Made by a program: the position numbers and the translations under genes. A stretch of 60,523 bases of DNA from a virus (taxonomy: Duplodnaviria > Caudoviricetes), in IMG/VR virus record IMGVR_UViG_3300020171_000030, positions 1 through 60,523 of that record; one strand, written 5' to 3'. Numbering within the stretch: the stretch's first letter is position 1; the number at the start of each line of letters is the position of its first letter. A model generated the notes under the pieces. It did not search any database. It was not told the origin of the DNA and was given only the letters and a program-made list of their open reading frames with translations. Below are positions 1 to 60,523 of the stretch, piece after piece.

Positions 1-577
1 AGCATTACTGCAAGAAGCTAAAAAACATTCCGAGATGTATGTTACATTTATGCAAGGCGCCGCGCAGGGAATGAAAGCTGCATTAGTTGACGGTTTCATA
101 AAAATTGCCAAAGGAGAATTTTCAGGGTTAAAAGATGTAGTGGTTGATTTCGGCAATATTATGCTTCAAGTAATAGCGCAGATGGCTGCAATTGGAATAT
201 TGAAATCGGTAGGCATGGCTGCTTTTCTTGGGGCTCATACTGGCGGATATCTTATGAATTTAGAGAACAGCTTTGGATATCGCAAGAAATTCCATTCCGG
301 CGGCGAGGTCCCGGCAACGCTCCTTGAGGGCGAAGGCGTATTAAACCGAAGAGGCATGCGCTCTTTAGGGGTAGATAATCTGAATAGGCTTAATCGCGGC
401 GAAGGTGGTGGTGTTGGTGGTGGAGATACAATAAATAATTTTTATATCCAAGCTATTGATGTAAAATCATTCAAAGATAGATTGGAACAGCATGGCGATA
501 TATTTAGTAATGCCGCTGCCGCTAATATAAGAGGTAACGGTGTGTTAAGAAAAGCAAGCCAGAGATTTCTTATTTAA
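1..577 (+). CDS. Tail tape measure protein, C-terminal part (5' end outside window)
   Basis: Ala/Gly-rich amphipathic segment followed by FHSGGEVPATLLEGEGVL, typical of TMP C-termini; directly upstream of the distal tail gene. Confidence 0.8.
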   Translation, partial: ALLQEAKKHSEMYVTFMQGAAQGMKAALVDGFIKIAKGEFSGLKDVVVDFGNIMLQVIAQMAAIGILKSVGMAAFLGAHTGGYLMNLENSFGYRKKFHSGGEVPATLLEGEGVLNRRGMRSLGVDNLNRLNRGEGGGVGGGDTINNFYIQAIDVKSFKDRLEQHGDIFSNAAAANIRGNGVLRKASQRFLI

Positions 578-643
578 AATGGCTAGAATATATACAAAAT
601 GTGTTAAATATCATGATATATTGAATAAACGAGGAGTTAAAAT

Positions 644-1609
644 ATGAGTTATTCAGATATATTTTCCTTAAATCCGGAATTTGGTCTAGAAGAAAGTATA
701 AATTTTCTGACCAACATTACAGAATCAGAAAGTGGTAAAGAATATCGGGATGCACTATGGGATGACGGCATAAGGGATTATAAACTTACCTGCCAGTTTT
801 TGACTCAGGCAGCGATGAACGAAATATGGCGTTTTTATATAGATAGGAAAGGTCCTTATGATTATTTTCTTATTAAAGTATTAACTGAATATGAATCCCT
901 TAGTGAAAATGCAGGTACTGCTGATAACAATGAAACTATATTTGAATTAGATTATTTTCCAGTTGATACAACAGCAAATCATTCCTGCACAGTTGGAGGT
1001 ATAGCAAATACTAATTATACATTAAGTAATAATTTTACTACTGAAAAATCATATATTACCTTTTCACCTGCCCCAGTTTCAGGAACTATATTAGTTAGTT
1101 ATGAATACTACATGAGAATGCGTTTTGCAGAAGATAAATTAAGCAGGAAGTTAGCGGCGTATCAATTATTGCATACCGGCATGATATTAAAAGAAGATCG
1201 TTGGTCTATTTATGTCCCGCCGAATACTACTTCCAGTTCTTCAAGTTCTTCAAGCAGTTTAAGCAGTTCCAGTTCTTCAAGTTCTTCAAGCAGTTTAAGC
1301 AGTTCCAGTTCTTCTAGTAGTTCAAGCAGTTCAAGTTCTTCAAGCAGTTCATCAAGTAGTTCAAGTTCTTCAAGCAGTTTCAGTTCATCAAGCAGTTCTT
1401 TTAGTTCTTCCAGTTCTTCAAGTTCTTCTAGTTGTTCTTTTAGTTCTTCTTCTAGTTCTAGTTCTAGTTCTAGTTCTAGTTTTTCAAGTAGTTCAAGCAG
1501 TTCTAGTTCTTCTAGCAGTTCATTCAGCTCAAGCAGCTCTAGTTCTTCTAGCAGTTCATTCAGCTCAAGCAGCTCTAGTTCTTCTAGTTCTTCTAGTTCT
1601 AGCAGTTAA
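644..1609 (+). CDS. Distal tail protein (DUF2460/GTA g12-like) with ~125-aa C-terminal poly-Ser tail
   Basis: TNITESESGKEYRDALW...FYIDRKG...F and RMRFAED motifs; position after TMP; Ser tract at 1232-1606. Confidence 0.75.
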   Translation: MSYSDIFSLNPEFGLEESINFLTNITESESGKEYRDALWDDGIRDYKLTCQFLTQAAMNEIWRFYIDRKGPYDYFLIKVLTEYESLSENAGTADNNETIFELDYFPVDTTANHSCTVGGIANTNYTLSNNFTTEKSYITFSPAPVSGTILVSYEYYMRMRFAEDKLSRKLAAYQLLHTGMILKEDRWSIYVPPNTTSSSSSSSSSLSSSSSSSSSSSLSSSSSSSSSSSSSSSSSSSSSSSSSSSFSSSSSSFSSSSSSSSSSCSFSSSSSSSSSSSSSFSSSSSSSSSSSSSFSSSSSSSSSSSFSSSSSSSSSSSSSSS

Positions 1610-1620
1610 AATGTATAAAA

Positions 1621-2484
1621 ATGTATAGTTTATCAGCTACATTAATAGCTATAAAAAATCAGATACAACATAAACCAGTAGAAATTTATGATCTTTATTT
1701 AGGATCTCAGGACGAAGAAGACTCTGATACATTACATTTCGTAAATTTTTACCGGATTACAACTTTTTTTTCTTATTTTGGGCATTCCGCAACAAACTAT
1801 ATCCCTCTAGGAGTTCAAAGAACAGCCATAAAAAAATCAGCTAGTGGCGAAATAGAACAAATATCCTTCAGGATTTGCAATATTAATAAAGCCATGTCGG
1901 CATATGCGGCATCAAAAAACTTCCGCAATAAAAGAGTTGTCGCCAGGTTAATATTCAGGGATCATATTTCTTCTTATTTAGACACTAAAATTATATTTGA
2001 TGGGTTTATCCAAAATATAAGTTTTCCGCAGAAAACAATGGATGCAACGGCTACCCCGAAAATCGGATCATTAAGTTTTGAGACAGGATGGCCATATCAG
2101 ATAGAATGCCATGCCAGGTTCGGAGATAGTTATTGCAAAGTAAATAAAGAACTGGCGGCTAATAAAGTAATCGGGACTGCTACCAATGATGGAACCACTT
2201 CTACTCTTATTGATACTGTTAACCTTACGCAGGCGAATGATTATTGGAATTGGGGATATGTTATTTTTACATCAGGGTTAAATGATGGTGAGTCAAGAAA
2301 AATAGTTGATTTTGATAATGCGACAAAAAAAGCTACATTTGATTATCCTTTAGATAATATTACTAAAGCCGGAGATGGTTTTATTATTTATCGCGGTTGC
2401 GATAAGACATTGAATATATGTACTACACCGTATACCAATACAGATAATTATCATGGATTCCATACAATCCCTTTGACAAAATGA
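1621..2484 (+). CDS. Baseplate hub / tail-tip protein (DUF2163/BR0599, lambda gpL-like)
   Basis: C..RFGD..C and GCDKT...C cysteine motifs plus NYHGF C-terminus; synteny Dit-hub-NlpC-J. Confidence 0.85.
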   Translation: MYSLSATLIAIKNQIQHKPVEIYDLYLGSQDEEDSDTLHFVNFYRITTFFSYFGHSATNYIPLGVQRTAIKKSASGEIEQISFRICNINKAMSAYAASKNFRNKRVVARLIFRDHISSYLDTKIIFDGFIQNISFPQKTMDATATPKIGSLSFETGWPYQIECHARFGDSYCKVNKELAANKVIGTATNDGTTSTLIDTVNLTQANDYWNWGYVIFTSGLNDGESRKIVDFDNATKKATFDYPLDNITKAGDGFIIYRGCDKTLNICTTPYTNTDNYHGFHTIPLTK

Positions 2485-2879
2485 GTTTTGACTTAAATCG
2501 ACTTATAGGAATTCCCTTTAAATTAAACCAGAAAGACTTCAGTGGGTGTGATTGTAGGGGTATATGTTGGCTTTATTATAAATATATAAAAAATAAAGAA
2601 TATCCATTTACTGATGGGAAAAGGATATTTTTTAGAAATAGGAAATATGATATTCAACGGATGATAGATGTGATAGCAACGTTTTCTTCTCCGGTTGAAT
2701 TTATTGATTTAAAAGAAGGGGATTTATTGCTTTTAAAAACACTTAATGGCATAGGTGCATTAGCTGTATGTATTAATGATAAACAGATATTACATATGGA
2801 TATTGTTGTAGGATCATGTTTGACTAAGTTAAAGTATCTGGAAGATTTATTTTTAGCGGGGTATAGACCAAATGTTTAA
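2481..2879 (+). CDS. NlpC/P60-family tail-associated peptidase (gpK-like)
   Basis: LIGIPF...GCDC.G N-terminal motif, GDLLL, ILHM; overlaps hub and J genes. Confidence 0.8.
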   Translation: MSFDLNRLIGIPFKLNQKDFSGCDCRGICWLYYKYIKNKEYPFTDGKRIFFRNRKYDIQRMIDVIATFSSPVEFIDLKEGDLLLLKTLNGIGALAVCINDKQILHMDIVVGSCLTKLKYLEDLFLAGYRPNV

Positions 2880-5800
2880 AAGATTAACAAAAATATTAAT
2901 ATTAATACCATTATTTATTTTATGCACTTATAAATTAGCGCATGCTGATCCTATAACTGCGATTATAACGACGATAATGGCTGTTGTTGCAACAACTATT
3001 ACAGGAACAGCACCGTTATGGATACCAATGGTGGCCCATATCATTGTATATAGCGCGATGATAGCCATGGTCGGCTTTTCTATTTATTCTTCGGTAAGAG
3101 CCGCCCAACAGGCAGATAAATTAAAATCCGCTGGAGGTTCAAGTTCTAAATATACAGCGCCGATTATAAATAATACTTTTTCTAATGAAGGCGTTGTCCC
3201 TATAGTGTATGGTGGGCCTATTCTTTTTGGTGGAAATTTAGTATGGCAGTCAGATCCGGGTACAACAGTCAAGAGATTTCTTTGCGTTTGTATTGGCGAA
3301 ATAACCAGTATTACTAATGTAAAGATAGATGACCAGTCGATAGGAGATCTCTCTGGATGCACCTATACTGCTTATCTAGGGACATCTACTCAATCAGTTG
3401 ATTCCCGCGGATCAGCAACCGTTAAGGGATTACGCGATGTCGCATATATAGCCGCTACAATAACTGCAGGAGATAAAGTAAGCAGCAACCCTACAATAAC
3501 TGCTGAAGTGGTCGGCCGTAAAATACAAACATGGAATTCTGCATCACAGAATTGGACTACTAATGCAATAACATCTTCAAAAAACCCTGCTGCAATAATA
3601 AGAGATTATATGTTATTAAGCAGGGTTTTGGGAGGGTGCGGTATCCCAGAATCATTTATTGACCCAGTTACTTTCGGAGAATTTTTTATGCAATGCGCTG
3701 CATTAATTGATAACGGAAATGGAGGTACGGAAGCAAGATATGAATTAGATATTGCATTAGATACCAAACATTCCGCATTAGATAATCTCGATAAATTACT
3801 TATTACTTGTAATGCTAAAATTATACATAGCGGTGCACTTTATAAAATAGCATTTGAAAAAGCAGGCGAAACTGCTGTAATGGCATTTACAGAAGATAAT
3901 ATCACTAAAGGAACTTTTGTTTATGGATACGGCAAAACGGATTCCATGCCGAATAGGGTAGGCGTTGAATGGATTTCCGCATTAGAATCCAAAAATCCTA
4001 AACGTGTTGCTTGGGCAGAAGATGAGTTGGATCAGGATATTAGAGGAGCTATAGAAGATAAGATTGAATGTTATGGGATAATCAGGCAATCGCAGGCTTC
4101 CAGATTAGCGAATAAATTTTTATATGAAGGGAAACTCGCGGATATATGGTGTGAATTTGAATGTAATATGTCAGCCATGCACTGCGAGCCGTTTGATGTT
4201 GTTTCAGTAACGCATTCCCGGCCAAACTGGACTGCCGCATTATTCAGGATTGTCGGAACAGAAGAAAAAGATTTTGGTAAAGCTAAATTTTCATGTCAAG
4301 CATATAATTCCTCTATTGTTGATGACAGACATGGTTCATCTTTTGACGATTGGGATTATGGGTCTCCATCTAACCCCTTTGCGTCTGTTACAGAGGTTAG
4401 CAATATAATATTAACAGAAGTAGGATGGTTGAATCCTGATGGAACATGGATATCGCATATAGATGTTTCATGGACTAAACCTATCAGCAAACTTGATCTT
4501 TTGGATTCTTATATTATTGAGTTAAAAAAGGGAACAGATAGTTATATAATCGTTGGTTCTGCACCGGCTTCTGCTACGGAATACCGGATTAATATAAACT
4601 TAGAGACTGATGAAATTTATTATATTCGTATTAAAACAAAATCAATAAATAGTATTATATCTAATGGAACAATTTCAGCAGTATTAAAACTTACTGGTAA
4701 AGAATCTCTACCTGACAATGTTTCCGGTTTCGCCTATACATTTACGAATGAACTTGTTTTCAAGTGGAATAAAAATGATGATTTAGATTTAGCGGGATAT
4801 GAAATCCGAACAGAAGATGCTAATTGGGGTATCCAAAGTGCAACTCTTATTTATCGGGGATTAAGCAATACATTTACTATCATTAAACCTGCATCAAGAA
4901 CTCCCGGTGTTTATTATATCAAAGCTTATGATAATTCAGGAAATTATTCTTTTAACGCACAATTTGTTTCACCTACTAACGCCGCGCCAATAGCGCCAAT
5001 TATTACAATGACACAATGGTTTGGTTTTGCTAAAATTCAATGGACTGATGTTGCTGATACTGATTTATTATATTATCAAGTGTATAAATCAGATACTAAT
5101 GCTTGGGCTGGTGAAGAAACATTGGAAGCGGTAGTATCTGGAACAGCGGTAACAGTTCAAGGCAAAGCGCCGGTTGATGTGATGGCCGATGTTGTTGACG
5201 CTACAAGCATTATTGACGCTGATATAATTGCTAAGGGAGTTAATTATTTTGTAGGAGATAGAATCGAACAGACTTCTGGAATTTATAACGGGCAGAAAAC
5301 TACGATTACAGCATTTGATACCGCTATAGGAAAAGTATCTGTAGCAAGTTGGCCATCAGGAACACCTTCAATAGGAGATAAATTTGTATTAAAAGATAGG
5401 GCATATTTTATGGTAAGAGGTGTAGATACTTATGGTGCCGGAGTATTTTCTTCTACAACAACAATAGATTTTACTCCATTATCAGAATCGGAAATAGGAG
5501 ATGCAATAATAAGTGCTAGAAAGCTTATTGCCGGAGAAGTTATTACTTTATCGGCGCAGATAAAAGATGCTATTATAACAAATGCTAAAATTGTATCTTT
5601 GACCGCCGATAAGATTATAACTGGTACATTATCTGCTACTGAAGAGATAGATATCGGAAATAATATGATAATAGACGGCGACGGTAATATAAGAGTCTAT
5701 GCCGATACCGTATATATACAAACCAATATTAATGACCATATAGACTTTAAAGAAAATGGCGGTGCAGAACTTACTGCTAACTTGACTCCTACCACATATT

Positions 5801-6075
5801 ATACTCCAACACAACTGGCGGCAGAAATACAAACAGCTTTAATAGCAGCAGGAGATAATAATTATGTTGTAACATATAATTCTACTACAAGAAAAATAAC
5901 TATCGCTAATGCTAGTTTAACAACACTATCAATATTATGGAATTCTGGAACTAATGCTCGATTAAATGCGGCCGGAGCCGCAGGATTTAATACTACCGCC
6001 GATGATACTGGCGCTTTGACATATACAGGAGATAACGAAGTAGCGTTAAGAGTTTTATTGGGTAAATTATCATGA
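2872..6075 (+). CDS. Tail tip / host-specificity protein (gpJ-like) with FN3-like domains
   Basis: VPIVYG, NPAAIIRDYML, FN3-type W...Y.I.IK repeats, ITNAKI..LTADKIITG beta-helix repeats; 1067 aa. Confidence 0.85.
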   Translation: MFKRLTKILILIPLFILCTYKLAHADPITAIITTIMAVVATTITGTAPLWIPMVAHIIVYSAMIAMVGFSIYSSVRAAQQADKLKSAGGSSSKYTAPIINNTFSNEGVVPIVYGGPILFGGNLVWQSDPGTTVKRFLCVCIGEITSITNVKIDDQSIGDLSGCTYTAYLGTSTQSVDSRGSATVKGLRDVAYIAATITAGDKVSSNPTITAEVVGRKIQTWNSASQNWTTNAITSSKNPAAIIRDYMLLSRVLGGCGIPESFIDPVTFGEFFMQCAALIDNGNGGTEARYELDIALDTKHSALDNLDKLLITCNAKIIHSGALYKIAFEKAGETAVMAFTEDNITKGTFVYGYGKTDSMPNRVGVEWISALESKNPKRVAWAEDELDQDIRGAIEDKIECYGIIRQSQASRLANKFLYEGKLADIWCEFECNMSAMHCEPFDVVSVTHSRPNWTAALFRIVGTEEKDFGKAKFSCQAYNSSIVDDRHGSSFDDWDYGSPSNPFASVTEVSNIILTEVGWLNPDGTWISHIDVSWTKPISKLDLLDSYIIELKKGTDSYIIVGSAPASATEYRININLETDEIYYIRIKTKSINSIISNGTISAVLKLTGKESLPDNVSGFAYTFTNELVFKWNKNDDLDLAGYEIRTEDANWGIQSATLIYRGLSNTFTIIKPASRTPGVYYIKAYDNSGNYSFNAQFVSPTNAAPIAPIITMTQWFGFAKIQWTDVADTDLLYYQVYKSDTNAWAGEETLEAVVSGTAVTVQGKAPVDVMADVVDATSIIDADIIAKGVNYFVGDRIEQTSGIYNGQKTTITAFDTAIGKVSVASWPSGTPSIGDKFVLKDRAYFMVRGVDTYGAGVFSSTTTIDFTPLSESEIGDAIISARKLIAGEVITLSAQIKDAIITNAKIVSLTADKIITGTLSATEEIDIGNNMIIDGDGNIRVYADTVYIQTNINDHIDFKENGGAELTANLTPTTYYTPTQLAAEIQTALIAAGDNNYVVTYNSTTRKITIANASLTTLSILWNSGTNARLNAAGAAGFNTTADDTGALTYTGDNEVALRVLLGKLS

Positions 6076-6422
6076 GCGAATACGGACTATTATTAAACAA
6101 TAACAAAGGAGAAAGAGTCTTTTCCACAGAAGATAGAGGTTTGTTGCGTACTAGTCAATATGGAGACATTACAGTCCCACACGCAACTGAATTAGATGGT
6201 GATTGGACAAATGGTGAAATTTTAGTAAATATAACACCGACTGCAAGCCGTATATTACTTGCTTGGACTAACATAGATTCAATATCTACCAACCAAAAGA
6301 TAACGGTAATGCCTTCGCATTTTAATGCGGCTAATGAGATTGACCAACTTATATTAACTAATATGCATCAAACTGATGATACATTGGTAAGATGGATAGT
6401 ATTTAAATATGATGAGAGATAA
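6072..6422 (+). CDS. Putative minor tail-tip protein
   Basis: Overlaps J stop; N-terminus MSEYGLLLNNNKG resembles that of the next ORF. Confidence 0.5.
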   Translation: MSEYGLLLNNNKGERVFSTEDRGLLRTSQYGDITVPHATELDGDWTNGEILVNITPTASRILLAWTNIDSISTNQKITVMPSHFNAANEIDQLILTNMHQTDDTLVRWIVFKYDER

Positions 6423-6425
6423 AAT

Positions 6426-7121
6426 ATGAGTGAGTTTGGGCTATTAGTAAAAAATCAATATGGTAATATACATACTAATGTATTAGCAGAAGCCCCTACT
6501 ATAATTGCTTTTGGATATGGGAATATTGCCGCTAGCGGGAGTATTTATGGAAATATAGGAGCACCAGCAAAAAATGCCATTGGTTTTTATCACGCAGATT
6601 CTTATGCCTCTCCTGCTATGAAATGGTATGGAGATGGTTATGTAAGAATATATCAAAGATTTTGGAAAGTCAGTTCTAAAATATATTTTATAATAGGGCA
6701 ATATGGTCCTGGACAATTAGTTACCACGGATGCTTTTGGGATAAGGAATAATAATATCTTTCAAAATAAATCCATAACCTCTGATCTTCCTCATTTTGTA
6801 ATAGGAACAGCGGTAATACTCACTAAAACTTATGAGACGACAGAGGGACCTTTCGATGATTTTTTATGGGGTGATTCTGCTGCGTTCAATTATTTTTATA
6901 TTCCTTTTGTTGATATCAACCCAGCTGTATTCATGGATTCGATTGCCACGGTAGATGAAATAGAAAGAAGAATACAAGTGGCACACATATGGAGAAATAA
7001 CGCAACAGCTCTAGATTTAGGTTTATATGCCACTATTGATAAATATTGGACTTTGTTAGGGGGTACACAAGACACATTAATTACTCTCATAAAAGGAATA
7101 TCTGGTATCTATGGAGGATAA
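6426..7121 (+). CDS. Putative minor tail-tip / receptor-binding protein
   Basis: N-terminus MSEFGLLVKNQYG similar to upstream ORF, with an internal second copy (DAFGIRNNNIF); aromatic-rich. Confidence 0.5.
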   Translation: MSEFGLLVKNQYGNIHTNVLAEAPTIIAFGYGNIAASGSIYGNIGAPAKNAIGFYHADSYASPAMKWYGDGYVRIYQRFWKVSSKIYFIIGQYGPGQLVTTDAFGIRNNNIFQNKSITSDLPHFVIGTAVILTKTYETTEGPFDDFLWGDSAAFNYFYIPFVDINPAVFMDSIATVDEIERRIQVAHIWRNNATALDLGLYATIDKYWTLLGGTQDTLITLIKGISGIYGG

Positions 7122-7394
7122 ATGTTTGATAAGAAAGAATATTTAGAAATAACTAAACTCAATTTAGATAAAGATAAACAAGGCATTTCTTTTAACCTTG
7201 ACAAAAAATATAAAGACTTATATCATAATAGAGGCAACAAAATTATATCTGGAGAAGAAGGACTGATTTTAACCAATGGCAAAGAAACCCATATCATTAC
7301 AAGCATAGTCGGAGACAATTTAGTTCTTGATAAACCGATAAAAAACAGCAGTTCATTCACGCTTAAAATAAACAGGATATTAAAATTGAAATGA
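7122..7394 (+). CDS. Hypothetical protein
   Basis: GGAGG RBS; abuts upstream gene. Confidence 0.55.
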   Translation: MFDKKEYLEITKLNLDKDKQGISFNLDKKYKDLYHNRGNKIISGEEGLILTNGKETHIITSIVGDNLVLDKPIKNSSSFTLKINRILKLK

Positions 7395-7555
7395 AAATAT
7401 TTTTAATAGCACTATTATTAAGTATTGCAATATTATCAGGATGCGCTACTTTAACACCAACAGAAAGATTGGTATGGGATAGTTATTTTGAACAAATGGA
7501 AAAGGCACGTCAGATTGATATTAGGTTTTTATTGGAGAATCCAAAACAATATTGA
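7391..7555 (+). CDS. Small lipoprotein (54 aa; not in ORF track)
   Basis: Read by hand: MKIFLIALLLSIAILSGCATLTPTERLVWDSYFEQMEKARQIDIRFLLENPKQY; signal peptide with LSGC lipobox; ATGA overlap with upstream stop. Confidence 0.7.
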   Translation: MKIFLIALLLSIAILSGCATLTPTERLVWDSYFEQMEKARQIDIRFLLENPKQY

Positions 7556-7556
7556 T

Positions 7557-7748
7557 ATGTTAAAAATAAGTCCTACAACTCAACTGGATATTTTTGAAAC
7601 AGTATTTCTAACACTACTAGAACATCCGTCAATGAGGTGGCGCCTTAAAGCTATACTTGAGTCCCGGGATAGAGTGGATAATGCGGAGTTGGATTTAAAG
7701 TTAAGGAAACTTGAGCTTGAACTTTTACAAAATCAGAAAGGAGAGTGA
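7557..7748 (+). CDS. Hypothetical protein (likely start MLKISP)
   Basis: ATG 1 nt after lipoprotein stop; same frame as listed ORF 7488-7748. Confidence 0.5.
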   Translation: MLKISPTTQLDIFETVFLTLLEHPSMRWRLKAILESRDRVDNAELDLKLRKLELELLQNQKGE

Positions 7749-7749
7749 A

Positions 7750-7983
7750 ATGAAAATATTAAAATGGATAGCAATATTTCTTCCTACAATATTGGGAATT
7801 TTGGAAGCATTCCTGAAATTCGTAAAAGAGGTATTGACTTTAGTTGTAGATATTCTATTCCCAATAATACCTATCGCTAAATTCAAGGTAATTGTTACAG
7901 CGATGCGTGGTGGCGTGGATAAAATATCTGATTGGCTGAGCAAGAATAAAGAAAAGATACTCGCATATTTAAAGCTAATATGA
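7750..7983 (+). CDS. Holin-like membrane protein
   Basis: AGGAG RBS then MKILKWIAIFLPTILGIL...; hydrophobic segments, basic C-terminus; end of late operon. Confidence 0.45.
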   Translation: MKILKWIAIFLPTILGILEAFLKFVKEVLTLVVDILFPIIPIAKFKVIVTAMRGGVDKISDWLSKNKEKILAYLKLI

Positions 7984-8255
7984 ATCCTTTAATTTTAAGC
8001 GGGGTAAATATAATTTATCACAATATCCGCAGATTTGCGGGAGTGATATTGATAGCAGTAGTGCTTATTGGGGGGCCTTACTTACTTTATAGAAAAGGTT
8101 ATAATAAGGGTTATCAGGCTGGCTATTCCGCAGCAATAAAAGAAAGACCTACCTATGGGCAAGTAGGGACAGTAGTTAATGAAGCTCCAGATGGATATAA
8201 GATATTAGGGGTAAGAGTAAATATCTGGAAGTTTAGATTAGGATTAGGGATTTAA
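7980..8255 (+). CDS. Membrane protein, possible i-spanin-like
   Basis: One TM helix followed by YRKGYNKGYQAGY repeat; last gene of late operon. Confidence 0.4.
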   Translation: MNPLILSGVNIIYHNIRRFAGVILIAVVLIGGPYLLYRKGYNKGYQAGYSAAIKERPTYGQVGTVVNEAPDGYKILGVRVNIWKFRLGLGI

Positions 8256-8272
8256 ATCTCGAAACCTAGGAT

Positions 8273-8318
8273 AAAAAATATCGCAGAAAAATTATAACTT
8301 CTGCGGTATTTTTTTTTA
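8273..8318. terminator. Bidirectional rho-independent terminator
   Basis: AAAAAATATCGCAGAA...TTCTGCGGTATTTTTTTTT inverted repeat with A and T tails, between convergent gene arms. Confidence 0.8.
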
Positions 8319-8399
8319 TAAATCCTAAAATCAGATATGTAAAAATCTATTATATTGTTTTTTGCGTTTCTGTGGGTATGCTACTTGCCCCAGCCCTAA

Positions 8400-8660
8400 C
8401 TACCCTATTTTATTCAAGGAACGTAGATATGCTTGCTTGCCAGCGTTCTCCCTTGATGTAAGTCCTTGATATTTAAGAAGTTGACTATATTTTTCACCAA
8501 TCCTTTTTCGAGTAGGCTTATGGGCCTTACATTTTTCTTCATTTTTGAGCCCAAAACGTTCTTTTCCACCTATTGTTGAGGCTTCTGGATCTAATGGACA
8601 ATTGTTGCAAGAACACGCTTCAAAACTAGGACATTCGCGGTAAGGCATTCTATTTAACAT
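8400..8660 (-). CDS. Cys-rich hypothetical protein
   Basis: CPSFEACSCNNCPLDP motif. Confidence 0.55.
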   Translation of the reverse strand: MLNRMPYRECPSFEACSCNNCPLDPEASTIGGKERFGLKNEEKCKAHKPTRKRIGEKYSQLLKYQGLTSRENAGKQAYLRSLNKIG

Positions 8661-8913
8661 TTTCTTTCCTTTCTTTTTTAATTGCTATGTTTGGGCTATA
8701 TTTGCTTCTCGGCTGGTATTTCTTAGGCAATCCGCCATAAGACAGATTTTTCATATCTTTTCTAGTCAATGGTTTATTTATCGATTTTTCTTTCGCATGT
8801 TTGCCGCATACGTATCCGATAATACTACTATCTTTCTTATCTCGTATCACGGCAGGGAAATGTTTCGAATCAGCAGTATGGCTTTCACCACAGAGTTTAC
8901 AACGTAATTTCAT
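8650..8913 (-). CDS. Putative Zn-binding hypothetical protein
   Basis: CxxC...CxxH; overlapping start and stop with neighbours. Confidence 0.55.
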   Translation of the reverse strand: MKLRCKLCGESHTADSKHFPAVIRDKKDSSIIGYVCGKHAKEKSINKPLTRKDMKNLSYGGLPKKYQPRSKYSPNIAIKKERKENVK

Positions 8914-9197
8914 ATTTTCGGCACCTCTCTTTCATTTGTTTCTGTCCCATTTGTTAGTAGGATATACTTTAAATCTTCCGGCGAAACATATCCGCGGCCT
9001 TTCCGGTAGAATTTTGCTTTGGGGCAGTTGGAAAAATGTGAGATATAAGCACCGTCTTTATCTTGGCAAATTGGCATTTTCTTCCCGTTTTCAGTTGAAG
9101 CCCACCAGATTTTTTTATGGCACCCTCTACATTTTCCGTGATCTAATTCGAAATCGACCCAGACTTTTGCTCCACCCTTAAGTATTAAAATAGTCAT
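8910..9197 (-). CDS. Zn-binding phage hypothetical protein
   Basis: CRGC..IWW..T.NGK.MP...SHF.NCP pattern. Confidence 0.6.
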   Translation of the reverse strand: MTILILKGGAKVWVDFELDHGKCRGCHKKIWWASTENGKKMPICQDKDGAYISHFSNCPKAKFYRKGRGYVSPEDLKYILLTNGTETNEREVPKI

Positions 9198-10090
9198 ACT
9201 AATTTTTTATATCTACTCCGGTTAACCATAAAAGTATATGCTTCCGGATAATCCATTTTCATAAACAACCAAGGCATGTTTACCCATTGAGCTAATTTAA
9301 TATACTTGTCGTCATTGTAATGGTCTTCATAACGCATACAGTATGGCCGCAACCACAACTTTTCTTTTATGGCTATATTTTTTAAGGTCCTGAATCTATA
9401 AAGATCTTCCTCAAATGTAGAATTGAACCCAACTAAAACATAAAATCTAAATGATTTAATTTTTGCTTTTTTTAAATTCAATATTCCTTTTTCAATTAAT
9501 AGTTGCTCTTGAATATTATCCCAGGCAAACCATAATTCAGATAATTTAGTTTTTTTTAATTCTTGAGCTATTTCATCGTCTAATAATCTTATATCTAATC
9601 CTTGGTTATATTCACCATAGATTTTTTCTTTTTGTAACTGATGTAATATTAAAATTAAATGAGGTTTAATTGCAGTAGCATTGTTATCAAGAAAAGTTAC
9701 TTTTTTTGATTTACCGTCCCAAATATCATATAAATCTGCTTCTATTCTTATAGGACCTTCTTTCTGTGGAACAATACAAAAAGGACATTTTCTAATACAA
9801 CCGCGAGTAGCAAACCCTAAATTTATATGAGGTTTAACTTTTTCTATTTCTTTAGGAAGTTTTTTATAAATATCATAACCAGAACCGCCGATTTCGGCTT
9901 TGCCTTCGAAGTCTCTACATTTATATTTATTTTTGGTAAAGATACAAGATACATAAGTTTTATCGCAAATAGAAGCCATAAGTTCATTATTCCAAATAAC
10001 TTCATCCTCATTATCTAAATGATATTTTTCTATCTTTTTAAGGGCGAAATTAGGTATTTTAGAATCTATATTAATTAGAAGAACTTTCAT
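9194..10090 (-). CDS. Radical SAM protein
   Basis: TRGCIRKCPFC (CxxxCxxC) motif, LDNN, GLDIRL, YVLVGFN. Confidence 0.9.
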   Translation of the reverse strand: MKVLLINIDSKIPNFALKKIEKYHLDNEDEVIWNNELMASICDKTYVSCIFTKNKYKCRDFEGKAEIGGSGYDIYKKLPKEIEKVKPHINLGFATRGCIRKCPFCIVPQKEGPIRIEADLYDIWDGKSKKVTFLDNNATAIKPHLILILHQLQKEKIYGEYNQGLDIRLLDDEIAQELKKTKLSELWFAWDNIQEQLLIEKGILNLKKAKIKSFRFYVLVGFNSTFEEDLYRFRTLKNIAIKEKLWLRPYCMRYEDHYNDDKYIKLAQWVNMPWLFMKMDYPEAYTFMVNRSRYKKLV

Positions 10091-10382
10091 TTTCTTCCTC
10101 TATACTTTTTATCTTCGCGTCAAATACATCTATAACTCGCTTCACTGTTTCGTTTTGAAGCGCCTTTTGATGCAGATAAATCGGCGCGAGATGTTTCTGT
10201 TCTTCGGCTGTTAATGATTTCCAAATTTCATCCATAGGTTTTTCAAACTTGAGTTCAAAGTTTTGCTTTATTTTAGCCCAGCGCTTTTCGTCTTGTTTCA
10301 GTGTTGCTTCGTTATTAATAATGTAACGAAGTGCCTTGAGAAATCGATCGTAGGATTGCTTGAAGTCTTGGATATTATTCAT
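10071..10382 (-). CDS. Hypothetical protein
   Basis: ORF coupled to radical SAM gene. Confidence 0.55.
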   Translation of the reverse strand: MNNIQDFKQSYDRFLKALRYIINNEATLKQDEKRWAKIKQNFELKFEKPMDEIWKSLTAEEQKHLAPIYLHQKALQNETVKRVIDVFDAKIKSIEEENESSSN

Positions 10383-10399
10383 TTTTGTGTTTCTAAAAT

Positions 10400-10690
10400 A
10401 GCAACGGTTTGGCTACTGTTTTTGGTATAGATTTTTTAGTGCTGAACCGTTGCTGTTTTTTTGAAATTCTTCATTTTAGGCAGTTTTTTGTAACGGTTTA
10501 TTTTTTCAATTTTCCATAACTCGTTGCAATTACTCAATGTTGTAAAAACCGTTACGTGCAAGCCAAAAAGGTATATGAAAGAATTATTTTAAAAAATATA
10601 TAAACATTAAAATAAAAATTAATGTATCATATCCCTGGTGAAACTTTCATAACAGTTTCTCCAAAATTTCCGTAAGTCATTGCAATATAA
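10400..10690. repeat. Non-coding region with inverted/direct repeats, candidate replication origin
   Basis: G(C/T)AACGGTT and its inverse AACCGTT(G/A)C four times (10401, 10445, 10491, 10547); TTTCC(A/G)TAA..C.TTGCAAT twice; AT-rich; downstream of primase-helicase. Confidence 0.4.
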
Positions 10691-10731
10691 CAAAGTCCTG
10701 TTTTTTAGACCAGCCAATAAGCGTTATGGCG

Positions 10732-11160
10732 TTACACGCTAATTTTGAACACGGCTTGCTTACCGCCAGAATGCTTACCAATAGAGATATTTTTATGAAG
10801 TTTAACAAGTAAAAGAATATATTTCTTGACCTTTTCGTACTTCCATCCTGTTAAATTTTCTATATCTTTGTATCGAAACATATTAATATCCGCTTCTTTT
10901 ATTTCTTGATAAAGATTTCTTGCTGTTTTATTTTTTATAATTATATCTGCTTTCTTTTCTATTTTGTTTTTTGCTATTTTTTTTAATCTACTAGATACTT
11001 TGAAATTTAAGTATTCATTTAAAGTAAAAGGATACTTACTTCGGCAGAACTGATGATAATGTCTCTCACAATATCCTTTGGCGTAATGCTTTCTTTTACA
11101 ACTAAGCACTAGGCATTTAACAAATACTTTTTTAAATTCTATTATCCATCCGCCACCCAT
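10732..11160 (-). CDS. Zn-finger + winged-helix DNA-binding protein
   Basis: C...C..HYAKGYC..HY N-terminus; C-terminus aligns by eye to the primase C-terminal domain. Confidence 0.55.
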   Translation of the reverse strand: MGGGWIIEFKKVFVKCLVLSCKRKHYAKGYCERHYHQFCRSKYPFTLNEYLNFKVSSRLKKIAKNKIEKKADIIIKNKTARNLYQEIKEADINMFRYKDIENLTGWKYEKVKKYILLLVKLHKNISIGKHSGGKQAVFKISV

Positions 11161-13752
11161 TTAGTCCTCCAAGAGACCGTCTGGTGCATCTGCCGTAGTC
11201 GGGCTGATTGCTTTCCCGGACAAGGGGTCATAAAATAATTTAGTATCACATTTGAAATGTTCCCAAATATCCTCGATTTTAGGTAGGAAGCCTAGCGTAC
11301 TGCTCGACCATTCTAACCCTCTTTTCGATATCTTAAATGTGGAAGCCTTGCCTCTGCCGCCAACACTGCCTTTTTCTTCATATTCCAGTAGGTTGCCATG
11401 TACTAACACATATACCCATTTTTTTACTTTTTCTACCTTCCAGTCAACATATTCCGCGACATCCTTATACTTAAAGATAAACTCATGCGCTGGGTCTTCC
11501 TGTTCAAAATGAGATTTCATATTATTGATGGCCTTCCAAAGTTCTTCTGCTGAAGGCCCTATTTCATAGATGGTATAAGTTAATATCGACTCTGCAATGG
11601 TTTTGGCTACATAATAATCAGCTAGTGTAGAAATAAGGTGTATGGTGCCTTCCTTTGATTTTTCTTGTTTTCTATGAAATTGGTGCAGTAAGGTAACAAC
11701 TTCTATTAATACCCGAAAGCGTTCTCGGTCTCTTCTTATGCGTACCGGCTTATCCGGAAAGCTAGAAAATACCTCTTTGGCATAGGGAATAATTACTTTA
11801 TAATCAGGATTTAATAAACGCTGGATATTCTTCCATAAGTTCAATTCTTTCTCATCAATCTTGAAAGTTTCCCCCATTGCTTTACGCACTGTGATATCTC
11901 CGATTGCCTGGGTCAACTGTGGTGAGTCATCACTGAATACACTGAAGTTCCGCGTTTCGTTTTCATCGAACATATGCGATTTGGTAGTGGTGATAAGAAA
12001 ACCTACCGGACCTTTGACGCGTTTGGTTACAGTTTCCATGTCTCCGGTAGCTGGGTCTTTTATCGGCATCATCAAAATCAAGTCCCCTTCAGACTGAGCT
12101 GTTCTAATAGAGTAGTCAGCACTTTCTGAGCCTTGCAGTTCGTTGATATAGATAATTCTATGCTGCATCCCATCTTCAGGCAAATGGAAGAAAGCGTTTT
12201 GTGTAGCTCGCGTAATGAAATGGTAACCTTCTTCAGGGATAAGTCTTTGGACATTTGTGCAGGCAAAGGATTTACCACTTGACGCTTCTCCTTTCACTGT
12301 CATAGATAATGGTTCGCTGAGTATCCGTGATGTATAACAGAGGTATACCATTAGCCTTAATGTTTCTTCCCCCATAACTCCCATGCGGTTAGTAAGGTCG
12401 ATGATATGATAAAGAAGATTGGGAGTTGATTCAAGAAACTTAATCGCTTCATTTTTTTCTCCTTCGGTCATGATATAAAGTTGCTTCGGCGCAAGCAACT
12501 TATCATGTTCTTCTTTTTCTAGTTGTTTCTTGACTAAATCTTCTAGTTTAATTAGGTCGCTGTCTATTTCTTCATCCTTGGTTGCAGCAACAAAGCGTTT
12601 CCGGTTTGAGGCCATACTAAGGTTGATGATATCCTTATGAGCAATCTTCCCGGACTTAGATAATGTTAGAGATACTTTGAACTTTCCGGCTTTGGTAAAC
12701 TCAAAATTGGTCAACCGGTATTCATAATCTTTCTTTTTAAAAACCATCGCATCTGGATCTCTGAAAACCATAGTAATAATCCCAGCTTCAATTTGTTCCT
12801 TTCTGACTTGAGAACTGGTTAAAGGGCAAGTTTCTTTATCACAATAAGGTTGTATCAATGCATCGTCGCAGCCATAACTTTTATATCCGCCTTTAAATAC
12901 CGATTTAATAATTTGAGAAAGTTCTTTTTCAACTTGCTGTTTTGTTTTATCTGGCGGGAGTTCTTGTTTAGAATTCCAATTCTCTAATAAAGTTTCTATT
13001 TCATCACTTCCTAACCCACGTTCTTTAAAATGTATTGCAAGCCTGAAAGCAGCGTTATGTCTATGCCCTACATTAACTCCTTGTTTTATTTTTTCGATAC
13101 AAGGCAGTTCTTTGGAATAAACTTTATGTTCTTCAGATGTTTCAGTGATGATGATTTTCTTACGTGCTAATTTTCGCATAAACATCACTGCGGGGATAAT
13201 GCCTGAATCAGTGATTCTAATTTTATGGATATCTTTAACATCATCAATAATAATATTATTCTTATCATTGATGAACACTGTGCGTCCGTTCTTGACATCG
13301 CCGCCGAATAAAGGCAGGTTGATATAGTTCCCATACGGGGCGTTTTCGTTGATTTCATCCTGTTTAGGAAAAATCTCACAAATAATTCCTAATTCTTCTA
13401 AAATGCTTTCAAAAATGAGGCGCGGCTTTACCGCCTCGATTGGTTTATCGAAAAATAGCCAACCGTGTGTTCCTTTACTTTTACTGCGTTCTAACCAGAT
13501 TTTAAGATTAAGATTTTCGAGTCTTTGTTTTATAGTTAATGCTTTATCGAAATTATCTTCATCAAGATCGAAACAGATAAATTTAACCCATTGTTTATCA
13601 TAGATGGGATAAATACCGATTCGCTGTATCCCATCGAGATGGTCTTGATAAATTTTAGTCGTTAAAGTAGACTTCATACAAAAATTGTTCATCCCGAATG
13701 CATCTGCGCGCCCTGAAAATAATTTCATAAAAGCATTAAGATTTTGAGACAT
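11161..13752 (-). CDS. Primase-helicase (AEP/TOTE-type primase + PriCT-like + P-loop NTPase + wHTH)
   Basis: HLDG..RIGIYP, FDLD, ERSKSKGTHGW, GNYINLPL; LPC...G.RH..AF.LA; Walker A GEASSGKS. Confidence 0.9.
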   Translation of the reverse strand: MSQNLNAFMKLFSGRADAFGMNNFCMKSTLTTKIYQDHLDGIQRIGIYPIYDKQWVKFICFDLDEDNFDKALTIKQRLENLNLKIWLERSKSKGTHGWLFFDKPIEAVKPRLIFESILEELGIICEIFPKQDEINENAPYGNYINLPLFGGDVKNGRTVFINDKNNIIIDDVKDIHKIRITDSGIIPAVMFMRKLARKKIIITETSEEHKVYSKELPCIEKIKQGVNVGHRHNAAFRLAIHFKERGLGSDEIETLLENWNSKQELPPDKTKQQVEKELSQIIKSVFKGGYKSYGCDDALIQPYCDKETCPLTSSQVRKEQIEAGIITMVFRDPDAMVFKKKDYEYRLTNFEFTKAGKFKVSLTLSKSGKIAHKDIINLSMASNRKRFVAATKDEEIDSDLIKLEDLVKKQLEKEEHDKLLAPKQLYIMTEGEKNEAIKFLESTPNLLYHIIDLTNRMGVMGEETLRLMVYLCYTSRILSEPLSMTVKGEASSGKSFACTNVQRLIPEEGYHFITRATQNAFFHLPEDGMQHRIIYINELQGSESADYSIRTAQSEGDLILMMPIKDPATGDMETVTKRVKGPVGFLITTTKSHMFDENETRNFSVFSDDSPQLTQAIGDITVRKAMGETFKIDEKELNLWKNIQRLLNPDYKVIIPYAKEVFSSFPDKPVRIRRDRERFRVLIEVVTLLHQFHRKQEKSKEGTIHLISTLADYYVAKTIAESILTYTIYEIGPSAEELWKAINNMKSHFEQEDPAHEFIFKYKDVAEYVDWKVEKVKKWVYVLVHGNLLEYEEKGSVGGRGKASTFKISKRGLEWSSSTLGFLPKIEDIWEHFKCDTKLFYDPLSGKAISPTTADAPDGLLED

Positions 13753-13859
13753 AACAGGCTCCTTATTTATTAAGATAACTTAATTCATCACCCATACCAC
13801 TCCCACACAATAGTAGACCTCATACATCATAGCCATCATCTTATCCCATTCATTCTTAT

Positions 13860-14321
13860 TCATCTCTTCTCCACATTCGGTATCCTCTGCTCATATATAG
13901 TATTAAGTTGAGAGATGGCATCATCCACTTTTCTTTCACCATAGGAAGTCCAGAGGATATTTATTTCTTTCTTCTTCCCCGTTAAATATAGTTTAAGTAG
14001 ATTGGTTAATACTTCCCTCACCTTCTCATCCCTCGATTTCTGGGGTTCTTCGGACACTTGGGATTGCTTCATCATCGCCAATTTGCAGAGGTGCAAGGCT
14101 TCGTTGAAATTGTCAATTCTACAACCACAATATGATGCTGGTTCAGCTACCATATCACAATTACAAAACTTTTTCTCTCTTTCCTCTGGCATCCCCTTTA
14201 CATTGAGGTATTGCTGGGCGAGGTCAATAAGTAATTTTATTTCTTTCACTCTCATTCTTGCACTACTGTCATACCACTTTTGAACTTGTTCCACCGCCTC
14301 TTTTATCCCTTGCTCATTCAT
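13860..14321 (-). CDS. Hypothetical protein
   Basis: ORF on early strand with RBS. Confidence 0.5.
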   Translation of the reverse strand: MNEQGIKEAVEQVQKWYDSSARMRVKEIKLLIDLAQQYLNVKGMPEEREKKFCNCDMVAEPASYCGCRIDNFNEALHLCKLAMMKQSQVSEEPQKSRDEKVREVLTNLLKLYLTGKKKEINILWTSYGERKVDDAISQLNTIYEQRIPNVEKR

Positions 14322-15106
14322 TTTCCGCCTCCGAGTTCTTCTATGGTGATGCAGACTTCCGTATCAGCAAATCCCAATTCATATTCTCTGTTCTCTGGGA
14401 TAACTAATTCTTTAAAACCACCAGCAGGATGTTCCTTTTTCTTAAAATTATATTCCCATTCGTGATTAACCCAAACAACAAACCTTTTCCTCCTACCCTT
14501 TGCCATTTTTAACCCTCCTGTGAGTGTTCGTCCTTTGTTGCCAAGTTTTCTGGCTTATAATCTTCACAATTTAGATATGGATAACCAGGACATCTCCTAA
14601 GCACATTAACCCCTAAGTTACATTCTAACTGATATCCATCACGATTATGCACTTGCCATACACATCTTTCTTTCACTTCTTCCCCTCCTGTAAATTTGGG
14701 TTTAAATATTCATCTTTATAAGCAGGGTCATAATTCCAAACCTTTTCAACATTGATTTTTGTTTCCTTGAGAGGCGTTTCACTTGTTCCTAAAACCTCTC
14801 GTCCATTTTTCCACCAAGCAAATGCGGTAAGACCATCAATAAAACCTTGTTTATATTCTTTCACTTCTTCCCCTCCTGTTCAAAAAGGTTGGCAATCTCT
14901 CTCACATTCCCCCCTTATCCCATTCATTAAGAAAAGATTGTCTTACTTCTGGACTTCCAGCAATTTTTGAGGCTAACTTTCTTATCACTTTCTCGTCTTT
15001 TGGACTAATGATATAAAATAATTTTGCCCAACTCTTTTCTAAAAGAAAAAAATTAATAATAATATCAGTAATAGACTTCACTATTTCCTTCATCTCCCCT
15101 CCTTTT

Positions 15107-15373
15107 TTACCCCTGGGCTATGGCGGATTCTAAAATTTGTTCTATGGGAGACTTTGTTTCTTCTCCCGTGGTAGTTAATTCATATCCACTCTCTACACAT
15201 AAAAATCTTCCCGTAATCTGTGCTGCATTTACAAATTTAGTTAGTTTCTTTCGGGCTTCTTTTTGGCTTCTTCCCTTAAAAACATAATCGGTTCTTTTCC
15301 ACGGAGAAAAAAGAAAAGATTGGTCTCTTAAACTTCGTTGCCACCACATATAATATGTTTTAAATTTATTCAT
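15107..15373 (-). CDS. Hypothetical protein ending within a repeat element (…SAIAQG*)
   Basis: GAGG RBS; stop codon lies inside the R repeat. Confidence 0.55.
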   Translation of the reverse strand: MNKFKTYYMWWQRSLRDQSFLFSPWKRTDYVFKGRSQKEARKKLTKFVNAAQITGRFLCVESGYELTTTGEETKSPIEQILESAIAQG

Positions 15374-15945
15374 TTTAACCTCTCTTTGTGGTATCTTTAC
15401 CCTTGGGCTGATGGCAGTTGGTCTGCAATATTCTCACCATTGAACCTCATATTTGGCTACCACGCCACACCAGCCCAGAGGGTTATTTTCTTTTTAGTTG
15501 ATAAAATTTATCTTTACTCGGCACTTTCTCCATTATCCAGTCGGCGGCGGCTTGGGATAAAATTCTTAGTAATGCTTTAGAATATTTAGATGTCTCTATG
15601 TCTATATATTTATAACAAATCTTCTCAATCTCCGCCGCTATCTTTGATTTTGTGTCCATTAGTTTTATCCTTTTCTTATAATAAATTCTCCATAAATATA
15701 TTTTGTAGTTTTAACTCCTATTATTTTTCTCATTTAATTACCTCCCAGTTTTATTCGTTGTCGTCAGGTTTTCCGTCTTCGTATGTATAACAAGTCGGCG
15801 TATTATTTGTCGAAGCGTCAATTTCTGTTTCATCATTGCTACATTGAAAACGATTTACACCTTCTTTTTCCCCTTTATCTTGGTTATAAATACAATCTGT
15901 CATATTACAGGTTATTATTTTATTCATTCTTCACCTCCTCCTTTT

Positions 15946-16485
15946 TTACCCCTGGGCTGATGGCAGGGATAAATCCACAAAATTTAATTGATTGGGTAAA
16001 TTTAATTTCCAACAAAACCAAGCAACCTGAAACCAAGCACCTGATCCTTTACCTGATGGAGTAATGAAATTTATTCTTTTATTTGGAATAATTAACTCTA
16101 TACCGTATCTTTTATATAACGAACCTCTCTTTTTCCCTTCAAGTGCAGTTAAAGGTAAAAGAAAAGCAAATGGACTATTTAATTTATAAGCTCTCGCTAA
16201 AAATTTATCTTTGAGAGAATAAGGTGGATTTGTAATTATACAATCATAAGGAAAAGACATTGAATCTGTAAGAAAGTCAAGCCGATGTCCATATTTTCCA
16301 TTTATATCTGTTCCTAAAACCTTAAATCCTGCTTCTTCTAAAAATGTATATAAGTTGCCATTCCCCCAAGCACACTCCCATATTTGCCAATCTTTTTTAA
16401 GATAGGGCAATAGTATATCAAGTGCTTCTTTGGGTGTTTGAAAATTGTCAGGACGACCATTACTTTGTATATTAAGTTTTTTCAT
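15946..16485 (-). CDS. DNA N6-adenine methyltransferase (small, phage type)
   Basis: FQTP, WECAWGNG SAM-binding motif, IITNPPYS catalytic motif. Confidence 0.85.
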   Translation of the reverse strand: MKKLNIQSNGRPDNFQTPKEALDILLPYLKKDWQIWECAWGNGNLYTFLEEAGFKVLGTDINGKYGHRLDFLTDSMSFPYDCIITNPPYSLKDKFLARAYKLNSPFAFLLPLTALEGKKRGSLYKRYGIELIIPNKRINFITPSGKGSGAWFQVAWFCWKLNLPNQLNFVDLSLPSAQG

Positions 16486-16915
16486 CCTTATCCTTTCCGA
16501 GCCACACCAGCCCAGAGGGTTATTTTCTTTTCAACATATAAAACCTATCCTTCCAATCCTGGTCTTCAAGTTTTCTGCGACAAGAACAGCCGTGGTCTGA
16601 GCCACAATATCCACAAACTTTAATCTTCTTAAGTTTATTCTTTTCCATATTATAATCCTCATATACCTGTGGCAGTTCTAATGCTAAACTTATACTATCT
16701 ATTTTATCTAAATCGTTCATTTTATTTATCATATCTGTTATTATCCCCATAAAGTAACGAAGAAATAGAAACTGGAAAAGGGTTTCTTCGAGGCAATAAA
16801 GGAGGTGCGGTATGTCTTTGCAGACGATATGCACCGCTAACGAGCATGGGATCTCGTTCCGTTTCTGCCTGAAGGGTCAATTCTTACTTTATGGGAGATG
16901 TCAACATTTTAAATC

Positions 16916-17650
16916 TTACTCGGTTTTATCTTCTTCTGTCAACTCTACATCGATGTCTTTCTTCCTGCGGTAAAGCATATCAAAAAAATTCTTGGCTATC
17001 ATATACTCTTCATCTTCACAACGCCTGTTGAAATTGATTACCGGCACGGCGTAAGTTCCTTTATCCCCTTTAACGATTTCTGATTTTAGTGTATACACTC
17101 TAGCGAACATATCTTCACCGGAGAACCGAGCCATTGAAAGAAGTTCTTTCGCTGTCTTTATTGCGGTACGCATTAGAGAAAGAGAAATCGGGAACTGGTT
17201 GAGTTTACCGACAAGCATTACTGGAAAGTTGTATACTATGCTGAATGTAGGCGGCTGATCCCCATCCCAATCTGAACCTGGGACTTCTTCGACCGGCCTA
17301 TCTAAGTATTCAGAGAACTCATCAATCGCCATAGTTACGGTTACGTTGTCTCGCGACATCATTACTAACCCTCTTTCAATATCGAATTGAGCCCGAGTCT
17401 TAAACATGAACAACGGGATAAAATCAATCTCGTCTCCGTAAACTTCTTTAGTCAAGGAATTACCGAGTTGCCCCATTCTTGCCTTGCCGTCAATAACAAC
17501 TTCTGAAAGACCTTGCAGTATAGATAACCTGGCAATTTTGATATCCCCTTCCTCTATTTCGTCAAAACCTGCAGGTAGATTTTTTTCTCCGGAGATACGC
17601 GGTACGAGAGCGCCTTCCTTTTTTATTTCTAACTCTTTATCTTTATCCAT
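16916..17650 (-). CDS. Putative ssDNA-binding / recombination protein
   Basis: GFDEIEEGDIKIARLSILQGLS N-terminus, acidic C-terminal tail, replication context. Confidence 0.45.
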   Translation of the reverse strand: MDKDKELEIKKEGALVPRISGEKNLPAGFDEIEEGDIKIARLSILQGLSEVVIDGKARMGQLGNSLTKEVYGDEIDFIPLFMFKTRAQFDIERGLVMMSRDNVTVTMAIDEFSEYLDRPVEEVPGSDWDGDQPPTFSIVYNFPVMLVGKLNQFPISLSLMRTAIKTAKELLSMARFSGEDMFARVYTLKSEIVKGDKGTYAVPVINFNRRCEDEEYMIAKNFFDMLYRRKKDIDVELTEEDKTE

Positions 17651-17663
17651 TTGAACCCTCCTT

Positions 17664-18062
17664 TTATCCCATTTGTATTGTTATCGTTGGTTTAAAATAA
17701 TACGCGAACACATCTGGAGGTATTGGTTCTCCAGCTTTTAATTTTTCAGAGATAAAAGAAGTTAATGTGCGGTTGTGAATACTAGGCTTTATTAAATCTT
17801 TTCTCCCGCATATCTCATCTATCCAGCGAAACGCTTCTTCTTTTTTGTCTGGTAGAATACTTGCAAATAAAGGTTCCTTTCGGATAACCAAACATTTAAA
17901 TGCTGAACTGCAAAATGTTTTCAGTTCATGGTCATCCATGTATTCTACTAGAGCCATCTCTGCTTTGTCTTTCACCTCTTTGGCCTCCGACAAAGTAGCA
18001 TCTATTTCTTCTACTCTTTGCCGTGCATTAAGGATAGCTTCTAACAGCTCGTTCTCTTTCAT
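17664..18062 (-). CDS. Coiled-coil phage protein (Gp157/Gam-like)
   Basis: N-terminal coiled coil, IH..TL..FI.E....GEPIPP C-terminus. Confidence 0.5.
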   Translation of the reverse strand: MKENELLEAILNARQRVEEIDATLSEAKEVKDKAEMALVEYMDDHELKTFCSSAFKCLVIRKEPLFASILPDKKEEAFRWIDEICGRKDLIKPSIHNRTLTSFISEKLKAGEPIPPDVFAYYFKPTITIQMG

Positions 18063-18963
18063 AAAGTTTCATCTCCTTTCGGTATTCCTTTTCTGTCTTT
18101 TTCCATTTACTATTATTACAATGTGGACATGCTGGTGCTAAGTTTCTATATTCATTTGTCCCTCCTCTCGTTAAAGGTATCTTATGTTCCAAGTGGTCAT
18201 TACCGAATTTAATAGGATTTAAACAAAGGTAACAGGTCAAGGTACCGTATCTTTTAATATTGTTTTCATAAACTCGCTGAATAGTTTTAATAGTTAATTT
18301 ACCAGCTTTTCTCATTAATAACCTTCTTTTTTGAGTATACATTTTATTTCTTATTCTTATTAGCGGATTATTTTTTACAGATTCTCTTCTACGCTTATTT
18401 AAAAAATCTTTATTTTTCTGATAAAATAAGTTTTGGCATAATCTTATTTTTACCTTATTTTTTTGATAATACAATTTATCCCAAATTGGTTTTTGTTTTA
18501 ATAATCTTTTTCTATTTTTCTGTCGATATTTTTTATTGTATTCTTTAATATAATTTCTATTTTTCTTACGCCATTGAGATAACCAAAGTTTTACTTTTTC
18601 TTTATTTTTTATGCGATATTTTTTAAGGATATCTTTACGTCTATTATATATTTGCTTTCCATATTTTTGTTGATAAAGACGATAATACAATGCTATTCTT
18701 TTTTTATTTTTCTTATAATAAAGATAACTTTGTATTGCTCTTTTCTTTTTGTTTTTTTGATGCCATTGTTTATGATATTGGCTTATTTTATCTTTATTTT
18801 GATAATAGTAACGCTTATGATAAACAAGTATTTTTTCTCTATTTTTATCATGATACCGTTTTGAAATTAGTTTTATTTTATCTTTATTTTTTTGTCGCCA
18901 TTGCTTTTGGTATTCTTTATTTTCTTGTCGCCACTGTTTATTGTATTCTTTTTTATCAAACAT
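18028..18963 (-). CDS. HNH homing endonuclease with basic helical repeats
   Basis: CYLC...HLEHKIPL.RGG.N...NLAPACPHCNNSK; repeated Y/W.QKNK units. Confidence 0.9.
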   Translation of the reverse strand: MFDKKEYNKQWRQENKEYQKQWRQKNKDKIKLISKRYHDKNREKILVYHKRYYYQNKDKISQYHKQWHQKNKKKRAIQSYLYYKKNKKRIALYYRLYQQKYGKQIYNRRKDILKKYRIKNKEKVKLWLSQWRKKNRNYIKEYNKKYRQKNRKRLLKQKPIWDKLYYQKNKVKIRLCQNLFYQKNKDFLNKRRRESVKNNPLIRIRNKMYTQKRRLLMRKAGKLTIKTIQRVYENNIKRYGTLTCYLCLNPIKFGNDHLEHKIPLTRGGTNEYRNLAPACPHCNNSKWKKTEKEYRKEMKLYERERAVRSYP

Positions 18964-19077
18964 TTTTTAAATAAGAAAAGGCAGCTTTCAGGTATCAAAA
19001 GGAAAAGCGGTTAAGCTTCTCTAACCCTACGGCTGCCTTATTAGACATAAAAATACCGCCTTCCTTTTGATGAATTT

Positions 19078-19105
19078 AGTATAACAGATTATAAATTTTT
19101 GTCAA
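19078..19105 (-). promoter_or_regulatory. Sigma70-type promoter for the HNH gene
   Basis: TTGACA-16bp-TATACT with extended -10 TG on minus strand. Confidence 0.7.
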
Positions 19106-19251
19106 GATTTTCCTAAAATTTTAAACATCTTTGTCCCGCAATCCGGGCATTTGCCCTTAATTGCATTGCGGCCATTTTTCATTGTTATTTCTTGTGCTTC
19201 TTTTATTTCTTTTGGCGCCTTGCATTTCATACAAAAACCTGTTTCAGACAT
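19102..19251 (-). CDS. Zn-ribbon protein (DUF5679-like, 49 aa; not in ORF track)
   Basis: MSETGFCMKCKAPKEIKEAQEITMKNGRNAIKGKCPDCGTKMFKILGKS; AGGAGGTG RBS. Confidence 0.75.
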   Translation of the reverse strand: MSETGFCMKCKAPKEIKEAQEITMKNGRNAIKGKCPDCGTKMFKILGKS

Positions 19252-19462
19252 AACTTTAATCACCTCCTTTTTTATCTAATAAATCCTTCTATTTGTTCTT
19301 CACAACTATCTTCAAAATCCTTTATAACTTTTATTGCTTCTTTAACTTTCTTTGCATCTTCTGGATTTTCACAGATGTCATCAGGGTCTAAATATCCACC
19401 ATCAGTTAAATCATACCAGAAATCACCTGTCGAATCTTCTAATCCTTTTTTAATCTTCATTA

Positions 19463-19696
19463 TTATTTTCCTTCCTTCTTTTCTTCTACCACTTCCGCTA
19501 TCTTCCAAACAACTTTACCATCTGGGTCTTTTAAACTAAGTTCGCCTTTAGCATACCGTTTGTCAGAAACGTAGTTGGCATTGATTTTATGCACGGCTAA
19601 AACTTTTGCGTTGAAAGTATCCCGGGCTGGGATTGCTTGGGTAGTGATTTGTTCGCCTAACTTTGCTTGTAAAACATACATACGCATTCTATTCAC
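19463..19696 (-). CDS. Hypothetical protein
   Basis: RBS AGGAGGTG; operonic. Confidence 0.55.
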   Translation of the reverse strand: MNRMRMYVLQAKLGEQITTQAIPARDTFNAKVLAVHKINANYVSDKRYAKGELSLKDPDGKVVWKIAEVVEEKKEGK

Positions 19697-20001
19697 CTCC
19701 TTTCATTTATTTTATTTATTATCTTCGCTATAAATTCATCTAACGTTTCTTTCCCTTGCCAATATACTAACGCCTCCCCACCGGCAAGTATAAAGTCCTG
19801 AAGGCAGTATGCCTGGTATTTAGTAAGAACGCCTTTTTTAGATTTTATCTCTATCAAGTAAGGAACGCCTTTAATTAAAAGAAAGAAATCTGCTGGACGT
19901 AGTGTGCAACCCGGGAAATCCGGTATCTTATAAACCCAGCAATTCGAATCTGCTTCTTTGATTTTCTTTTTAAATATTGAATATAATTTTCTCTCACTCA
20001 T
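19693..20001 (-). CDS. PD-(D/E)xK nuclease, VRR-NUC / Holliday-junction-resolvase-like
   Basis: E...PADF....IEIK....LT.YQ motif; adjacent to SNF2 helicase. Confidence 0.75.
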   Translation of the reverse strand: MSERKLYSIFKKKIKEADSNCWVYKIPDFPGCTLRPADFFLLIKGVPYLIEIKSKKGVLTKYQAYCLQDFILAGGEALVYWQGKETLDEFIAKIINKINERR

Positions 20002-20219
20002 GTAAATGCTTCCTTCTCGTTACCCAACTTTTTTTGCCGCTGCCTTTTCTGGTCTTTAAAAATCTCATTAGTGCTTTATGAATAAAAGGTAAAAAATCTT
20101 GAAAACACTCATTGCATAACCCATAAGGAGACATAAAAGGCCAGCCAGACCCAAATTCTTTTTTTCCACATTTACGGCAGATTTTATTTCCCATTATTGC
20201 TTCCTTTTTAATCTTTATT

Positions 20220-21830
20220 TTAGCCATTTCTACCTTTTAACATTTCAAGACATGCTTCAATTAAACTAATCTTTTTATTCAATGCTTTATAAATTATTTC
20301 ATCAATGCTATCTTTGGCTAATAAGTGAAAGTAAGTTACTTTGTTGTGTTGACCAATTCTGTGCTGCCGGTCATTAGCCTGAATATATTGTTCGGAAGAA
20401 TAAGATAAAGAATACCAGACAGCGTATGAACTTTGCTGGAAGTTAATTCCGCTTCCCCCGCTAAGAGGGTGTGCTATTAATAGGCGATATTTATTATTCT
20501 GGAAGTCTTCTATGCTTTTAATCTTTTCCTTTTGAGGCATATCACCATAAAGAATGCAGGCATTGTCTTTAAAAGTTTCTTTTAATTCTCTGACCTCCCA
20601 GTGATACTGCACCCAGATAATAACTTGCCTATCCGCAGGGATTTCTTCTAATAATTCTTTTAGTGCTTCTATTTTTGTATCGCTTATTTTTACAGGGATA
20701 CCTTCTGTATTTATAACGAAACCTCCGGTGATCTCTCGGAGTTTACAAATCTTCGCCAATTCATTCGCGGCTAAAGTAATGCTGTCTTTAAATTCCAATA
20801 TATTTTCTTTTTTCATCATATCATAAGCATTCTGTTGCACTTCATCCATATAGACATGCCTCGTTTCATAAACTTGTTCAGGCAAATCTAACGCATCTTC
20901 TTTTTTTAGGCTGAAGGCCTGTTTTGATATGTTTTCAATTATTGCTTCTTGAGCGCCTTTCATTGGTTTGTAAATATAGCCACCATAACCGCATGAAAAA
21001 AAGTATGTATTACGAAAACGAAAATAATTGTCAGTGCCTAATACTTCAGGATTTACAAAGGTCATCTGTCCAAAAAATTCCAATAATGAATTGGGGTTGG
21101 GGGTGCCACTCATTACGATCCGATGAGGTATTTTATCTTTATAATGCAGTATAGTCTTGGTAATAGCAGCTCGAGGCGACTTCATGACCGAACTTTCGTC
21201 AATAATTAAACACTTAATCTTATCTTCAATTTTGGATTTTTGAGAAAGTATTTTATAATGTGCATAATTTATTATATATACATCATACCCATTATTGATT
21301 TCTTTTAAGTTATGCCATAAAATAACCGCATTTAATTTAGACCATTTTTTTATTTCATTAACCCAGACAGACTCTAATGTAGAAAGCGGCGCAACTATCA
21401 TTGCCGGCACTTTCCAATATTCAATTAATTTTATTGCAATAAGACTCTTGCCTAAGCCAGGCTCAAGAAACAACGCATAACTTCCAAACATCGCAGCTAG
21501 GCTTATCGCCTTCTTTTGATGTTGATAACATATCGATAAATCAATTCCGTCTAGGTTGTCAACTAAGCAGGTATCGGATTTTATCTTATTGGCAAGGTTA
21601 ACTTTTCTATGGTATTCTTCTCTTTCGTCGCGGAGGTGGTCGTAGATAATTTTTGTTTCGTCAGAGTATTCAACTTTAAGATTATCAATAATATCAACAA
21701 GTTTGCGGAGCGGAAAGACCCAAGTGGAATTTGCTTTATTGAATTTATAATCGCCTATTGCTTTGACGAGTTCTTTCTCACTATATTGGCATTTACAGAT
21801 TGCCGAATCTGAATTTGTAGAAACTTGCAT
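20220..21830 (-). CDS. SNF2-family helicase
   Basis: HQ, LEPGLGKS, DESS, MSGTP, SGGSGINFQ, QANDRQHRIGQ motifs. Confidence 0.92.
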   Translation of the reverse strand: MQVSTNSDSAICKCQYSEKELVKAIGDYKFNKANSTWVFPLRKLVDIIDNLKVEYSDETKIIYDHLRDEREEYHRKVNLANKIKSDTCLVDNLDGIDLSICYQHQKKAISLAAMFGSYALFLEPGLGKSLIAIKLIEYWKVPAMIVAPLSTLESVWVNEIKKWSKLNAVILWHNLKEINNGYDVYIINYAHYKILSQKSKIEDKIKCLIIDESSVMKSPRAAITKTILHYKDKIPHRIVMSGTPNPNSLLEFFGQMTFVNPEVLGTDNYFRFRNTYFFSCGYGGYIYKPMKGAQEAIIENISKQAFSLKKEDALDLPEQVYETRHVYMDEVQQNAYDMMKKENILEFKDSITLAANELAKICKLREITGGFVINTEGIPVKISDTKIEALKELLEEIPADRQVIIWVQYHWEVRELKETFKDNACILYGDMPQKEKIKSIEDFQNNKYRLLIAHPLSGGSGINFQQSSYAVWYSLSYSSEQYIQANDRQHRIGQHNKVTYFHLLAKDSIDEIIYKALNKKISLIEACLEMLKGRNG

Positions 21831-21839
21831 AAGAACTCC

Positions 21840-21885
<46 letters not shown>

Positions 21886-22784
21886 GTTCTACTAGCTTTC
21901 CAACATACACTTCAGGAAAAATATATCCGCAATGAGTGCAACACTTATTTCCTCCTACAGAATAACTTACATTACTATATGCTTGCTCTGTATTACATAA
22001 AGGACATTTCAAATCTATTAACAGAATTACATCTCCTACTGTAAGCATTTATATCTCCTTTTTATAGTTGAGTAGTTTGCGTTGAGCAAAACCTTCGGGG
22101 AACCCCCGATGTGCTTCATCTTCTACCCTAATGCCTTGAGCCAACTCGACGCTCGGCACCTACTCTCAAAGTTACACCACTACTCATTTTCATTTATAAA
22201 CTCTTCTATTATATCAGACGGAAACCAATCTTCGCATTTCGGACACCAACCCCCTTCTTCATTGCTATAATTTTCGAGTGCCGTTAAACATCTTGGACAA
22301 ATCATTTTTTTCTTTCTAAATATCTTTTACTATGATACGCCATAAATTCTTTCCAGAGACCACTTTCAAATATAAATATCAAACCGTCTTTGCCTAATTG
22401 ATGTTGTTCATTAAGCAGCTCTTCAAGTGCGTCTAATCCTTTAATCATTTCTTCTTTGGTAGGCATTCTATTTTCTTTTATGTCCGAGCAGATAAAGGAG
22501 TCGGACCTTCATTTCCAGATTTCATATAGAATTCTCTGGCGTTCTACCGCATTTAAACTAATCTGCTCATAAATAAATTAGGGAGAGCCGCTAAACTGGA
22601 AAAATTTGCTCTCGGCTGTTCTAATTCTCTCCTTGCTTCTTGCGAAGCGGTAGGTAGAGATTGCGGAATAGAAACCGCACCGTTTTCAGCCACGCTACTA
22701 GCGCCCTTGAATATCATTGTGTTATACCGTTATGCTATACAAAGAATTAGATGCAAAATTAGATGCATTTACTCGACGATAATT

Positions 22785-22812
22785 AGTATAACACAAACCA
22801 ATTCCTTGTCAA
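22785..22812 (-). promoter_or_regulatory. Sigma70-type promoter with downstream direct repeat
   Basis: TTGACA-16bp-TATACT (extended TG); AATTAGATGCA twice at 22745-22767. Confidence 0.7.
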
Positions 22813-22832
22813 CTAGTTTCTTTCGTAACGGT

Positions 22833-23021
22833 TTATTTCTGGTCAAGCATTTCCGGATGTTCCATAGCTTGCCGAACTAACCAGCAAATAATCGCAGAAC
22901 GGGAATCGCAATTCTCCATATCTTTCTTGATCTTGCGGTCTAAGAACGCTATTTCTTCTTGATGTAGGCCGACAAGGACTTGCACCTTGCGTTCTTTCTT
23001 ATTCTTTCTATGCGCTACCAT
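22833..23021 (-). CDS. Ribbon-helix-helix-like regulator
   Basis: V.VGL...LD......SRSAII..LV pattern, 62 aa. Confidence 0.55.
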   Translation of the reverse strand: MVAHRKNKKERKVQVLVGLHQEEIAFLDRKIKKDMENCDSRSAIICWLVRQAMEHPEMLDQK

Positions 23022-23035
23022 TAAAACTCACCTCC

Positions 23036-23254
23036 TCATTCCTTATCCTGTTGCGCTACCGGAATATAATTAATTCCGTTTTTCCGCATTTCTGTAACTA
23101 AAGCGTCTGCCATCTTCCTTATCGCGTATTCATTTCCAAAAGGGCCGTGGATATGCGTATGACCTTTTGCGTCAAAGACAATAACTAAATGTTCAACTGC
23201 ATTATCAAAAAATGGATTATTGTCTTTATTATCACAATTAAATGGGCATCTCAT
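23036..23254 (-). CDS. Hypothetical protein
   Basis: Operonic ORF. Confidence 0.5.
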   Translation of the reverse strand: MRCPFNCDNKDNNPFFDNAVEHLVIVFDAKGHTHIHGPFGNEYAIRKMADALVTEMRKNGINYIPVAQQDKE

Positions 23255-23660
23255 TTTTAACTCCTCTCGTCGCCGCTTTATCCGCTAGATAAACTAACTG
23301 CCTTGGCACCCAGAAGATATGTAGTTTCGGCAGTTGAGCTTTTAATCCAAGAAAAGATTCATACAGCGGCTTTATGTTATCGTGTTTAACATTCCAAACT
23401 TCATTTGCCTGCTTGACAACAGTTTGAGAATCGCAGAAGATATAAACTTCCTGCGTTTTATCTCTCGTTAGTGCATATCTGATAGCACTAAGTAACGCTT
23501 CCCACTCCGCTTCCATATTGGTTTTTATACCGATATCTTGGTGAAAGCGATAGTTAGGATAGATAATTCGCGGGTTATTCGCTCTATCCCAGGCAATCAC
23601 TCCTATGGAAGCAGGTCCGGGATTGCCTTTACTTGAACCGTCGCAAAGAATGACTATCAT
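23238..23660 (-). CDS. Ribonuclease HI family protein
   Basis: DGSSKGNPGPASIG, TNMEAEW.AL, DSQ.VV.Q, ADK.A catalytic motifs. Confidence 0.9.
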   Translation of the reverse strand: MIVILCDGSSKGNPGPASIGVIAWDRANNPRIIYPNYRFHQDIGIKTNMEAEWEALLSAIRYALTRDKTQEVYIFCDSQTVVKQANEVWNVKHDNIKPLYESFLGLKAQLPKLHIFWVPRQLVYLADKAATRGVKNEMPI

Positions 23661-23772
23661 TTAATCTCCTTCTTCGGTATTTTCTTGTTTTTAAAAATCT
23701 CTTTGGCAGATAAACTTAATTTTGGATTTTTCTTTTTGTCCAAGAGATCCTTAATTGAAACACTGAAACATC

Positions 23773-25353
23773 TCATTTTATCATCTCCTTTGGCACCTTT
23801 CCTTTTGTACCTGAACCGAGTAATGTTGTTATTATTTCGTCTTTTTTATCTTTCCAGACCAAACTACCGACTTTAAGTTTCAGTTCTTTCGAGAGTTTCA
23901 TCAAACCGGCTTTGGTAAACTTCTCGAGATACTCTTTGGTTATCACGAATTGCTTTCCGATATTCAGGCTTGCCTCTTCTCCTAATTTCTCTAAAGTCTC
24001 TGTGGCATATTCATTGAGGTGGCTTAATGTAACTTCCTTGATTAACTCGATTAACTTTGAGTTGGTTAAGTTCTTTAACAGGTTGATATCTCGAGCCATA
24101 TAATTTTTAACAGGTTTATCTAATTTTAGGAACTCGGAGATACTATCACTATTGCTGTTCTCTAAATGAAATAACTGATGTAGCAATATACGGTTAATCT
24201 GAATATCTTTAGCGTTCTCTTTCAACCCTTTGATGAAGAAATCGCGTTTAAAAAAGTCAGTCCTATTCGCTTTCTGCCTGGTTTCATATTGGATAGAGGC
24301 ATCTTTCTCTGGATTTCCTGTTTTAGGCAATGAGGTAGCACGGCGTTCAACTGCTTTTGCTTTGCGTAACGACCTCTTGAAGCAATCAGCGTTTAAGCAT
24401 ACCGGTTTTACTTGGCCAGCAGGGCCGATGATAAATGCGAAAGTAGGGCAGGTTACATTACATTCCGTTGTAAACTTCTCTTTATCGAAACCTTGCGCTT
24501 CATATCCGGTAAAGTCAACTAACTCTTTCATCGCTTCATACTCTTTAGAACCATACGAAGGCTCATCTTTGACTACGATTACTTTTTTCCCGGACTTCTT
24601 TAACTCTGCTTCTTTAACTTTCTGAAACTCAGATATCTTTTTGAAATAACAATCAGCGTTTAAACATTTTCCGTCAAGAGAATTATCCCTGTCAAAGAGG
24701 TCTTTCATCAAAGAGCCGTTGAAAGCGCATTTAGTGCAATCTTTCTTGTCAAAACATGCAGACTCAATACGTTGCGAATAATGGCTAAGTTCCCCTTCCG
24801 CTCTGGTAGGTGAATATTTATACTTTTTAATGTCGTTAGCTAACGCTTTCTGAAATTTTGGAGACTGTATCCGCGTCAACACAAACCCGTGTTCTTCAGA
24901 GATTTCGCTTTTCTTAATCATCTCCTTTACTTCTTCGCATAGAGTAAGTAACGCTAATATCCTGCGGATCCTGTATTCCGGCTTTCCTGTGATTACCATT
25001 ATATCCTTGACTGTAAAATCGTCGCCTAATGCCTTATAAGCTAACGCTTCATCAATGGCATTCAAATCTTCCCTTTGCAGATTAGCAACTAACTGATATT
25101 CAATGCGGTCATCTTTTTCAATATCAATGGAGATAACCGGCACTTCTTTTAACTCCGCATATTTCGCGGCGTGAAATCTGCGATAGCCGTCAAGCAAGTC
25201 AAATTTTCCGCCATTTGCTCTGACTAATAACGGTTGCAATATCCCTTTTTCTTTGATAGATTCAATTAAACTGGATAAAGATTCTTTGGTAATATCTTTC
25301 CTGATATTCTCGCCAGTAGAAATCTGGTCTATTTTTATTGTCTGTAAGTTCAT
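23773..25353 (-). CDS. ParB/Spo0J-family protein with long C-terminal extension
   Basis: SIKEKGILQPLLVR, DGYRRF.AA, NLQREDLN..DEA, HTH; Cys-rich middle. Confidence 0.9.
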   Translation of the reverse strand: MNLQTIKIDQISTGENIRKDITKESLSSLIESIKEKGILQPLLVRANGGKFDLLDGYRRFHAAKYAELKEVPVISIDIEKDDRIEYQLVANLQREDLNAIDEALAYKALGDDFTVKDIMVITGKPEYRIRRILALLTLCEEVKEMIKKSEISEEHGFVLTRIQSPKFQKALANDIKKYKYSPTRAEGELSHYSQRIESACFDKKDCTKCAFNGSLMKDLFDRDNSLDGKCLNADCYFKKISEFQKVKEAELKKSGKKVIVVKDEPSYGSKEYEAMKELVDFTGYEAQGFDKEKFTTECNVTCPTFAFIIGPAGQVKPVCLNADCFKRSLRKAKAVERRATSLPKTGNPEKDASIQYETRQKANRTDFFKRDFFIKGLKENAKDIQINRILLHQLFHLENSNSDSISEFLKLDKPVKNYMARDINLLKNLTNSKLIELIKEVTLSHLNEYATETLEKLGEEASLNIGKQFVITKEYLEKFTKAGLMKLSKELKLKVGSLVWKDKKDEIITTLLGSGTKGKVPKEMIK

Positions 25354-25719
25354 TTTTACTTCTCCTTTTCAGTTATAGTTAATTTTATATCTCTACCACT
25401 TATTACTTTACAAAAATCTTGTTTGATGTAAATCTTAGTTGGATGGAAATCCGGAGGATTTTTTCTATCCTTCATCATAAAGGTATAAAAATTCTTTGTC
25501 TGTCCGGATAATTCAAAATCTGCTTCAAATAATGGCTTTTTCACTTATCTCACCTCCTTTATTTAAGTGTTATTTTCCAAGAAGATATCAATTACTTCAA
25601 TAAGTTTTTCTTTTTGAAAATAAATGGTAACTTCTTTTGTTTTTAGATAAACTACTTTACCGTCAAACTTTATCCCAATAGTTACTTTTTTATTCTCTGC
25701 CATAGTCTTTTATCTTCTT

Positions 25720-26001
25720 TTACGCTTCGAACTCAATATCAAAATCCTTGTTTACCGGCAGTATTGCGATAGTGTCAAATTTGAATCGCTGATACTTTTG
25801 TAAAGCGATTCGTTCTGGATATAATTCAAGCATTATCGCTAAAGCGAGTTGAGCGCAGCCGGAACCTAAATATCCATGACTGAAGCCATCCGGCGAGTGG
25901 TTATAAACTTTTTGACTTCTCTGTGGAGATAATTCTACTTCATCCATAAAATATCTTCTTGAGGCGGATTCGCCCCGTAATCGGTGCATCATCTTTATCA
26001 C
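25720..26001 (-). CDS. DUF6166-like protein
   Basis: NHSPDGF..GY.GSG.AQLALA motif. Confidence 0.65.
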   Translation of the reverse strand: MIKMMHRLRGESASRRYFMDEVELSPQRSQKVYNHSPDGFSHGYLGSGCAQLALAIMLELYPERIALQKYQRFKFDTIAILPVNKDFDIEFEA

Positions 26002-26005
26002 CTCC

Positions 26006-26446
26006 TTAATTGACTATATACTTTATTGCCTCATCTAAAACACTTCGGACTTTTTGTGTATTTTCTGCATACCACTTATTAAGCAGTTTATTTTTTTTGT
26101 ATTCAGGCGTAGTAACTACATAACCAATATCTATCTTTCTTCTCTCTTTGTTTCTGTAAAAGAAATGATAAGCGATGACTGATTTTGTCTTTGCATACTT
26201 TCTTATCCAATCTTTTACATACCCAGGCACATCTTTTAACAGCCAGTTTAAATCGTATTCCTGCAGATGACCTTTCGGATTTGTAAAGCCGTTGCATTCT
26301 GTTTCGTTATACGGCCTGATAAATCCGCTGTATTGAGTATCAGCAATGACATTTCCGGTAGAGATACAATTAGTCTGCCGGTTAAAAGTCTTGTGGTCGC
26401 TTTCAAATAACATTTTATTCCCATTTATCCACTTTATTTTCTTCAT
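26006..26446 (-). CDS. Hypothetical early protein
   Basis: ORF in early arm. Confidence 0.55.
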   Translation of the reverse strand: MKKIKWINGNKMLFESDHKTFNRQTNCISTGNVIADTQYSGFIRPYNETECNGFTNPKGHLQEYDLNWLLKDVPGYVKDWIRKYAKTKSVIAYHFFYRNKERRKIDIGYVVTTPEYKKNKLLNKWYAENTQKVRSVLDEAIKYIVN

Positions 26447-27162
26447 CTTTATTTCTCCTGAATATAATTATTGATCTCTTGATGAATTGTTTCAAAGTCA
26501 TTTAACTTTTCTAATTCATTAAGAAAATCTACACTAAATAAATCACAAGTTGATAAATCAAAAAAGGCTATTCCTGCCTCAATATCTTTCTTATTCTTTT
26601 CATACCAGATGTCTAGCAACTTCTTCTGCTTTGCATTTAGTCTTCGCATTTTTTCTTACCTCCTTCATAATTTTAAGCGCGAGATTTCTCGCCGCTTGTA
26701 AATCATAAATAGAAAATTGACTTGCGTTGCGGCCTTCTCTTTCAGTAGTTTCATAAGCTTCATATATATCCGGCGCTTCAATAGTTGATACACCATGAAA
26801 CTCTCCATAACAACTTTCAACTACGATATATTTACACATTTATACATCTCCTTGTATTTGTCGTAATTTTTCATTATATCTAAACATTCTTCCTCTGTAA
26901 GACCACTGAGTGCCATAACTGTTTTAACCGCAAACATATTAGTCTTACCACTCTGTCTAACATCTTCATAACTTTGAAACTTTTCTTTAGTAATCATTCT
27001 TTATCACCTCCTCTCAAGTATTTTAATATTGGCTTCAAAGCCAGTTCCGTGATTACGCCTCCACCATTGGAGAAACTCATAATCATTGCAGGTTTTCATA
27101 TCATAGTTCTTTTTCATTCTGTTCAAGACGCTTCTTTTGACAGTGTATTGCCTTTCCATTTC

Positions 27163-27438
27163 TTAATCACCTCCAAACCTTTCATTATCATAGATAATTC
27201 TCCGGCCAGATAATTTAAGTTCTTCTAACTTTGCATTGAGGTCGCCATCAAAATGTTCCATATAAGGTTGAACTCCAAACCCTAATACCACTTCAATCCC
27301 GCACTCCGGACACTTCCAGAGATCTGCAAACCAAAGTTTATAAATCTCAGTATTGTTGTGCATCATCTCTGCGACTATCACGCCGTTATGTTCTGGTTTT
27401 AATTCAACTTCGCATTTAGCGCATACGCTTTTTGGCAT
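27163..27438 (-). CDS. Zn-ribbon hypothetical protein
   Basis: CAKC...ADLWKCPECG. Confidence 0.6.
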   Translation of the reverse strand: MPKSVCAKCEVELKPEHNGVIVAEMMHNNTEIYKLWFADLWKCPECGIEVVLGFGVQPYMEHFDGDLNAKLEELKLSGRRIIYDNERFGGD

Positions 27439-27441
27439 TAT

Positions 27442-27720
27442 TCACCTCCTTTCTGCTTTTGCAACTGCTTGTTCAATCTTATGCATAGTTACACTAGGAA
27501 ACCACGGCTCTGCTCTATAACCTGAAAGCACACTGTATATTTCTTTACATACACTCAATAATTCTTCTCTTTGTAAATTAGCAAATATCTCTCCATAGTT
27601 GAAAAAAGAATCTATATCTTGTTCAGATAACCACTTTTCAAAATCATCTACCATAACATCTTTAGTTCCTATAAATTGTTCTGCATGCTTTTCCATTAGA
27701 AAATCTTCAAACTTCTGCAT
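27442..27720 (-). CDS. Hypothetical protein
   Basis: ORF in early arm with RBS. Confidence 0.55.
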   Translation of the reverse strand: MQKFEDFLMEKHAEQFIGTKDVMVDDFEKWLSEQDIDSFFNYGEIFANLQREELLSVCKEIYSVLSGYRAEPWFPSVTMHKIEQAVAKAERR

Positions 27721-27918
27721 TTATATCCTTTCCTTCCAATAAGTGCTTAATCTCATTTCATCATCTATTTTTGTTTTTTCTTCGAAGATAATTACCTGAA
27801 TTTTATACATAGATAACGGCATGCTTGACCGAGAGAATCTCCAGTTGAAATAATTAAGTATCATCTTCTTCAAACTTTCTTTAAATATTTCTCGCATATA
27901 ATTTCCTTTTTTATAAAG

Positions 27919-27999
27919 TGCCGGAGCTCTGAATCGAACAGAGTTACTTAACACTCATACGATTGAGTGAGTGCCTTTAACCAATTAGGCTACTCCGGC
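27919..27999 (-). tRNA. tRNA-like gene (Leu-like, atypical anticodon arm)
   Basis: Minus strand GCCGGAG-TA-GCCT AATTGGTTAA AGGC ... CTCTG TTCGATT CAGAG-CTCCGGC-A: perfect acceptor, D and T arms; irregular anticodon arm; no encoded CCA. Confidence 0.7.
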
Positions 28000-28170
28000 A
28001 GTTTTTTTAAAGATTATTCAACTATATCTTTCGGTCTTACTAAAACTTCATTATAACAACTGTTCGGCGGATCTATCTTGTTGATTATAATTTTGTAAAG
28101 AGTTTCTTTTTCGCCAATGATAATCTCTTTGACTCTGCCATGTATCATTACATCGGCGCCGACTTTAACC

Positions 28171-28605
28171 TCAATCATGTAAAATCTCCTTTTTTTTCGG
28201 TTCTATAAAAGCTACACCGGACAGATGCAACTTTTCGAGAACTGGTTTTATTTTTAACAAATACTCTTTTAATCCTGTAAGGTCTTTAATAGACTTATTT
28301 ACTAACGCCCTTATGAATAAGACCTTATCGCAAGTATGTTCATCGTATTGAAGTTCGCATCTTCTTGCGTTATTTTTATCACGCCAACCACAATTCGCGC
28401 CATCTTTTTCAGCATCTCTAATGGCTTGTTCGTTAAGCATTCCACAGTTATGATCTGAACAATGCCCAACATGTCTTGGAGTAATAGTATAAGGGTGTGG
28501 TTTGAAATTAACTGATTGTATATCTTCAAGTTTAAAATCTTTTGATTTTGGTGCTGGAAACTCTTTAAGTCTATCATCCATATTGCCCCCCTTTTTAATA
28601 TTCAC
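28171..28605 (-). CDS. Hypothetical early protein
   Basis: ORF in early arm. Confidence 0.55.
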   Translation of the reverse strand: MNIKKGGNMDDRLKEFPAPKSKDFKLEDIQSVNFKPHPYTITPRHVGHCSDHNCGMLNEQAIRDAEKDGANCGWRDKNNARRCELQYDEHTCDKVLFIRALVNKSIKDLTGLKEYLLKIKPVLEKLHLSGVAFIEPKKKEILHD

Positions 28606-28945
28606 TTGTTAAAAGTATTACTTTGTCAATGACATATAGCTTAAGATAATCCAGCGGAAAATCTGTATAGGGTATCCGCTGTTGCACTAATGCCTTTTTT
28701 CCGGTATCTTCACGCATTGTTATAACTGCGGCCCTCTTGTCTTCTTCTTCGTCTATGTTCAATTCCCAAAGTTGAAAAGGCACCTGATGATGTTTTGGCT
28801 GATAAGATGCAATAATATCCAAGAGCCAAAAACATTTGCCTTCAGTTGCAAGATAATGAACGCCGTCAGTAAGTTTTAGGCCGCAGAGATAACTGTAATA
28901 CTTTTCTGTGCCTGTAAACTGTTCTAAACTTTGCTCTGTTAACAT
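28595..28945 (-). CDS. DUF6876-like protein
   Basis: QFTGTE.YY, TDGV.YLA..G.CFWLLD.IASYQ, Q.IPYTDFPL, LL.SEY. Confidence 0.7.
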   Translation of the reverse strand: MLTEQSLEQFTGTEKYYSYLCGLKLTDGVHYLATEGKCFWLLDIIASYQPKHHQVPFQLWELNIDEEEDKRAAVITMREDTGKKALVQQRIPYTDFPLDYLKLYVIDKVILLTSEY

Positions 28946-29178
28946 GTTTCACCTCCTTTCAGCATAGAACTGGGTTAAAAGATAAATTTAATCTTGACTT
29001 AACCATATTCTCCCTGAACTTTTATGCGTCAAAACCGCTTTGTTTAATATGGCTCTCGCATATTATTACCGGCCCTAAGATAAAGTGCTGCAAGATAATT
29101 TGCGGTATCTTTTTATCATTTAATTCCTTACCGCAGATAATACATTGATTATTATCCGCTCTATTGCGTAAAGTTTTC

Positions 29179-32100
29179 TCAAGGTTGATGTCCACTTTGT
29201 ATCACTTCCTTTCCACCTTCTATTTTTAAATCAGCGAAATTGAAATCCAGAACTTCTTCCTTTGTTTCACCCTTTAATACCCGCACTCCGCTTTCCCGGA
29301 TAGATAAAATATAATCTTCGCGAATAATATCAAGAGCGTCAACTTCTGACCTTTCTTCAACTCCTGTTTGTTTTGAAGTGAAAAAGACTCGCATTGTTTC
29401 ATCTCCTTATTTAATTTCTATTTTATCTACTTCTGACGGCATATCATCTATCCAGATAAGCAGATTTTTAATGTCTTCAACAAATTTTTCTCTATTATCT
29501 TTATAGTTGATGTCCGAAAGCACATCATCCATATCTACATTGGCTTCAATAGTTATTTTTGCTCTTAAGCCCCAAATACCAACAGACATATCTCCTTTAT
29601 TACTTGCTTCTATCATTAATAATTTCTCCATCTTTCACCTCCTTTTCAAATTAAGCCTTTTGATATAAAGGACATTTAAAATAAGGTTTGCCTTCATAAC
29701 ATTCATTATATAACGGAAATAATCTTCTTCCGCTATATTCTGCGCTGTGTTTTCATCTGGAGCGTCAACTATTTCTTCAAAACTTGCTAACGATATTTTA
29801 ACTTTAAACTTCGGCATCTCTAACCTCCTTTTCTTTTCTAAATTGTGCGTATAAATTATCTAACTCAATTACATAATATCTTCTGGGATCTTCTTTTAAC
29901 CATCCTATAAACTCTTCAGCGTCTCCATACATCACAGGTCCAAACGCTACCATAGTCGTAGAGCAGTAAAAAACTTCATATTCATCATCTTTATCCCTTA
30001 TAATCCGGCAGCCCATTATATCGCTCCCTCTATTGAGATAACCCTCATATCAGCTTTATTGCCTCTCAACTGTTCACTTTTATTAGCGTAAGCATCTGCT
30101 TCTGTAAATCTTTCAAAAAGTTTAATACCTCCATTTTCATTCTTTACAGCATCGAGATAACTGTCTTCATCTTTCCACCAGAGTATCATATACATAATCT
30201 CTCACCTCCTTTCGATAATGTTTAGAACGTGTCTTATACTCTTTGACTATCCCCATCGGATAGCCGAAAGATAATAAGTGGCGCTGGACTCTATTAAGTT
30301 TTTGCATCTTTCATCTCCTTATAAACCGAAGTCGCACTCTATATTAGAGATACTAAATTTAGTCGGAGTTGATCTTGTCTGTTCTATCGCAGAAGCGCCT
30401 TGAATTTCAAGAAGTTTATCTTCTTCTCTTGCTTTCTTCAATACATCTGTCATTGTCGGAAAGTCTCCAGACATATCTCTGCCTGAAATTCTTCCTGCCT
30501 TTTGCCAACCTAGTGGAGATAGCTTTTCTTCGGCAAGAATTTTACTGCCTGTTGAATAACAAATCTTATTGTCTTTAACGAATAGTGTCATTCGCATTTA
30601 TCATCTCCTGGGATAAGTTTCTCATCTCTTCCTTTAATTCTTCTGTAAAATCCGCTTTCTCCAAGCACTTTAAAGTCCCAGATAATTCTTTAATCAGGAA
30701 CTTTGCGTGGCGTGTTAACGGCCTTTCGTCTTTTGTAGAGTTCATTTACTTGCCTCCTTCAATACCTTTTTTACTTCTCGAGCTCTATCTCCTCGCCAAT
30801 ACGAAAGATTTGAAAGCACATATAATATCTGCACTCTCATCTCTTCACCGATCATCATCTTACCTGTCTTTTCGTGGGCAATGCCTACGAAACCTGAATT
30901 CTCTCCAGAGATAATTACTGCATTGTGGCTATCTCCGAGTTCTAAAGCGGCCTGAGCGTATTCTTTGGCATATTCAGTGAAGCCGCCTTGCGCTTCATTG
31001 ACTACTGCCTCTAATGCTTCTTTGAGTTCCATATTTACTCCTTTTCATATCCGTCAAACCAGATAACATTGCCCTGAGAGTCTTTTTTATGTGTATCTTC
31101 TCTTTGACAATGTCTTTGTGCTTCTTCAAGAGATAACCCGCGTTGAATAACTCTTTGATTTCCTTTAAACTTAAATCTAATTATCTTATATGTTTCCATA
31201 TTGCCTCCTTATCTTGCTGGAACTGGCAAACCTTCGTTAATCTTTTCCTGCCGGCATCTCTCTAAATTCTTGATTAGCCAGTCAGATAATACATCTGCGT
31301 CTTTTAACGCTTCAGGAATAACGCTATTCCCTGTTGTAAAGTCGCAGAACTTCTGAATAACTATGCCAACTAAGATCCAAGAATTTTCCGTCTTCGGATT
31401 CTTGAAACCTCCACAAAGCCTCTTAAACATACCAAATGCCTGAGGCCTTACAGCGCAGAATAATTCTAAGTCTTTAACCGGCTCGCTGCCTTCAATGATA
31501 CTCCAAACTGTTTTGTCTTCCATCTTTCTCACCTCCTCTCTTAAAATGTTTTTTGTTCTGAGATAAACTCATCAGGGCAAAGTGCCGACGCTGGAGATAA
31601 TTCTGCCTCCAGCGTTTCGTTTAATCTCTGTAGCTCTCAAATAGCCATTCTAATATCTCTGGCTCCATCTTAACCTTTCTAACGCTGTAGCATTATGCTT
31701 AGCGCTTTATACTTAATGGACATCTTTGGCAATTCCTTGAACTGCAACTCTGGCATACTGGAAAACCTAACAACCAAGATAAAAAGTGTTTCATCTTTAT
31801 ATCACCTCCTTTGAAGAAAATTCTCCACAAACTCTCATAGTCCAAGGTACTATTTGATATTCAATATCTATTTTTAATCTCGGAAATCTACTCTTGATTA
31901 CATCTTTTGGAGGAAACCTAAGACAATATCCATAACCGCTATCTATCATTCCATACCACTTGCAATCTTCGCAAATATTTTTGTCTTTATACATCTCTTA
32001 CTCTCCTTTCTGGATATAATCTCTAAACTTCTGCTCGTTGAATGAACTGTTTTCTTCTTTGAGTTTTAAACAGAACTCTGAGATAATTTTATTCATTGTC

Positions 32101-32500
32101 TCTGTCGAAAATATCCCCGCCTTTTCTGCTTCGTCTTTTACTTTCCTTAAACACTTCGCTATCAATTCGTAATCTTTTCTGTGCATATTTACCTCCTGTA
32201 ATGTTGCAGGTTGCGAATAAAACAGTCTTCCTGATAAACTTCTCTATACCTCAAAGTTGTATTGTATTTGTCTTCATACGCTTTCCAGAAAAGCGAGGCA
32301 TCACAGTCTTCTTCGAGATAAACCTTTTCTCCGTCTATATAAGAGAAACTGCTTATCCTGCCTTCCAGAGATAATGCTATCAGGTCTTGCTTCTCTACCT
32401 CAAGCCAGCCGTGGCCTGGGTCAGAGTAAAAAGTGAATGTCTTTTTCTCCGCAAGATTGATACCACCTGTGCAGTTAATCCCATTTATCATCTCTCTCAC
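29179..32500 (-). other. Array of short early hypothetical genes (about 60-110 aa each)
   Basis: Many short minus-strand ORFs, most preceded by AGGAG(G)TG RBS (e.g. 29407-29631, 29804-30016, 30742-31032, 31209-31532, 31998-32186, 32189-32500). Confidence 0.65.
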
Positions 32501-32506
32501 CTCCTT

Positions 32507-32872
32507 TCATTTGAGAACTGTAACCTCTAAATACTTTATGCCAAATTGAAGCGCTTCGTTATGGCCGGGAAGATAAATATCTAAATGTTTGATGTGATTT
32601 TTCTTATCTCCAAATAGAGACTTGGCGCCTCGATCTTGAATTGTAAAGTAACCAAGACCTTTAATGTAAATCTTCGTGCCGAAGGGCAGCCAGTTGCAGG
32701 CAACAAAGCCATACTGCGCTTTCTTGCCCGAAGCAGTGATACCATCTGTTTTACCGCAACATTTTATACAAGCGCAATACGCTGTAATCTTCCACAAATT
32801 TGAAGCGAAAACATTTGCGTGGAAGATTAAAAGGAAAACTAGTGCGAGATAATAACGCTTGGATTTAGACAT
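32507..32872 (-). CDS. Secreted 3D-domain (MltA-like) peptidoglycan hydrolase
   Basis: Signal peptide; ITAYC..CCG..DGITASG, LPFGTKIYI.G.G...QDRG, HLDIY. Confidence 0.85.
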   Translation of the reverse strand: MSKSKRYYLALVFLLIFHANVFASNLWKITAYCACIKCCGKTDGITASGKKAQYGFVACNWLPFGTKIYIKGLGYFTIQDRGAKSLFGDKKNHIKHLDIYLPGHNEALQFGIKYLEVTVLK

Positions 32873-33321
32873 TTTAACCTCTAACTGTTAATATCCTGTG
32901 GATAACTTTTAATCATAACGCTTTATAAGTGAGTTAAATCTTTGATATTACTATACTTATAAATCTATGGTAAAGAACCGTTATGCTGTTATGATGTGGG
33001 GAGTTGAGACCGCCCTCATCTCCTCACTTCTAACACTCCAATAAACTCTCTTATTATATATATATTATATATAAGTAACTATGTATATACATAATATATA
33101 CCTTTCAACTATATTGTAATTTTCACTTTGCTTCATTGCTGCGTCAAAGGTTTTCTACTTTGAAATAACTGTGGAGATAATTGGACTCGGTTAAGGTGCC
33201 AGAGTTATCCACAGAGTTATGCACACTTAAAAAACTTTTTTATCTTGTGGACAACTCTGTTGATATCTTTATCCACAAGTTATGCACAACTTTAAAAATT
33301 CCTTTTTTATGTATGAAAACA

Positions 33322-33348
33322 AAAAGCGCAAGAGTTCCTTGCGCTTTT
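33322..33348 (-). terminator. Rho-independent terminator after the 33386-33901 gene
   Basis: AAAAGCGCAAG-agttc-CTTGCGCTTTT hairpin with T tail on the minus strand. Confidence 0.75.
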
Positions 33349-33385
33349 AAAAATTTATGAATTGCAATTCTTAAATTGCTTTTGT

Positions 33386-33901
33386 TTATATTGTGATATT
33401 GCTTTTTATCAACTGCGATGCTTTATACACAATATTATCTGCAATTCTATCATCGCCGTTTATTCCTTGCAATGCTAACTTTGCTTTAAATTCTTTTTGC
33501 CAATTCGCTTTACTTATATCAATCACAATTTCTTTAATACCATCGCGATTGAATTTAAGCAGATTCTTTTCAACAACAAAAGAATTTTTTTGATGCGGCA
33601 AGGAGTTGTTCTGTTTGTAGTTCACAAAAGCAAGAATCTCTTTTGCAAAAGCAACATCGGATTTGATTGCTTTCATAGCAATCTTGAATTGCTCTTTTAA
33701 CAATCCTGCTTTTGCTTTTGCAGAAGTTAAAATCTTTTCCGCTTCTGCAATTTGTTTTTGCTTCTCTTCTGCCGGCAAATTATCAGCGTATTCAATAGCA
33801 ATTGCAGCCTTTTTTGCTTTCATCTCTACTTTGATTTTGGATTCTTGCTCCCGCAACTGCTTTGCTTCTTGCAACAATTCTGCGATTGTTTTTTTTGCCA
33901 T
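33386..33901 (-). CDS. Coiled-coil, Ala/Lys-rich hypothetical protein (start MAKKTI), stand-alone transcription unit
   Basis: GGAGG RBS before ATG at 33901; own promoter and terminator. Confidence 0.7.
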   Translation of the reverse strand: MAKKTIAELLQEAKQLREQESKIKVEMKAKKAAIAIEYADNLPAEEKQKQIAEAEKILTSAKAKAGLLKEQFKIAMKAIKSDVAFAKEILAFVNYKQNNSLPHQKNSFVVEKNLLKFNRDGIKEIVIDISKANWQKEFKAKLALQGINGDDRIADNIVYKASQLIKSNITI

Positions 33902-33974
33902 CGGGATATCCTCCATTAAACAATTTGCAGAATTGCAATTCATAAATTGTCAAAGAACATTTTGATTATAAATA

Positions 33975-34003
33975 AGCATACCATATATATATATGTTTGT
34001 CAA
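33975..34003 (-). promoter_or_regulatory. Sigma70-type promoter
   Basis: TTGACA-17bp-TATGCT with extended TG; DnaA boxes just upstream. Confidence 0.7.
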
Positions 34004-34285
34004 ATATTTATTTTCATTTATCCACAGAGTTATCCACAAGCAAAATAACGGAAAAGTTAGAAAAAAATAATGGCGGGGCGCGCACCGCCACTCTGCAACA
34101 TACCTTCGAACTTACGTTTCTACTTAGCTAAATCTCTAAAATATCTTCTTACTTTTTTGTTTAAACCCCAAATTTTCATAAATATTTTATCCTTTATTCT
34201 TCTTCTCACCGTCCATCAATCAAGCAAGAGTTCAAAGCATTATAAAATAGGTAAAAGACAAGGAAGAGTTCAGAAAAGAAATATC

Positions 34286-34314
34286 TTGACATTACTATCT
34301 TTCTATGGTAACTA
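34286..34314 (+). promoter_or_regulatory. Sigma70-type promoter for HNH gene
   Basis: TTGACA-17bp-TAACTA, ATG 7 nt downstream. Confidence 0.55.
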
Positions 34315-34321
34315 TCTTAGT

Positions 34322-34735
34322 ATGAACAATAAAGGCGAAAGGAATGGAAATTGGCGTGGTGGAACTTCAGAATATCCAAATCACTATTTAATGAAAAAGA
34401 ACCGCCTTATTATTCTTCTATATAACCCCATTTGCGAAATCTGTAAGAAAAATTCTGCCGTAGAAATTCATCATAAGGATTTCTCAAGAGATAATCATAA
34501 CCTATCAAACTTACAAGCAGTGTGTCACTCTTGCCATCCCAGACGGCTTAGAGTAAAAATTATATCCATTGATAAAGTTAAAATAATAAGAGACACTTTA
34601 AGTTCAGAAATTCATCAAAGATACGGAATGACAGTGAAAGATATAGCAACCAAGTTAAATCGTTCTCAAGGTTTTGTTGTGTATTGGCATAAATATTCTG
34701 TAAATAGATTAAGCACATTATTATCTAAAGGATAA
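34322..34735 (+). CDS. HNH endonuclease with C-terminal HTH (start MNNKGERN)
   Basis: GERNGNWRGG motif, CEIC...IHHKD....N...NL.AVC.SCH, HTH-like C-terminus. Confidence 0.8.
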   Translation: MNNKGERNGNWRGGTSEYPNHYLMKKNRLIILLYNPICEICKKNSAVEIHHKDFSRDNHNLSNLQAVCHSCHPRRLRVKIISIDKVKIIRDTLSSEIHQRYGMTVKDIATKLNRSQGFVVYWHKYSVNRLSTLLSKG

Positions 34736-34768
34736 ATAATGGTTTATACTAAAGGTAAGCAAAAATTC

Positions 34769-34796
34769 AGCCCTGAATTATTATCAGGGCTTTTTT
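34769..34796 (+). terminator. Rho-independent terminator
   Basis: AGCCCTGA-attatta-TCAGGGCT-TTTTT. Confidence 0.75.
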
Positions 34797-34921
34797 ATTG
34801 TAAGCGAAAGGAGGCTATAATGCCACTAACAGAGGTTAAGGAAACTTTAGAAGACATATGGAATTTTAGATATGTATAATGCAGTTAAGAAACTGCAAAA
34901 AGGAGGAGAGGAGAACCCAGT

Positions 34922-35218
34922 ATGAACACTATTATCCCATTAAACAACCGAGTTATTATTGAGCCAGAGAGTAAGGAAGAGGTTAGTAAAGGCGGGATTA
35001 TCATTCCAGACATTGCGGGTCAGAAAGCGCCGACGAAAGGCCGGGTTATCGCGATATCTGATGACAGTAATACGAAACACAAGATTTCTGTTGGTGATTT
35101 GGTACTATTTTCTAAATACGCGGGGGTAGAAATAGTGATTCCCGCGAGTGAGGTCGGGAAAAAGGACAGGCAGTTACAGGTAATAAAAGACGAAGATATA
35201 TTAGCGGTGATAAGATGA
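34922..35218 (+). CDS. groES: Co-chaperonin GroES
   Basis: PLNNRVII, SKGGIIIPD mobile loop, GRVIA, VGD.VLFSKYAG.E, EDILAV. Confidence 0.93.
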   Translation: MNTIIPLNNRVIIEPESKEEVSKGGIIIPDIAGQKAPTKGRVIAISDDSNTKHKISVGDLVLFSKYAGVEIVIPASEVGKKDRQLQVIKDEDILAVIR

Positions 35219-35228
35219 GGAGGTTAAA

Positions 35229-35450
35229 ATGCCAATAGAACCGATTAGCGAGATAAACATATTAGAGCCGTTATTAGTATTATCGAAAAAGTATTATGCC
35301 GGTGGGGAAGTAGTTATAGAATTCATCACTCCGGAAAACAAAGAAATCAATTCTCATGTAGAGATTACTTTCAAGAAAAGTGAGGATGTATTCAAATTAG
35401 GTCAAAAGTACAGAGTTACTTTTACTCAAATAGTAGAACAGGAGACTTAA
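35229..35450 (+). CDS. Hypothetical protein
   Basis: GAGGAGG RBS. Confidence 0.55.
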   Translation: MPIEPISEINILEPLLVLSKKYYAGGEVVIEFITPENKEINSHVEITFKKSEDVFKLGQKYRVTFTQIVEQET

Positions 35451-35875
35451 TGAATAATGGGAATGAACAAAGGCTGGATAGCATAAAAAGGGAACTTAAA
35501 CAGAAACAAATCACTATTATTAAAGAAGCGGCACAACTGACTTTCGAAAAGTTAGAGGAGTTAGAGAAGCAGAAGAACATTATTCAGAACTCGATTAAGA
35601 TTTTAAAACACGACCTTTTCGATTTAAAAGATGGCCGGTTGGATAGGGTGCTTGAGAGGCAGAGTTTGAATGAGGAAGTGAAGTCGATAAGCGTTATTGC
35701 TGTAACAAAGATAGTTGTGCCAAACGGACAGGTACAGGTTAATGTCTCGCCCTGGTATGAGGAGTATGAGTTTAAAATATTGGAGGGCGAGCCGTGTAAG
35801 ATTAATAACTCCATGACAAAGACCCACGCTTCGGGGAGTTATAAGTTGAAGGATGGGACAATAAGGTATTTATAG
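35450..35875 (+). CDS. Hypothetical coiled-coil protein
   Basis: Operonic ORF. Confidence 0.55.
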   Translation: MNNGNEQRLDSIKRELKQKQITIIKEAAQLTFEKLEELEKQKNIIQNSIKILKHDLFDLKDGRLDRVLERQSLNEEVKSISVIAVTKIVVPNGQVQVNVSPWYEEYEFKILEGEPCKINNSMTKTHASGSYKLKDGTIRYL

Positions 35876-36056
35876 ATGAAAAAATTTATTATTAAAGGAA
35901 AAGTATGGAGTGGATTTCATGGCGAATATAAGAAACCTCCTATTTATATAATTTTTAAACCAGGATCAGATGGAATATTTATAGATGATATTTTTAGAAA
36001 ATATTTAAGAAAAGAAGTTTATATAACTATAAAAGAAATTAAAAAAGGAGCTAATA

Positions 36057-38564
36057 ATGCAAGAGCATAATCTCTTCAAAGTAAAAAATTTTCAAGAAGC
36101 GCAAGAAGCAGTCGTTGGTTCGTGTAATGGTTTCAGCAAAGAAGAAAGATGGAATGCGGAAACTCCAGCGTTTGCGAAAAAGATAATATCTTATTTTAAT
36201 CCTAATCGGACTGATTATGTTTTAGATTATGGTTGCGGTGTCGGCAGATTAGCTAAGGAAATTATAAAGCAATGTGGTGGTTGTTATATTTTGGGCATAG
36301 ATACTTCTATTCAAATGTTAGAAGAAGCTCAAAAGTATGTTCCAATGAATAGTCTTAAATTTGGAACTGCTTTACCTAATGAAATACAAAAAGGTAACTT
36401 CGATCTTGCCTATTGTATTTATACCTTACAGCATGTCCCAGCGATAGAACTTCGCGAAATCTTATCTCGAATATACAACCATCTTAAAGATGATGGCTAT
36501 TTCATATATTGTTCAAGCGATTTTAGGATGGCGATACGCTTTGATAATAAAGGATTCTTTGATGACAGGTTTTTAGGAGTGAATCTTCAAGAAGAGATAG
36601 AAAGATTTTTTGATAAAGTTGAACCATTATTTAATGAAGAAGATTTTAAGGATAACTATATCTTGAAAAAGATGATTACCGGCTGTGATAGCGGTATGGC
36701 GCATCCGGCATTTGTGTATAGAAAGAAAATCGAAAAAGATATTACGCCAGTAATCGAAATTGAAGGAATTAAAGTTTATAAAGATGGCAATAAATTAGTT
36801 GCTGGTAGAGAAATAGAGGAAAAATTAGGGCAACTACAAAAACTTCTTCTTATCAACCGCCTCTCTCCAGGCGATATCTTAGTAATGACTAATGCCATCC
36901 GTGATTTACATTTAGCACATCCTAATAAATTTATTACTGATGTACGAACTCCTTGCCCGGATATCTTTGAGAATAATCCTTATATTACTAAATTAACTTA
37001 TGATGAAAATAAGTATAACGAAATTAACACTTGGTTTGGCTCTAATATAGGTAAGACTAAAATGCTTGGCGATATTATGTGTGTTGATATGCAATATCCT
37101 TTAATACACCAGTCTGGAGCTCGAGGCGCTCATTTCGCTGAAGGGCATAGGGAATTCCTTGAAGAGACTCTTAAAATAAAGATACCGCAGACAAAAATAA
37201 GACCGGAACTTTATCTTTCAGATGTAGAGAAAGTTGGATTAATAAGGATACCAAACAATATAAAAGGTAAATATTGGGTTATCAATGCCGGCAGCAAAGG
37301 CGATTATACATTGAAGCAATACCCTTATTATCAAGAAGTAGTTAATTTTTTGAAAAATAAAATCACTTTCGTGCAGATAGGAGTTAAGTCGCATATTCAT
37401 AAACCGTTGGATAATGTTATTGATATGGTAGGAAAGACGAATAATAGAGAATTATTCAGTTTGATTTATCACGCTGAAGGAGTAATTTCCTGTGTAGCCT
37501 TTCCGATGCACATTGCGGCTGCCTTTAAAAAGCCCTGTGTGGTAGTGGCGGGTGCAAGAGAAGGCACCCGTTGGGAACTTTATCCTAACCACAGATTTAT
37601 CTATGTCAACGGATGTCTGCCTTGCGCGGATTATGATGGTTGCTGGAGGTCGAAGATAGAAGATTGTAATTATAAAAAGAACGGTATACCTCTCTGCATG
37701 TCTTTAATCAAACCAGAAGAAGTTGCAAGAGAAGTAGAGAGATATTACGAAGGTGGAGTTTTGAAATATGATATTACAGAACCGGTTATACTTAACCTAA
37801 AAGGAGAAGATAAAATGAAAAAAGAAAGCAATACTGACGATACAATATCTACAACCCATACAACTCCAAAAAGTAAACCTAGTAATAAAGAAATAAAATA
37901 TGAACTTCTACCTTTCAAAGTTAATTCACCTCAAGTCAACTCTGCAATCTTTAATATCCTGCGTATCCTTAAACAACTCACCCCTACCGATACTTATCTT
38001 GAAGCGTATCAGTGGCATTACGATAAACGAAAAGAATCGTTTATGGATATCTATCACTTTATGCAATATCTCGGCGCGACAGTGCGGCCTAAACGGATAT
38101 TAGAGATAGGTACGCGTACCGGCATTTCAATATGTCAGTTACTTTCAGCTTACCTTAATTATAGTGAATTAGAGAAAGTGATACTCTGCGATTTATTCAA
38201 TGATGGGCTTTCGACACCTGGGGTAGTTCTAAATGCTTTAAAATATTTGAATATCCCTGTGGATAAAGTGCAGTTCATTATAGGCAATTCACTTGAAGAG
38301 ATACCTAAGTTAATAGGTAAGGAAAGTTTCGACTATGTGCTTATTGACGGTTCGCATGACCGAAATGATGCTATGCAAGATCTTGAAAATTCTTATAAGT
38401 TAATTGAACAAGGTGGATATCTCTGTGCGGATGATCTTACAGAAGACGGTTGTAATCTTCAGCCAGTTTGGGATGATTTTAAGCAAAGACATAGTAATGA
38501 GTTTGTATTTATGGAAGACGATAGTAATGGTAAGGGCGTAGGAATTGCTCGAAGAATATGTTGA
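36057..38564 (+). CDS. Three-domain enzyme: SAM methyltransferase + GT9-like (heptosyltransferase-type, GT-B) glycosyltransferase + methyltransferase_24-like
   Basis: VLDYGCGVG; SPGDILV...FENNPYI...FVQIG..MHIAAAF.KPCVV..G..C..C....C...C..CM.LI.PEEV; ILEIGT..G.S...FDYVLIDGSH...DD. Confidence 0.85.
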   Translation: MQEHNLFKVKNFQEAQEAVVGSCNGFSKEERWNAETPAFAKKIISYFNPNRTDYVLDYGCGVGRLAKEIIKQCGGCYILGIDTSIQMLEEAQKYVPMNSLKFGTALPNEIQKGNFDLAYCIYTLQHVPAIELREILSRIYNHLKDDGYFIYCSSDFRMAIRFDNKGFFDDRFLGVNLQEEIERFFDKVEPLFNEEDFKDNYILKKMITGCDSGMAHPAFVYRKKIEKDITPVIEIEGIKVYKDGNKLVAGREIEEKLGQLQKLLLINRLSPGDILVMTNAIRDLHLAHPNKFITDVRTPCPDIFENNPYITKLTYDENKYNEINTWFGSNIGKTKMLGDIMCVDMQYPLIHQSGARGAHFAEGHREFLEETLKIKIPQTKIRPELYLSDVEKVGLIRIPNNIKGKYWVINAGSKGDYTLKQYPYYQEVVNFLKNKITFVQIGVKSHIHKPLDNVIDMVGKTNNRELFSLIYHAEGVISCVAFPMHIAAAFKKPCVVVAGAREGTRWELYPNHRFIYVNGCLPCADYDGCWRSKIEDCNYKKNGIPLCMSLIKPEEVAREVERYYEGGVLKYDITEPVILNLKGEDKMKKESNTDDTISTTHTTPKSKPSNKEIKYELLPFKVNSPQVNSAIFNILRILKQLTPTDTYLEAYQWHYDKRKESFMDIYHFMQYLGATVRPKRILEIGTRTGISICQLLSAYLNYSELEKVILCDLFNDGLSTPGVVLNALKYLNIPVDKVQFIIGNSLEEIPKLIGKESFDYVLIDGSHDRNDAMQDLENSYKLIEQGGYLCADDLTEDGCNLQPVWDDFKQRHSNEFVFMEDDSNGKGVGIARRIC

Positions 38565-38896
38565 TTGATATATTAAACGAATATCGCAAGGTTAATGGCA
38601 AAGAACATGTTTTCTGCTGGAATCCGGTAGAAAACGATTACTGTTTATCTCACTGTCATTATATGGCGTGGAATAACCAGTTTGAACACGCGCCAGAAAA
38701 TTTATTAAAAGGCAGAGCGGAAGCCATAGTTTTTTGCGATTTTCAGTATGATAATGAAATAACCATAAGGCATTTAATTTATGAATGTATTGATAAGTCT
38801 CAAAAACATAAAGATATAGTTCTTAATTACGAAAACCTTGCTTATGGATTTTATATTTATAATAATAAGGCGTACTTAGTTATAAGGGGTTGGTAG
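38558..38896 (+). CDS. Hypothetical protein in modification cluster
   Basis: Overlapping start; operonic. Confidence 0.55.
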   Translation: MLIDILNEYRKVNGKEHVFCWNPVENDYCLSHCHYMAWNNQFEHAPENLLKGRAEAIVFCDFQYDNEITIRHLIYECIDKSQKHKDIVLNYENLAYGFYIYNNKAYLVIRGW

Positions 38897-38942
38897 ATGG
38901 GAGAAGCTGGTAGATTTCACACGGGGGAAAGGAGAAATCTCT

Positions 38943-39836
38943 ATGAAATTTGAAATTATTATGCCGTATAGGCCTTATTGTCATGGAGATTTATGCTCGC
39001 CAAGTGGAGATCTAATCCAACTTGAAGATGGCAGTTGGATAAATGATATTGGGAAGATTTTTGAAGAGGGATTAGAATATGAAAAACATCGAGTCAGCAT
39101 TCGACAAGCAATAGAGGCTTTGAATAGAAATTCCTTCTATAAACATCATATAATAGTTGCAATAGACGCAGATGTTTATCCAAATAAATCTTTTTTAAAG
39201 AATTTTGAAAATGTATCTATCATTAAGTCAGAATTTAAAGTTCCTCAAAAAGATTGTGGGTTGAGAATAGGTTATGCTTATAAGACCGTTCTTGAATCTC
39301 TTTCGGAAGAAAGTTTTATCTGCCATATGTATTTATCTGATACTATTTGTTCTAAAGATTGGGATAAATACATAGTAGAGGCTATTGATAGGTTTGGAGA
39401 GGATAAAGTCTATGCCCCTATTTGGGTTGAAGGTTCTCATGGGTCGTTTCAAGAATTAGTTGGAGTAGAGTTGACACCCGATTTTATTTGGAACGAATGT
39501 TCAAAGAAAATTTGCGGTGGAGCGTTTTTTTTCCCAGATCCTAGGCGAGACTATATCCAAGAAGAAGATTTTGAGCATTACATTGAAGTATTGAAGAAGG
39601 GAAATAGAGATTGCATTATTGAGAATTGTGGAGGAAGATTCTTCGGTTGGTTGACATGTCTATGTATGAAGACTGTTTATGCCAAACAAGTAAAAATTGA
39701 TTTCACTGTTAGCCAGTCTATGGGTACAGGTTTTGATGGGGAACTCGGAAAATTAGGTTTAAAAAAAGTAGTAGTTACAAACTCGTTTATCTGGCATCCA
39801 CAATGTTCACATTTAGAATTAAGATTGAGATATTAA
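38943..39836 (+). CDS. GT-A fold (GT2-like) glycosyltransferase
   Basis: IIMP N-terminal strand, NS.Y.H.IIVAID, SD.I.SKDWD, VV..SFIWH. Confidence 0.6.
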   Translation: MKFEIIMPYRPYCHGDLCSPSGDLIQLEDGSWINDIGKIFEEGLEYEKHRVSIRQAIEALNRNSFYKHHIIVAIDADVYPNKSFLKNFENVSIIKSEFKVPQKDCGLRIGYAYKTVLESLSEESFICHMYLSDTICSKDWDKYIVEAIDRFGEDKVYAPIWVEGSHGSFQELVGVELTPDFIWNECSKKICGGAFFFPDPRRDYIQEEDFEHYIEVLKKGNRDCIIENCGGRFFGWLTCLCMKTVYAKQVKIDFTVSQSMGTGFDGELGKLGLKKVVVTNSFIWHPQCSHLELRLRY

Positions 39837-39875
39837 GTCTAAAAGCCATTGAAAATATAAGACAGAAAGGTCTTT

Positions 39876-40544
39876 ATGATAATAGAAGAAATAGAAATAT
39901 TAGAATACAATAAGGATGTAATGGAATTTAAGGGAGTTGATTTTAAGAATATGCCGATAGACCAATGGCTTTATTTTGCTAAGGCTAATTTGACTTACGG
40001 CGAACCGGGGATAGATTATTACGAACTTGCTGCATTACATCAAGCTTGTGAGACTTTAGGAAAGCGGCCTTTAACAATATTAGAAACCGGTATGTGTTAT
40101 GGAACTACCACCAGATATTTTTTAGTAAGGACTATAAAGTATGGCGGAGAGTTGCATACATTTGAAGTTGCTATCCGCGGTAAATTTAAAGAGACTATGC
40201 AGGAGTTAGGACTCTGGGATAAGATAAACTTGCACGGACATTCCATAAAAGATGCTTGGAACAAAGATATAGATGTTCTTTTTATAGACTCCGAGCATGC
40301 TCTTTCTGATGCATTAGGTGAATATATGCGGTTCAGAGAATGGCTTAAAGAAAATTCAATTATAGGATTCCATGATACAAGTTGTTGCGCTGGTGTTAAA
40401 AAAGCTCTTGAGATGATACAAGAAGTTGATGAGTTGGAATTAATAAGTGAAGTAGATAATAAAGCTAGTGCAGGAATAAAATTGTTTAGAAGAAAAGCAA
40501 AAAACAGAACTGATAGATCTTGGAATATGAATAAGAGAATATAA
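39876..40544 (+). CDS. Class I SAM methyltransferase (Methyltransf_24-like)
   Basis: ILETG..YG.TT, IDVLFIDSEH, IIGFHDT. Confidence 0.85.
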   Translation: MIIEEIEILEYNKDVMEFKGVDFKNMPIDQWLYFAKANLTYGEPGIDYYELAALHQACETLGKRPLTILETGMCYGTTTRYFLVRTIKYGGELHTFEVAIRGKFKETMQELGLWDKINLHGHSIKDAWNKDIDVLFIDSEHALSDALGEYMRFREWLKENSIIGFHDTSCCAGVKKALEMIQEVDELELISEVDNKASAGIKLFRRKAKNRTDRSWNMNKRI

Positions 40545-40546
40545 TT

Positions 40547-41593
40547 ATGAGTATGATAAGAGAAGGTAATATTAAGGTCAAAAAATTTTCTAAGGATGAC
40601 CCTGCGCTTACGTGTCATCATAAACTTTTAGAAAACGGACTTCCTGTAGCAGAGATTATAGAAGAGATAAAGGAAGAAGGATTTATAATTAAAAAAAGCG
40701 CTTGGGTGGAAGGTACGACTTTTGCGAAAATAGAACCTACAGCAATAGATTGGGAGCGATTTGGAGTATTTTTCGCTGATATGAACAATTTAGGAATAAC
40801 AGCGTATGATTTAGTATACCGGAATATATTGCGCCGTTTAGACGGACGAGTTATTGTGTGCGACTTAGCGAAATTATATCCTTCAGATTTTCCAGAAGAG
40901 CCTATTGTAAAAGATCTATTGAATAGTATATATTTGCTGGAAGAATATAAACAGGCCTTTCTAAAAGGATATCTTACAAAAAGGTTTATAAGTAAAGAAA
41001 GTCTTTTGGAAAAAGAATGCCTGTTTAACTACGACGGTTATCAAGATCTTTATTGTAATGATGAGTTAATTCGTAAAGGTATCAGGTCAAATAAAAGGCT
41101 TTCTATGATTAAAGATGATTTTAAAGATAAAAATGTTTTAGATCTTGGATGTTCTATGGGAATGTTCTGTCGAGAGGCAAAAAGAAAAAGAGCCTTTAAA
41201 GTATTGGGAGTAGATAATATAGTCCGGGGAAAAATCAGACATCTAATTGATCTTCCGGCTTATATTTCATATCTGGAAGGACTTGCTATCCAGTATCAAT
41301 GTGAGGATATAGAGCATATTAACCTCAAAAATAGAGTTATAGATACTAAATGGGACATAATTTTCTTTTGTGCGATGTTAGGGCATCTCAAAGAAGACCG
41401 CGAAGCTTATGTGAAATGGCTTAAAAGCATAACAAAGATAATATATTTTGAGTCTAATCTTGGAGGCACAGAAGAAAGGATGATGCCTTTTATAGATAGA
41501 ATAGAATTCTCTAAAGTTGAATGTTTAGGAGAGAGCGGAGATCCTGACAGGTATCCAGATAATCATTATATAATGTGGAGGTGTGAATGTTAG
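40547..41593 (+). CDS. Kinase-like domain + SAM methyltransferase fusion
   Basis: YDLVYRNIL...VIVCDLA (HxDxxxxN/DFG-like), AFLKGY; VLDLGCSMG.F, WDIIFF.A, IYFES. Confidence 0.65.
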   Translation: MSMIREGNIKVKKFSKDDPALTCHHKLLENGLPVAEIIEEIKEEGFIIKKSAWVEGTTFAKIEPTAIDWERFGVFFADMNNLGITAYDLVYRNILRRLDGRVIVCDLAKLYPSDFPEEPIVKDLLNSIYLLEEYKQAFLKGYLTKRFISKESLLEKECLFNYDGYQDLYCNDELIRKGIRSNKRLSMIKDDFKDKNVLDLGCSMGMFCREAKRKRAFKVLGVDNIVRGKIRHLIDLPAYISYLEGLAIQYQCEDIEHINLKNRVIDTKWDIIFFCAMLGHLKEDREAYVKWLKSITKIIYFESNLGGTEERMMPFIDRIEFSKVECLGESGDPDRYPDNHYIMWRCEC

Positions 41594-42279
41594 ACGATTA
41601 TAAAAACCCAAGTTTTTTTGCACCAGATTTTGATTATTTCAAAACATACCCTGCGCCGATGTTTGAGGCAGTGTTTAATCAGCATATAGGTCCTTGCAAT
41701 TCGACAACGCCTTATTTTGGGCCTCTGCTTTATTGGCTTTGTAGATGTGTGAATGCTTTAAATGTCATGGAAATAGGTTTAGCTCAAGGTTGGTCTAGTT
41801 TCTTTATGGCAAGCGCGGTTAAAGACGCAGGCGTCAGAAATGGCGTAGAGGGAACTTATTACGGAGTGGATATCGCTGATAAAAAAGAATTATTTGATGA
41901 AATGAATGCAAGGGGCGTAAATGCTAAGTTTATTCATAGTGATTCATTAAAATGGCTTGAAACTCAGACTGAAATAGAAAAGAATAAATTAGAATTAGTC
42001 TTTATCGATGGGTGGCATGAAACAGAACATGTCAAAAGAGAAGTAGAATTGATTTATCCACTTTTAAAAGATAAAGGAGACGGATATCTTATATTACACG
42101 ACGTTTCAGCTTGGTGTGAGGAAGTTTATCCAATTATATTGAATGACCCAAAATATAAATGGGAGTCAATTAGGTTTTTAATGAATTATGGGTTAGCAAT
42201 TATGCGGAAAATGGAAAATTTTCCTTATGATAAAATTTTCTGGCCTGATGGTTGTCAACATGAGCAAGGCGTTTTATAA
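41587..42279 (+). CDS. Class I SAM methyltransferase (Methyltransf_24-like)
   Basis: VMEIG...GWSS, LVFIDGWH, YLILHD. Confidence 0.85.
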   Translation: MLDDYKNPSFFAPDFDYFKTYPAPMFEAVFNQHIGPCNSTTPYFGPLLYWLCRCVNALNVMEIGLAQGWSSFFMASAVKDAGVRNGVEGTYYGVDIADKKELFDEMNARGVNAKFIHSDSLKWLETQTEIEKNKLELVFIDGWHETEHVKREVELIYPLLKDKGDGYLILHDVSAWCEEVYPIILNDPKYKWESIRFLMNYGLAIMRKMENFPYDKIFWPDGCQHEQGVL

Positions 42280-42293
42280 GATGGGGAATATTT

Positions 42294-43301
42294 ATGAGTA
42301 ATTATACATTCATTGTTTGTGCTGATATCCGCTATCTTCCTGAATGGGTTGCTTTAGCCAATTCGCTTGATTATGTTGGGAACAAAGAAGATATGCACTT
42401 CTACGGATATAAAATTCCGCAATCTGTAATTGAACAGTTTTCTAAATTAAATTATTCAATTATTTTTCATAGTATCACAGATGAAGAAATTTCAGCAAAT
42501 CATGGTTTAAGTGAAGTTGTCTGCCGAAAGCGATATTATTTCGCTAATGAAATAGGACAAGATTATAAGGCAGTATGTATTTTAGATGCAGATATGATAT
42601 TTGTTAGAGATCCTAAACTATATTTCGAAATTGCAGAAAAAACTGGGTTTGTATTAGGAGTCGTAAAGGAACAAAAAGAATCTTATAAAGACCCTCATCA
42701 CAAATTTAAAAATGAATGGATAATGCCTGAAGGTTTTATACCTGAATTTGATTTATGTAACTGTCCATTATTTGTAGATATGAAGATATGGGGAGAAGCA
42801 TTAAAAAGAAGTTATGAGATATTTATTGACGGTTTTGATGAGATGAAAGGTGATAATTTCAAAGGACCTGATATGTCAGCAATGAATTTAATGCTTGCAA
42901 AATATGGTTCTGAAGGTAAAACTATATCATTGCCTAATGTTCAATGGCTTTCTACAAACGAACAGGCTCTTAAATTATATCAAAGAGCTGTAACTGATTA
43001 TGGAAAAATAAAAACTGAAACAGGAACACCAATATATAGTTACCACGGGCAATATTTTCATCCTCGCTGGAGAAATGTACAGTTAATGAATAGAGATCAT
43101 TGTGCTAAAGGATATTTTAAAGCAAGTGGAGATTCTCTTGAATGTTCAAATAATATTGCACGAGGAGCTATGGAATTACTTTATGAAAGATTTAAAAAAA
43201 TGTTAGATTGGAAAATTATTATAGAAAAGAAAAATTATAGGCATCCTGAAAAGAACAGTGGATTTTTAGATATTGTTTCTGATGAGGATTTTTTAAAATG
43301 A
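42294..43301 (+). CDS. GT-A fold (GT8-like) glycosyltransferase
   Basis: D..YLP....L.NSL, ILDADMIF (DxD), DM.AMN. Confidence 0.7.
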   Translation: MSNYTFIVCADIRYLPEWVALANSLDYVGNKEDMHFYGYKIPQSVIEQFSKLNYSIIFHSITDEEISANHGLSEVVCRKRYYFANEIGQDYKAVCILDADMIFVRDPKLYFEIAEKTGFVLGVVKEQKESYKDPHHKFKNEWIMPEGFIPEFDLCNCPLFVDMKIWGEALKRSYEIFIDGFDEMKGDNFKGPDMSAMNLMLAKYGSEGKTISLPNVQWLSTNEQALKLYQRAVTDYGKIKTETGTPIYSYHGQYFHPRWRNVQLMNRDHCAKGYFKASGDSLECSNNIARGAMELLYERFKKMLDWKIIIEKKNYRHPEKNSGFLDIVSDEDFLK

Positions 43302-43819
43302 TTTATTTTTTCTCTAATTTTCCCTCTACATTTTATAGAACATGTATTATGTTTACAATGCCTTTGGCGAGATGGACAAAGTTTAAATATTTTTCCACAT
43401 ATAAAACACCTAGTTTTATTAGGATGATGATTAGCAAAAGGATTATGAATTTGACTATGTATTTTTTTAGTGATAAGTTTCAGATTTTCTATTCTATTGT
43501 CATCTTTTATCCCATTTATATGATGAACCAATTCTTTAGAAGTAAGATACTTTCCAATATGTTTCTCCATAATAATGCGGTGTTCCATAACATAACCGCG
43601 TATTTGTGCGAAAGGATGCTCAGGTTTATAAACAACAACATACCCAGTGGTAACTTTATGCCTACCACCTTTCCATTTAGGATTATTTTCTCCAAGCAAA
43701 TATTTATGTCTATCTTTCCAATGGCAGAATTGAGAACAATAATGTCGTTTATTTCTTTTAATTCTATACAGTTTCCTAAAAAGAATTTTTTTACAAGTAA
43801 AACATTTAATTTTAATCAT
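43235..43819 (-). CDS. HNH homing endonuclease inserted antisense in the cluster
   Basis: GENNPKWKGG, GYVMEHR.IME..IG..L...E.VHHINGIKDDNRIENL. Confidence 0.9.
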   Translation of the reverse strand: MIKIKCFTCKKILFRKLYRIKRNKRHYCSQFCHWKDRHKYLLGENNPKWKGGRHKVTTGYVVVYKPEHPFAQIRGYVMEHRIIMEKHIGKYLTSKELVHHINGIKDDNRIENLKLITKKIHSQIHNPFANHHPNKTRCFICGKIFKLCPSRQRHCKHNTCSIKCRGKIREKINHFKKSSSETISKNPLFFSGCL

Positions 43820-43825
43820 ATATCT

Positions 43826-43854
43826 ATTTTATAGTGGAACGAATGAACTGTCAA
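43826..43854 (-). promoter_or_regulatory. Sigma70-type promoter, leaderless HNH mRNA
   Basis: TTGACA-17bp-TAAAAT, ATG 6 nt downstream, no SD. Confidence 0.7.
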
Positions 43855-43876
43855 GATAAATTTTAAAGGAGAAATA

Positions 43877-44713
43877 ATGCTACGTCTTAAGCGTATCTGG
43901 GAAGGCGACCAACCTAAATTGTCGCATTATTTGGATATACTGAAAAAAGGTAAAGTCGGACTTTGTTTTGGTCATGGGCTTGGAGATACTGTAATGTTTT
44001 TGAATGTTTTTGATAAATTGGCTTCATTATATCCTGATATTCAATTTGATTTAATACTCCAGAGAAATTTGGGTTTTGAGGAGTTAGTAGATGATATTGT
44101 AGGAAAAAATAAAGCAGTAGTTTATACGCATGATTTATCCTATAATCAAGAAACTTCTGAATATGATATTATAGCGGATATAGATTTTCCAATGTCAGAA
44201 AACCAAACTGAAATTACTAAAGCGGAAAAATGTTGCAGGGATGAGTTGGGGATTGAGTTAATATCAGGGCATAAAAAGATTACCTGTGGAGTTAATAAAC
44301 TTGTAGGATTACATCTACAAATAACCTGTTTGCCTGATAGCGCTAATGTGCCTTATGACATAGCAAAAAAGATATGGCAGGAAATTAAAGATGCAGGATA
44401 TATTCCTTTAGAAATTTTAATGGAACATGTTTTCCACAATCCAGTAAATAAGAAATACGATTTTATTGACCGACATTTAAGAGATATACCACCAAAAATT
44501 TCTACTTTAATAGGTATTATAGAAGATTGTAATAAAATCATTTGTTGTGTTAGCGGAGTTTTTCATACAGCATTGAGTATATTATCGCCTGAAAGAATAT
44601 GTTTATTAGAGAAAGATTTTTTAGCACCATCTTTTACTAAGTTATCCATTAAGAGAATTAATATCAAAGAATATCAAGACGGTTCTATAAAAGACTGGCT
44701 TCAAATTTTATAA
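43877..44713 (+). CDS. GT9-like (GT-B) glycosyltransferase
   Basis: HGLGDTVMF..V...L..LYPD N-terminal motif; ICCVSG.FH.ALS. Confidence 0.7.
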   Translation: MLRLKRIWEGDQPKLSHYLDILKKGKVGLCFGHGLGDTVMFLNVFDKLASLYPDIQFDLILQRNLGFEELVDDIVGKNKAVVYTHDLSYNQETSEYDIIADIDFPMSENQTEITKAEKCCRDELGIELISGHKKITCGVNKLVGLHLQITCLPDSANVPYDIAKKIWQEIKDAGYIPLEILMEHVFHNPVNKKYDFIDRHLRDIPPKISTLIGIIEDCNKIICCVSGVFHTALSILSPERICLLEKDFLAPSFTKLSIKRINIKEYQDGSIKDWLQIL

Positions 44714-44739
44714 ATTAAGGTTTCTATTAACCAAAAAAT

Positions 44740-44775
44740 AGCCAAAATTATTGTAAAAATGATTTTGGCTTTTTT
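44740..44775 (+). terminator. Hairpin/terminator between enzyme cluster and structural genes
   Basis: AGCCAAAATTATT...AATGATTTTGGCT-TTTTT. Confidence 0.55.
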
Positions 44776-44790
44776 AATTAGGAGGTAAAT

Positions 44791-45573
44791 ATGCCTAAAG
44801 AACTTGATTATATGGAATACTCCACTGACGCCCTTGCACAGGCGGCGTATGTAACGAATGCCACTGAAGCAATTATCTCCAACGCTGATATAGACAATGA
44901 AGATATGGCTGATATTACTGACTGGACTGATAGCGATAGCGGAACTGGAGTATCTACCCAAGAAACCTTTGATGGCAAGTCTTGTATGAAATTATTAAGT
45001 GGCGGAACGGCTGGTGGAGTAGCAAATAGAAATCAAGATATTGGAGCTTTCGGCACAAGAACAGTATTTTCTTTCAATGCCTATTTTGAAACTCTGGGAG
45101 TAACAGGTGATAATGACTTTTATTTTACAGCAAATAATGGGACTAATTACTTTTACTGTATTTTCGCTTCTGATGGCTTAGTCATTTATGATGGAGCAAC
45201 GTGGAATGAAATAGGAACGAATTTAGTAGTTTCAGATGTTTGGCAAGAATGGACTTTTGATTGTAACTGGACAACACAAAGAGCAGAAGTTTACCTAGAT
45301 GGTGTATTAAAAGCATCAAATGTAGATTTTTCTTATGCTCAACCAACAACTGACGGATTGATAAGGTTTATGCAAAATGGAGCAACCACAGTTAATGGAC
45401 TAACTTATATAGATTGGTTTAAGGCTGGAACTACTACCGCAATAAACCCTAATTTTCAGTATCTCCAATCCTACTCCGAATCCACCATCAAAACTCAAGG
45501 GAGTTATGCGTTGAAGGCGGTGGCGGCGATAACGGATAGTTTGAATAAGACTTTAACAAGGACAATAACATAA
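44791..45573 (+). CDS. Putative virion protein with lectin/LamG-like beta-sandwich
   Basis: Beta-rich, W..W.F......AEVYLDGVL...YIDWF pattern; AGGAGG RBS. Confidence 0.6.
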   Translation: MPKELDYMEYSTDALAQAAYVTNATEAIISNADIDNEDMADITDWTDSDSGTGVSTQETFDGKSCMKLLSGGTAGGVANRNQDIGAFGTRTVFSFNAYFETLGVTGDNDFYFTANNGTNYFYCIFASDGLVIYDGATWNEIGTNLVVSDVWQEWTFDCNWTTQRAEVYLDGVLKASNVDFSYAQPTTDGLIRFMQNGATTVNGLTYIDWFKAGTTTAINPNFQYLQSYSESTIKTQGSYALKAVAAITDSLNKTLTRTIT

Positions 45574-45583
45574 CAATAATCTA

Positions 45584-48232
45584 ATGGCAATAAACTTATC
45601 TGGTCTTAATGTAATCAAATTTGATATTTATGCTTCAAGAACAGGAAGTAATATCAAAATCGGCATCCACGACTCTGGCGGAACGACTACGGAAATTACT
45701 CCCAATATCACTTCTGCTAATACATGGCAAGCAGTTTCTTGGGATATTTCTGCTGTTAGTGATGCTAATAAAGATGCCATTGATAGTATTATTGTAACGA
45801 TAGTCAACGCAGACGCAGCGAATACCTTTTATATTGACAATATGCGTGCTGCGATAGCAGATTTGACAGACCAAAATTGGGTCTATTTTGATATTTATTC
45901 GAGTAGGACAGGTTCAAATGTTAAAGTGGGACTTCACGACGCCGATGGCATAACTACGGAAACAACGCCGAATGTCGTTTCAGCAAATAATTGGCAAGGA
46001 GTTAATTGGGACTTCTCTGGCGTTTCTAATGCCAACAAAGATGAAATAGATCAGGTTATAGTTACAGTAGTCAATGCAGATGCGGCCAATACTTTTTATA
46101 TTGATAATATGTTTGGGACAACTACTAGTTCTAGTTCTTCTAGTAGTTCTAGCTCTTCTAGTAGTTCAAAAAGTTCGAGTAGTTCAAGTTCTTCCAGTAG
46201 TTCATTAAGTTCTAGCAGTTCTAGTTCTTCTAGTTCATCAAGTAGTTCATTCAGTTCGAGCAGTTCTAGTTCTTCTAGTTCTTCAAGTAGCTTTAGTAGT
46301 TCAAGCAGTTCCAGTTCCTCAAGTAGTTCCAATAGTTCTAGCTCTTCAAGTTCATCAAGCAGTTCATTCAGCTCAAGCAGTTCTAGTTCTTCGAGTAGTT
46401 CTTTCAGCTCAAGCAGTTCCAGTTCCTCTAGTTCTTCGAGCAGTTCATTCAGCTCAAGCTCTTCCAGTTCTTCAAGCAGTTCAAGCAGTTCATTCAGCTC
46501 AAGCTCTTCCAGTTCTTCAAGCAGTTCAAGCAGTTCATTCAGCTCAAGCTCTTCCAGTTCTTCAAGCAGTTCAAGCAGTTCAAGCAGTTCATTCAGCTCA
46601 AGCTCTTCCAGTTCTTCAAGCAGTTCAAGCAGTTCAGAAAGCTCGAGCAGTTCAAGTTCTTCAAGTTCTTCAAGCAGTTCAGAAAGCTCAAGCAGTTCCA
46701 GTTCTTCAAGTTCTTCAAGCAGTTCAGAAAGCTCGAGCAGTTCAAGTTCTTCAAGCAGTTCAGAAAGTTCGAGCAGTTCAAGTTCTTCAAGTTCTTCAAG
46801 TTCTTCATTCAGCTCGAGCAGTTCAAGTTCTTCAAGTTCTTCATTCAGCTCGAGCAGTTCTAGTTCTTCAAGTTCTTCAAGCAGTTCAGAAAGCTCAAGC
46901 AGTTCCAGTTCTTCAAGTTCTTCAAGCAGTTCAGAAAGCTCGAGCAGTTCAAGTTCTTCAAGTTCTTCATTCAGCTCAAGCAGTTCCAGTTCTTCAAGTT
47001 CTTCAAGCAGTTCAGAAAGCTCGAGCAGTTCAAGTTCTTCAAGCAGTTCTTTCAGCTCGAGCAGTTCTAGTTCTTCCAGTTCTTCAAGCAGTTCTTTCAG
47101 CTCGAGCAGTTCTAGTTCTTCTAGTTCATCAAGCAGTTCATTAAGCTCAAGCAGTTCTAGTTCTTCAAGCAGTTCATTCAGTTCAAGCAGTTCCAGTTCC
47201 TCTAGTTCTTCGAGCAGTTCGTTCAGTTCAAGCAGTTCTAGTTCTTCAAGCAGTTCATTTAGCTCAAGCAGTTCCAGTTCCTCTAGTTCTTCGAGCAGTT
47301 CGTTCAGTTCAAGCAGTTCCAGTTCCTCTAGTTCTTCAAGCAGTTCATTTAGCTCAAGCAGTTCTAGTTCTTCCAGTTCTTCAAGCAGTTCATTCAGCTC
47401 AAGCAGTTCTAGTTCTTCCATCTCTTCAAGCAGTTCATTCAGCTCAAGCAGTTCTAGTTCTTCAAGTTCTTCTAGCAGTTCATTCAGCTCAAGCAGTTCT
47501 AGTTCTTCCAGTTCTTCAAGCAGTTCATTCAGCTCAAGCAGTTCTAGTTCTTCCAGTTCATCAAGCAGTTCATTCAGTTCAAGCAGTTCCAGTTCTTCTA
47601 GTTCTTCTAGTTCTTCTAGCAGTTCATTCAGTTCAAGCTCTTCCAGTTCTTCTAGTTCTTCTAGCAGTTCATTCAGTTCAAGCTCTTCCAGTTCTTCTAG
47701 TTCTTCTAGTTCTTCTAGCAGTTCATTCAGTTCAAGCTCTTCCAGTTCTTCTAGTTCTTCAAGCAGTTCATTCAGTTCAAGCAGTTCCAGTTCTTCAAGT
47801 AGCTCAAGCAGTTCATTCAGCTCAAGCAGTTCCAGTTCTTCAAGCAGTTCAAGCAGTTCATTCAGCTCGAGCAGTTCCAGTTCTTCAAGTAGCTCAAGCA
47901 GTTCATTCAGCTCAAGCAGTTCCAGTTCTTCAAGTAGCTCAAGCAGTTCATTCAGCTCAAGCAGTTCCAGTTCTTCAAGCAGTTCAAGCAGTTCATTCAG
48001 TTCAAGCAGTTCTAGCTCTTCCAGTTCTTCAAGTAGCTCTAGTTCTTCTAGTTCTTCAAGCAGTTCTAGTTCTTCAAGCAGTTCTAGTTCTTCAAGCAGT
48101 TCTAGTTCAGCTTCATCATTACCTCATAAAGTTGAATTTAAGGATAAAACATATAATTATAAATTCAATAATGATACTAGTGATTATAAGTTTAAAGATG
48201 ATACGAGTGATTATAAATTCAAAGAACAGTAA
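45584..48232 (+). CDS. Giant serine-rich protein: two CBM-like repeats + ~664-aa poly-Ser tract + short basic C-terminal repeats
   Basis: Duplicated FDIY.SRTGSN.K.G.HD..G.TTE.TPN..SAN.WQ.V.WD.S.VS.ANKD.ID..IVT.VNADAANTFYIDNM; Ser tract 46127-48118; C-terminus DTSDYKF twice. Confidence 0.8.
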   Translation: MAINLSGLNVIKFDIYASRTGSNIKIGIHDSGGTTTEITPNITSANTWQAVSWDISAVSDANKDAIDSIIVTIVNADAANTFYIDNMRAAIADLTDQNWVYFDIYSSRTGSNVKVGLHDADGITTETTPNVVSANNWQGVNWDFSGVSNANKDEIDQVIVTVVNADAANTFYIDNMFGTTTSSSSSSSSSSSSSSKSSSSSSSSSSSLSSSSSSSSSSSSSSFSSSSSSSSSSSSSFSSSSSSSSSSSSNSSSSSSSSSSSFSSSSSSSSSSSFSSSSSSSSSSSSSSFSSSSSSSSSSSSSSFSSSSSSSSSSSSSSFSSSSSSSSSSSSSSSSSFSSSSSSSSSSSSSSESSSSSSSSSSSSSSESSSSSSSSSSSSSSESSSSSSSSSSSESSSSSSSSSSSSSSFSSSSSSSSSSSFSSSSSSSSSSSSSSESSSSSSSSSSSSSSESSSSSSSSSSSFSSSSSSSSSSSSSSESSSSSSSSSSSFSSSSSSSSSSSSSSFSSSSSSSSSSSSSSLSSSSSSSSSSSFSSSSSSSSSSSSSSFSSSSSSSSSSSFSSSSSSSSSSSSSSFSSSSSSSSSSSSSSFSSSSSSSSSSSSSSFSSSSSSSSISSSSSFSSSSSSSSSSSSSSFSSSSSSSSSSSSSSFSSSSSSSSSSSSSSFSSSSSSSSSSSSSSSSSFSSSSSSSSSSSSSSFSSSSSSSSSSSSSSSSSFSSSSSSSSSSSSSSFSSSSSSSSSSSSSSFSSSSSSSSSSSSSSFSSSSSSSSSSSSSSFSSSSSSSSSSSSSSFSSSSSSSSSSSSSSFSSSSSSSSSSSSSSSSSSSSSSSSSSSSSSSSSSSSSASSLPHKVEFKDKTYNYKFNNDTSDYKFKDDTSDYKFKEQ

Positions 48233-48246
48233 GGAGGTGTTTAACG

Positions 48247-48552
48247 ATGCCAAACATAAAGCACGAATACTATGTTGCTGATGATGTAACTTTTAGAGGC
48301 TCATTTGAAATTGATGGCGTGGCGCAAACGCCAGATAGCGGATCTGCTAAAGTGCAGATATGGAAAGTCGGTTCTACTACGGCGGTATTGGCTGAGACTG
48401 CCGCGACAATATCAACGACACAAATAAGATATAAATATACGCCTTTAGTTATAGGCACATTTACATTATTCTTTTATGCTACATTTAATAACGGCGCGGA
48501 TAAAAGGACAGGAGTGATTGAATTTCTGGTTAAAAAGAAAGAGGCGCATTGA
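48247..48552 (+). CDS. Small beta-sandwich structural protein (hypothetical)
   Basis: AGGAGGTG RBS; Ig-like strand pattern. Confidence 0.5.
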   Translation: MPNIKHEYYVADDVTFRGSFEIDGVAQTPDSGSAKVQIWKVGSTTAVLAETAATISTTQIRYKYTPLVIGTFTLFFYATFNNGADKRTGVIEFLVKKKEAH

Positions 48553-49136
48553 TGAATGAAAACTCGTTAGCAAATTTAAGAGTTCCAAAACCTAGAAAAG
48601 AAGGGTATGGATATCGGTATGCATTACCGCAGGAAAAGATTGATGAACTGTTCACCTATTTAGCTGAAGGTATTTCTTTAAAACAATCCGCGAAAAAAGC
48701 GAAAATGTGTTTTGAGACAGCAAGAAAGTATTTCCGTAGAGGAGATGAGAAACGAGGGATTAAACCGCTGCAATGGCGTTTAACTATATTCCAAGATAAA
48801 ATATCTGAAAAATATAATGTGCTTCTAGTTGAACGTCGGGCTGAAATGGTTGATATTCTCCGGACAAGTATAAACAATTTAAAACAGAAGTTAGAAGAAA
48901 AAGTATGTAAGTTTTGCGAAGGAACAGGGATACAGACTGGGAAAGATGAAATGAAAATTCCTTGTCCTGTTTGTGAAGGTGAAGGAAAAATCGGGGGGTC
49001 GTTAATGGATAAATCTACATTAAGAGATTTAGACCGGTTGATACGTCTTGAAGTATTTCTTCTTGGCGGAGTTACACAGCAAGAAAAAGAAAGAAAAATG
49101 TTAAGCGCAGAGGAGATTAGTGGAGAACAACGTTGA
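48549..49136 (+). CDS. Terminase small subunit (putative) with CxxCxGxG zinc finger
   Basis: NSLANL N-terminus, HTH, CKFCEGTG...CPVCEGEG; directly upstream of TerL. Confidence 0.65.
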   Translation: MMNENSLANLRVPKPRKEGYGYRYALPQEKIDELFTYLAEGISLKQSAKKAKMCFETARKYFRRGDEKRGIKPLQWRLTIFQDKISEKYNVLLVERRAEMVDILRTSINNLKQKLEEKVCKFCEGTGIQTGKDEMKIPCPVCEGEGKIGGSLMDKSTLRDLDRLIRLEVFLLGGVTQQEKERKMLSAEEISGEQR

Positions 49137-50694
49137 AAGAATAAATTGGCAAAAAGAAATAGAAAGCCGGTCTCAGCAAGACGCGAGAAAGTGGCAGATT
49201 AAAGAATACCGGCGCTGTGCTGAGGATAAAATATATTGGTTCAATAATTATGTTTGGACGATGGATACTCGTAGAACGCCATCAATTATACCGTTTGTAT
49301 TATGGCCTAAACAGATAGAGTTAGTTAAAGAATTAGATAAATACCAAGATTTGTTTATTGATAAACCTCACGATCTCGGCATTTCTTGGACAATTATGGG
49401 GTGGGAGTTACATCAGGATTTATATACAAAAGGTTTTACTGCATTGAATATTTCAAGAAAAGAGTCAGAAGTGCAAGATTCCGGTAATACTTTTCACGCA
49501 TTACACGGACGGTTATTATTTATGTATTCCAGACTTCCACCATTTTTAAAGCCGCGGATCCATAACCCGTTTTTAATATTCGCGGTGCCTTCAATGAATT
49601 CAGTGATTAAAGGAGAGTCATCTAACCCCAATGCCGGAAGAGATACGCAATATAAATTTATTTTTATTGATGAAGCGGCGTGTATAGAATGTCTTGATGA
49701 AATGTGGAAAGGAGTTCGCGCTGCTACAAATACTGTTTGTCTTAATTCAACTCCTCCAAAAGAAAGTGTGAATAATAAATTTGCTGAAATAAAAGATATG
49801 CCTAATTCCGGTTTTACTAAAATGAGGTTTCATTGGAAAGATAATCCGCAACATGATGAAAACTGGTTTAATAAAAAAACTGCTTCAATGACAGAAGAAG
49901 AAATAGCGCAGGAGGTTTTAGTAGGGTATGATAAGGCAAAAATTAATCGTTCCTATCCTGAGTATGATGATGGGATACATCTGTTAGGGCATAAGGTATA
50001 TCTTAACCCGAAATCAAAATTGTATGCCTTTCAGGACTTTGGGCTTGAAGGCGAAGGATGGATCTTTGCACAAAAAGATTTTGAAGATAGATTATTCTGT
50101 ATATATTACAAATTATTTTTTAATATGCTCACTCTAGAGTTATATCATGAGTTTATCAAATGTTTAGATGCTTTAGGTTATACAGGGCTAATAAGTGATA
50201 TTGTATTTATAGGAGATAAGTCTGGGAATAAAAGAAGCAGATTAACTAAAACAAGTGTGATAGAAGATTGGAAAAAAGTATCTAATGGACAAATTGATAT
50301 CCATACCCGCGAACTTTCTAATGATGAGAAGATGAAATGCGTTAAGGCGTGCCTTAAAAAATATATTAACGGCAGGCCGCAGTTTAATATTTCAGATGAG
50401 CCGACCTGCCTAGAATTGGCAAAGTGCTTAAAAAATGTTACTTTGAATAAAACTGGGCAAGACCATATTGACAATAAATATACTCACGCAGTTAATATGA
50501 TAGAATATGGCATAAATTATTTATTTCCTAAAACTAAAGCTGCGGGAATTGTGGTAGGGATAGATCCGGGGCAGGAAATAAGGGATGAAAACGGAAAAGT
50601 TATTAGAACTGTTGAACCTATTATGACTAGAGGTGCTTCTGTGGCTAGCGTTATAGGTGAAAGAAGAATTATTAGAGGAGGTTTATTAAGATGA
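49120..50694 (+). CDS. terL: Terminase large subunit
   Basis: PFVLW.KQ, variant Walker A DKPHDLGISW, FIFIDEAA, NSTP, nuclease DFG...GD.SG...H. Confidence 0.9.
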   Translation: MENNVERINWQKEIESRSQQDARKWQIKEYRRCAEDKIYWFNNYVWTMDTRRTPSIIPFVLWPKQIELVKELDKYQDLFIDKPHDLGISWTIMGWELHQDLYTKGFTALNISRKESEVQDSGNTFHALHGRLLFMYSRLPPFLKPRIHNPFLIFAVPSMNSVIKGESSNPNAGRDTQYKFIFIDEAACIECLDEMWKGVRAATNTVCLNSTPPKESVNNKFAEIKDMPNSGFTKMRFHWKDNPQHDENWFNKKTASMTEEEIAQEVLVGYDKAKINRSYPEYDDGIHLLGHKVYLNPKSKLYAFQDFGLEGEGWIFAQKDFEDRLFCIYYKLFFNMLTLELYHEFIKCLDALGYTGLISDIVFIGDKSGNKRSRLTKTSVIEDWKKVSNGQIDIHTRELSNDEKMKCVKACLKKYINGRPQFNISDEPTCLELAKCLKNVTLNKTGQDHIDNKYTHAVNMIEYGINYLFPKTKAAGIVVGIDPGQEIRDENGKVIRTVEPIMTRGASVASVIGERRIIRGGLLR

Positions 50695-52121
50695 AAAAAA
50701 CTAAAGCAATACAAGAACCATCTGAGGTTGTCGTCAATTTTAACGAACGTGGAAAACGGCAGGCTGAAATTCAGCGCAGGTTAGCTGAGGCATATCCGAT
50801 GATAGGCGGATCAACTGAAGATTCGTTATGGCGTTCACTTACTACCAATCAGGATAGAGATCTTAATCTGCTTACGCAGAGAAGGATGCAGGATATCGCA
50901 TTTTACCTATACGATAGCAATCCTATGGCTAAAAGAATAATTGATATACTTAAAGATTTCATAGTAGGAGACGGGTTTAGATATTCTGCAGTTGATCCAG
51001 AAGTAAAAGAAGTCATTGATGAATTTTGGAATGACCCGGATAATAACTTAGATATGGAAATCGAAACTGATGTTGCTGAGTTGCATATTTTCGGCGAACT
51101 TTGTTTGCCAGTCTGGGTTAATTCGGCTAACGGCGCTGTAAAATTAGGATATATAGACCCTAAGACAATATTAAAAATCAAAAAAGATTCTAGTAATACT
51201 AAAATAAATAAAATTTTAATCTGGAGAAAACCCAGCGGCTCAGTTGAAAGAGAATTAAATATTATCAATGTTGATAGAAATACAAGATCTAAAACTTATG
51301 GAAAATTAGTAGGAGGTTGTTTCTATTTTACAATTAACAAAGTAAGTTCAGCGACGAGAGGAAGGTCAGAATTGCTCTGTTTGGCCGACTGGCTCGACGG
51401 ATATGACCAATTCCTATTCGCAAGGTTAGAAAGAGCATTTTTGTTAAACAATTTTATCTGGGATATCCAATGTGAAGGGATGAATAAAGGAGAACTAGAA
51501 GAGTTTGTTAAAACTTTAGCCACGCCTCGTCCCGGTTCGATAAGAGCGCATAATGAAAAGATTACTTGGAAGGCTGAAACGCCGAAATTAGAATCTGCTG
51601 ACGCTTCAGAAGAGGCAAGGTTATTTAAACAGCAGATATTAGGCGGTGCTGGATTTCCGGAATTGTGGTTTGGAGAAACTTCAAGCACAACGAGAGCAAC
51701 AGCTTTAGAGACCAGCCTTCCTGTATTAAAAAGGTTAAGATCTCGTCAAAGAGTAATAAAATATCAATTACAATTTATTATCAATTTTGTTATAGACCAA
51801 GCAATAATAGCTAAGAGGCTAAAAGAAGATGTTGATAGGCGATTTAAAATTATACCGTTTCCGATTGTTTCTCGCGATAATAAAGGTACTGCAGAAGCTA
51901 TGGGAGGATTAGTTCAAGGATTAGTTGTAGCTAAACAGAATAATTGGATAACTAATAAAAAAGCGAAGACAGTCCTTAATGCTGTATTAACGCAATTCGG
52001 AGTGGATATGGAAAGTAATACTGATGAGGAAGATGATAAGGAAGATGGTGAAAGCAGTAGTTCAACGTCATCAAACTCTTCCAGTAGTTCAGAAAGTTTA
52101 AATGGGATGGAGGTAATATAA
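50691..52121 (+). CDS. Portal protein with acidic/Ser-rich C-terminal tail
   Basis: LYDSNP.A.RII....DF.VGDG, FW..P.N, GELC, RG.SEL; follows TerL. Confidence 0.85.
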   Translation: MKKTKAIQEPSEVVVNFNERGKRQAEIQRRLAEAYPMIGGSTEDSLWRSLTTNQDRDLNLLTQRRMQDIAFYLYDSNPMAKRIIDILKDFIVGDGFRYSAVDPEVKEVIDEFWNDPDNNLDMEIETDVAELHIFGELCLPVWVNSANGAVKLGYIDPKTILKIKKDSSNTKINKILIWRKPSGSVERELNIINVDRNTRSKTYGKLVGGCFYFTINKVSSATRGRSELLCLADWLDGYDQFLFARLERAFLLNNFIWDIQCEGMNKGELEEFVKTLATPRPGSIRAHNEKITWKAETPKLESADASEEARLFKQQILGGAGFPELWFGETSSTTRATALETSLPVLKRLRSRQRVIKYQLQFIINFVIDQAIIAKRLKEDVDRRFKIIPFPIVSRDNKGTAEAMGGLVQGLVVAKQNNWITNKKAKTVLNAVLTQFGVDMESNTDEEDDKEDGESSSSTSSNSSSSSESLNGMEVI

Positions 52122-54056
52122 ATGAAAAACTTTTTATTAGCATTATTAGAAGATTTCTCTTTAGATAAGATAGATATCCTATCTGATAATGACAAAATTA
52201 TGGAAGGAGTGAAACCTGCGTTTGGCTCTCCAGGCGGCAAGTTCTTTGTAGCTGGTAAACTGATAGCCATGTTTCCTGAACACAAAAGATATGTCGAGCC
52301 GTTCATAGGTGGCGGCAGCATATTATTCAGGAAGAATAAACAGGCCGAAGAGTTCATCAACGATAAGGATCAGGAAATATTTACTTGCTTCAAATTCATG
52401 CAGAATATTACTGAACAGCAGGTAGAAGCACTGAATAAAATGGACTGGAAGACATCGAAGATAACTTTCGGCAAATTATTGGCTGAATACAAAGAAAGTC
52501 CAGCGAATAAGGATCCTGTTTACCAGTTCTACCGCTACACTTACATTAAAGCGGCCTCGGATGCCGGAGAGATGCGTTCCTATGATGATAGGGCTGAAGG
52601 CGAAATAATGAAACTTACAACCCGTTTAGCCAAAATTAAAGAACGCCTTGCTGGCGTAACCATAGAGAATATTGATTATAAAGATTTTGTGAATAAATAT
52701 TCCAATGCTGAGTCTTTTACTTTCCTTGACCCGCCATATCCTTCAGCAAAGATGAACTGGAAGTGGTGTCCGACTCAGGAAGAGTTTGAGGCTTTTACCA
52801 AGACTGTCCCGGGCAAATGGATGGTTACTTATGAGGTCTGTGATGGTTGGAAAGAGTCAAAGTATTATAGAAAAATACTTTCTCAATACAACTTGGCTTG
52901 CCCTACTGCAGGCCACATGACCAGAAAATCGGAATTGGTAATTACGAATTATCCTATGGAACAGAATACTTCTTATCTATCAACTTCTTGTTTGGATCAA
53001 GAAGAGATATCAGAGGCTTTAGATTTTTATGAGATTATAGGACAGGCAATAGGTGAAGCTAGCATGTGTTGGAGTGAAACACCGAAAGGAGTTTTTGACA
53101 GCACTAGAGCAAACAAAATTTTGAATAGTTTATTGAAACTATACGCAGCGAAGCGTAGAGGTGAAGAAGTAAAACAATCCTTTGAAGAATTAAAACAATC
53201 ATTCAGAGAATGTATAAAGAAGATGATTGAGTCTGGTATCACCAATTTTAATCCTGAAAAGTTGTCTCCATTTGCTTTAGAGTTATTTGACAAATATACA
53301 GAATACAAATATATAACTACTCAAACTGACGGAAATAAACAAGCGTTTAATTCATTTAAGGAATTAAAAGAAAGCAATATAGATTATACTGAATATCATT
53401 TAGATATTAAAATGAAAGAGACAGAAAAGAAGATAGGTAACTTTGCCTTATACCATCAATGGTGGAAAGGAAAACATTTAGAAAGCAAGAGTTTAGATAG
53501 TTTTATAATCGCAACTGATTTGAATATTGATTTATTTTTGGATAAGAATCCGTTAAACGAAGATTTTAAAGAGTCAATATTTTACATCAAACCGTCAAAA
53601 TATGAAGTTATGAAGGTCAATGAATCCACTACTTTTGTGGCTCCGCGAAGCAATCTCAATATTACCGAGATGCCGGCTTGGATGAAAATAATTGATATGG
53701 GAAAGATATCAATTTTAGAAAGTACTGAATTAGAAAAAACAATAGAGTTTTCAGGTAGTAAATTAAAAGGAATATTTGTGGCTAAAAGAGCTACAGAAAA
53801 TTCGGATTTCTGGACTATTCAAGAAGAATCTCGACACAGTAGAGATAAATGTATGGAGTGTTCAGAACCACCAAAGTATGAAGTGAAATGGGCTGAAGGT
53901 ATGGGGCATGCATGGTTCTGCGAAGAACATTTTAAAAGCTGGAGTAAAGAAAATAAAGATGATATTGATTATGTAAAAGAAGTTAAAGATGGGATAGCTT
54001 CTGATAAATTTGCAGATAATACTAACCCTAATATAAGAGATATTATATTAAAATAA
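52122..54056 (+). CDS. Dam/D12-class DNA adenine methyltransferase with large C-terminal extension
   Basis: GSPGGK, YVEPF.GGGS, FIND, TIEN.DY, FLDPPY, ELVITNY. Confidence 0.85.
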   Translation: MKNFLLALLEDFSLDKIDILSDNDKIMEGVKPAFGSPGGKFFVAGKLIAMFPEHKRYVEPFIGGGSILFRKNKQAEEFINDKDQEIFTCFKFMQNITEQQVEALNKMDWKTSKITFGKLLAEYKESPANKDPVYQFYRYTYIKAASDAGEMRSYDDRAEGEIMKLTTRLAKIKERLAGVTIENIDYKDFVNKYSNAESFTFLDPPYPSAKMNWKWCPTQEEFEAFTKTVPGKWMVTYEVCDGWKESKYYRKILSQYNLACPTAGHMTRKSELVITNYPMEQNTSYLSTSCLDQEEISEALDFYEIIGQAIGEASMCWSETPKGVFDSTRANKILNSLLKLYAAKRRGEEVKQSFEELKQSFRECIKKMIESGITNFNPEKLSPFALELFDKYTEYKYITTQTDGNKQAFNSFKELKESNIDYTEYHLDIKMKETEKKIGNFALYHQWWKGKHLESKSLDSFIIATDLNIDLFLDKNPLNEDFKESIFYIKPSKYEVMKVNESTTFVAPRSNLNITEMPAWMKIIDMGKISILESTELEKTIEFSGSKLKGIFVAKRATENSDFWTIQEESRHSRDKCMECSEPPKYEVKWAEGMGHAWFCEEHFKSWSKENKDDIDYVKEVKDGIASDKFADNTNPNIRDIILK

Positions 54057-54065
54057 AGTTTTTAC

Positions 54066-54129
54066 TTGACAATTTGATAAAAGTATGGTAAGCATTTAAT
54101 AGATAAAGTTATTAACAGAGTTATCCACA
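54066..54129 (+). promoter_or_regulatory. Promoter for capsid operon with downstream DnaA box
   Basis: TTGACA-17bp-TAAGCA; TTATCCACA at 54121. Confidence 0.55.
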
Positions 54130-54190
54130 GGAGCGATAATGATCGATTTTGAATTAGGCTATATAGTAGGCTTATTTAAGGAGATTAATC

Positions 54191-54508
54191 ATGCCATACC
54201 CTAATACCCATAGTGCTAGGGTAACAGAGCCATTACCTCAAAATTCTGCTATTTACGCGACTAAGAGTATAGCTCCAGGTATCAGCATTATTTTACAAAA
54301 ACCTAAAAGCGATCCTAACGCCTCTATGAAAGTACAGTCCTACCGTTTTGGCAAACATCAGTTCACTCCTGAAGAAGCAAAAGCGTGGTTGAAAAAACAC
54401 AATATTTCTTATATTTCATTTGAACCGGCAAGAACCGGGAATGAGGAAAATAGGAAAGAAATTATTGAAAGGATAACTAAAGAACTCTCAGGTGCCATAA
54501 TTGCTTAA
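54191..54508 (+). CDS. Head-morphogenesis-associated hypothetical protein
   Basis: MPYPN.HSAR...QSYRF.K..FT.EEAKAWLK.H...FEPA; upstream of protease. Confidence 0.6.
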   Translation: MPYPNTHSARVTEPLPQNSAIYATKSIAPGISIILQKPKSDPNASMKVQSYRFGKHQFTPEEAKAWLKKHNISYISFEPARTGNEENRKEIIERITKELSGAIIA

Positions 54509-57101
54509 ACTTAATCAGACCAATATAGTCTGTTTTTTAGAAAGCACGCCTTCCGGTGATATCTGGAAAGTGATGATTATTGAAGAAGGACTTTCTAAAA
54601 ACGGAAAGTATTACACCAAAGAAGCCCTCCAAAAAGCAGTCCCTCTTTTCGAAAAATCTAAAGTATGTTTCTACGAATGGAAAGATAAACATTTTGACCA
54701 TATTCCTTTATCAATAGAAAAAATTCGACCAGAAGGGTTTCCTCTCCAAACAGCAGGGTATCTTGATAATGTTAAATACGAAACTGTAAAAATTGAGGGG
54801 AGAGAAGTCTCTGGTTTAACTGGGTCTCTGCATTTACTCGAAGAAAATAGTAAAGTTCAAGAGTTAAAGCAGATGCTCGTGAATGCCTGGCAGAAAGGAT
54901 TAAAAAACTTTCTTGGGTTATCAATAAACGCGGAAGGGCCATCAAGCGTGCGTATGCTTAACGGTCAACCGGTAACGGTGGTGAATGGGATTACTAAAGT
55001 ATTCAGCACAGATTTTGTAACTCAACCCGCGGCTGGCGGTGAGTTACTAAAAATAATCGAAAGCATTAACCAAAGAGGAGGATTAGAACAAATGTGGAAA
55101 AAGATTCTTGAAGCCTTAAAAGCTTGGAATCCGAAGTTGTTAGAAAGCGTTGATATCGAGAATATCACAGAAGAAGAGGTAATCAGTATTTTTGAGTCGT
55201 TGGTTACAGAAGCAAAAACAAAAAAATCTTCTAAATGCGCTGAGTTAGAAGGTATTGTAAAGCATTTAAAGGATAAGAAATATGATGAAGCAGAAAAACT
55301 GCTAAATGAAGTCATTAAAATGAAAGAAATGACTGATGAGGAGTTATGTAAAGCTGATGATACGACATTGTCTCCTGAACAGAAAAAGAAAAAAGCAGAA
55401 TTGCTTAAGGCACAATCAGATGCTGCTGCTGCAGGTCAGACAGAAGCGAAGAAGAAACAAGATGAAATGGATAGGAAAAATAAAGATTTAGAGGCCAGAT
55501 TAGCTGATATAGATAATCAGTTAAAGGTCAGGGAATGTAAAGAAATGCTTGAATTGGCTCTTGGTGAAAGCAATCTCCCTGAACCGATAAAGAGTAAAAT
55601 CCGTAATACCTTTAAAAGTAAGGTATATAAAGAGGCTGAATTAAAAGAAGCAGTTAAGATTGAACGCGAGACGTTAGCGAAGTTAATCGAAAGCAGAGCC
55701 GTAATCGATTTTGGTGGAGATGTTGAAGGGTCTTTCGTTGAAAGAGAACCGATTACAAGGCTGCAGGCGTCTTTGGATTTAATGTTTGATTATAAGCCAA
55801 CTGATGATGAAAAAGAGAAATATAAAGGTATTGATAGATTTAGTTCATTAAGAGAAGCCTATGTGGTTTATACAGATGATCCACAGATTTCAGGTATGTT
55901 AGGCCCTAAAGCCTTAGCAAGATTACAAGAAGCTACTGAGGCAAGTTTTGCTTATGCATTAGGTTATTCTATGCAAAGACGTATGCTTCCTGAATATCGG
56001 GCAATACCAGAACTTTGGAAAAAAATAGCGGTATCTACACCGATAAAAGATTTTAAATTGCAAGAAAGAATTCAGTGGGGAGGTTTTGGCGTTCTTCCTA
56101 CGGTTCAGGCCGCAAGAACAGTTGCTGGCACTCCTATTGACTCTGAAACTCCGGCTTATCCTGAACTTGGATTCCCGGCTGACCAAGAAGCAACCTATGC
56201 AGTGATGACAAAAGGTGGTATCGTTACCTTAACCAGAAGAATGATTATTGACGACGATTTGAAAGTTCTTACAGGTATTCCAAAGAGAGTCGGCAAGGCT
56301 GCTGGTTATACATTGAATCAGTTTGTATTTGATTTAATGATAGGTTATGGCGCTTCTGGTATCAATACAGCAACCATTTATGACAGCGCGGTACTTTATA
56401 TTGCAGCACATAAGAATTTAAGGACAGGAGTTTTAGGTTATGATAACCTGCAAGATTTATTGAATGATATGTGGTATCAGTGCGAGCTTGGATATAAGAC
56501 TGATGTTGCAACACAGTTAGAAGCAGCAGGAACTTCGTTAGTTGTAACAGCTACTCATGCCGCATTTTTTAAAGCCGGAGATTATGCTTGGCTAGACGGC
56601 GAAATCGTAAGAGTAGATGCCTCGGATGGCAGCGCTACATTGATTATTGCAAGAGGTATGTTTGGAACGACTGATGCTCAGCATATAGTAGGTGTTGATG
56701 TGCGTAAAGTAACACAGTTCTTAGCCTTAGAGAAACCTATTCTCTGGGTGCCTAGAGCATTAAACGGAACAGCGTTAGCGCTGCAAAAATCTGAAAAGCA
56801 TCCTGAAACTGCGGAAGGCGGAATTAACACATTGAGAGACCAGTTTGATGTTCAGCAAAGCCCGTTCCTTCGCGGTGATGAGAATAACTATTATCTATCA
56901 GCAAAACCTTCTGATGTTGAAGGTATCGAAATAGGATTTTTGAACGGAAAAGAAGAACCTGAGATTTTAGTGCAAGACCAGCCTACAGTCGGCAATGTGT
57001 TTGTGTATGATACGATTCGCTACAAAGTACGTCATGAGTACGGCGGAGCGGTTGTTGACTTTAGAGCGTTTGCTGGTTCAATAGTATCAGGAGTAGCATA
57101 A
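54501..57101 (+). CDS. Prohead protease-scaffold-major capsid (Mu gpT-like) fusion
   Basis: G.SKNG.YY, GLSINA, STDFVT.PAAGG protease motifs; coiled-coil scaffold; DFK, K.G....TR.MII.DD, FLNG.EEP, YKVRH.YG...VDFR capsid motifs. Confidence 0.88.
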   Translation: MLKLNQTNIVCFLESTPSGDIWKVMIIEEGLSKNGKYYTKEALQKAVPLFEKSKVCFYEWKDKHFDHIPLSIEKIRPEGFPLQTAGYLDNVKYETVKIEGREVSGLTGSLHLLEENSKVQELKQMLVNAWQKGLKNFLGLSINAEGPSSVRMLNGQPVTVVNGITKVFSTDFVTQPAAGGELLKIIESINQRGGLEQMWKKILEALKAWNPKLLESVDIENITEEEVISIFESLVTEAKTKKSSKCAELEGIVKHLKDKKYDEAEKLLNEVIKMKEMTDEELCKADDTTLSPEQKKKKAELLKAQSDAAAAGQTEAKKKQDEMDRKNKDLEARLADIDNQLKVRECKEMLELALGESNLPEPIKSKIRNTFKSKVYKEAELKEAVKIERETLAKLIESRAVIDFGGDVEGSFVEREPITRLQASLDLMFDYKPTDDEKEKYKGIDRFSSLREAYVVYTDDPQISGMLGPKALARLQEATEASFAYALGYSMQRRMLPEYRAIPELWKKIAVSTPIKDFKLQERIQWGGFGVLPTVQAARTVAGTPIDSETPAYPELGFPADQEATYAVMTKGGIVTLTRRMIIDDDLKVLTGIPKRVGKAAGYTLNQFVFDLMIGYGASGINTATIYDSAVLYIAAHKNLRTGVLGYDNLQDLLNDMWYQCELGYKTDVATQLEAAGTSLVVTATHAAFFKAGDYAWLDGEIVRVDASDGSATLIIARGMFGTTDAQHIVGVDVRKVTQFLALEKPILWVPRALNGTALALQKSEKHPETAEGGINTLRDQFDVQQSPFLRGDENNYYLSAKPSDVEGIEIGFLNGKEEPEILVQDQPTVGNVFVYDTIRYKVRHEYGGAVVDFRAFAGSIVSGVA

Positions 57102-57124
57102 TTTAACCGATTTAATGGCGATGA

Positions 57125-57144
57125 CCGGGTAGGAAACTACCCGG
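57125..57144 (+). other. GC-rich GNRA hairpin after capsid gene (stabiliser/attenuator)
   Basis: CCGGGTAG-GAAA-CTACCCGG, no U tail. Confidence 0.6.
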
Positions 57145-57189
57145 CACAGCTGTTAAGCTGAAAAATGCTTAATGTTAAGGAGGTATTAA

Positions 57190-57537
57190 ATGCCTAAATT
57201 TTCAAGATATGATTACAGTGTTGCCAGTCAAAGAGGGACTGCAATAACAAAAACGTCTGCTTATACCATTACAGAAGCAGATATTTTAAGGATTGGTCAA
57301 TTTTTTATTTGTAGTGGAGTTACTACTTTAACTTTACCTGTAGCTAGCGGTAATTTAAAAGGCGTTAGTGTGTATATCCATGGGAATAACGCCTCGTCAA
57401 AAGTAGCTGTAGTTGCTGGATTCGGTGGTGGTGGTACAAATTACGACACAGTAACCATAGGAGCTTATAATACCGTAGAGTTTTGGTGCAACGGAACTTA
57501 TTGGTATGCCTTATCTCAATCTGTAGGCGCAACCTAA
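57190..57537 (+). CDS. Putative head decoration protein
   Basis: Follows MCP; TLTLP...F..G...W.AL pattern; paralog of next gene's N-terminus. Confidence 0.6.
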   Translation: MPKFSRYDYSVASQRGTAITKTSAYTITEADILRIGQFFICSGVTTLTLPVASGNLKGVSVYIHGNNASSKVAVVAGFGGGGTNYDTVTIGAYNTVEFWCNGTYWYALSQSVGAT

Positions 57538-57557
57538 CCAGATAAAGGAGGATACCT

Positions 57558-58736
57558 ATGCCAAAACCTACCAGATATAAATATAGCGTTGCCAATAAAA
57601 GAAGGGCATCGTTAAGTAAATCAATCAATTATTCTCTTACAGAGAATGATATATTACGAAGTGGATATTTATTCGTTACTCTTACCGCAGCCTGCACTTT
57701 AACCCTTCCTGTTGCAAGCACTAATTTAAGAGGCGTAAGTATTTATGTAACTACATCTGACCAGGGTAATGCCTATGTTGCAGCTGGTTTTGGTGGTGGT
57801 GGTGGTAGTTACGATACAGCGCAGATAGGAAGATATGAGACTGCAGAGTTCTGGTGTGATGGCAGTTATTGGTATGCTTTAGATGTAACTGTTACCGGAA
57901 CTGGATCTAGTTCATCTAGTTCTTCCAGTTCTTCAAGCAGTTCAAGCAGTTCTTCCAGTTCAAGCTCAAGCAGTTCATTGAGTTCGAGTAGTTCATCAAG
58001 TTCGAGCAGTTCATTGAGTTCAAGCAGTTCATCTTCAAGCAGTTCATCTTCAAGCAGTTCATCTTCAAGCAGTTCAGAAAGTTCTTCTAGTTCGAGCTCA
58101 AGCAGTTCAAGCAGTTCATCAAGCAGTTCAGAAAGTTCTTCTAGTTCATCTTCAAGCAGTTCAAGCAGCTCAGAAAGTTCAAGCAGCTCAAGCAGCTCAA
58201 GCAGCTCATTGAGTTCAAGTTCTTCCAGTTCTTCAAGCAGTTCATTGAGTTCAAGTTCTTCAAGTAGTTCATCTAGCAGTTCTATAACAACTGGTTGGCT
58301 TGGGATAGATAACACTTGGTTATCTTCTGACTGTGGAGATGATGGCGGTTCTACAACTATTGAGAATGGCTTAGCTGGGACGAATGTTTGGAAACATACT
58401 GCTAATGAGACACATCAGTTCATTCTTGATTTAAAGAGTATACTTAATGTGCAGCAAGTTCGAGGCCGTTCAGGCGGTGATTTAAGCTGTGACCCGATAA
58501 ATGTTAATATTTATGTCAGCGAAGATGGAATTACTTGGGGGACAGCAGTAGCCGCTAATATCGCAACTTGGCAAGATGTTACCACTTGGCAAGAAGTCGC
58601 TTGTACAGCTAAGAATGGCAGATATGTCAAAGTAGAGATCACTACTACTGAAAGCGCAGTTAAAACGCTTGAGTTCGGCGGACCTGCAGGTGCGTTCTTT
58701 AAGATCTTCGATGTTTACGCCGTAAATGCAGTTTAG
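57558..58736 (+). CDS. Head decoration/fibre protein: anchor domain + 126-aa poly-Ser linker + discoidin (F5/8)-like domain
   Basis: N-terminus aligns to 57190 ORF; Ser tract 57906-58283; W.H...FILDL...IYVSEDG..W...GRYVKVEI. Confidence 0.75.
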   Translation: MPKPTRYKYSVANKRRASLSKSINYSLTENDILRSGYLFVTLTAACTLTLPVASTNLRGVSIYVTTSDQGNAYVAAGFGGGGGSYDTAQIGRYETAEFWCDGSYWYALDVTVTGTGSSSSSSSSSSSSSSSSSSSSSSSSLSSSSSSSSSSSLSSSSSSSSSSSSSSSSSSSSESSSSSSSSSSSSSSSSSESSSSSSSSSSSSSESSSSSSSSSSSLSSSSSSSSSSSLSSSSSSSSSSSSITTGWLGIDNTWLSSDCGDDGGSTTIENGLAGTNVWKHTANETHQFILDLKSILNVQQVRGRSGGDLSCDPINVNIYVSEDGITWGTAVAANIATWQDVTTWQEVACTAKNGRYVKVEITTTESAVKTLEFGGPAGAFFKIFDVYAVNAV

Positions 58737-58746
58737 TTAAAATAAA

Positions 58747-58774
58747 TTAGGGGGGAGAGAAATCTCCCTCCTAA
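58747..58774 (+). other. Intergenic GAAA hairpin
   Basis: TTAGGGGGGAGA-GAAA-TCTCCCTCCTAA. Confidence 0.5.
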
Positions 58775-58793
58775 TAAATATAGGAGATAATAA

Positions 58794-59024
58794 ATGGCAT
58801 ACCCTGCTTATAAATGTCCATTTAAAAGTAGTACTACAGCTGGACTAACTTGTGAAAATGTCGCTTGCGGTGCGTTTAATGTAATAGAAAACGATTGCAA
58901 TCCAATTATGATATGGCGCAAGCAATTTCAACTATCAGGAAAAGTAGTCCCTAATACGAATACTTATTCCAGTTCGTCCAGTTCTAGTTCATCTTCTAGT
59001 TCCAGTTCATCTACTACTGCATAA
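58794..59024 (+). CDS. Small 4-Cys protein with 15-Ser C-terminal tail
   Basis: CPF...C...C.......C; Ser run 58968-59012. Confidence 0.65.
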   Translation: MAYPAYKCPFKSSTTAGLTCENVACGAFNVIENDCNPIMIWRKQFQLSGKVVPNTNTYSSSSSSSSSSSSSSSTTA

Positions 59025-59043
59025 TTTTAGAGGAGATAGGATA

Positions 59044-59331
59044 ATGCCAGATGAATCTGTGACTAGAGAAGAATGTTTAACATCAATGCAAAGAATACAT
59101 CAAAGAGTTGATGAAATTAGTAATTGTTCCATAGAAGTTAAGACCTCTGCCAAGAATATAGAAAAAAGTGTTTGTGAGATGCATAAAATTATGTATGGTA
59201 GTGAAAGTTCTGATGGGATTGTAACTAAAGTTTCAAATTTAGCGCAGAAGGTAGCGGGTCTTTTTTGGTTTGGCGGAGTGGTAATAGTGGCTCTGGTAAG
59301 TGCTTTAGTAGGGATATTTATAAAAAAATAA
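59044..59331 (+). CDS. Coiled-coil + C-terminal TM protein (holin/XhlA-like)
   Basis: H.RVD coiled coil, one C-terminal TM helix ending KK. Confidence 0.5.
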   Translation: MPDESVTREECLTSMQRIHQRVDEISNCSIEVKTSAKNIEKSVCEMHKIMYGSESSDGIVTKVSNLAQKVAGLFWFGGVVIVALVSALVGIFIKK

Positions 59332-59332
59332 T

Positions 59333-60061
59333 ATGGATTACACCCGGGAAGATTATCTAGCACGCCTCGAGACGGTTTTACAGGACGACGCGGAAAAACT
59401 GCAACCTGATGATAAATACCGTATTCTATCCCGGGCTGTATTAATTTTCTCTAAAGACAGGCCACATACAAAAATTCATGAACTGACTGGCGATGGCACG
59501 AGTTATGATTTTGCGTTACCGACTGACTGGGTAGATAACTTTTCTTATATTAAAGGAGAAATAGAATATCCGGCAGATGATTATCAAAGCCCGAATTATA
59601 TTGAATCGATAGATTGGAAGTTTTTCAAGAAATTAACAGGGACTCCTGCAGTTACGACCACTTATCTGCGTTTCCTTACTTTTATCCCTGTAAATGCTAA
59701 AACAGCAAGATTTGAGTATGCCTTACCGCATACATTAGATGAAACAACTTGTACCATTGATAATAATGATATAGAGGCAGTAGTAACATTAGCTGCCAGT
59801 CTTTGTTTCTGGGCTCTTGCGGCAAAGTTTGCACAAAGCACGGATTCTACTCTTGAGGCGGATGTTATTGACTATCAGCGGAAATCAGATTTATATACCA
59901 ATTTAGCTAAGGAACAACTGGCTATATATAATTCGCTGATGGGCTTAGGGGCAGAAGCTAAAGGCGGCGCGGCTGCTTCAGCCGGGGTCGCTATTAAGGA
60001 CCTTGATATAATATATCAATGGTCTGAAGATATGCTGACACATCCACTCAGGTATCGATAA
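59333..60061 (+). CDS. Head-tail adaptor (neck) protein
   Basis: Position after head genes; L.GDG..Y.F.LP.DW, IEYP, AVV.LAA..C. Confidence 0.6.
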   Translation: MDYTREDYLARLETVLQDDAEKLQPDDKYRILSRAVLIFSKDRPHTKIHELTGDGTSYDFALPTDWVDNFSYIKGEIEYPADDYQSPNYIESIDWKFFKKLTGTPAVTTTYLRFLTFIPVNAKTARFEYALPHTLDETTCTIDNNDIEAVVTLAASLCFWALAAKFAQSTDSTLEADVIDYQRKSDLYTNLAKEQLAIYNSLMGLGAEAKGGAAASAGVAIKDLDIIYQWSEDMLTHPLRYR

Positions 60062-60195
60062 TATACCCCAGAACAAAGATTTAAACGAGAAGGCGGAGAT
60101 AGAAACGACCCTTATATATAATATATATATAAGAAATATGTAATATCTTATATATTTATAATATATATATCCTTCCTATCTCTCCTAAAAATGTA

Positions 60196-60523
60196 ATGTC
60201 ATTAAGTCTAATCCGCGCTCAAATCAAAACTAAATTAGAAGCTATCTCTGGTGTAGAGAAAGTTTACGATTTTAAACGATTTTGCAACGCTTGGGCTACC
60301 TATAAGGATTTATTTATAAAGGATTCAAAGGTAAACACTTGGGAGATTGAAAGAAAGTCTTTCTCGCGGACTGGTAGAGGCGGTTCAGGTAATGTGGAAG
60401 ATACAACTCATGAATTCATTATTCGCGGGTTTTACTCTTTTTATGATATTCTGGCGACAGAAAAAACATTTCAAGACTTAGTGGAAACAATCTGCGCTGA
60501 TTTTATAGATGACCCTACACTTG
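60196..60523 (+). CDS. Tail completion/terminator protein, partial (runs off window)
   Basis: Read by hand: MSLSLIRAQIKTKLEAISGVEKVYDFKR...FQDLVETICADF.DDPTL; open to window end. Confidence 0.6.
   Translation, partial: MSLSLIRAQIKTKLEAISGVEKVYDFKRFCNAWATYKDLFIKDSKVNTWEIERKSFSRTGRGGSGNVEDTTHEFIIRGFYSFYDILATEKTFQDLVETICADFIDDPTL

Follow-up and report, generated by a model that had tools for sequence, protein, structure and literature searches.

It is through accessory regions that most unknown genes join or leave phage genomes, and to our knowledge few concrete junction devices have been described in them, the promoter-early stem-loops (PeSLs) of T4-type phages being the main example. PeSLs are said to have been treated also by Comeau et al. 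in 2014. The question raised by the locus studied here is what kind of junction device two short repeats, L and R, represent. They lie on the minus strand of the window, a 60,523-nucleotide stretch of DNA that makes up the entire virus record IMGVR_UViG_3300020171_000030 (95% complete). An initial annotation proposed that L and R are recombination or processing sites for shuffling accessory genes, loosely like integron cassettes.

The accessory region

L and R are found in an accessory (hyperplastic) insertion of ∼3.2 kb (13753..16915, minus strand), which holds 11–12 small ORFs between a conserved 244-aa gene and the primase gene. In 13/14 primase-related loci the homologue of the 244-aa gene is followed directly by the primase, with gaps of ∼85–180 nt, and the 14th locus (L016) is a fragment beginning within the primase. 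The insertion is absent from 13 relatives. Judged by its sequence, the region is a mosaic in which small ORFs are linked via short conserved junctions, and the record suggests a lytic-looking phage from groundwater. A consensus scan placed a sigma-70-like promoter (TTGACA, 18 nt, TAAGAT; 10/12 matches) at the head of the region (16913..16942, minus strand); it is a candidate only, because promoter-like sites are not enriched here over shuffles.

The small Cys-rich ORF o104 (16520..16750 of ORF 16520-16834, minus strand) has its TAA stop inside the first L copy. Homologues with 84–95% amino acid identity stand upstream of L in three other contigs (L021, L022, L024). Pfam and PHROG searches assigned o104 to no family, and an IMG/VR scan found no relative. 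Between the first R and the second L are three small ORFs of 58, 22 and 58 aa (15483..15927, minus strand). The two 58-aa ORFs had no match in Pfam or PHROG; the last of the three (15483-15659) has its TAA inside the second L and ends in a ∼30-nt copy of the o104 tail (KDKFYQLKRK-stop).

Further along the minus strand, o63b (14902..15093) shares 97–98% nucleotide identity with otherwise different phages (L019/G004, L021, L022, L024), in which a different conserved junction lies upstream of it. Junction 2 (14856..14895, minus strand) codes for ...ANLFEQE, bears an AGGAGG ribosome-binding site and appears to be another type of conserved gene junction in the same region. Its second 24-nt copy in the window, at 14691-14668, is 100% identical over 24 nt, and L019 and L024 match it at 96% over 27 nt. 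The complete 45-kb phage G004 has only the L-R module, o63b and 26–45-nt junction patches in common with the window. Genes of the HNH or endonuclease VII-like kind lie within or adjoin the region in the window, L019, L021 and L022.

The L and R repeats

The 31-nt L is present in two identical copies, L1 (16531-16501) and L2 (15494-15464), both on the minus strand. Its 21-nt core matched the window twice at ≤3 mismatches versus 0 expected (0/100 shuffles gave any match). R has three copies, R1 (15964-15946, exact), R2 (15415-15397, one mismatch) and R3 (15124-15107, one deletion), and no others were found in the whole 60.5-kb record. L and R have a G+C content of 57–63% versus 35.7% for the genome. 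Homology around L reaches into the end of the upstream ORF, covering 52 nt at 85%, and the R block continues through the ribosome-binding site AAAAAGGAGG, with R1 and R3 agreeing at 88% over 42 nt.

In terms of the structure modelled below, the block at L1 (16501..16552, minus strand) comprises, after the final o104 codons with their TAA, a leader and the 5′ acceptor strand, and runs on into the first part of the D region. The block at R1 (15933..15967, minus strand) contains the 3′ T-stem strand, the 3′ acceptor strand, a TAA-bearing trailer and the ribosome-binding site that serves the following ORF; 33 nt of R1 are 100% identical to L021, L022 and L025. L2, its interior and R2 (15395..15485, minus strand) form a tRNA-like module that, although degenerate, is complete; its D-like hairpin is accompanied by a T-like one that is shortened, and a 17-codon mini-ORF lies within. 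R3 (15094..15125, minus strand) is a solo R with its ribosome-binding site, 1 base shorter than R1, and is joined to the ORF o88 at a GCCAT microhomology.

Three ORFs share an AQG-stop ending, namely the methyltransferase (MTase) ORF (15946-16485, LPSAQG-stop), the mini-ORF (15450-15397, LPSAQG-stop) and the 88-aa o88 (15107-15373, AIAQG-stop). The mini-ORF itself is unlikely to be a gene. A mini-ORF that begins with ATG in the same frame occurs in 2/5 small elements (window L2-R2 and L025) and is missing in L022, L019 and L005. In minimum-free-energy folds L2 and R2 pair locally (−36.2 kcal/mol, z −3.07), and L1 and R1 pair across the 540-nt MTase gene, where the z score of the whole stretch is only −1.35. 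The initial annotation had described these minus-strand positions, the pairing of L with R, an AQG-stop supplied by R, the stop of ORF 16520-16834 within L and a ribosome-binding site following R, and each of these was confirmed.

The hairpin was rejected as a sense-strand terminator, since R is followed by an A run and not a U run. On the opposite strand a T-rich tail accompanies only the two L copies of the window and is not kept in L019, L022, L024 or L025.

A predicted tRNA-like structure

Structure models present L and R as the outer parts, the 5′ half and the 3′ half, of a tRNA-like module of ∼100 nt that takes up the gene junction, and the sequence suggests derivation from tRNA-Thr. In the intact copies (L022, L025) an acceptor stem of 7–8 bp, GCUGGUG/CAUCAGC, abuts a perfect T arm with a UUCRAAU loop. 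These copies scored 24.0 and 26.6 bits with the Rfam tRNA model versus a cut-off of 29, and their fold z scores were −4.3 and −5.1. The 21-nt string formed by the T arm and 3′ acceptor strand also occurs in ARAGORN-called tRNA-Thr genes of three contigs (L029, L035, L036), and the same tRNA-Thr gene is intact by eye in two others (L033, L034).

A covariance model was built from the L022 and L025 copies. It matched the window L2-R2 element at 39.1 bits (E 6e-7), the L019 element at 47.7 bits, and a diverged copy, type B, in L005 and its 63.8-kb relatives at 26.3 bits (E 9e-4). The primase of these type-B relatives is ∼71% identical. In type B two acceptor pairs have changed on both sides (C-G to U-A and U-A to C-G) and the acceptor stem is kept; the T stem is retained, a hairpin occupies the D position, and the leader-trailer extension of the acceptor stem is missing. 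Across five sequences, which represent two sequence types only and were aligned by fitting to the model, 95.4% of cells pair and 13/32 pairs change on both sides (0/500 shuffles equalled this). A 7-bp acceptor stem stacked on a 5-bp T stem with a 7-nt consensus-type T loop was seen in L022, L025 and L005. The window L2-R2 element has a 4-bp T-like stem with a 5-nt loop, and neither it nor L1...R1 has a canonical T arm.

No element of either type combines a canonical anticodon arm (5-bp stem, 7-nt loop) with a GG-bearing D loop. In type A the D hairpin is 8 bp long with a loop of 3 nt, and the hairpin in the middle has a 6-nt loop; type B has a D arm and 52 nt in place of the anticodon arm. With default settings ARAGORN called a tRNA in 0/5 L-R elements and likewise no tmRNA, and the tRNA-Sec model gave 24.6 bits versus a cut-off of 47. 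A decoding tRNA was rejected on the missing anticodon arm, the score below the Rfam cut-off and the negative ARAGORN result. Rfam searched over the whole window gave nothing at gathering score and chance-level matches only around L and R. A whole-record search with the RNA model is uninformative, being silent even in a genome that carries the type-B copy.

All type-A copies beyond the window came from the metagenome contigs of a single sample. IMG/VR scans returned only L003 with the L and R patterns, one true phage tRNA-Thr with a T-arm pattern, and only the 63.8-kb group with a degenerate A/B pattern. Genome scans with o88 and with the primase gave no match. Exact searches of 185,579 species genomes gave 1 chance match to the L 20-mer and 13 to the R 19-mer, all in unrelated genes without a partner repeat, and a host repeat or host tRNA copy was rejected as the source of L and R because the contexts of all these matches are unrelated. 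Four G+C-rich metagenome matches to L (L020, L023, L026, L027) were set aside, since they represent the conserved coding stretch that is also matched in L018. Assembly via 30–50-nt repeats could mis-link upstream and downstream genes, but it could not invent interiors.

In the sequencing run that best represents this sequence, unitigs end at L and R, where depth is 2–3 times that of the flanks. Two further observations are weak hints only: joints at L/R that come from contigs, with short sides of 24–47 nt and an undefined stretch between the two sides, and coverage gaps in runs X2–X4.

Cargo and joints

Seven different interiors are bounded by identical L and R in the window and related metagenome contigs. 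Four are small structured RNAs (one common to L022 and L025, and those of window L2-R2, L019 and the type-B copy of L005), and three are ORFs, namely the MTase of the window, an ORFan and, in L021, an HNH/endonuclease VII-like gene that has a promoter of its own. The genes that follow R and its ribosome-binding site are of 7 different kinds, and those upstream are of four kinds. The expectation that relatives would carry L and R with other intervening genes was thus borne out, and the downstream genes differ too. While L and R are 100% identical across contigs, the flanking o104 gene has 84–91% nucleotide identity.

The DNA methyltransferase gene (15946..16485, minus strand) lies between L1 and R1 and obtains its last 7 codons (SLPSAQG-stop) from R1. 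It matches phrog_799 (E 6e-42, residues 12–160). Its homologues end in ...LNFV(D/E)L followed by unrelated tails, and neither L nor R was present at 8 other phage loci with MTase homologues. The second cargo ORF of the window, o88 (88 aa; 15107..15373, minus strand), takes only its final AQG-stop from R3, and the native end of its family is ...EQILESAI (14 aligned members including the window protein). The endonuclease cargo of L021 brings a promoter (TTGACA-17-TATAAT) and keeps the entire T arm, and the ORFan cargo has its own stop 4 nt ahead of R. No promoter-like site turned up in a consensus scan within L2-R2, at L1 or at R1.

On the left-hand side, every interior is joined within ∼5 nt after GTGTGG. 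This is tighter than random entry into a ∼58-nt interior would give and is suggestive of a directed break or of a step that is site-specific. The right-hand joints of the four ORF cargos fall at four different positions, with R fused at differing points to the native C-termini of the MTase and o88, which argues against a single site-specific crossover and for exchange driven by homology or microhomology. Since the middle of a tRNA-like gene has been replaced by different protein genes in neighbouring phages, the module marks a hot spot for swapping accessory genes.

Proposed cargo exchange and its alternatives

The balance of probability tilts towards a reading of the repeats, tRNA-like architecture, variable cargo and accessory region in which L and R are halves of a tRNA-like junction module that act as homology arms for cassette exchange. 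The module runs from the upstream TAA through a leader, an 8-bp acceptor-type stem and a trailer up to the following gene's Shine-Dalgarno sequence and start codon; within the stem lie the D-like hairpin, the variable middle and the T arm. The halves with their attached ribosome-binding site, 100% conserved among co-occurring phages, could serve as portable homology arms. Homologous recombination between phages in L and in R may exchange the intervening cargo, and recombination in R and the ribosome-binding site may exchange the downstream genes. The first entry of cargo into the interior may have been through illegitimate joining or joining at microhomologies, and the HNH endonucleases abundant here could have triggered it. 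In-frame ORFs would read into R and borrow its TAA, giving the common AQG-stop ending. Because L and R are still complementary, every cargo would be bracketed automatically by a long-range stem, and the RNA may have a function of its own. The proposal that L and R are shuffling sites for accessory genes thus holds as far as the variable cargo goes; they look like halves of a tRNA-like gene and not like autonomous recombination boxes.

Exchange is read here from the comparison of sequences, and no event has been seen directly. The 100% identity of L and R beside a diverged o104 is also expected from a recombinase site or from strong sequence-specific selection.

An alternative we consider unlikely is site-specific capture of cassettes at a tRNA-derived attachment site, where R would be the att or attC-like core. 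A recombinase supplied from outside, by the host or by another phage, would insert and excise cassettes in circular form, and the core would consist of the 3′ T stem, the 3′ acceptor strand and a CCA-like end. A tRNA-like anchor followed by cassette-R units (L2-x-R2-o88-R3), like tandem insertions at tRNA genes, is what this predicts, and R does occur three times in series, each time ending an ORF, with the solo R3 after an intact module. Similar partial 3′ tRNA-Thr copies flank inserted DNA in Selenomonadaceae genomes, and both the clustered left joints and the identity of L and R beside diverging flanks would fit. Neither family of recombinase was detected, in agreement with the initial annotation, which had seen none in the window: tyrosine recombinase (PF00589) gave no match in the whole 95%-complete record, although all control genomes matched, and no serine recombinase or resolvase was detectable in it. 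The four ORF cargos have four right-joint positions, the o88 joint being a microhomology inside the native C-terminus. Moreover, MTase, endonuclease and ORFan cargos sit between the 5′ and 3′ halves with no rebuilt tRNA-like gene, which argues against capture since integration at a 3′ core would not give that. A reading of the sequences also found no integron core motifs.

Slightly more doubtful is the proposal that function at the RNA level is primary. A polycistronic early or accessory transcript would be cut at the L:R helix, with the T arm or without it, by tRNA-maturation enzymes (RNase P or Z) or by RNase III, to separate cistrons and set mRNA ends; conservation of this processing signal would reflect its role, and the cargo would vary incidentally. 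In each of the 7 L-R pairs the module lies exactly between the stop codon and the Shine-Dalgarno sequence. It forms a G+C-rich island within an A+T-rich genome, its structure is kept via compensatory change in a distant relative, and the predicted fold of the MTase transcript has the long-range L1:R1 stem. Yet purifying selection on a stem leaves unrelated interiors beside 100% identical arms unexplained, the MTase, ORFan and window L2-R2 versions lack the canonical T arm that RNase P/Z normally require, and the type-B copy is without the leader-trailer extension.

A family of small transposable elements, MITE-like when short and cargo-bearing when long, with L and R as terminal inverted repeats that insert at TAA and duplicate it, is very improbable: the ∼19-nt imperfect inverted repeat, the interiors unrelated between copies and the TAA abutting both sides in 7/7 L-R pairs would suit it, but all copies are at gene junctions in the accessory region, target duplication is indistinguishable because the flanking TAA and ribosome-binding site belong to the conserved block, an empty site was not found, the scans for the two recombinase families brought no transposase to light, the 185,579 species genomes gave only the chance matches above, and the intact interiors are tRNA-like with conserved structure, unlike the MITE expectation.

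The homology-arm reading may be carried a step further, into a conjecture that we put forward as improbable. A tRNA-shaped RNA gene would act as a gene dock whose loop takes foreign ORFs, with host tRNA enzymes releasing or stabilising each and the arms permitting exchange. By analogy, a captured gene may be transcribed inside a tRNA-like precursor, as a phage counterpart of mitochondrial tRNA punctuation, and at the DNA level the two arms may allow cargo exchange among unrelated co-infecting phages. The module may also be one member of a broader class of tRNA-derived cassette systems, so far undescribed, among groundwater bacteria and their phages. A search of the literature for tRNA-like cassette junctions in phages, supplements excepted, found nothing relevant; unnamed tRNA-like candidates are reported in PMC10690425.

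These uncultivated groundwater phages appear to have a different kind of junction device, a tRNA-like gene with interchangeable cargo (a DNA methyltransferase and an endonuclease among others) set between its conserved halves, and otherwise unrelated phages have this device in common. If the arms are exchange handles, they would explain the spread of anti-restriction and selfish genes within the phage community and would provide a search key for such cargo. If the RNA is also processed as a tRNA-like molecule, it would represent a new mode of phage transcript punctuation.

Comparison with known systems

Free-standing homing endonuclease genes occur in phage tRNA gene regions, as with T4 segB and the F-Tfl enzymes of T5. 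The HNH/endonuclease VII-like gene of L021, with its sigma-70 promoter inside a tRNA-like gene and more HNH genes near, resembles them. Unlike those cases, the other cargos here are a methyltransferase and ORFans, and the putative target is a non-canonical tRNA-like gene.

The closest analogue of the module appears to be the PeSL. In Arbiol et al. 2010 (PMC2839356), PeSLs of T4-type phages are laid out as stop codon, stem-loop, Shine-Dalgarno and start in hyperplastic regions, mediate modular shuffling, give rise to mini-circles when they recombine with one another, and are defined by a strong sigma-70 promoter and a terminator hairpin. On that description PeSLs and the L-R module are both repeated intergenic modules that reach from the upstream stop to the start of the next, usually ORFan, gene, and both bound insertions, deletions and replacements between close relatives. 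PeSLs as described there carry a promoter, whereas the small L-R modules do not; the PeSL hairpin is a terminator, whereas that of L-R is a ∼100-nt tRNA-like multi-branch structure; and L-R cargo, unlike that reported for PeSLs, also lies inside the stem between its strands and not just between modules.

The acceptor stem and T arm of the module are identical to those of tRNA-Thr genes, and the solo R3 after inserted DNA resembles the partial tRNA-Thr copies that serve as att repeats of integrating elements. A direct repeat (R2/R3) is present. Unlike tRNA-att elements, the module has no integrase or resolvase and no fixed crossover, and its cargo lies between the 5′ and 3′ halves.

The suggested loose likeness to integron cassettes did not stand. 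Like attC, the module has an imperfect hairpin right after ORFs in which the ends are conserved and the centre varies, and single-gene units in the region differ between relatives. The hairpin ends read ...AATAACC and GGGGTAAAA, however, and by eye neither fits the RYYYAAC/GTTRRRY cores. There is no IntI, the genes are in the hairpin loop and not between hairpins, and the joints vary.

Precedents for structured elements between genes are the RNase III sites of T7-like phages and the tRNA punctuation of mitochondrial transcripts, in which, as here, repeated structured elements stand exactly between cistrons. The long-range stem that brackets a whole gene also recalls rRNA precursors. What sets the L-R module apart from these RNA-level systems is extreme identity combined with unrelated interiors, which points to DNA exchange and not to selection on RNA alone.

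Repeats L and R in the window

The record is a whole virus record, ~95% complete, and the public runs that best hold it are labelled groundwater metagenomes. In 13 primase-related loci (69-75% identity) a 244-aa gene is directly followed by the primase gene; a 14th, L016, is a fragment starting inside primase. Because these 13 relatives have the 244-aa gene directly before primase, window 13753-16915 is a 3.2-kb accessory insertion with 11-12 small ORFs. The only insertion ORF with a family match was a 179-aa ORF, a DNA methyltransferase (MTase; phrog_799, E 6e-42).

The minus-strand layout proposed in the initial annotation was recovered from the sequence in the same order. The ORF o104 is followed by the first left repeat, L1 (16531-16501), the MTase ORF and the first right repeat, R1 (15966-15946). 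Three short ORFs lead to L2 (15494-15464) and a 17-codon ORF whose end lies in R2 (to 15397). Next come an 88-aa ORF (o88) ending in R3 (15125-15107) and a 63-aa ORF (o63b). The 21-nt core of L has two copies and no others in the 60.5-kb record, and 0/100 shuffled sequences contained a match. One of the three R copies is exact, one has 1 mismatch and one has 1 deletion. Homology of L reaches 52 nt into the tail of the upstream ORF, while that of R takes in the whole AAAAAGGAGG ribosome-binding site. The G+C content of the repeats, 57-63%, compares with 35.7% for the genome. As had been claimed, predicted folds pair L with R, locally in L2-R2 (-36.2 kcal/mol, z -3.07) and at long range across the 540-nt MTase gene.

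The tRNA-like element

Metagenomes were scanned with 20 nt of L, which returned nine loci. Five were A+T-rich phage contigs carrying L with R downstream; the four G+C-rich loci were chance matches in one conserved coding stretch. In loci L022 and L025 the L-to-R distance is only 58 nt, and the whole element is predicted to fold as a tRNA-like cloverleaf (z scores -4.3 and -5.1). The T stem (5 bp, UUCRAAU loop) lies immediately next to the acceptor stem, GCUGGUG/CAUCAGC, which is extended by leader-trailer pairing. A hairpin occupies the D position, and a middle hairpin has a 6-nt loop. The two copies scored 24.0 and 26.6 bits with the Rfam tRNA model versus a cut-off of 29, and were rejected by ARAGORN at default settings. 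The module looks tRNA-Thr-derived because the string comprising the T-arm and 3' acceptor is identical to that of genuine tRNA-Thr genes from unrelated bacteria and one phage.

A covariance model built on these two intact copies matched window L2-R2 (39.1 bits), the L019 element (47.7 bits) and, in the 63.8-kb relatives, an element 3 kb downstream of primase (26.3 bits, E 9e-4). The last, a diverged type-B copy, is preceded by a stop codon and followed by a ribosome-binding site. Its acceptor stem is spelled differently: two pairs have changes in both strands. The T stem is unchanged, the D stem has 6 bp and the middle is longer. In an alignment of only five sequences of two sequence types, fitted to the model, 95.4% of cells pair and 13/32 pairs show a double change, which 0/500 shuffles reached. 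With high confidence, L and R are assigned to a tRNA-like RNA gene, which is not a decoding tRNA: L forms its leader and 5' acceptor strand, and R its trailer together with the 3' strands of the T and acceptor stems.

Several partial tRNA-Thr(CGT) copies were seen in Selenomonadaceae MAG loci (L028, L030, L031, L032). They are att-type repeats of the kind classical for integrated elements, reaching from the anticodon loop to the 3' end, terminator included, and the intact gene (L033, L034) stands separately.

Cargo between identical arms

All copies were aligned on L and on R. The left identical block runs from the upstream TAA to 0-5 nt past GTGTGG, and the right one from CTGCC, or further in for some copies, to 1-5 nt before the next start codon. 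The check suggested initially, a search of related phages for the repeats with other intervening genes, revealed different interiors between identical arms. The interior is the intact tRNA-like element in L022 and L025, another small structured sequence in each of window L2-R2 and L019, and the MTase gene in the window. In L021 it consists of a 128-aa endonuclease gene (phrog_2340, E 9e-16, plus endonuclease VII families) with a perfect TTGACA-17-TATAAT promoter; the ORF crosses the retained T arm, enters R and terminates in ILPSAQG*. In L024 it is an ORFan of ~95 aa, which has a stop codon of its own 4 nt short of R. The gene upstream of L is an o104 homologue in window L1, L021, L022 and L024. 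At window L2 this position is taken by an ORF bearing 30 nt copied from the end of o104, and in L019 and L025 by unrelated genes. R is followed by seven different genes. The type-A copies outside the window, spelled as in L022 and L025, all come from one set of metagenome contigs, in which links across 30-50-nt repeats may be mis-assembled; each interior is nevertheless joined to L and R on both sides.

The shared C-terminal ending

The shared AQG* ending is a by-product: only one frame of three meets the TAA in R, and ORFs entering in that frame borrow it. MTase homologues (15 inspected of 1511 found) end in ...LNFV(D/E)L followed by unrelated short tails, and the native end of the o88 family is ...EQILESAI plus 2-4 varied residues. 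Both results confirm the by-product reading. The o88 family ending also places the joint of R3 with o88 at a GCCAT microhomology.

One MTase homologue, P0013 (11 member sequences), ends in ...KPNLAQG, with AQG as in the ending given by R, and may mark a diverged R elsewhere. Two IMG/VR loci from other phages (L065, L069) have a homologous MTase gene with the ending ...SSQA*. Here the gene lies between another conserved pair of hairpin-bearing sequences, with GGGTATC motifs on either side; this pair may represent a second family of junctions for the same kind of cargo.

Proposed exchange of cassettes

The o104 flanks are 84-91% identical versus 100% in the arms, and the switch from arm to interior is sharp, from 100% to no similarity. 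Because the two occur side by side, the interiors must have been exchanged by recombination rather than have diverged in place. In the simplest model, the module halves and the ribosome-binding site would serve as homology patches for the exchange, deletion and duplication of cassettes among co-infecting phages; illegitimate joining would account for the initial capture of cargo. The left joints, which cluster within ~5 nt, fit this model poorly, and an endonuclease break there or a site-specific step would explain them. Capture of cassettes in the manner of att sites or integrons is unlikely, since the right-hand joints differ between cargos, one lying at a microhomology, which argues against one fixed crossover. 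In agreement with the initial annotation, which saw no recombinase, family searches of the whole ~95% complete record detected neither a tyrosine nor a serine recombinase. That the repeats are RNA-processing sites is about as unlikely. A transposon is the least likely of these three readings.

The accessory region as a whole is a mosaic. L003/L019 is part of a complete 45-kb phage, G004, whose replication module differs from that of the window; apart from the L-R module and o63b (97-98%), only several patches of 26-45 nt at gene junctions are common to both. A second junction type, coding for ...ANLFEQE and including AGGAGG, has two copies in the window and precedes o63b in L019, L021, L022 and L024. 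The unitigs of the best-holding run end precisely at L and R, and depth in the L and R bins is 2-3x that of the flanks. Some of its contigs join across the MTase and other cassettes; the joints have short sides and support the mosaic only weakly. HNH endonuclease genes are frequent (window 18028-18963, L019, L021, L022).

Further patches of 38-45 nt with 88-100% identity to a different, complete 45-kb phage were seen at window 14313-14350, 14058-14101 and 14182-14222 (minus strand) and in L072 (753-1304). At least one spans a gene junction, where an ...EELGGGK* tail includes the ribosome-binding site of the next gene, with an ATGA overlap; these patches coincide with contig joints in the holding run.

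Other elements

The window HNH endonuclease (minus strand, 311 aa) matches several PHROG HNH families, and its N-terminal two thirds are 45-nt periodic repeats rich in Lys/Asn/Tyr. In L022 (360-1190, plus strand) a 93-aa phrog_419 ORF precedes an HNH endonuclease ORF whose last ~20 residues match phrog_419 again; it looks as if the endonuclease gene was inserted into a phrog_419 gene.

At window 27918-27999 (minus strand) ARAGORN called a tRNA with a 4-base 'anticodon' (aatc), or, with the intron option, tRNA-Arg(ccg) carrying an intron of 3 nt. Its anticodon loop has ~10 nt and the score is below the Rfam gathering score. It may be a phage tRNA of an unusual or suppressor type. At 46082-47734 and 1194-1632 there are long arrays of 9-nt periodicity, which on the minus strand encode acidic leucine repeats of the (ELLEELE)n type; one of them sits in an open frame at least 675 aa long.

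Comparison with known systems

A search of the literature, supplements aside, turned up no account of a tRNA-like junction module that encloses genes between its two halves. The module is not a canonical tRNA, having no anticodon arm and scoring below detection thresholds. The loose comparison with integron cassettes in the initial annotation fails, as the core motifs of attC and an integrase are absent and the cargo lies in the hairpin loop. Nor is it an integrase att repeat, given its variable joints and absence of an integrase. For a MITE the signs are mixed: an inverted repeat and flanking TAA occur in all 7 L-R pairs, every copy lies at a gene junction, and no empty site was found. For the promoter-early stem-loops (PeSLs) of T4-type phages, a stop, stem-loop, Shine-Dalgarno, start lay-out has been described and cassette exchange at the repeated modules shown (PMC2839356). 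Our module shares the lay-out described there, but it has no promoter and therefore does not belong to the PeSLs. By analogy, it would work most like a PeSL.

What the first reader, a model, noticed from the sequence alone, without database searches (positions are those of the whole stretch)
46127..48118. ~664-residue poly-serine tract punctuated quasi-periodically by F, E or L
Seen: 2 kb of almost pure Ser codons mixing TCN and AGY, broken roughly every 10-18 residues by one Phe. Glu spacers are confined to a middle block, and occasional Leu, Asn, Lys or Ile also occur. The frame stays open and ends in a normal C-terminus. Use of both Ser codon families argues for protein-level selection rather than a simple microsatellite. 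Inference: an extended, modified stalk that displays the N-terminal CBM-like domains, with the spacer residues possibly acting as enzyme register marks.
Basis: partly seen in the sequence, partly recalled or inferred. Interest (0 to 1): 0.85.

Follow-up and report, generated by a model that had tools for sequence, protein, structure and literature searches.

The report
Giant polyserine tether in phage protein
An uncultured groundwater phage encodes a protein whose middle is about 660 serines in a row, a feature conserved in its relatives beside sugar-adding enzymes, so it is probably a long sugar-coated thread on the virus particle.

Summary
ORF 45584..48232 (882 aa) holds a 661-residue tract (46127..48109) with 617 Ser, 32 Phe, 7 Glu and 5 others. 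It is built from a 45-nt unit (Ser14 + one spacer) and uses all six Ser codons.

The window is a ~95%-complete phage record. The tract is the conserved core of a family. In 23 of 23 viral loci, and in 21 of 23 metagenome loci (the other two lack upstream sequence), a 32- to 963-residue tract of mostly ~90% Ser ends in "SSLP"-type tails with 2-6 nine-residue repeats. It lies just upstream of a 101-aa gene and the terminase. N-terminal "cargo" varies from nothing to lectin-like domains.

Here the cargo domain is split over two ORFs; one relative has them fused. A GT8-like and a GT9-like glycosyltransferase, the latter closest in fold to LPS heptosyltransferases and the protein-serine heptosyltransferase TibC, always lie upstream. 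Three more particle-module proteins of this phage carry poly-Ser.

Best reading (0.45): an O-glycosylated, particle-anchored tether. Glycosylation, virion location and exact tract length are unproven. This scan noted similar poly-Ser phage proteins on other DNA; my literature searches found no published description.

The parts
45584..48232 (+). Poly-Ser protein gene, 882 aa: two truncated beta-sandwich modules, a 661-aa Ser tract and a C-terminal repeat tail
   Evidence: ORF list. Orthologues in 23/23 viral loci and 21/23 metagenome loci.
45584..46126 (+). N-terminal 181 aa: two tandem copies of a ~90-aa module that lacks its first two strands
   Evidence: Alignment to the intact module in relatives. 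342 database hits at E<=1e-3, up to 84% identity per copy. No Pfam family. Partner pLDDT 92.
46127..48109 (+). Poly-Ser tract, 661 aa, 45-nt units (Ser14 + F/E/L...)
48110..48229 (+). Conserved C-terminal tail: ASSLP followed by nine-residue repeats of the ...YKF(K/N)(D/N)xT type; proposed docking element
   Evidence: Tail alignment across 9 distinct variants. 2-6 repeats in more distant relatives. The docking role is inferred.
44791..45573 (+). Upstream ORF, 260 aa: ELDYxEYS motif, LamG-like domain and the first two strands of the module. It is the split-off half of the cargo.
   Evidence: It tiles with 45584.. onto the single-ORF cassette of relatives and is fused in L020. Fold of the L020 cassette matches LamG/ConA-like lectins. 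Complex prediction gives weak support.
45571..45586 (+). Gene-fission junction: TAA stop, 10-nt gap, ATG
   Evidence: Confirmed letter for letter by a contig of run X1. L004 is split at the same point with a TAATG overlap.
43877..44713 (+). 278-aa GT9-like (GT-B fold) glycosyltransferase; candidate serine O-glycosyltransferase
   Evidence: Foldseek top hits are TibC at E 1e-6, then WaaC/WaaF. VIA-align top 4 of 48,161 chains are all GT9, Z 10.2-11.2. Weak sequence hints. Syntenic in relatives.
42294..43301 (+). 335-aa GT8-like (GT-A) glycosyltransferase
   Evidence: Pfam GT8 at E 3e-4, below cut-off, for the window protein. 3 of 5 relatives hit GT8 (best 7.3e-6) and 5 of 5 hit Nucleotid_trans. 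Syntenic.
36057..38564 (+). 835-aa fusion: methyltransferase, GT9 domain, methyltransferase/O-MT
   Evidence: Pfam, PHROG
39876..42279 (+). Three methyltransferase genes (39876..40544, 40547..41593, 41587..42279; the last is O-MT / rhamnosyl-O-MT-like)
   Evidence: Pfam. Also present upstream in L020, and in part in L033/L035.
44740..44770 (+). Terminator-like hairpin between the GT block and the cargo/poly-Ser pair
   Evidence: 13-bp stem plus T-run; the number of sites is not above shuffles. A similar hairpin is visible in L020 junction DNA.
48247..48552 (+). 101-aa conserved protein, 14 nt downstream, with a strong Shine-Dalgarno sequence; candidate partner of the tail
   Evidence: 84-92% identical in 21 viral loci. 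Small family of ~100-aa stand-alone proteins. Function unknown.
644..1609 (+). DUF2460 tail protein (directly after the tape-measure end) with a C-terminal ~125-aa poly-Ser tract (1232..1606)
   Evidence: The same tract is present in 3 of 3 relatives that hold the gene.
57558..58736 (+). 392-aa protein after the capsid gene: N-domain, ~126-aa poly-Ser (57906..58283), galactose-binding-like domain
   Evidence: Relatives.
58794..59024 (+). 76-aa Cys-rich protein ending in Ser15
   Evidence: Relatives.
46096..47421 (-). Mirror ORF (E/L-rich, 441 aa) on the opposite strand; a by-product of AGY/TCN codon composition, not a gene
   Evidence: the antisense frame has 0 stops across the whole tract. 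It lies wholly inside the tract-derived repeat and has no unique ends.

Best explanation
The gene encodes a long, flexible, probably O-glycosylated poly-serine tether that belongs to the phage particle.

Shown:
- The conserved core of the family is a near-pure Ser tract plus a C-terminal tail of nine-residue repeats.
- The N-terminus is a swappable cargo.
- The tract grows and shrinks in frame by repeat units.
- A GT9-like glycosyltransferase (fold closest to LPS heptosyltransferases and TibC) and a GT8-like one are always encoded just upstream.
- Other particle-module proteins of the same phage carry poly-Ser appendages.

Inferred:
- The glycosyltransferases, with the neighbouring methyltransferases, load sugars on the serines in the cytoplasm. 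This would keep the chain soluble and extended, with a contour length of roughly 0.2 micrometre for 661 residues.
- The C-tail docks the chain on the particle, perhaps through the tightly coupled 101-aa protein.
- The distal end carries a lectin-like head that catches glycans on host cells or matrix.

In this phage the head is a separate 260-aa LamG-like protein. It would re-join the tether by supplying the two missing strands of the module.
For: (1) Conservation.
- The poly-Ser + tail ORF lies directly upstream of the 101-aa gene in 22 of 23 viral loci. In the 23rd an HNH-like ORF lies between them.
- It is present in 21 of 23 metagenome loci. The other 2 have under 170 nt upstream, and at least 6 of the loci are the same contigs as the viral ones.
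- Ser fraction is 0.91-0.96 in the viral set and mostly 0.83-0.94 in the more distant ones.

(2) Protein-level constraint: see the non-Ser spectrum.

(3) In-frame length change. Eleven contigs share an identical 2,922-nt ORF. L024 differs by one 318-nt deletion inside the tract, with flanks identical over 3 kb. L050 and L051 have 308 and 314 residues.

(4) Sugar enzymes.
- The GT8-like and 278-aa genes are present upstream in all 17 loci (6 distinct lineages, window included) that hold at least 4.3 kb upstream.
- The 278-aa profile is found in 4 of 5 relatives' records, and in 2 of 2 that are at least 90% complete.
- The 278-aa model (pLDDT 72) matches TibC, WaaC and WaaF.
- TibC heptosylates serines, not threonines, of a protein (PMC4358343, passages read).

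(5) Particle context.
- The gene sits in the tightly packed block of 101-aa gene, small terminase-like gene, large terminase and portal.
- The DUF2460 tail protein, a capsid-adjacent protein with a galactose-binding-like domain, and a small Cys-rich protein also carry poly-Ser. They do so in relatives too.
- The capsid-adjacent protein shows the same logic in mirror order: anchor domain, poly-Ser, lectin-like domain.

(6) Split head.
- The window's two ORFs tile the single-ORF cassette without loss, and L020 has them fused.
- The complex prediction gave weak support: score 0.52, best of 3 controls 0.00. The mark was reached by 58 of 80 solved complexes and 2 of 110 mismatched pairs, but at 0.60 or under by only 7 of those 80 and by both mismatches that passed.
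- The runs agree in at least 98% of contacts, and partner pLDDT is at least 91. My own alignments were used, so those counts hold only roughly. Halves of a split gene tend to pass by likeness.
Against: - No sugar, no transcript and no virion proteome has been seen.
- A terminator-like hairpin (44740..44770) separates the GT block from the cargo/poly-Ser pair, so co-transcription is not assured.
- The GT8 match of the window's own protein is below Pfam's cut-off (20.9 vs 24.3 bits). The 278-aa protein is GT9-like mainly by predicted fold; its sequence hits are weak (E 0.0043 and 0.16).
- GT9 and GT8 enzymes more often act on lipopolysaccharide, so they could modify the host envelope instead.
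- No sugar-nucleotide synthesis genes were found among the ORFs scanned.
- The gene lies before the terminase, not inside the tail module.
- The partner of the C-tail is unknown. The 101-aa protein has no recognised family.
- Cargo-less and very short versions exist.
- The exact tract length in this window is not confirmed by any spanning read or contig.
Confidence: 0.45

Rival explanations
1. Passive linker only. The tract is an unmodified, flexible poly-serine spacer, an oversized version of the polyserine linkers of bacterial carbohydrate-active enzymes. The neighbouring glycosyl- and methyltransferases act on something else, such as the host envelope or another phage component.
For: - Polyserine linkers that join carbohydrate-binding modules are established, at about 80% Ser (PMC2699552, passages).
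- The cargo here is lectin-like.
- GT9 and GT8 families are best known from lipopolysaccharide synthesis (family descriptions).
- A terminator-like hairpin lies between the GT block and the gene pair.
Against: - Known linkers average 39-44 residues; here the range is 32 to 963.
- The GT8-like and GT9-like genes keep their place next to the poly-Ser gene in all 6 lineages with enough upstream sequence.
- Cargo-less proteins made of tract plus tail are hard to explain as linkers.
- From general knowledge (recalled, not tested): long unmodified poly-serine is poorly soluble.
Confidence: 0.25
2. Not a particle part. The protein acts free in the infected cell or after lysis. For example, it could be a cohesive 'sticker and spacer' polymer, with aromatic residues spaced by serines, that forms a gel or condensate. 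It could also be a released decoy or adhesive.
For: - There is a regular hydrophobic or aromatic residue about every 15 residues, and about 5-9% non-Ser in all lineages.
- Cargo-less forms exist.
- The gene lies outside the canonical tail block.
- No N-terminal signal-like hydrophobic stretch is visible in the translations (by eye, no predictor run).
Against: - The gene is tightly coupled to head-packaging genes.
- Poly-Ser also sits on a bona fide tail protein, DUF2460, directly after the tape measure.
- A conserved C-terminal repeat tail suggests docking to a fixed partner.
- The spacing is a by-product of unit amplification and is irregular in other tracts.
Confidence: 0.12
3. Artefact or decaying gene. 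The tract length, or the whole tract, is an assembly expansion of a short repeat, or the split gene pair is a pseudogene.
For: - No contig of four runs spans the tract.
- Contigs of relatives often break inside it: L016, L019, L036, L049, L053 and others.
- The cargo domain is interrupted by a stop.
Against: - Eleven separate assemblies give the identical 909-residue tract.
- All 127-mers of the window's tract are unique.
- The frame stays open through 661 codons, although about 5% of random single-base changes of these codons would be stops.
- The split is clean, with a start codon exactly at the junction. It recurs in L004 and, at another point, in L033/34 with TAATG overlaps.
- The junction is confirmed by an independent contig.
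Confidence: 0.04
4. The real gene is the antisense E/L-rich ORF 46096..47421 (441 aa), a coiled-coil-like protein.
For: The antisense frame has no stop across the whole tract, and an ORF is listed.
Against: - This openness follows automatically from AGY/TCN codons.
- The plus-strand frame alone continues into conserved non-repeat N- and C-terminal parts.
- All neighbouring genes from 34 kb to the window's end are on the plus strand, apart from one HNH insert.
Confidence: 0.01

Closest known systems
Polyserine linkers (PSLs) of modular carbohydrate-active enzymes in Saccharophagus degradans, Teredinibacter turnerae and Cellvibrio japonicus
   Same: Both are near-pure serine tracts that join lectin- or CBM-type modules to the rest of a protein. 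Their function is also still unproven (PMC2699552, passages read).
   Different: PSLs average 39-44 residues at 80-83% Ser. Here the tract is 661 residues at 93% Ser, and up to 963 in relatives. The context is a phage gene rather than a secreted bacterial enzyme. No catalytic domain is present, a conserved C-terminal repeat tail is present, and dedicated transferase genes lie alongside.
Serine-rich repeat glycoproteins of Gram-positive bacteria (GspB, Fap1, SRRPs)
   Same: Both are very long Ser-rich stalks that carry a binding region. SRRPs are glycosylated inside the cell by dedicated transferases encoded next to the gene (abstracts of PMC5578698 and PMC7948813 seen in the listing).
   Different: SRRP repeats are mixed Ser-x motifs (recalled). 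They also use an N-terminal signal, accessory Sec export and a cell-wall anchor. Here the runs are Ser14 homopolymers, no such export genes were found among the ORFs scanned, and the protein ends in ...KFKEQ.
Bacterial autotransporter heptosyltransferases (TibC-TibA, AAH-AIDA-I)
   Same: A GT9-family enzyme puts many heptoses on serines, not threonines, of an adhesin (PMC4358343, passages). The 278-aa neighbour matches TibC among its best structural hits.
   Different: The TibC acceptor is a folded beta-helix repeat, not poly-Ser. The TibC chains matched are 371-390 residues against 278 here, and TibC is a dodecamer by its PDB entry titles. WaaC and WaaF score equally well. Activity and sugar are unknown here.
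Virion glycosylation in mycobacteriophages (Che8, Rita)
   Same: Phage-encoded glycosyltransferases attach glycans to the phage's own structural proteins, forming a glycan shield. This is as summarised in PMC11256854 (passages read), citing Freeman et al. 2023, which I did not read.
   Different: There the acceptors are the major capsid proteins, as summarised in PMC11256854. Here the proposed acceptors are 100- to 900-residue poly-Ser appendages on several proteins, in an unrelated phage lineage from groundwater metagenomes.
Capsid or tail display proteins such as T4 Hoc or T5 pb10 (recalled, not searched)
   Same: Both involve a small anchor domain on the particle that holds out a binding domain.
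   Different: Those use folded Ig-like domains as the arm. Here the arm would be a disordered poly-Ser chain many times longer.

Membership tests
Polyserine linker (PSL) of modular carbohydrate-active proteins | Tract of about 80% or more serine between folded modules | tested here: met
   617 of 661 residues are Ser, lying between the beta-sandwich modules and the C-tail.
Polyserine linker (PSL) of modular carbohydrate-active proteins | Length of tens of residues (averages 39-44) | tested here: not met
   661 residues here, 32-963 in relatives. Averages are from PMC2699552.
Polyserine linker (PSL) of modular carbohydrate-active proteins | Joins a CBM to a glycoside hydrolase, esterase or lyase domain in a secreted protein | tested here: inconclusive
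   No Pfam catalytic domain in either ORF. The cargo is lectin-like by fold in the fused orthologue. No signal-peptide predictor was run.
Serine-rich repeat glycoprotein (SRRP) system | Accessory Sec genes and GtfA/GtfB beside the gene | tested here: not met
   None among the 40 window ORFs scanned with Pfam. Small ORFs were not all scanned.
Serine-rich repeat glycoprotein (SRRP) system | C-terminal LPXTG cell-wall anchor | tested here: not met
   The protein ends ...DYKFKEQ. 'SSLPHKV' is not LPXTG.
Serine-rich repeat glycoprotein (SRRP) system | Dedicated glycosyltransferases encoded next to the Ser-rich gene | tested here: met
   GT8-like and GT9-like genes lie upstream in all 6 lineages with enough sequence.
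GT9 / bacterial autotransporter heptosyltransferase (for ORF 43877..44713) | GT-B fold closest to GT9 enzymes | tested here: met
   Foldseek: TibC at E 1.1e-6, followed by WaaC, 3tov and WaaF. VIA-align: WaaF Z 11.2 (rmsd 2.8, 127 aligned), WaaC Z 11.2, TibC Z 11.0 (237 aligned), 3tov Z 10.2. These are the top four of 48,161 chains. The model has pLDDT 72.
GT9 / bacterial autotransporter heptosyltransferase (for ORF 43877..44713) | Sequence match to the GT9 family model | tested here: inconclusive
   Pfam GT9 in 1 of 6 members at E 0.16. PDB profile hit 3tov at E 0.0043. One Atlas look-alike cluster has GT9 in 32% of members.
GT9 / bacterial autotransporter heptosyltransferase (for ORF 43877..44713) | Transfers heptose to protein serines | not testable with these tools
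   Needs an enzyme assay or glycoproteomics.
GT8 glycosyltransferase (for ORF 42294..43301) | Match to the GT8 / GT-A nucleotide-sugar transferase models and a DxD motif | tested here: inconclusive
   The window protein scores 20.9 bits against a cut-off of 24.3. 3 of 5 orthologues match GT8 (best E 7.3e-6) and 5 of 5 match Nucleotid_trans. Invariant D98 and D100 are present. The profile found no PDB sequence.
LamG / ConA-like lectin domain (for ORF 44791..45573) | Jelly-roll fold matching LamG-type domains | tested here: inconclusive
   Shown for the fused orthologue L020 (laminin LG, neurexin LNS, trans-sialidase lectin domain), on a model with pLDDT 50-73 in that part. The window ORF is 31% identical to it and has no Pfam hit of its own.
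Phage virion glycosylation (Che8 type) | Glycans covalently bound to structural proteins | not testable with these tools
   Only the gene content can be seen here.

The most novel reading that the evidence does not exclude
This phage lineage dresses its particle in a mucin-like 'fur'. At least four particle proteins carry poly-serine chains. A phage-encoded, TibC-like serine O-glycosyltransferase, together with a GT8 enzyme and several methyltransferases, loads these chains with methylated sugars. The giant protein is a roughly 0.2-micrometre fishing line. Its C-terminal nine-residue repeats plug into the particle through the 101-aa protein. Its lectin head is a separate polypeptide held on by strand complementation after a gene fission that happened at least twice in the lineage.
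Probability: 0.22. Interest if true: 0.85.

Novelty: new variant of a known kind. Interest (0 to 1): 0.7.

Why it matters
- A survey of 102 phage proteomes put the largest low-complexity region at 115 residues (PMC6821194, passages read). These tracts are six to eight times longer and are conserved, so phage particles may carry long disordered appendages that structural studies do not see.
- If the serines are glycosylated, this would be a second, very different form of phage self-glycosylation beside the mycobacteriophage case. It bears on how phages find hosts, stick to matrices and evade recognition.
- The tract's in-frame length changes offer a simple natural ruler to test how tether length affects adsorption.
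- The clean, recurrent splitting of a beta-sandwich domain into two genes is a natural example of fragment complementation worth testing.

Tried and rejected
- tblastn of the N-terminal 181 aa against 50,697 deposited phage genomes: no match.
- Search with the 45-residue tail region in 5.8 billion proteins: 55 candidates, none at E<=1e-3. The query is too short for that database.
- None of the 120 listed module relatives has a 40-residue window with at least 70% Ser. The module alone therefore does not predict poly-Ser.
- The 101-aa protein has no Pfam or PHROG family. Atlas look-alikes are unnamed viral clusters, one with BppU_N in 27% of members, which is a lead only. The profile search found 22 clusters, mostly ~100-aa stand-alone proteins. 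Pfam on four long weak hits was uninformative.
- No tRNA-Ser is present in the window.
- No RNA holder was listed among the sequencing runs.
- No contig spans the tract.
- A shared programmed frameshift at the ORF junction was rejected. The frame offset is +1 here and -1 in L004 and L033, each ORF has its own ATG exactly at the junction, and no slippery site is seen.
- My synonymous/non-synonymous count among 15-residue units is circular for the Ser positions, because the units were defined by non-Ser residues. I do not use it.
- Promoter-like sites are not above shuffles.
- Literature: 'polyserine' + 'bacteriophage' gave 19 papers. 'poly-serine' + 'phage' gave 8 papers. 'serine-rich' + phage + tail fiber + low complexity gave 50 papers, of which 12 were listed. 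None of the listed titles or abstracts describes a poly-serine phage protein.


Full report
WHAT IS THERE

The window is a whole IMG/VR virus record of 60,523 bp, linear and about 95% complete. It has about 35% G+C. The plus-strand half holds these genes, in order:
- a large terminase, a portal and a capsid gene;
- the C-terminal end of a tape-measure gene, at the start of the record;
- a DUF2460 protein, a baseplate-hub-like protein and a Phage-tail_3 protein.

The minus-strand half holds replication genes. The runs that hold the stretch are labelled groundwater or freshwater metagenomes.

ORF 45584..48232 encodes 882 residues. Residues 182-842 (46127..48109) are 617 Ser, 32 Phe, 7 Glu, 2 Leu and one each of Lys, Asn and Ile.
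- The serine runs between spacers are 14 long 28 times, 11 long 9 times and 17 long 3 times.
- Tandem Repeats Finder reports a 45-nt unit in 44 copies with 77% matches. The basic unit is therefore Ser14 plus one spacer, with variants that differ by 9 nt.
- All six Ser codons are used (AGY 311, TCN 306), in proportions close to those of 14 other ORFs of the window.
- 29 of the 32 Phe are TTC. The Phe were therefore inherited with the amplified unit rather than arising many times.

The opposite-strand ORF 46096..47421 is a mirror effect of the codon composition: that frame has no stop across the whole tract.

IS THE LENGTH REAL?

- Contigs of the best holder run match both flanks and the junction with the upstream ORF without a single difference. 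No contig of four runs spans the tract.
- The longest exact internal repeat is 101 nt, and every 127-mer is unique. An assembler using long words and 150-nt reads can therefore resolve the tract, whereas 31-mer contigs cannot (only 48% of the 31-mers occur once).
- Eleven contigs from separate records carry a letter-identical 2,922-nt orthologue.
- I take the tract as real. Its exact length in this window is likely but unproven.

A FAMILY, NOT A ONE-OFF

I used the 101-aa gene that follows 14 nt downstream as an anchor and found 21 related viral loci.
- With the window and L004, 22 of 23 loci have a poly-Ser ORF ending right before the anchor. In L016 an HNH-like ORF lies between them.
- In the metagenome collection, 21 of 23 loci show the same arrangement. 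The other two have under 170 nt upstream. At least six of these loci are the same contigs as the viral ones.
- The tract ranges from 32 residues, in a 78-aa protein (L070), to 963 (L064).
- The serine fraction is 0.91-0.96 in the viral set.
- All of these proteins end in a tail of the 'SSLP' type followed by two to six nine-residue repeats of the ...YKF(K/N)(D/N)xT type.

What lies before the tract varies:
- 16-25 residues only;
- a zinc-ribbon;
- one or two copies of the module found here;
- a 385-residue or 441-residue domain set.

The conserved core is therefore tract plus tail, and the N-terminus is a swappable cargo.

SELECTION AND DYNAMICS

Ten distinct tracts were pooled, 3,983 residues in all. 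They contain 3,718 Ser, 147 Phe, 43 Leu, 18 Tyr, 16 Ile, 14 Arg, 13 Asn, 10 Glu and single Lys, His, Thr and Met. There is no Pro, Ala, Gly, Cys, Val, Asp, Gln or Trp.

Random single-base changes of the window's Ser codons would give mainly Arg, Thr, Cys, Gly, Asn, Ile, Pro and Ala, and 5% stops. The chain is therefore kept as serine, with a small and mostly hydrophobic or aromatic punctuation.

Length changes occur in frame:
- L024 differs from the eleven identical contigs by one 318-nt deletion, with flanks identical over 3 kb.
- L033 and L034 differ by 54 nt.
- L050 and L051 differ by 6 residues.

The 15-residue period is the footprint of unit amplification. Other lineages and the other tracts of this phage have irregular spacing. 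I therefore see no support for spacers as register marks, although their hydrophobic bias looks selected.

THE N-TERMINAL PART AND A SPLIT GENE

Residues 1-181 are two copies of a ~90-residue module. The module has no Pfam family but has 342 relatives at E<=1e-3, at up to 84% identity.

In relatives the module is about 35 residues longer at its N-terminal side. It always follows a variable lectin-type domain and a conserved 'ELDYxEYS' motif. In the window those missing residues, the motif and the variable domain form the upstream ORF 44791..45573. That ORF stops 10 nt before the ATG of the poly-Ser ORF. The two ORFs tile the cassette with nothing lost.

Comparison with relatives:
- L020 has everything in one ORF.
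- L004 is split at the same point with a TAATG stop-start overlap.
- L033/34 are split before the last strand, again with TAATG.

The different frame offsets, and a start codon exactly at each junction, argue for true gene fission rather than a shared frameshift.

A fold of the fused L020 cassette is confident only in the module (pLDDT 73-85, eight strands). Overall it matches LamG/ConA-like lectin domains.

The complex prediction for the window's two halves gave weak support:
- The score was 0.52 and the best of 3 controls was 0.00.
- The mark was reached by 58 of 80 solved complexes and 2 of 110 mismatched pairs. At 0.60 or under it was reached by only 7 of those 80 and by both mismatches that passed.
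- The runs agree in at least 98% of contacts, and partner pLDDT is at least 91.
- My own alignments were used, so those counts hold only roughly. Split-gene halves tend to pass by likeness.

Given the fused orthologue, I think re-association is likely.

THE NEIGHBOURS

Upstream lie these genes:
- an 835-aa fusion of methyltransferase, GT9 domain and methyltransferase;
- three methyltransferases, one of them rhamnosyl-O-methyltransferase-like;
- a GT8-like protein;
- an HNH endonuclease on the other strand;
- a 278-aa protein.

The 278-aa protein's predicted structure has pLDDT 72.
- By Foldseek it is closest to TibC (E about 1e-6), then to WaaC and WaaF.
- By an independent aligner it is closest to WaaF, WaaC, TibC and another GT9 enzyme. 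These are the top four of 48,161 chains, with Z 10.2-11.2.
- TibC puts heptose on serines, not threonines, of an adhesin (PMC4358343, passages read).

The GT8-like and 278-aa genes are found upstream of the poly-Ser gene in all 17 loci with at least 4.3 kb upstream, which represent 6 distinct lineages. They are also found in 4 of 5 relatives' records; the fifth record is 74% complete.

Two points count against a simple operon. A terminator-like hairpin lies at 44740..44770, and no sugar-nucleotide genes are present among the ORFs scanned.

POLY-SER ELSEWHERE IN THE SAME PHAGE

Three more ORFs of the window carry poly-Ser, and relatives keep all three:
- The DUF2460 tail protein, directly after the tape-measure end, finishes in about 125 residues of poly-Ser.
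- A 392-aa protein just after the capsid gene has an N-domain, about 126 residues of poly-Ser and then a galactose-binding-like domain.
- A 76-aa Cys-rich protein ends in Ser15.

Tracts of different genes share 32-35-nt exact stretches and the same context around the GAA spacers. Poly-Ser is thus a lineage-wide appendage of particle-module proteins, and the giant tract is its extreme.

HOW IT MOST LIKELY WORKS

Shown: the architecture, the conservation, the in-frame length dynamics, the adjacency of the two transferases and their fold class, the split cargo, and poly-Ser on other particle-module proteins.

Inferred:
- The transferases glycosylate the serines in the cytoplasm.
- The tail docks the chain on the particle, possibly through the tightly coupled 101-aa protein.
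- The chain extends to roughly 0.2 micrometre. This uses about 0.35 nm per residue, a recalled figure.
- The lectin-like head binds glycans.

I give this 0.45. The main rival is an unmodified passive linker whose neighbouring enzymes serve other targets (0.25). A free, non-particle polymer gets 0.12. An artefact or decaying gene gets 0.04, and the antisense ORF 0.01.

COMPARISON AND NOVELTY

It works like a polyserine linker and like a serine-rich repeat glycoprotein stalk, but it fails membership tests of both. It is 15 or more times longer than known linkers, and it has no accessory Sec genes, no LPXTG and no mixed Ser-x repeats.

The closest enzymatic precedent is TibC-type serine heptosylation. 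The closest phage precedent is capsid glycosylation in mycobacteriophages (PMC11256854, passages).

A survey of 102 phage proteomes gave 115 residues as the largest low-complexity region (PMC6821194, passages). My three literature searches found no description of poly-serine phage proteins.

This scan's own earlier notes, which are AI notes and unchecked, report poly-Ser tracts on phage particle proteins beside heptose or glycosyltransferase cassettes in several other genomes. None of them shares this lineage's anchor or 278-aa protein. I reached the TibC link before reading those notes.

I class the finding as a new variant of a known kind, with interest 0.7.

Noticed in passing
window 27918..27999 (-): The only tRNA-like gene found has a four-base anticodon (aatc) and no assigned amino acid. 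It could be a frameshift-suppressor-like tRNA or a prediction artefact.
   Followed up: no
window 644..1609, 57558..58736, 58794..59024 (+): Three further ORFs carry poly-Ser tracts: the DUF2460 tail protein, a capsid-adjacent protein with a galactose-binding-like domain, and a small Cys-rich protein. Relatives keep all three.
   Followed up: partly
window 44791..46126; loci L002-L014, L020: A widespread cassette consists of a conserved 'ELDYxEYS..AQAAYV' motif, a variable lectin-type domain (LamG, discoidin or other) and a highly conserved ~125-aa beta-sandwich module. There are 342 hits. The module is up to 84% identical in proteins named from Elusimicrobiota and other uncultured lineages on contigs up to 257 kb. 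This may be a clue to the host, or a recombination cassette for swapping binding domains.
   Followed up: partly
window 43235..43819 (-); L016 1210..1941: HNH endonuclease ORFs are inserted at different places in the same block: between the GT8-like and GT9-like genes here, and between the poly-Ser gene and the 101-aa gene in L016. They look like mobile homing-type inserts.
   Followed up: no
window 46637..47015 and 58077..58173: The Glu spacer codon GAA is the reverse complement of the Phe spacer codon TTC at the same unit position. The GAA spacers of two different genes share the same flanking letters. This could mean unit exchange between genes or a tiny inversion.
   Followed up: partly
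L018 4462..5703 and 5722..6333: In this relative a 413-aa ORF with a beta-helix-like C-terminal region itself ends in poly-Ser. It is followed 18 nt later by a 203-aa poly-Ser + tail ORF. The split there may lie inside the tract.
   Followed up: no
window 54501..57101 (+): The capsid-family match covers only residues 480-857 of an 866-aa ORF. A long N-terminal part, possibly protease or scaffold, is fused to the capsid protein.
   Followed up: no
L016, L019, L036, L049, L053, L059, L061, L062, L065-L067: Many contigs of relatives begin inside the poly-Ser tract. The tract is a frequent assembly break point, so tract lengths in short-read assemblies should be treated with care.
   Followed up: partly
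L059 vs L004/L060; L064: The number of nine-residue repeats in the C-terminal tail also varies. It is 2 in L059 against 3 in L004/L060, which carry a closely similar tail, and up to about 6 in L064.
   Followed up: no
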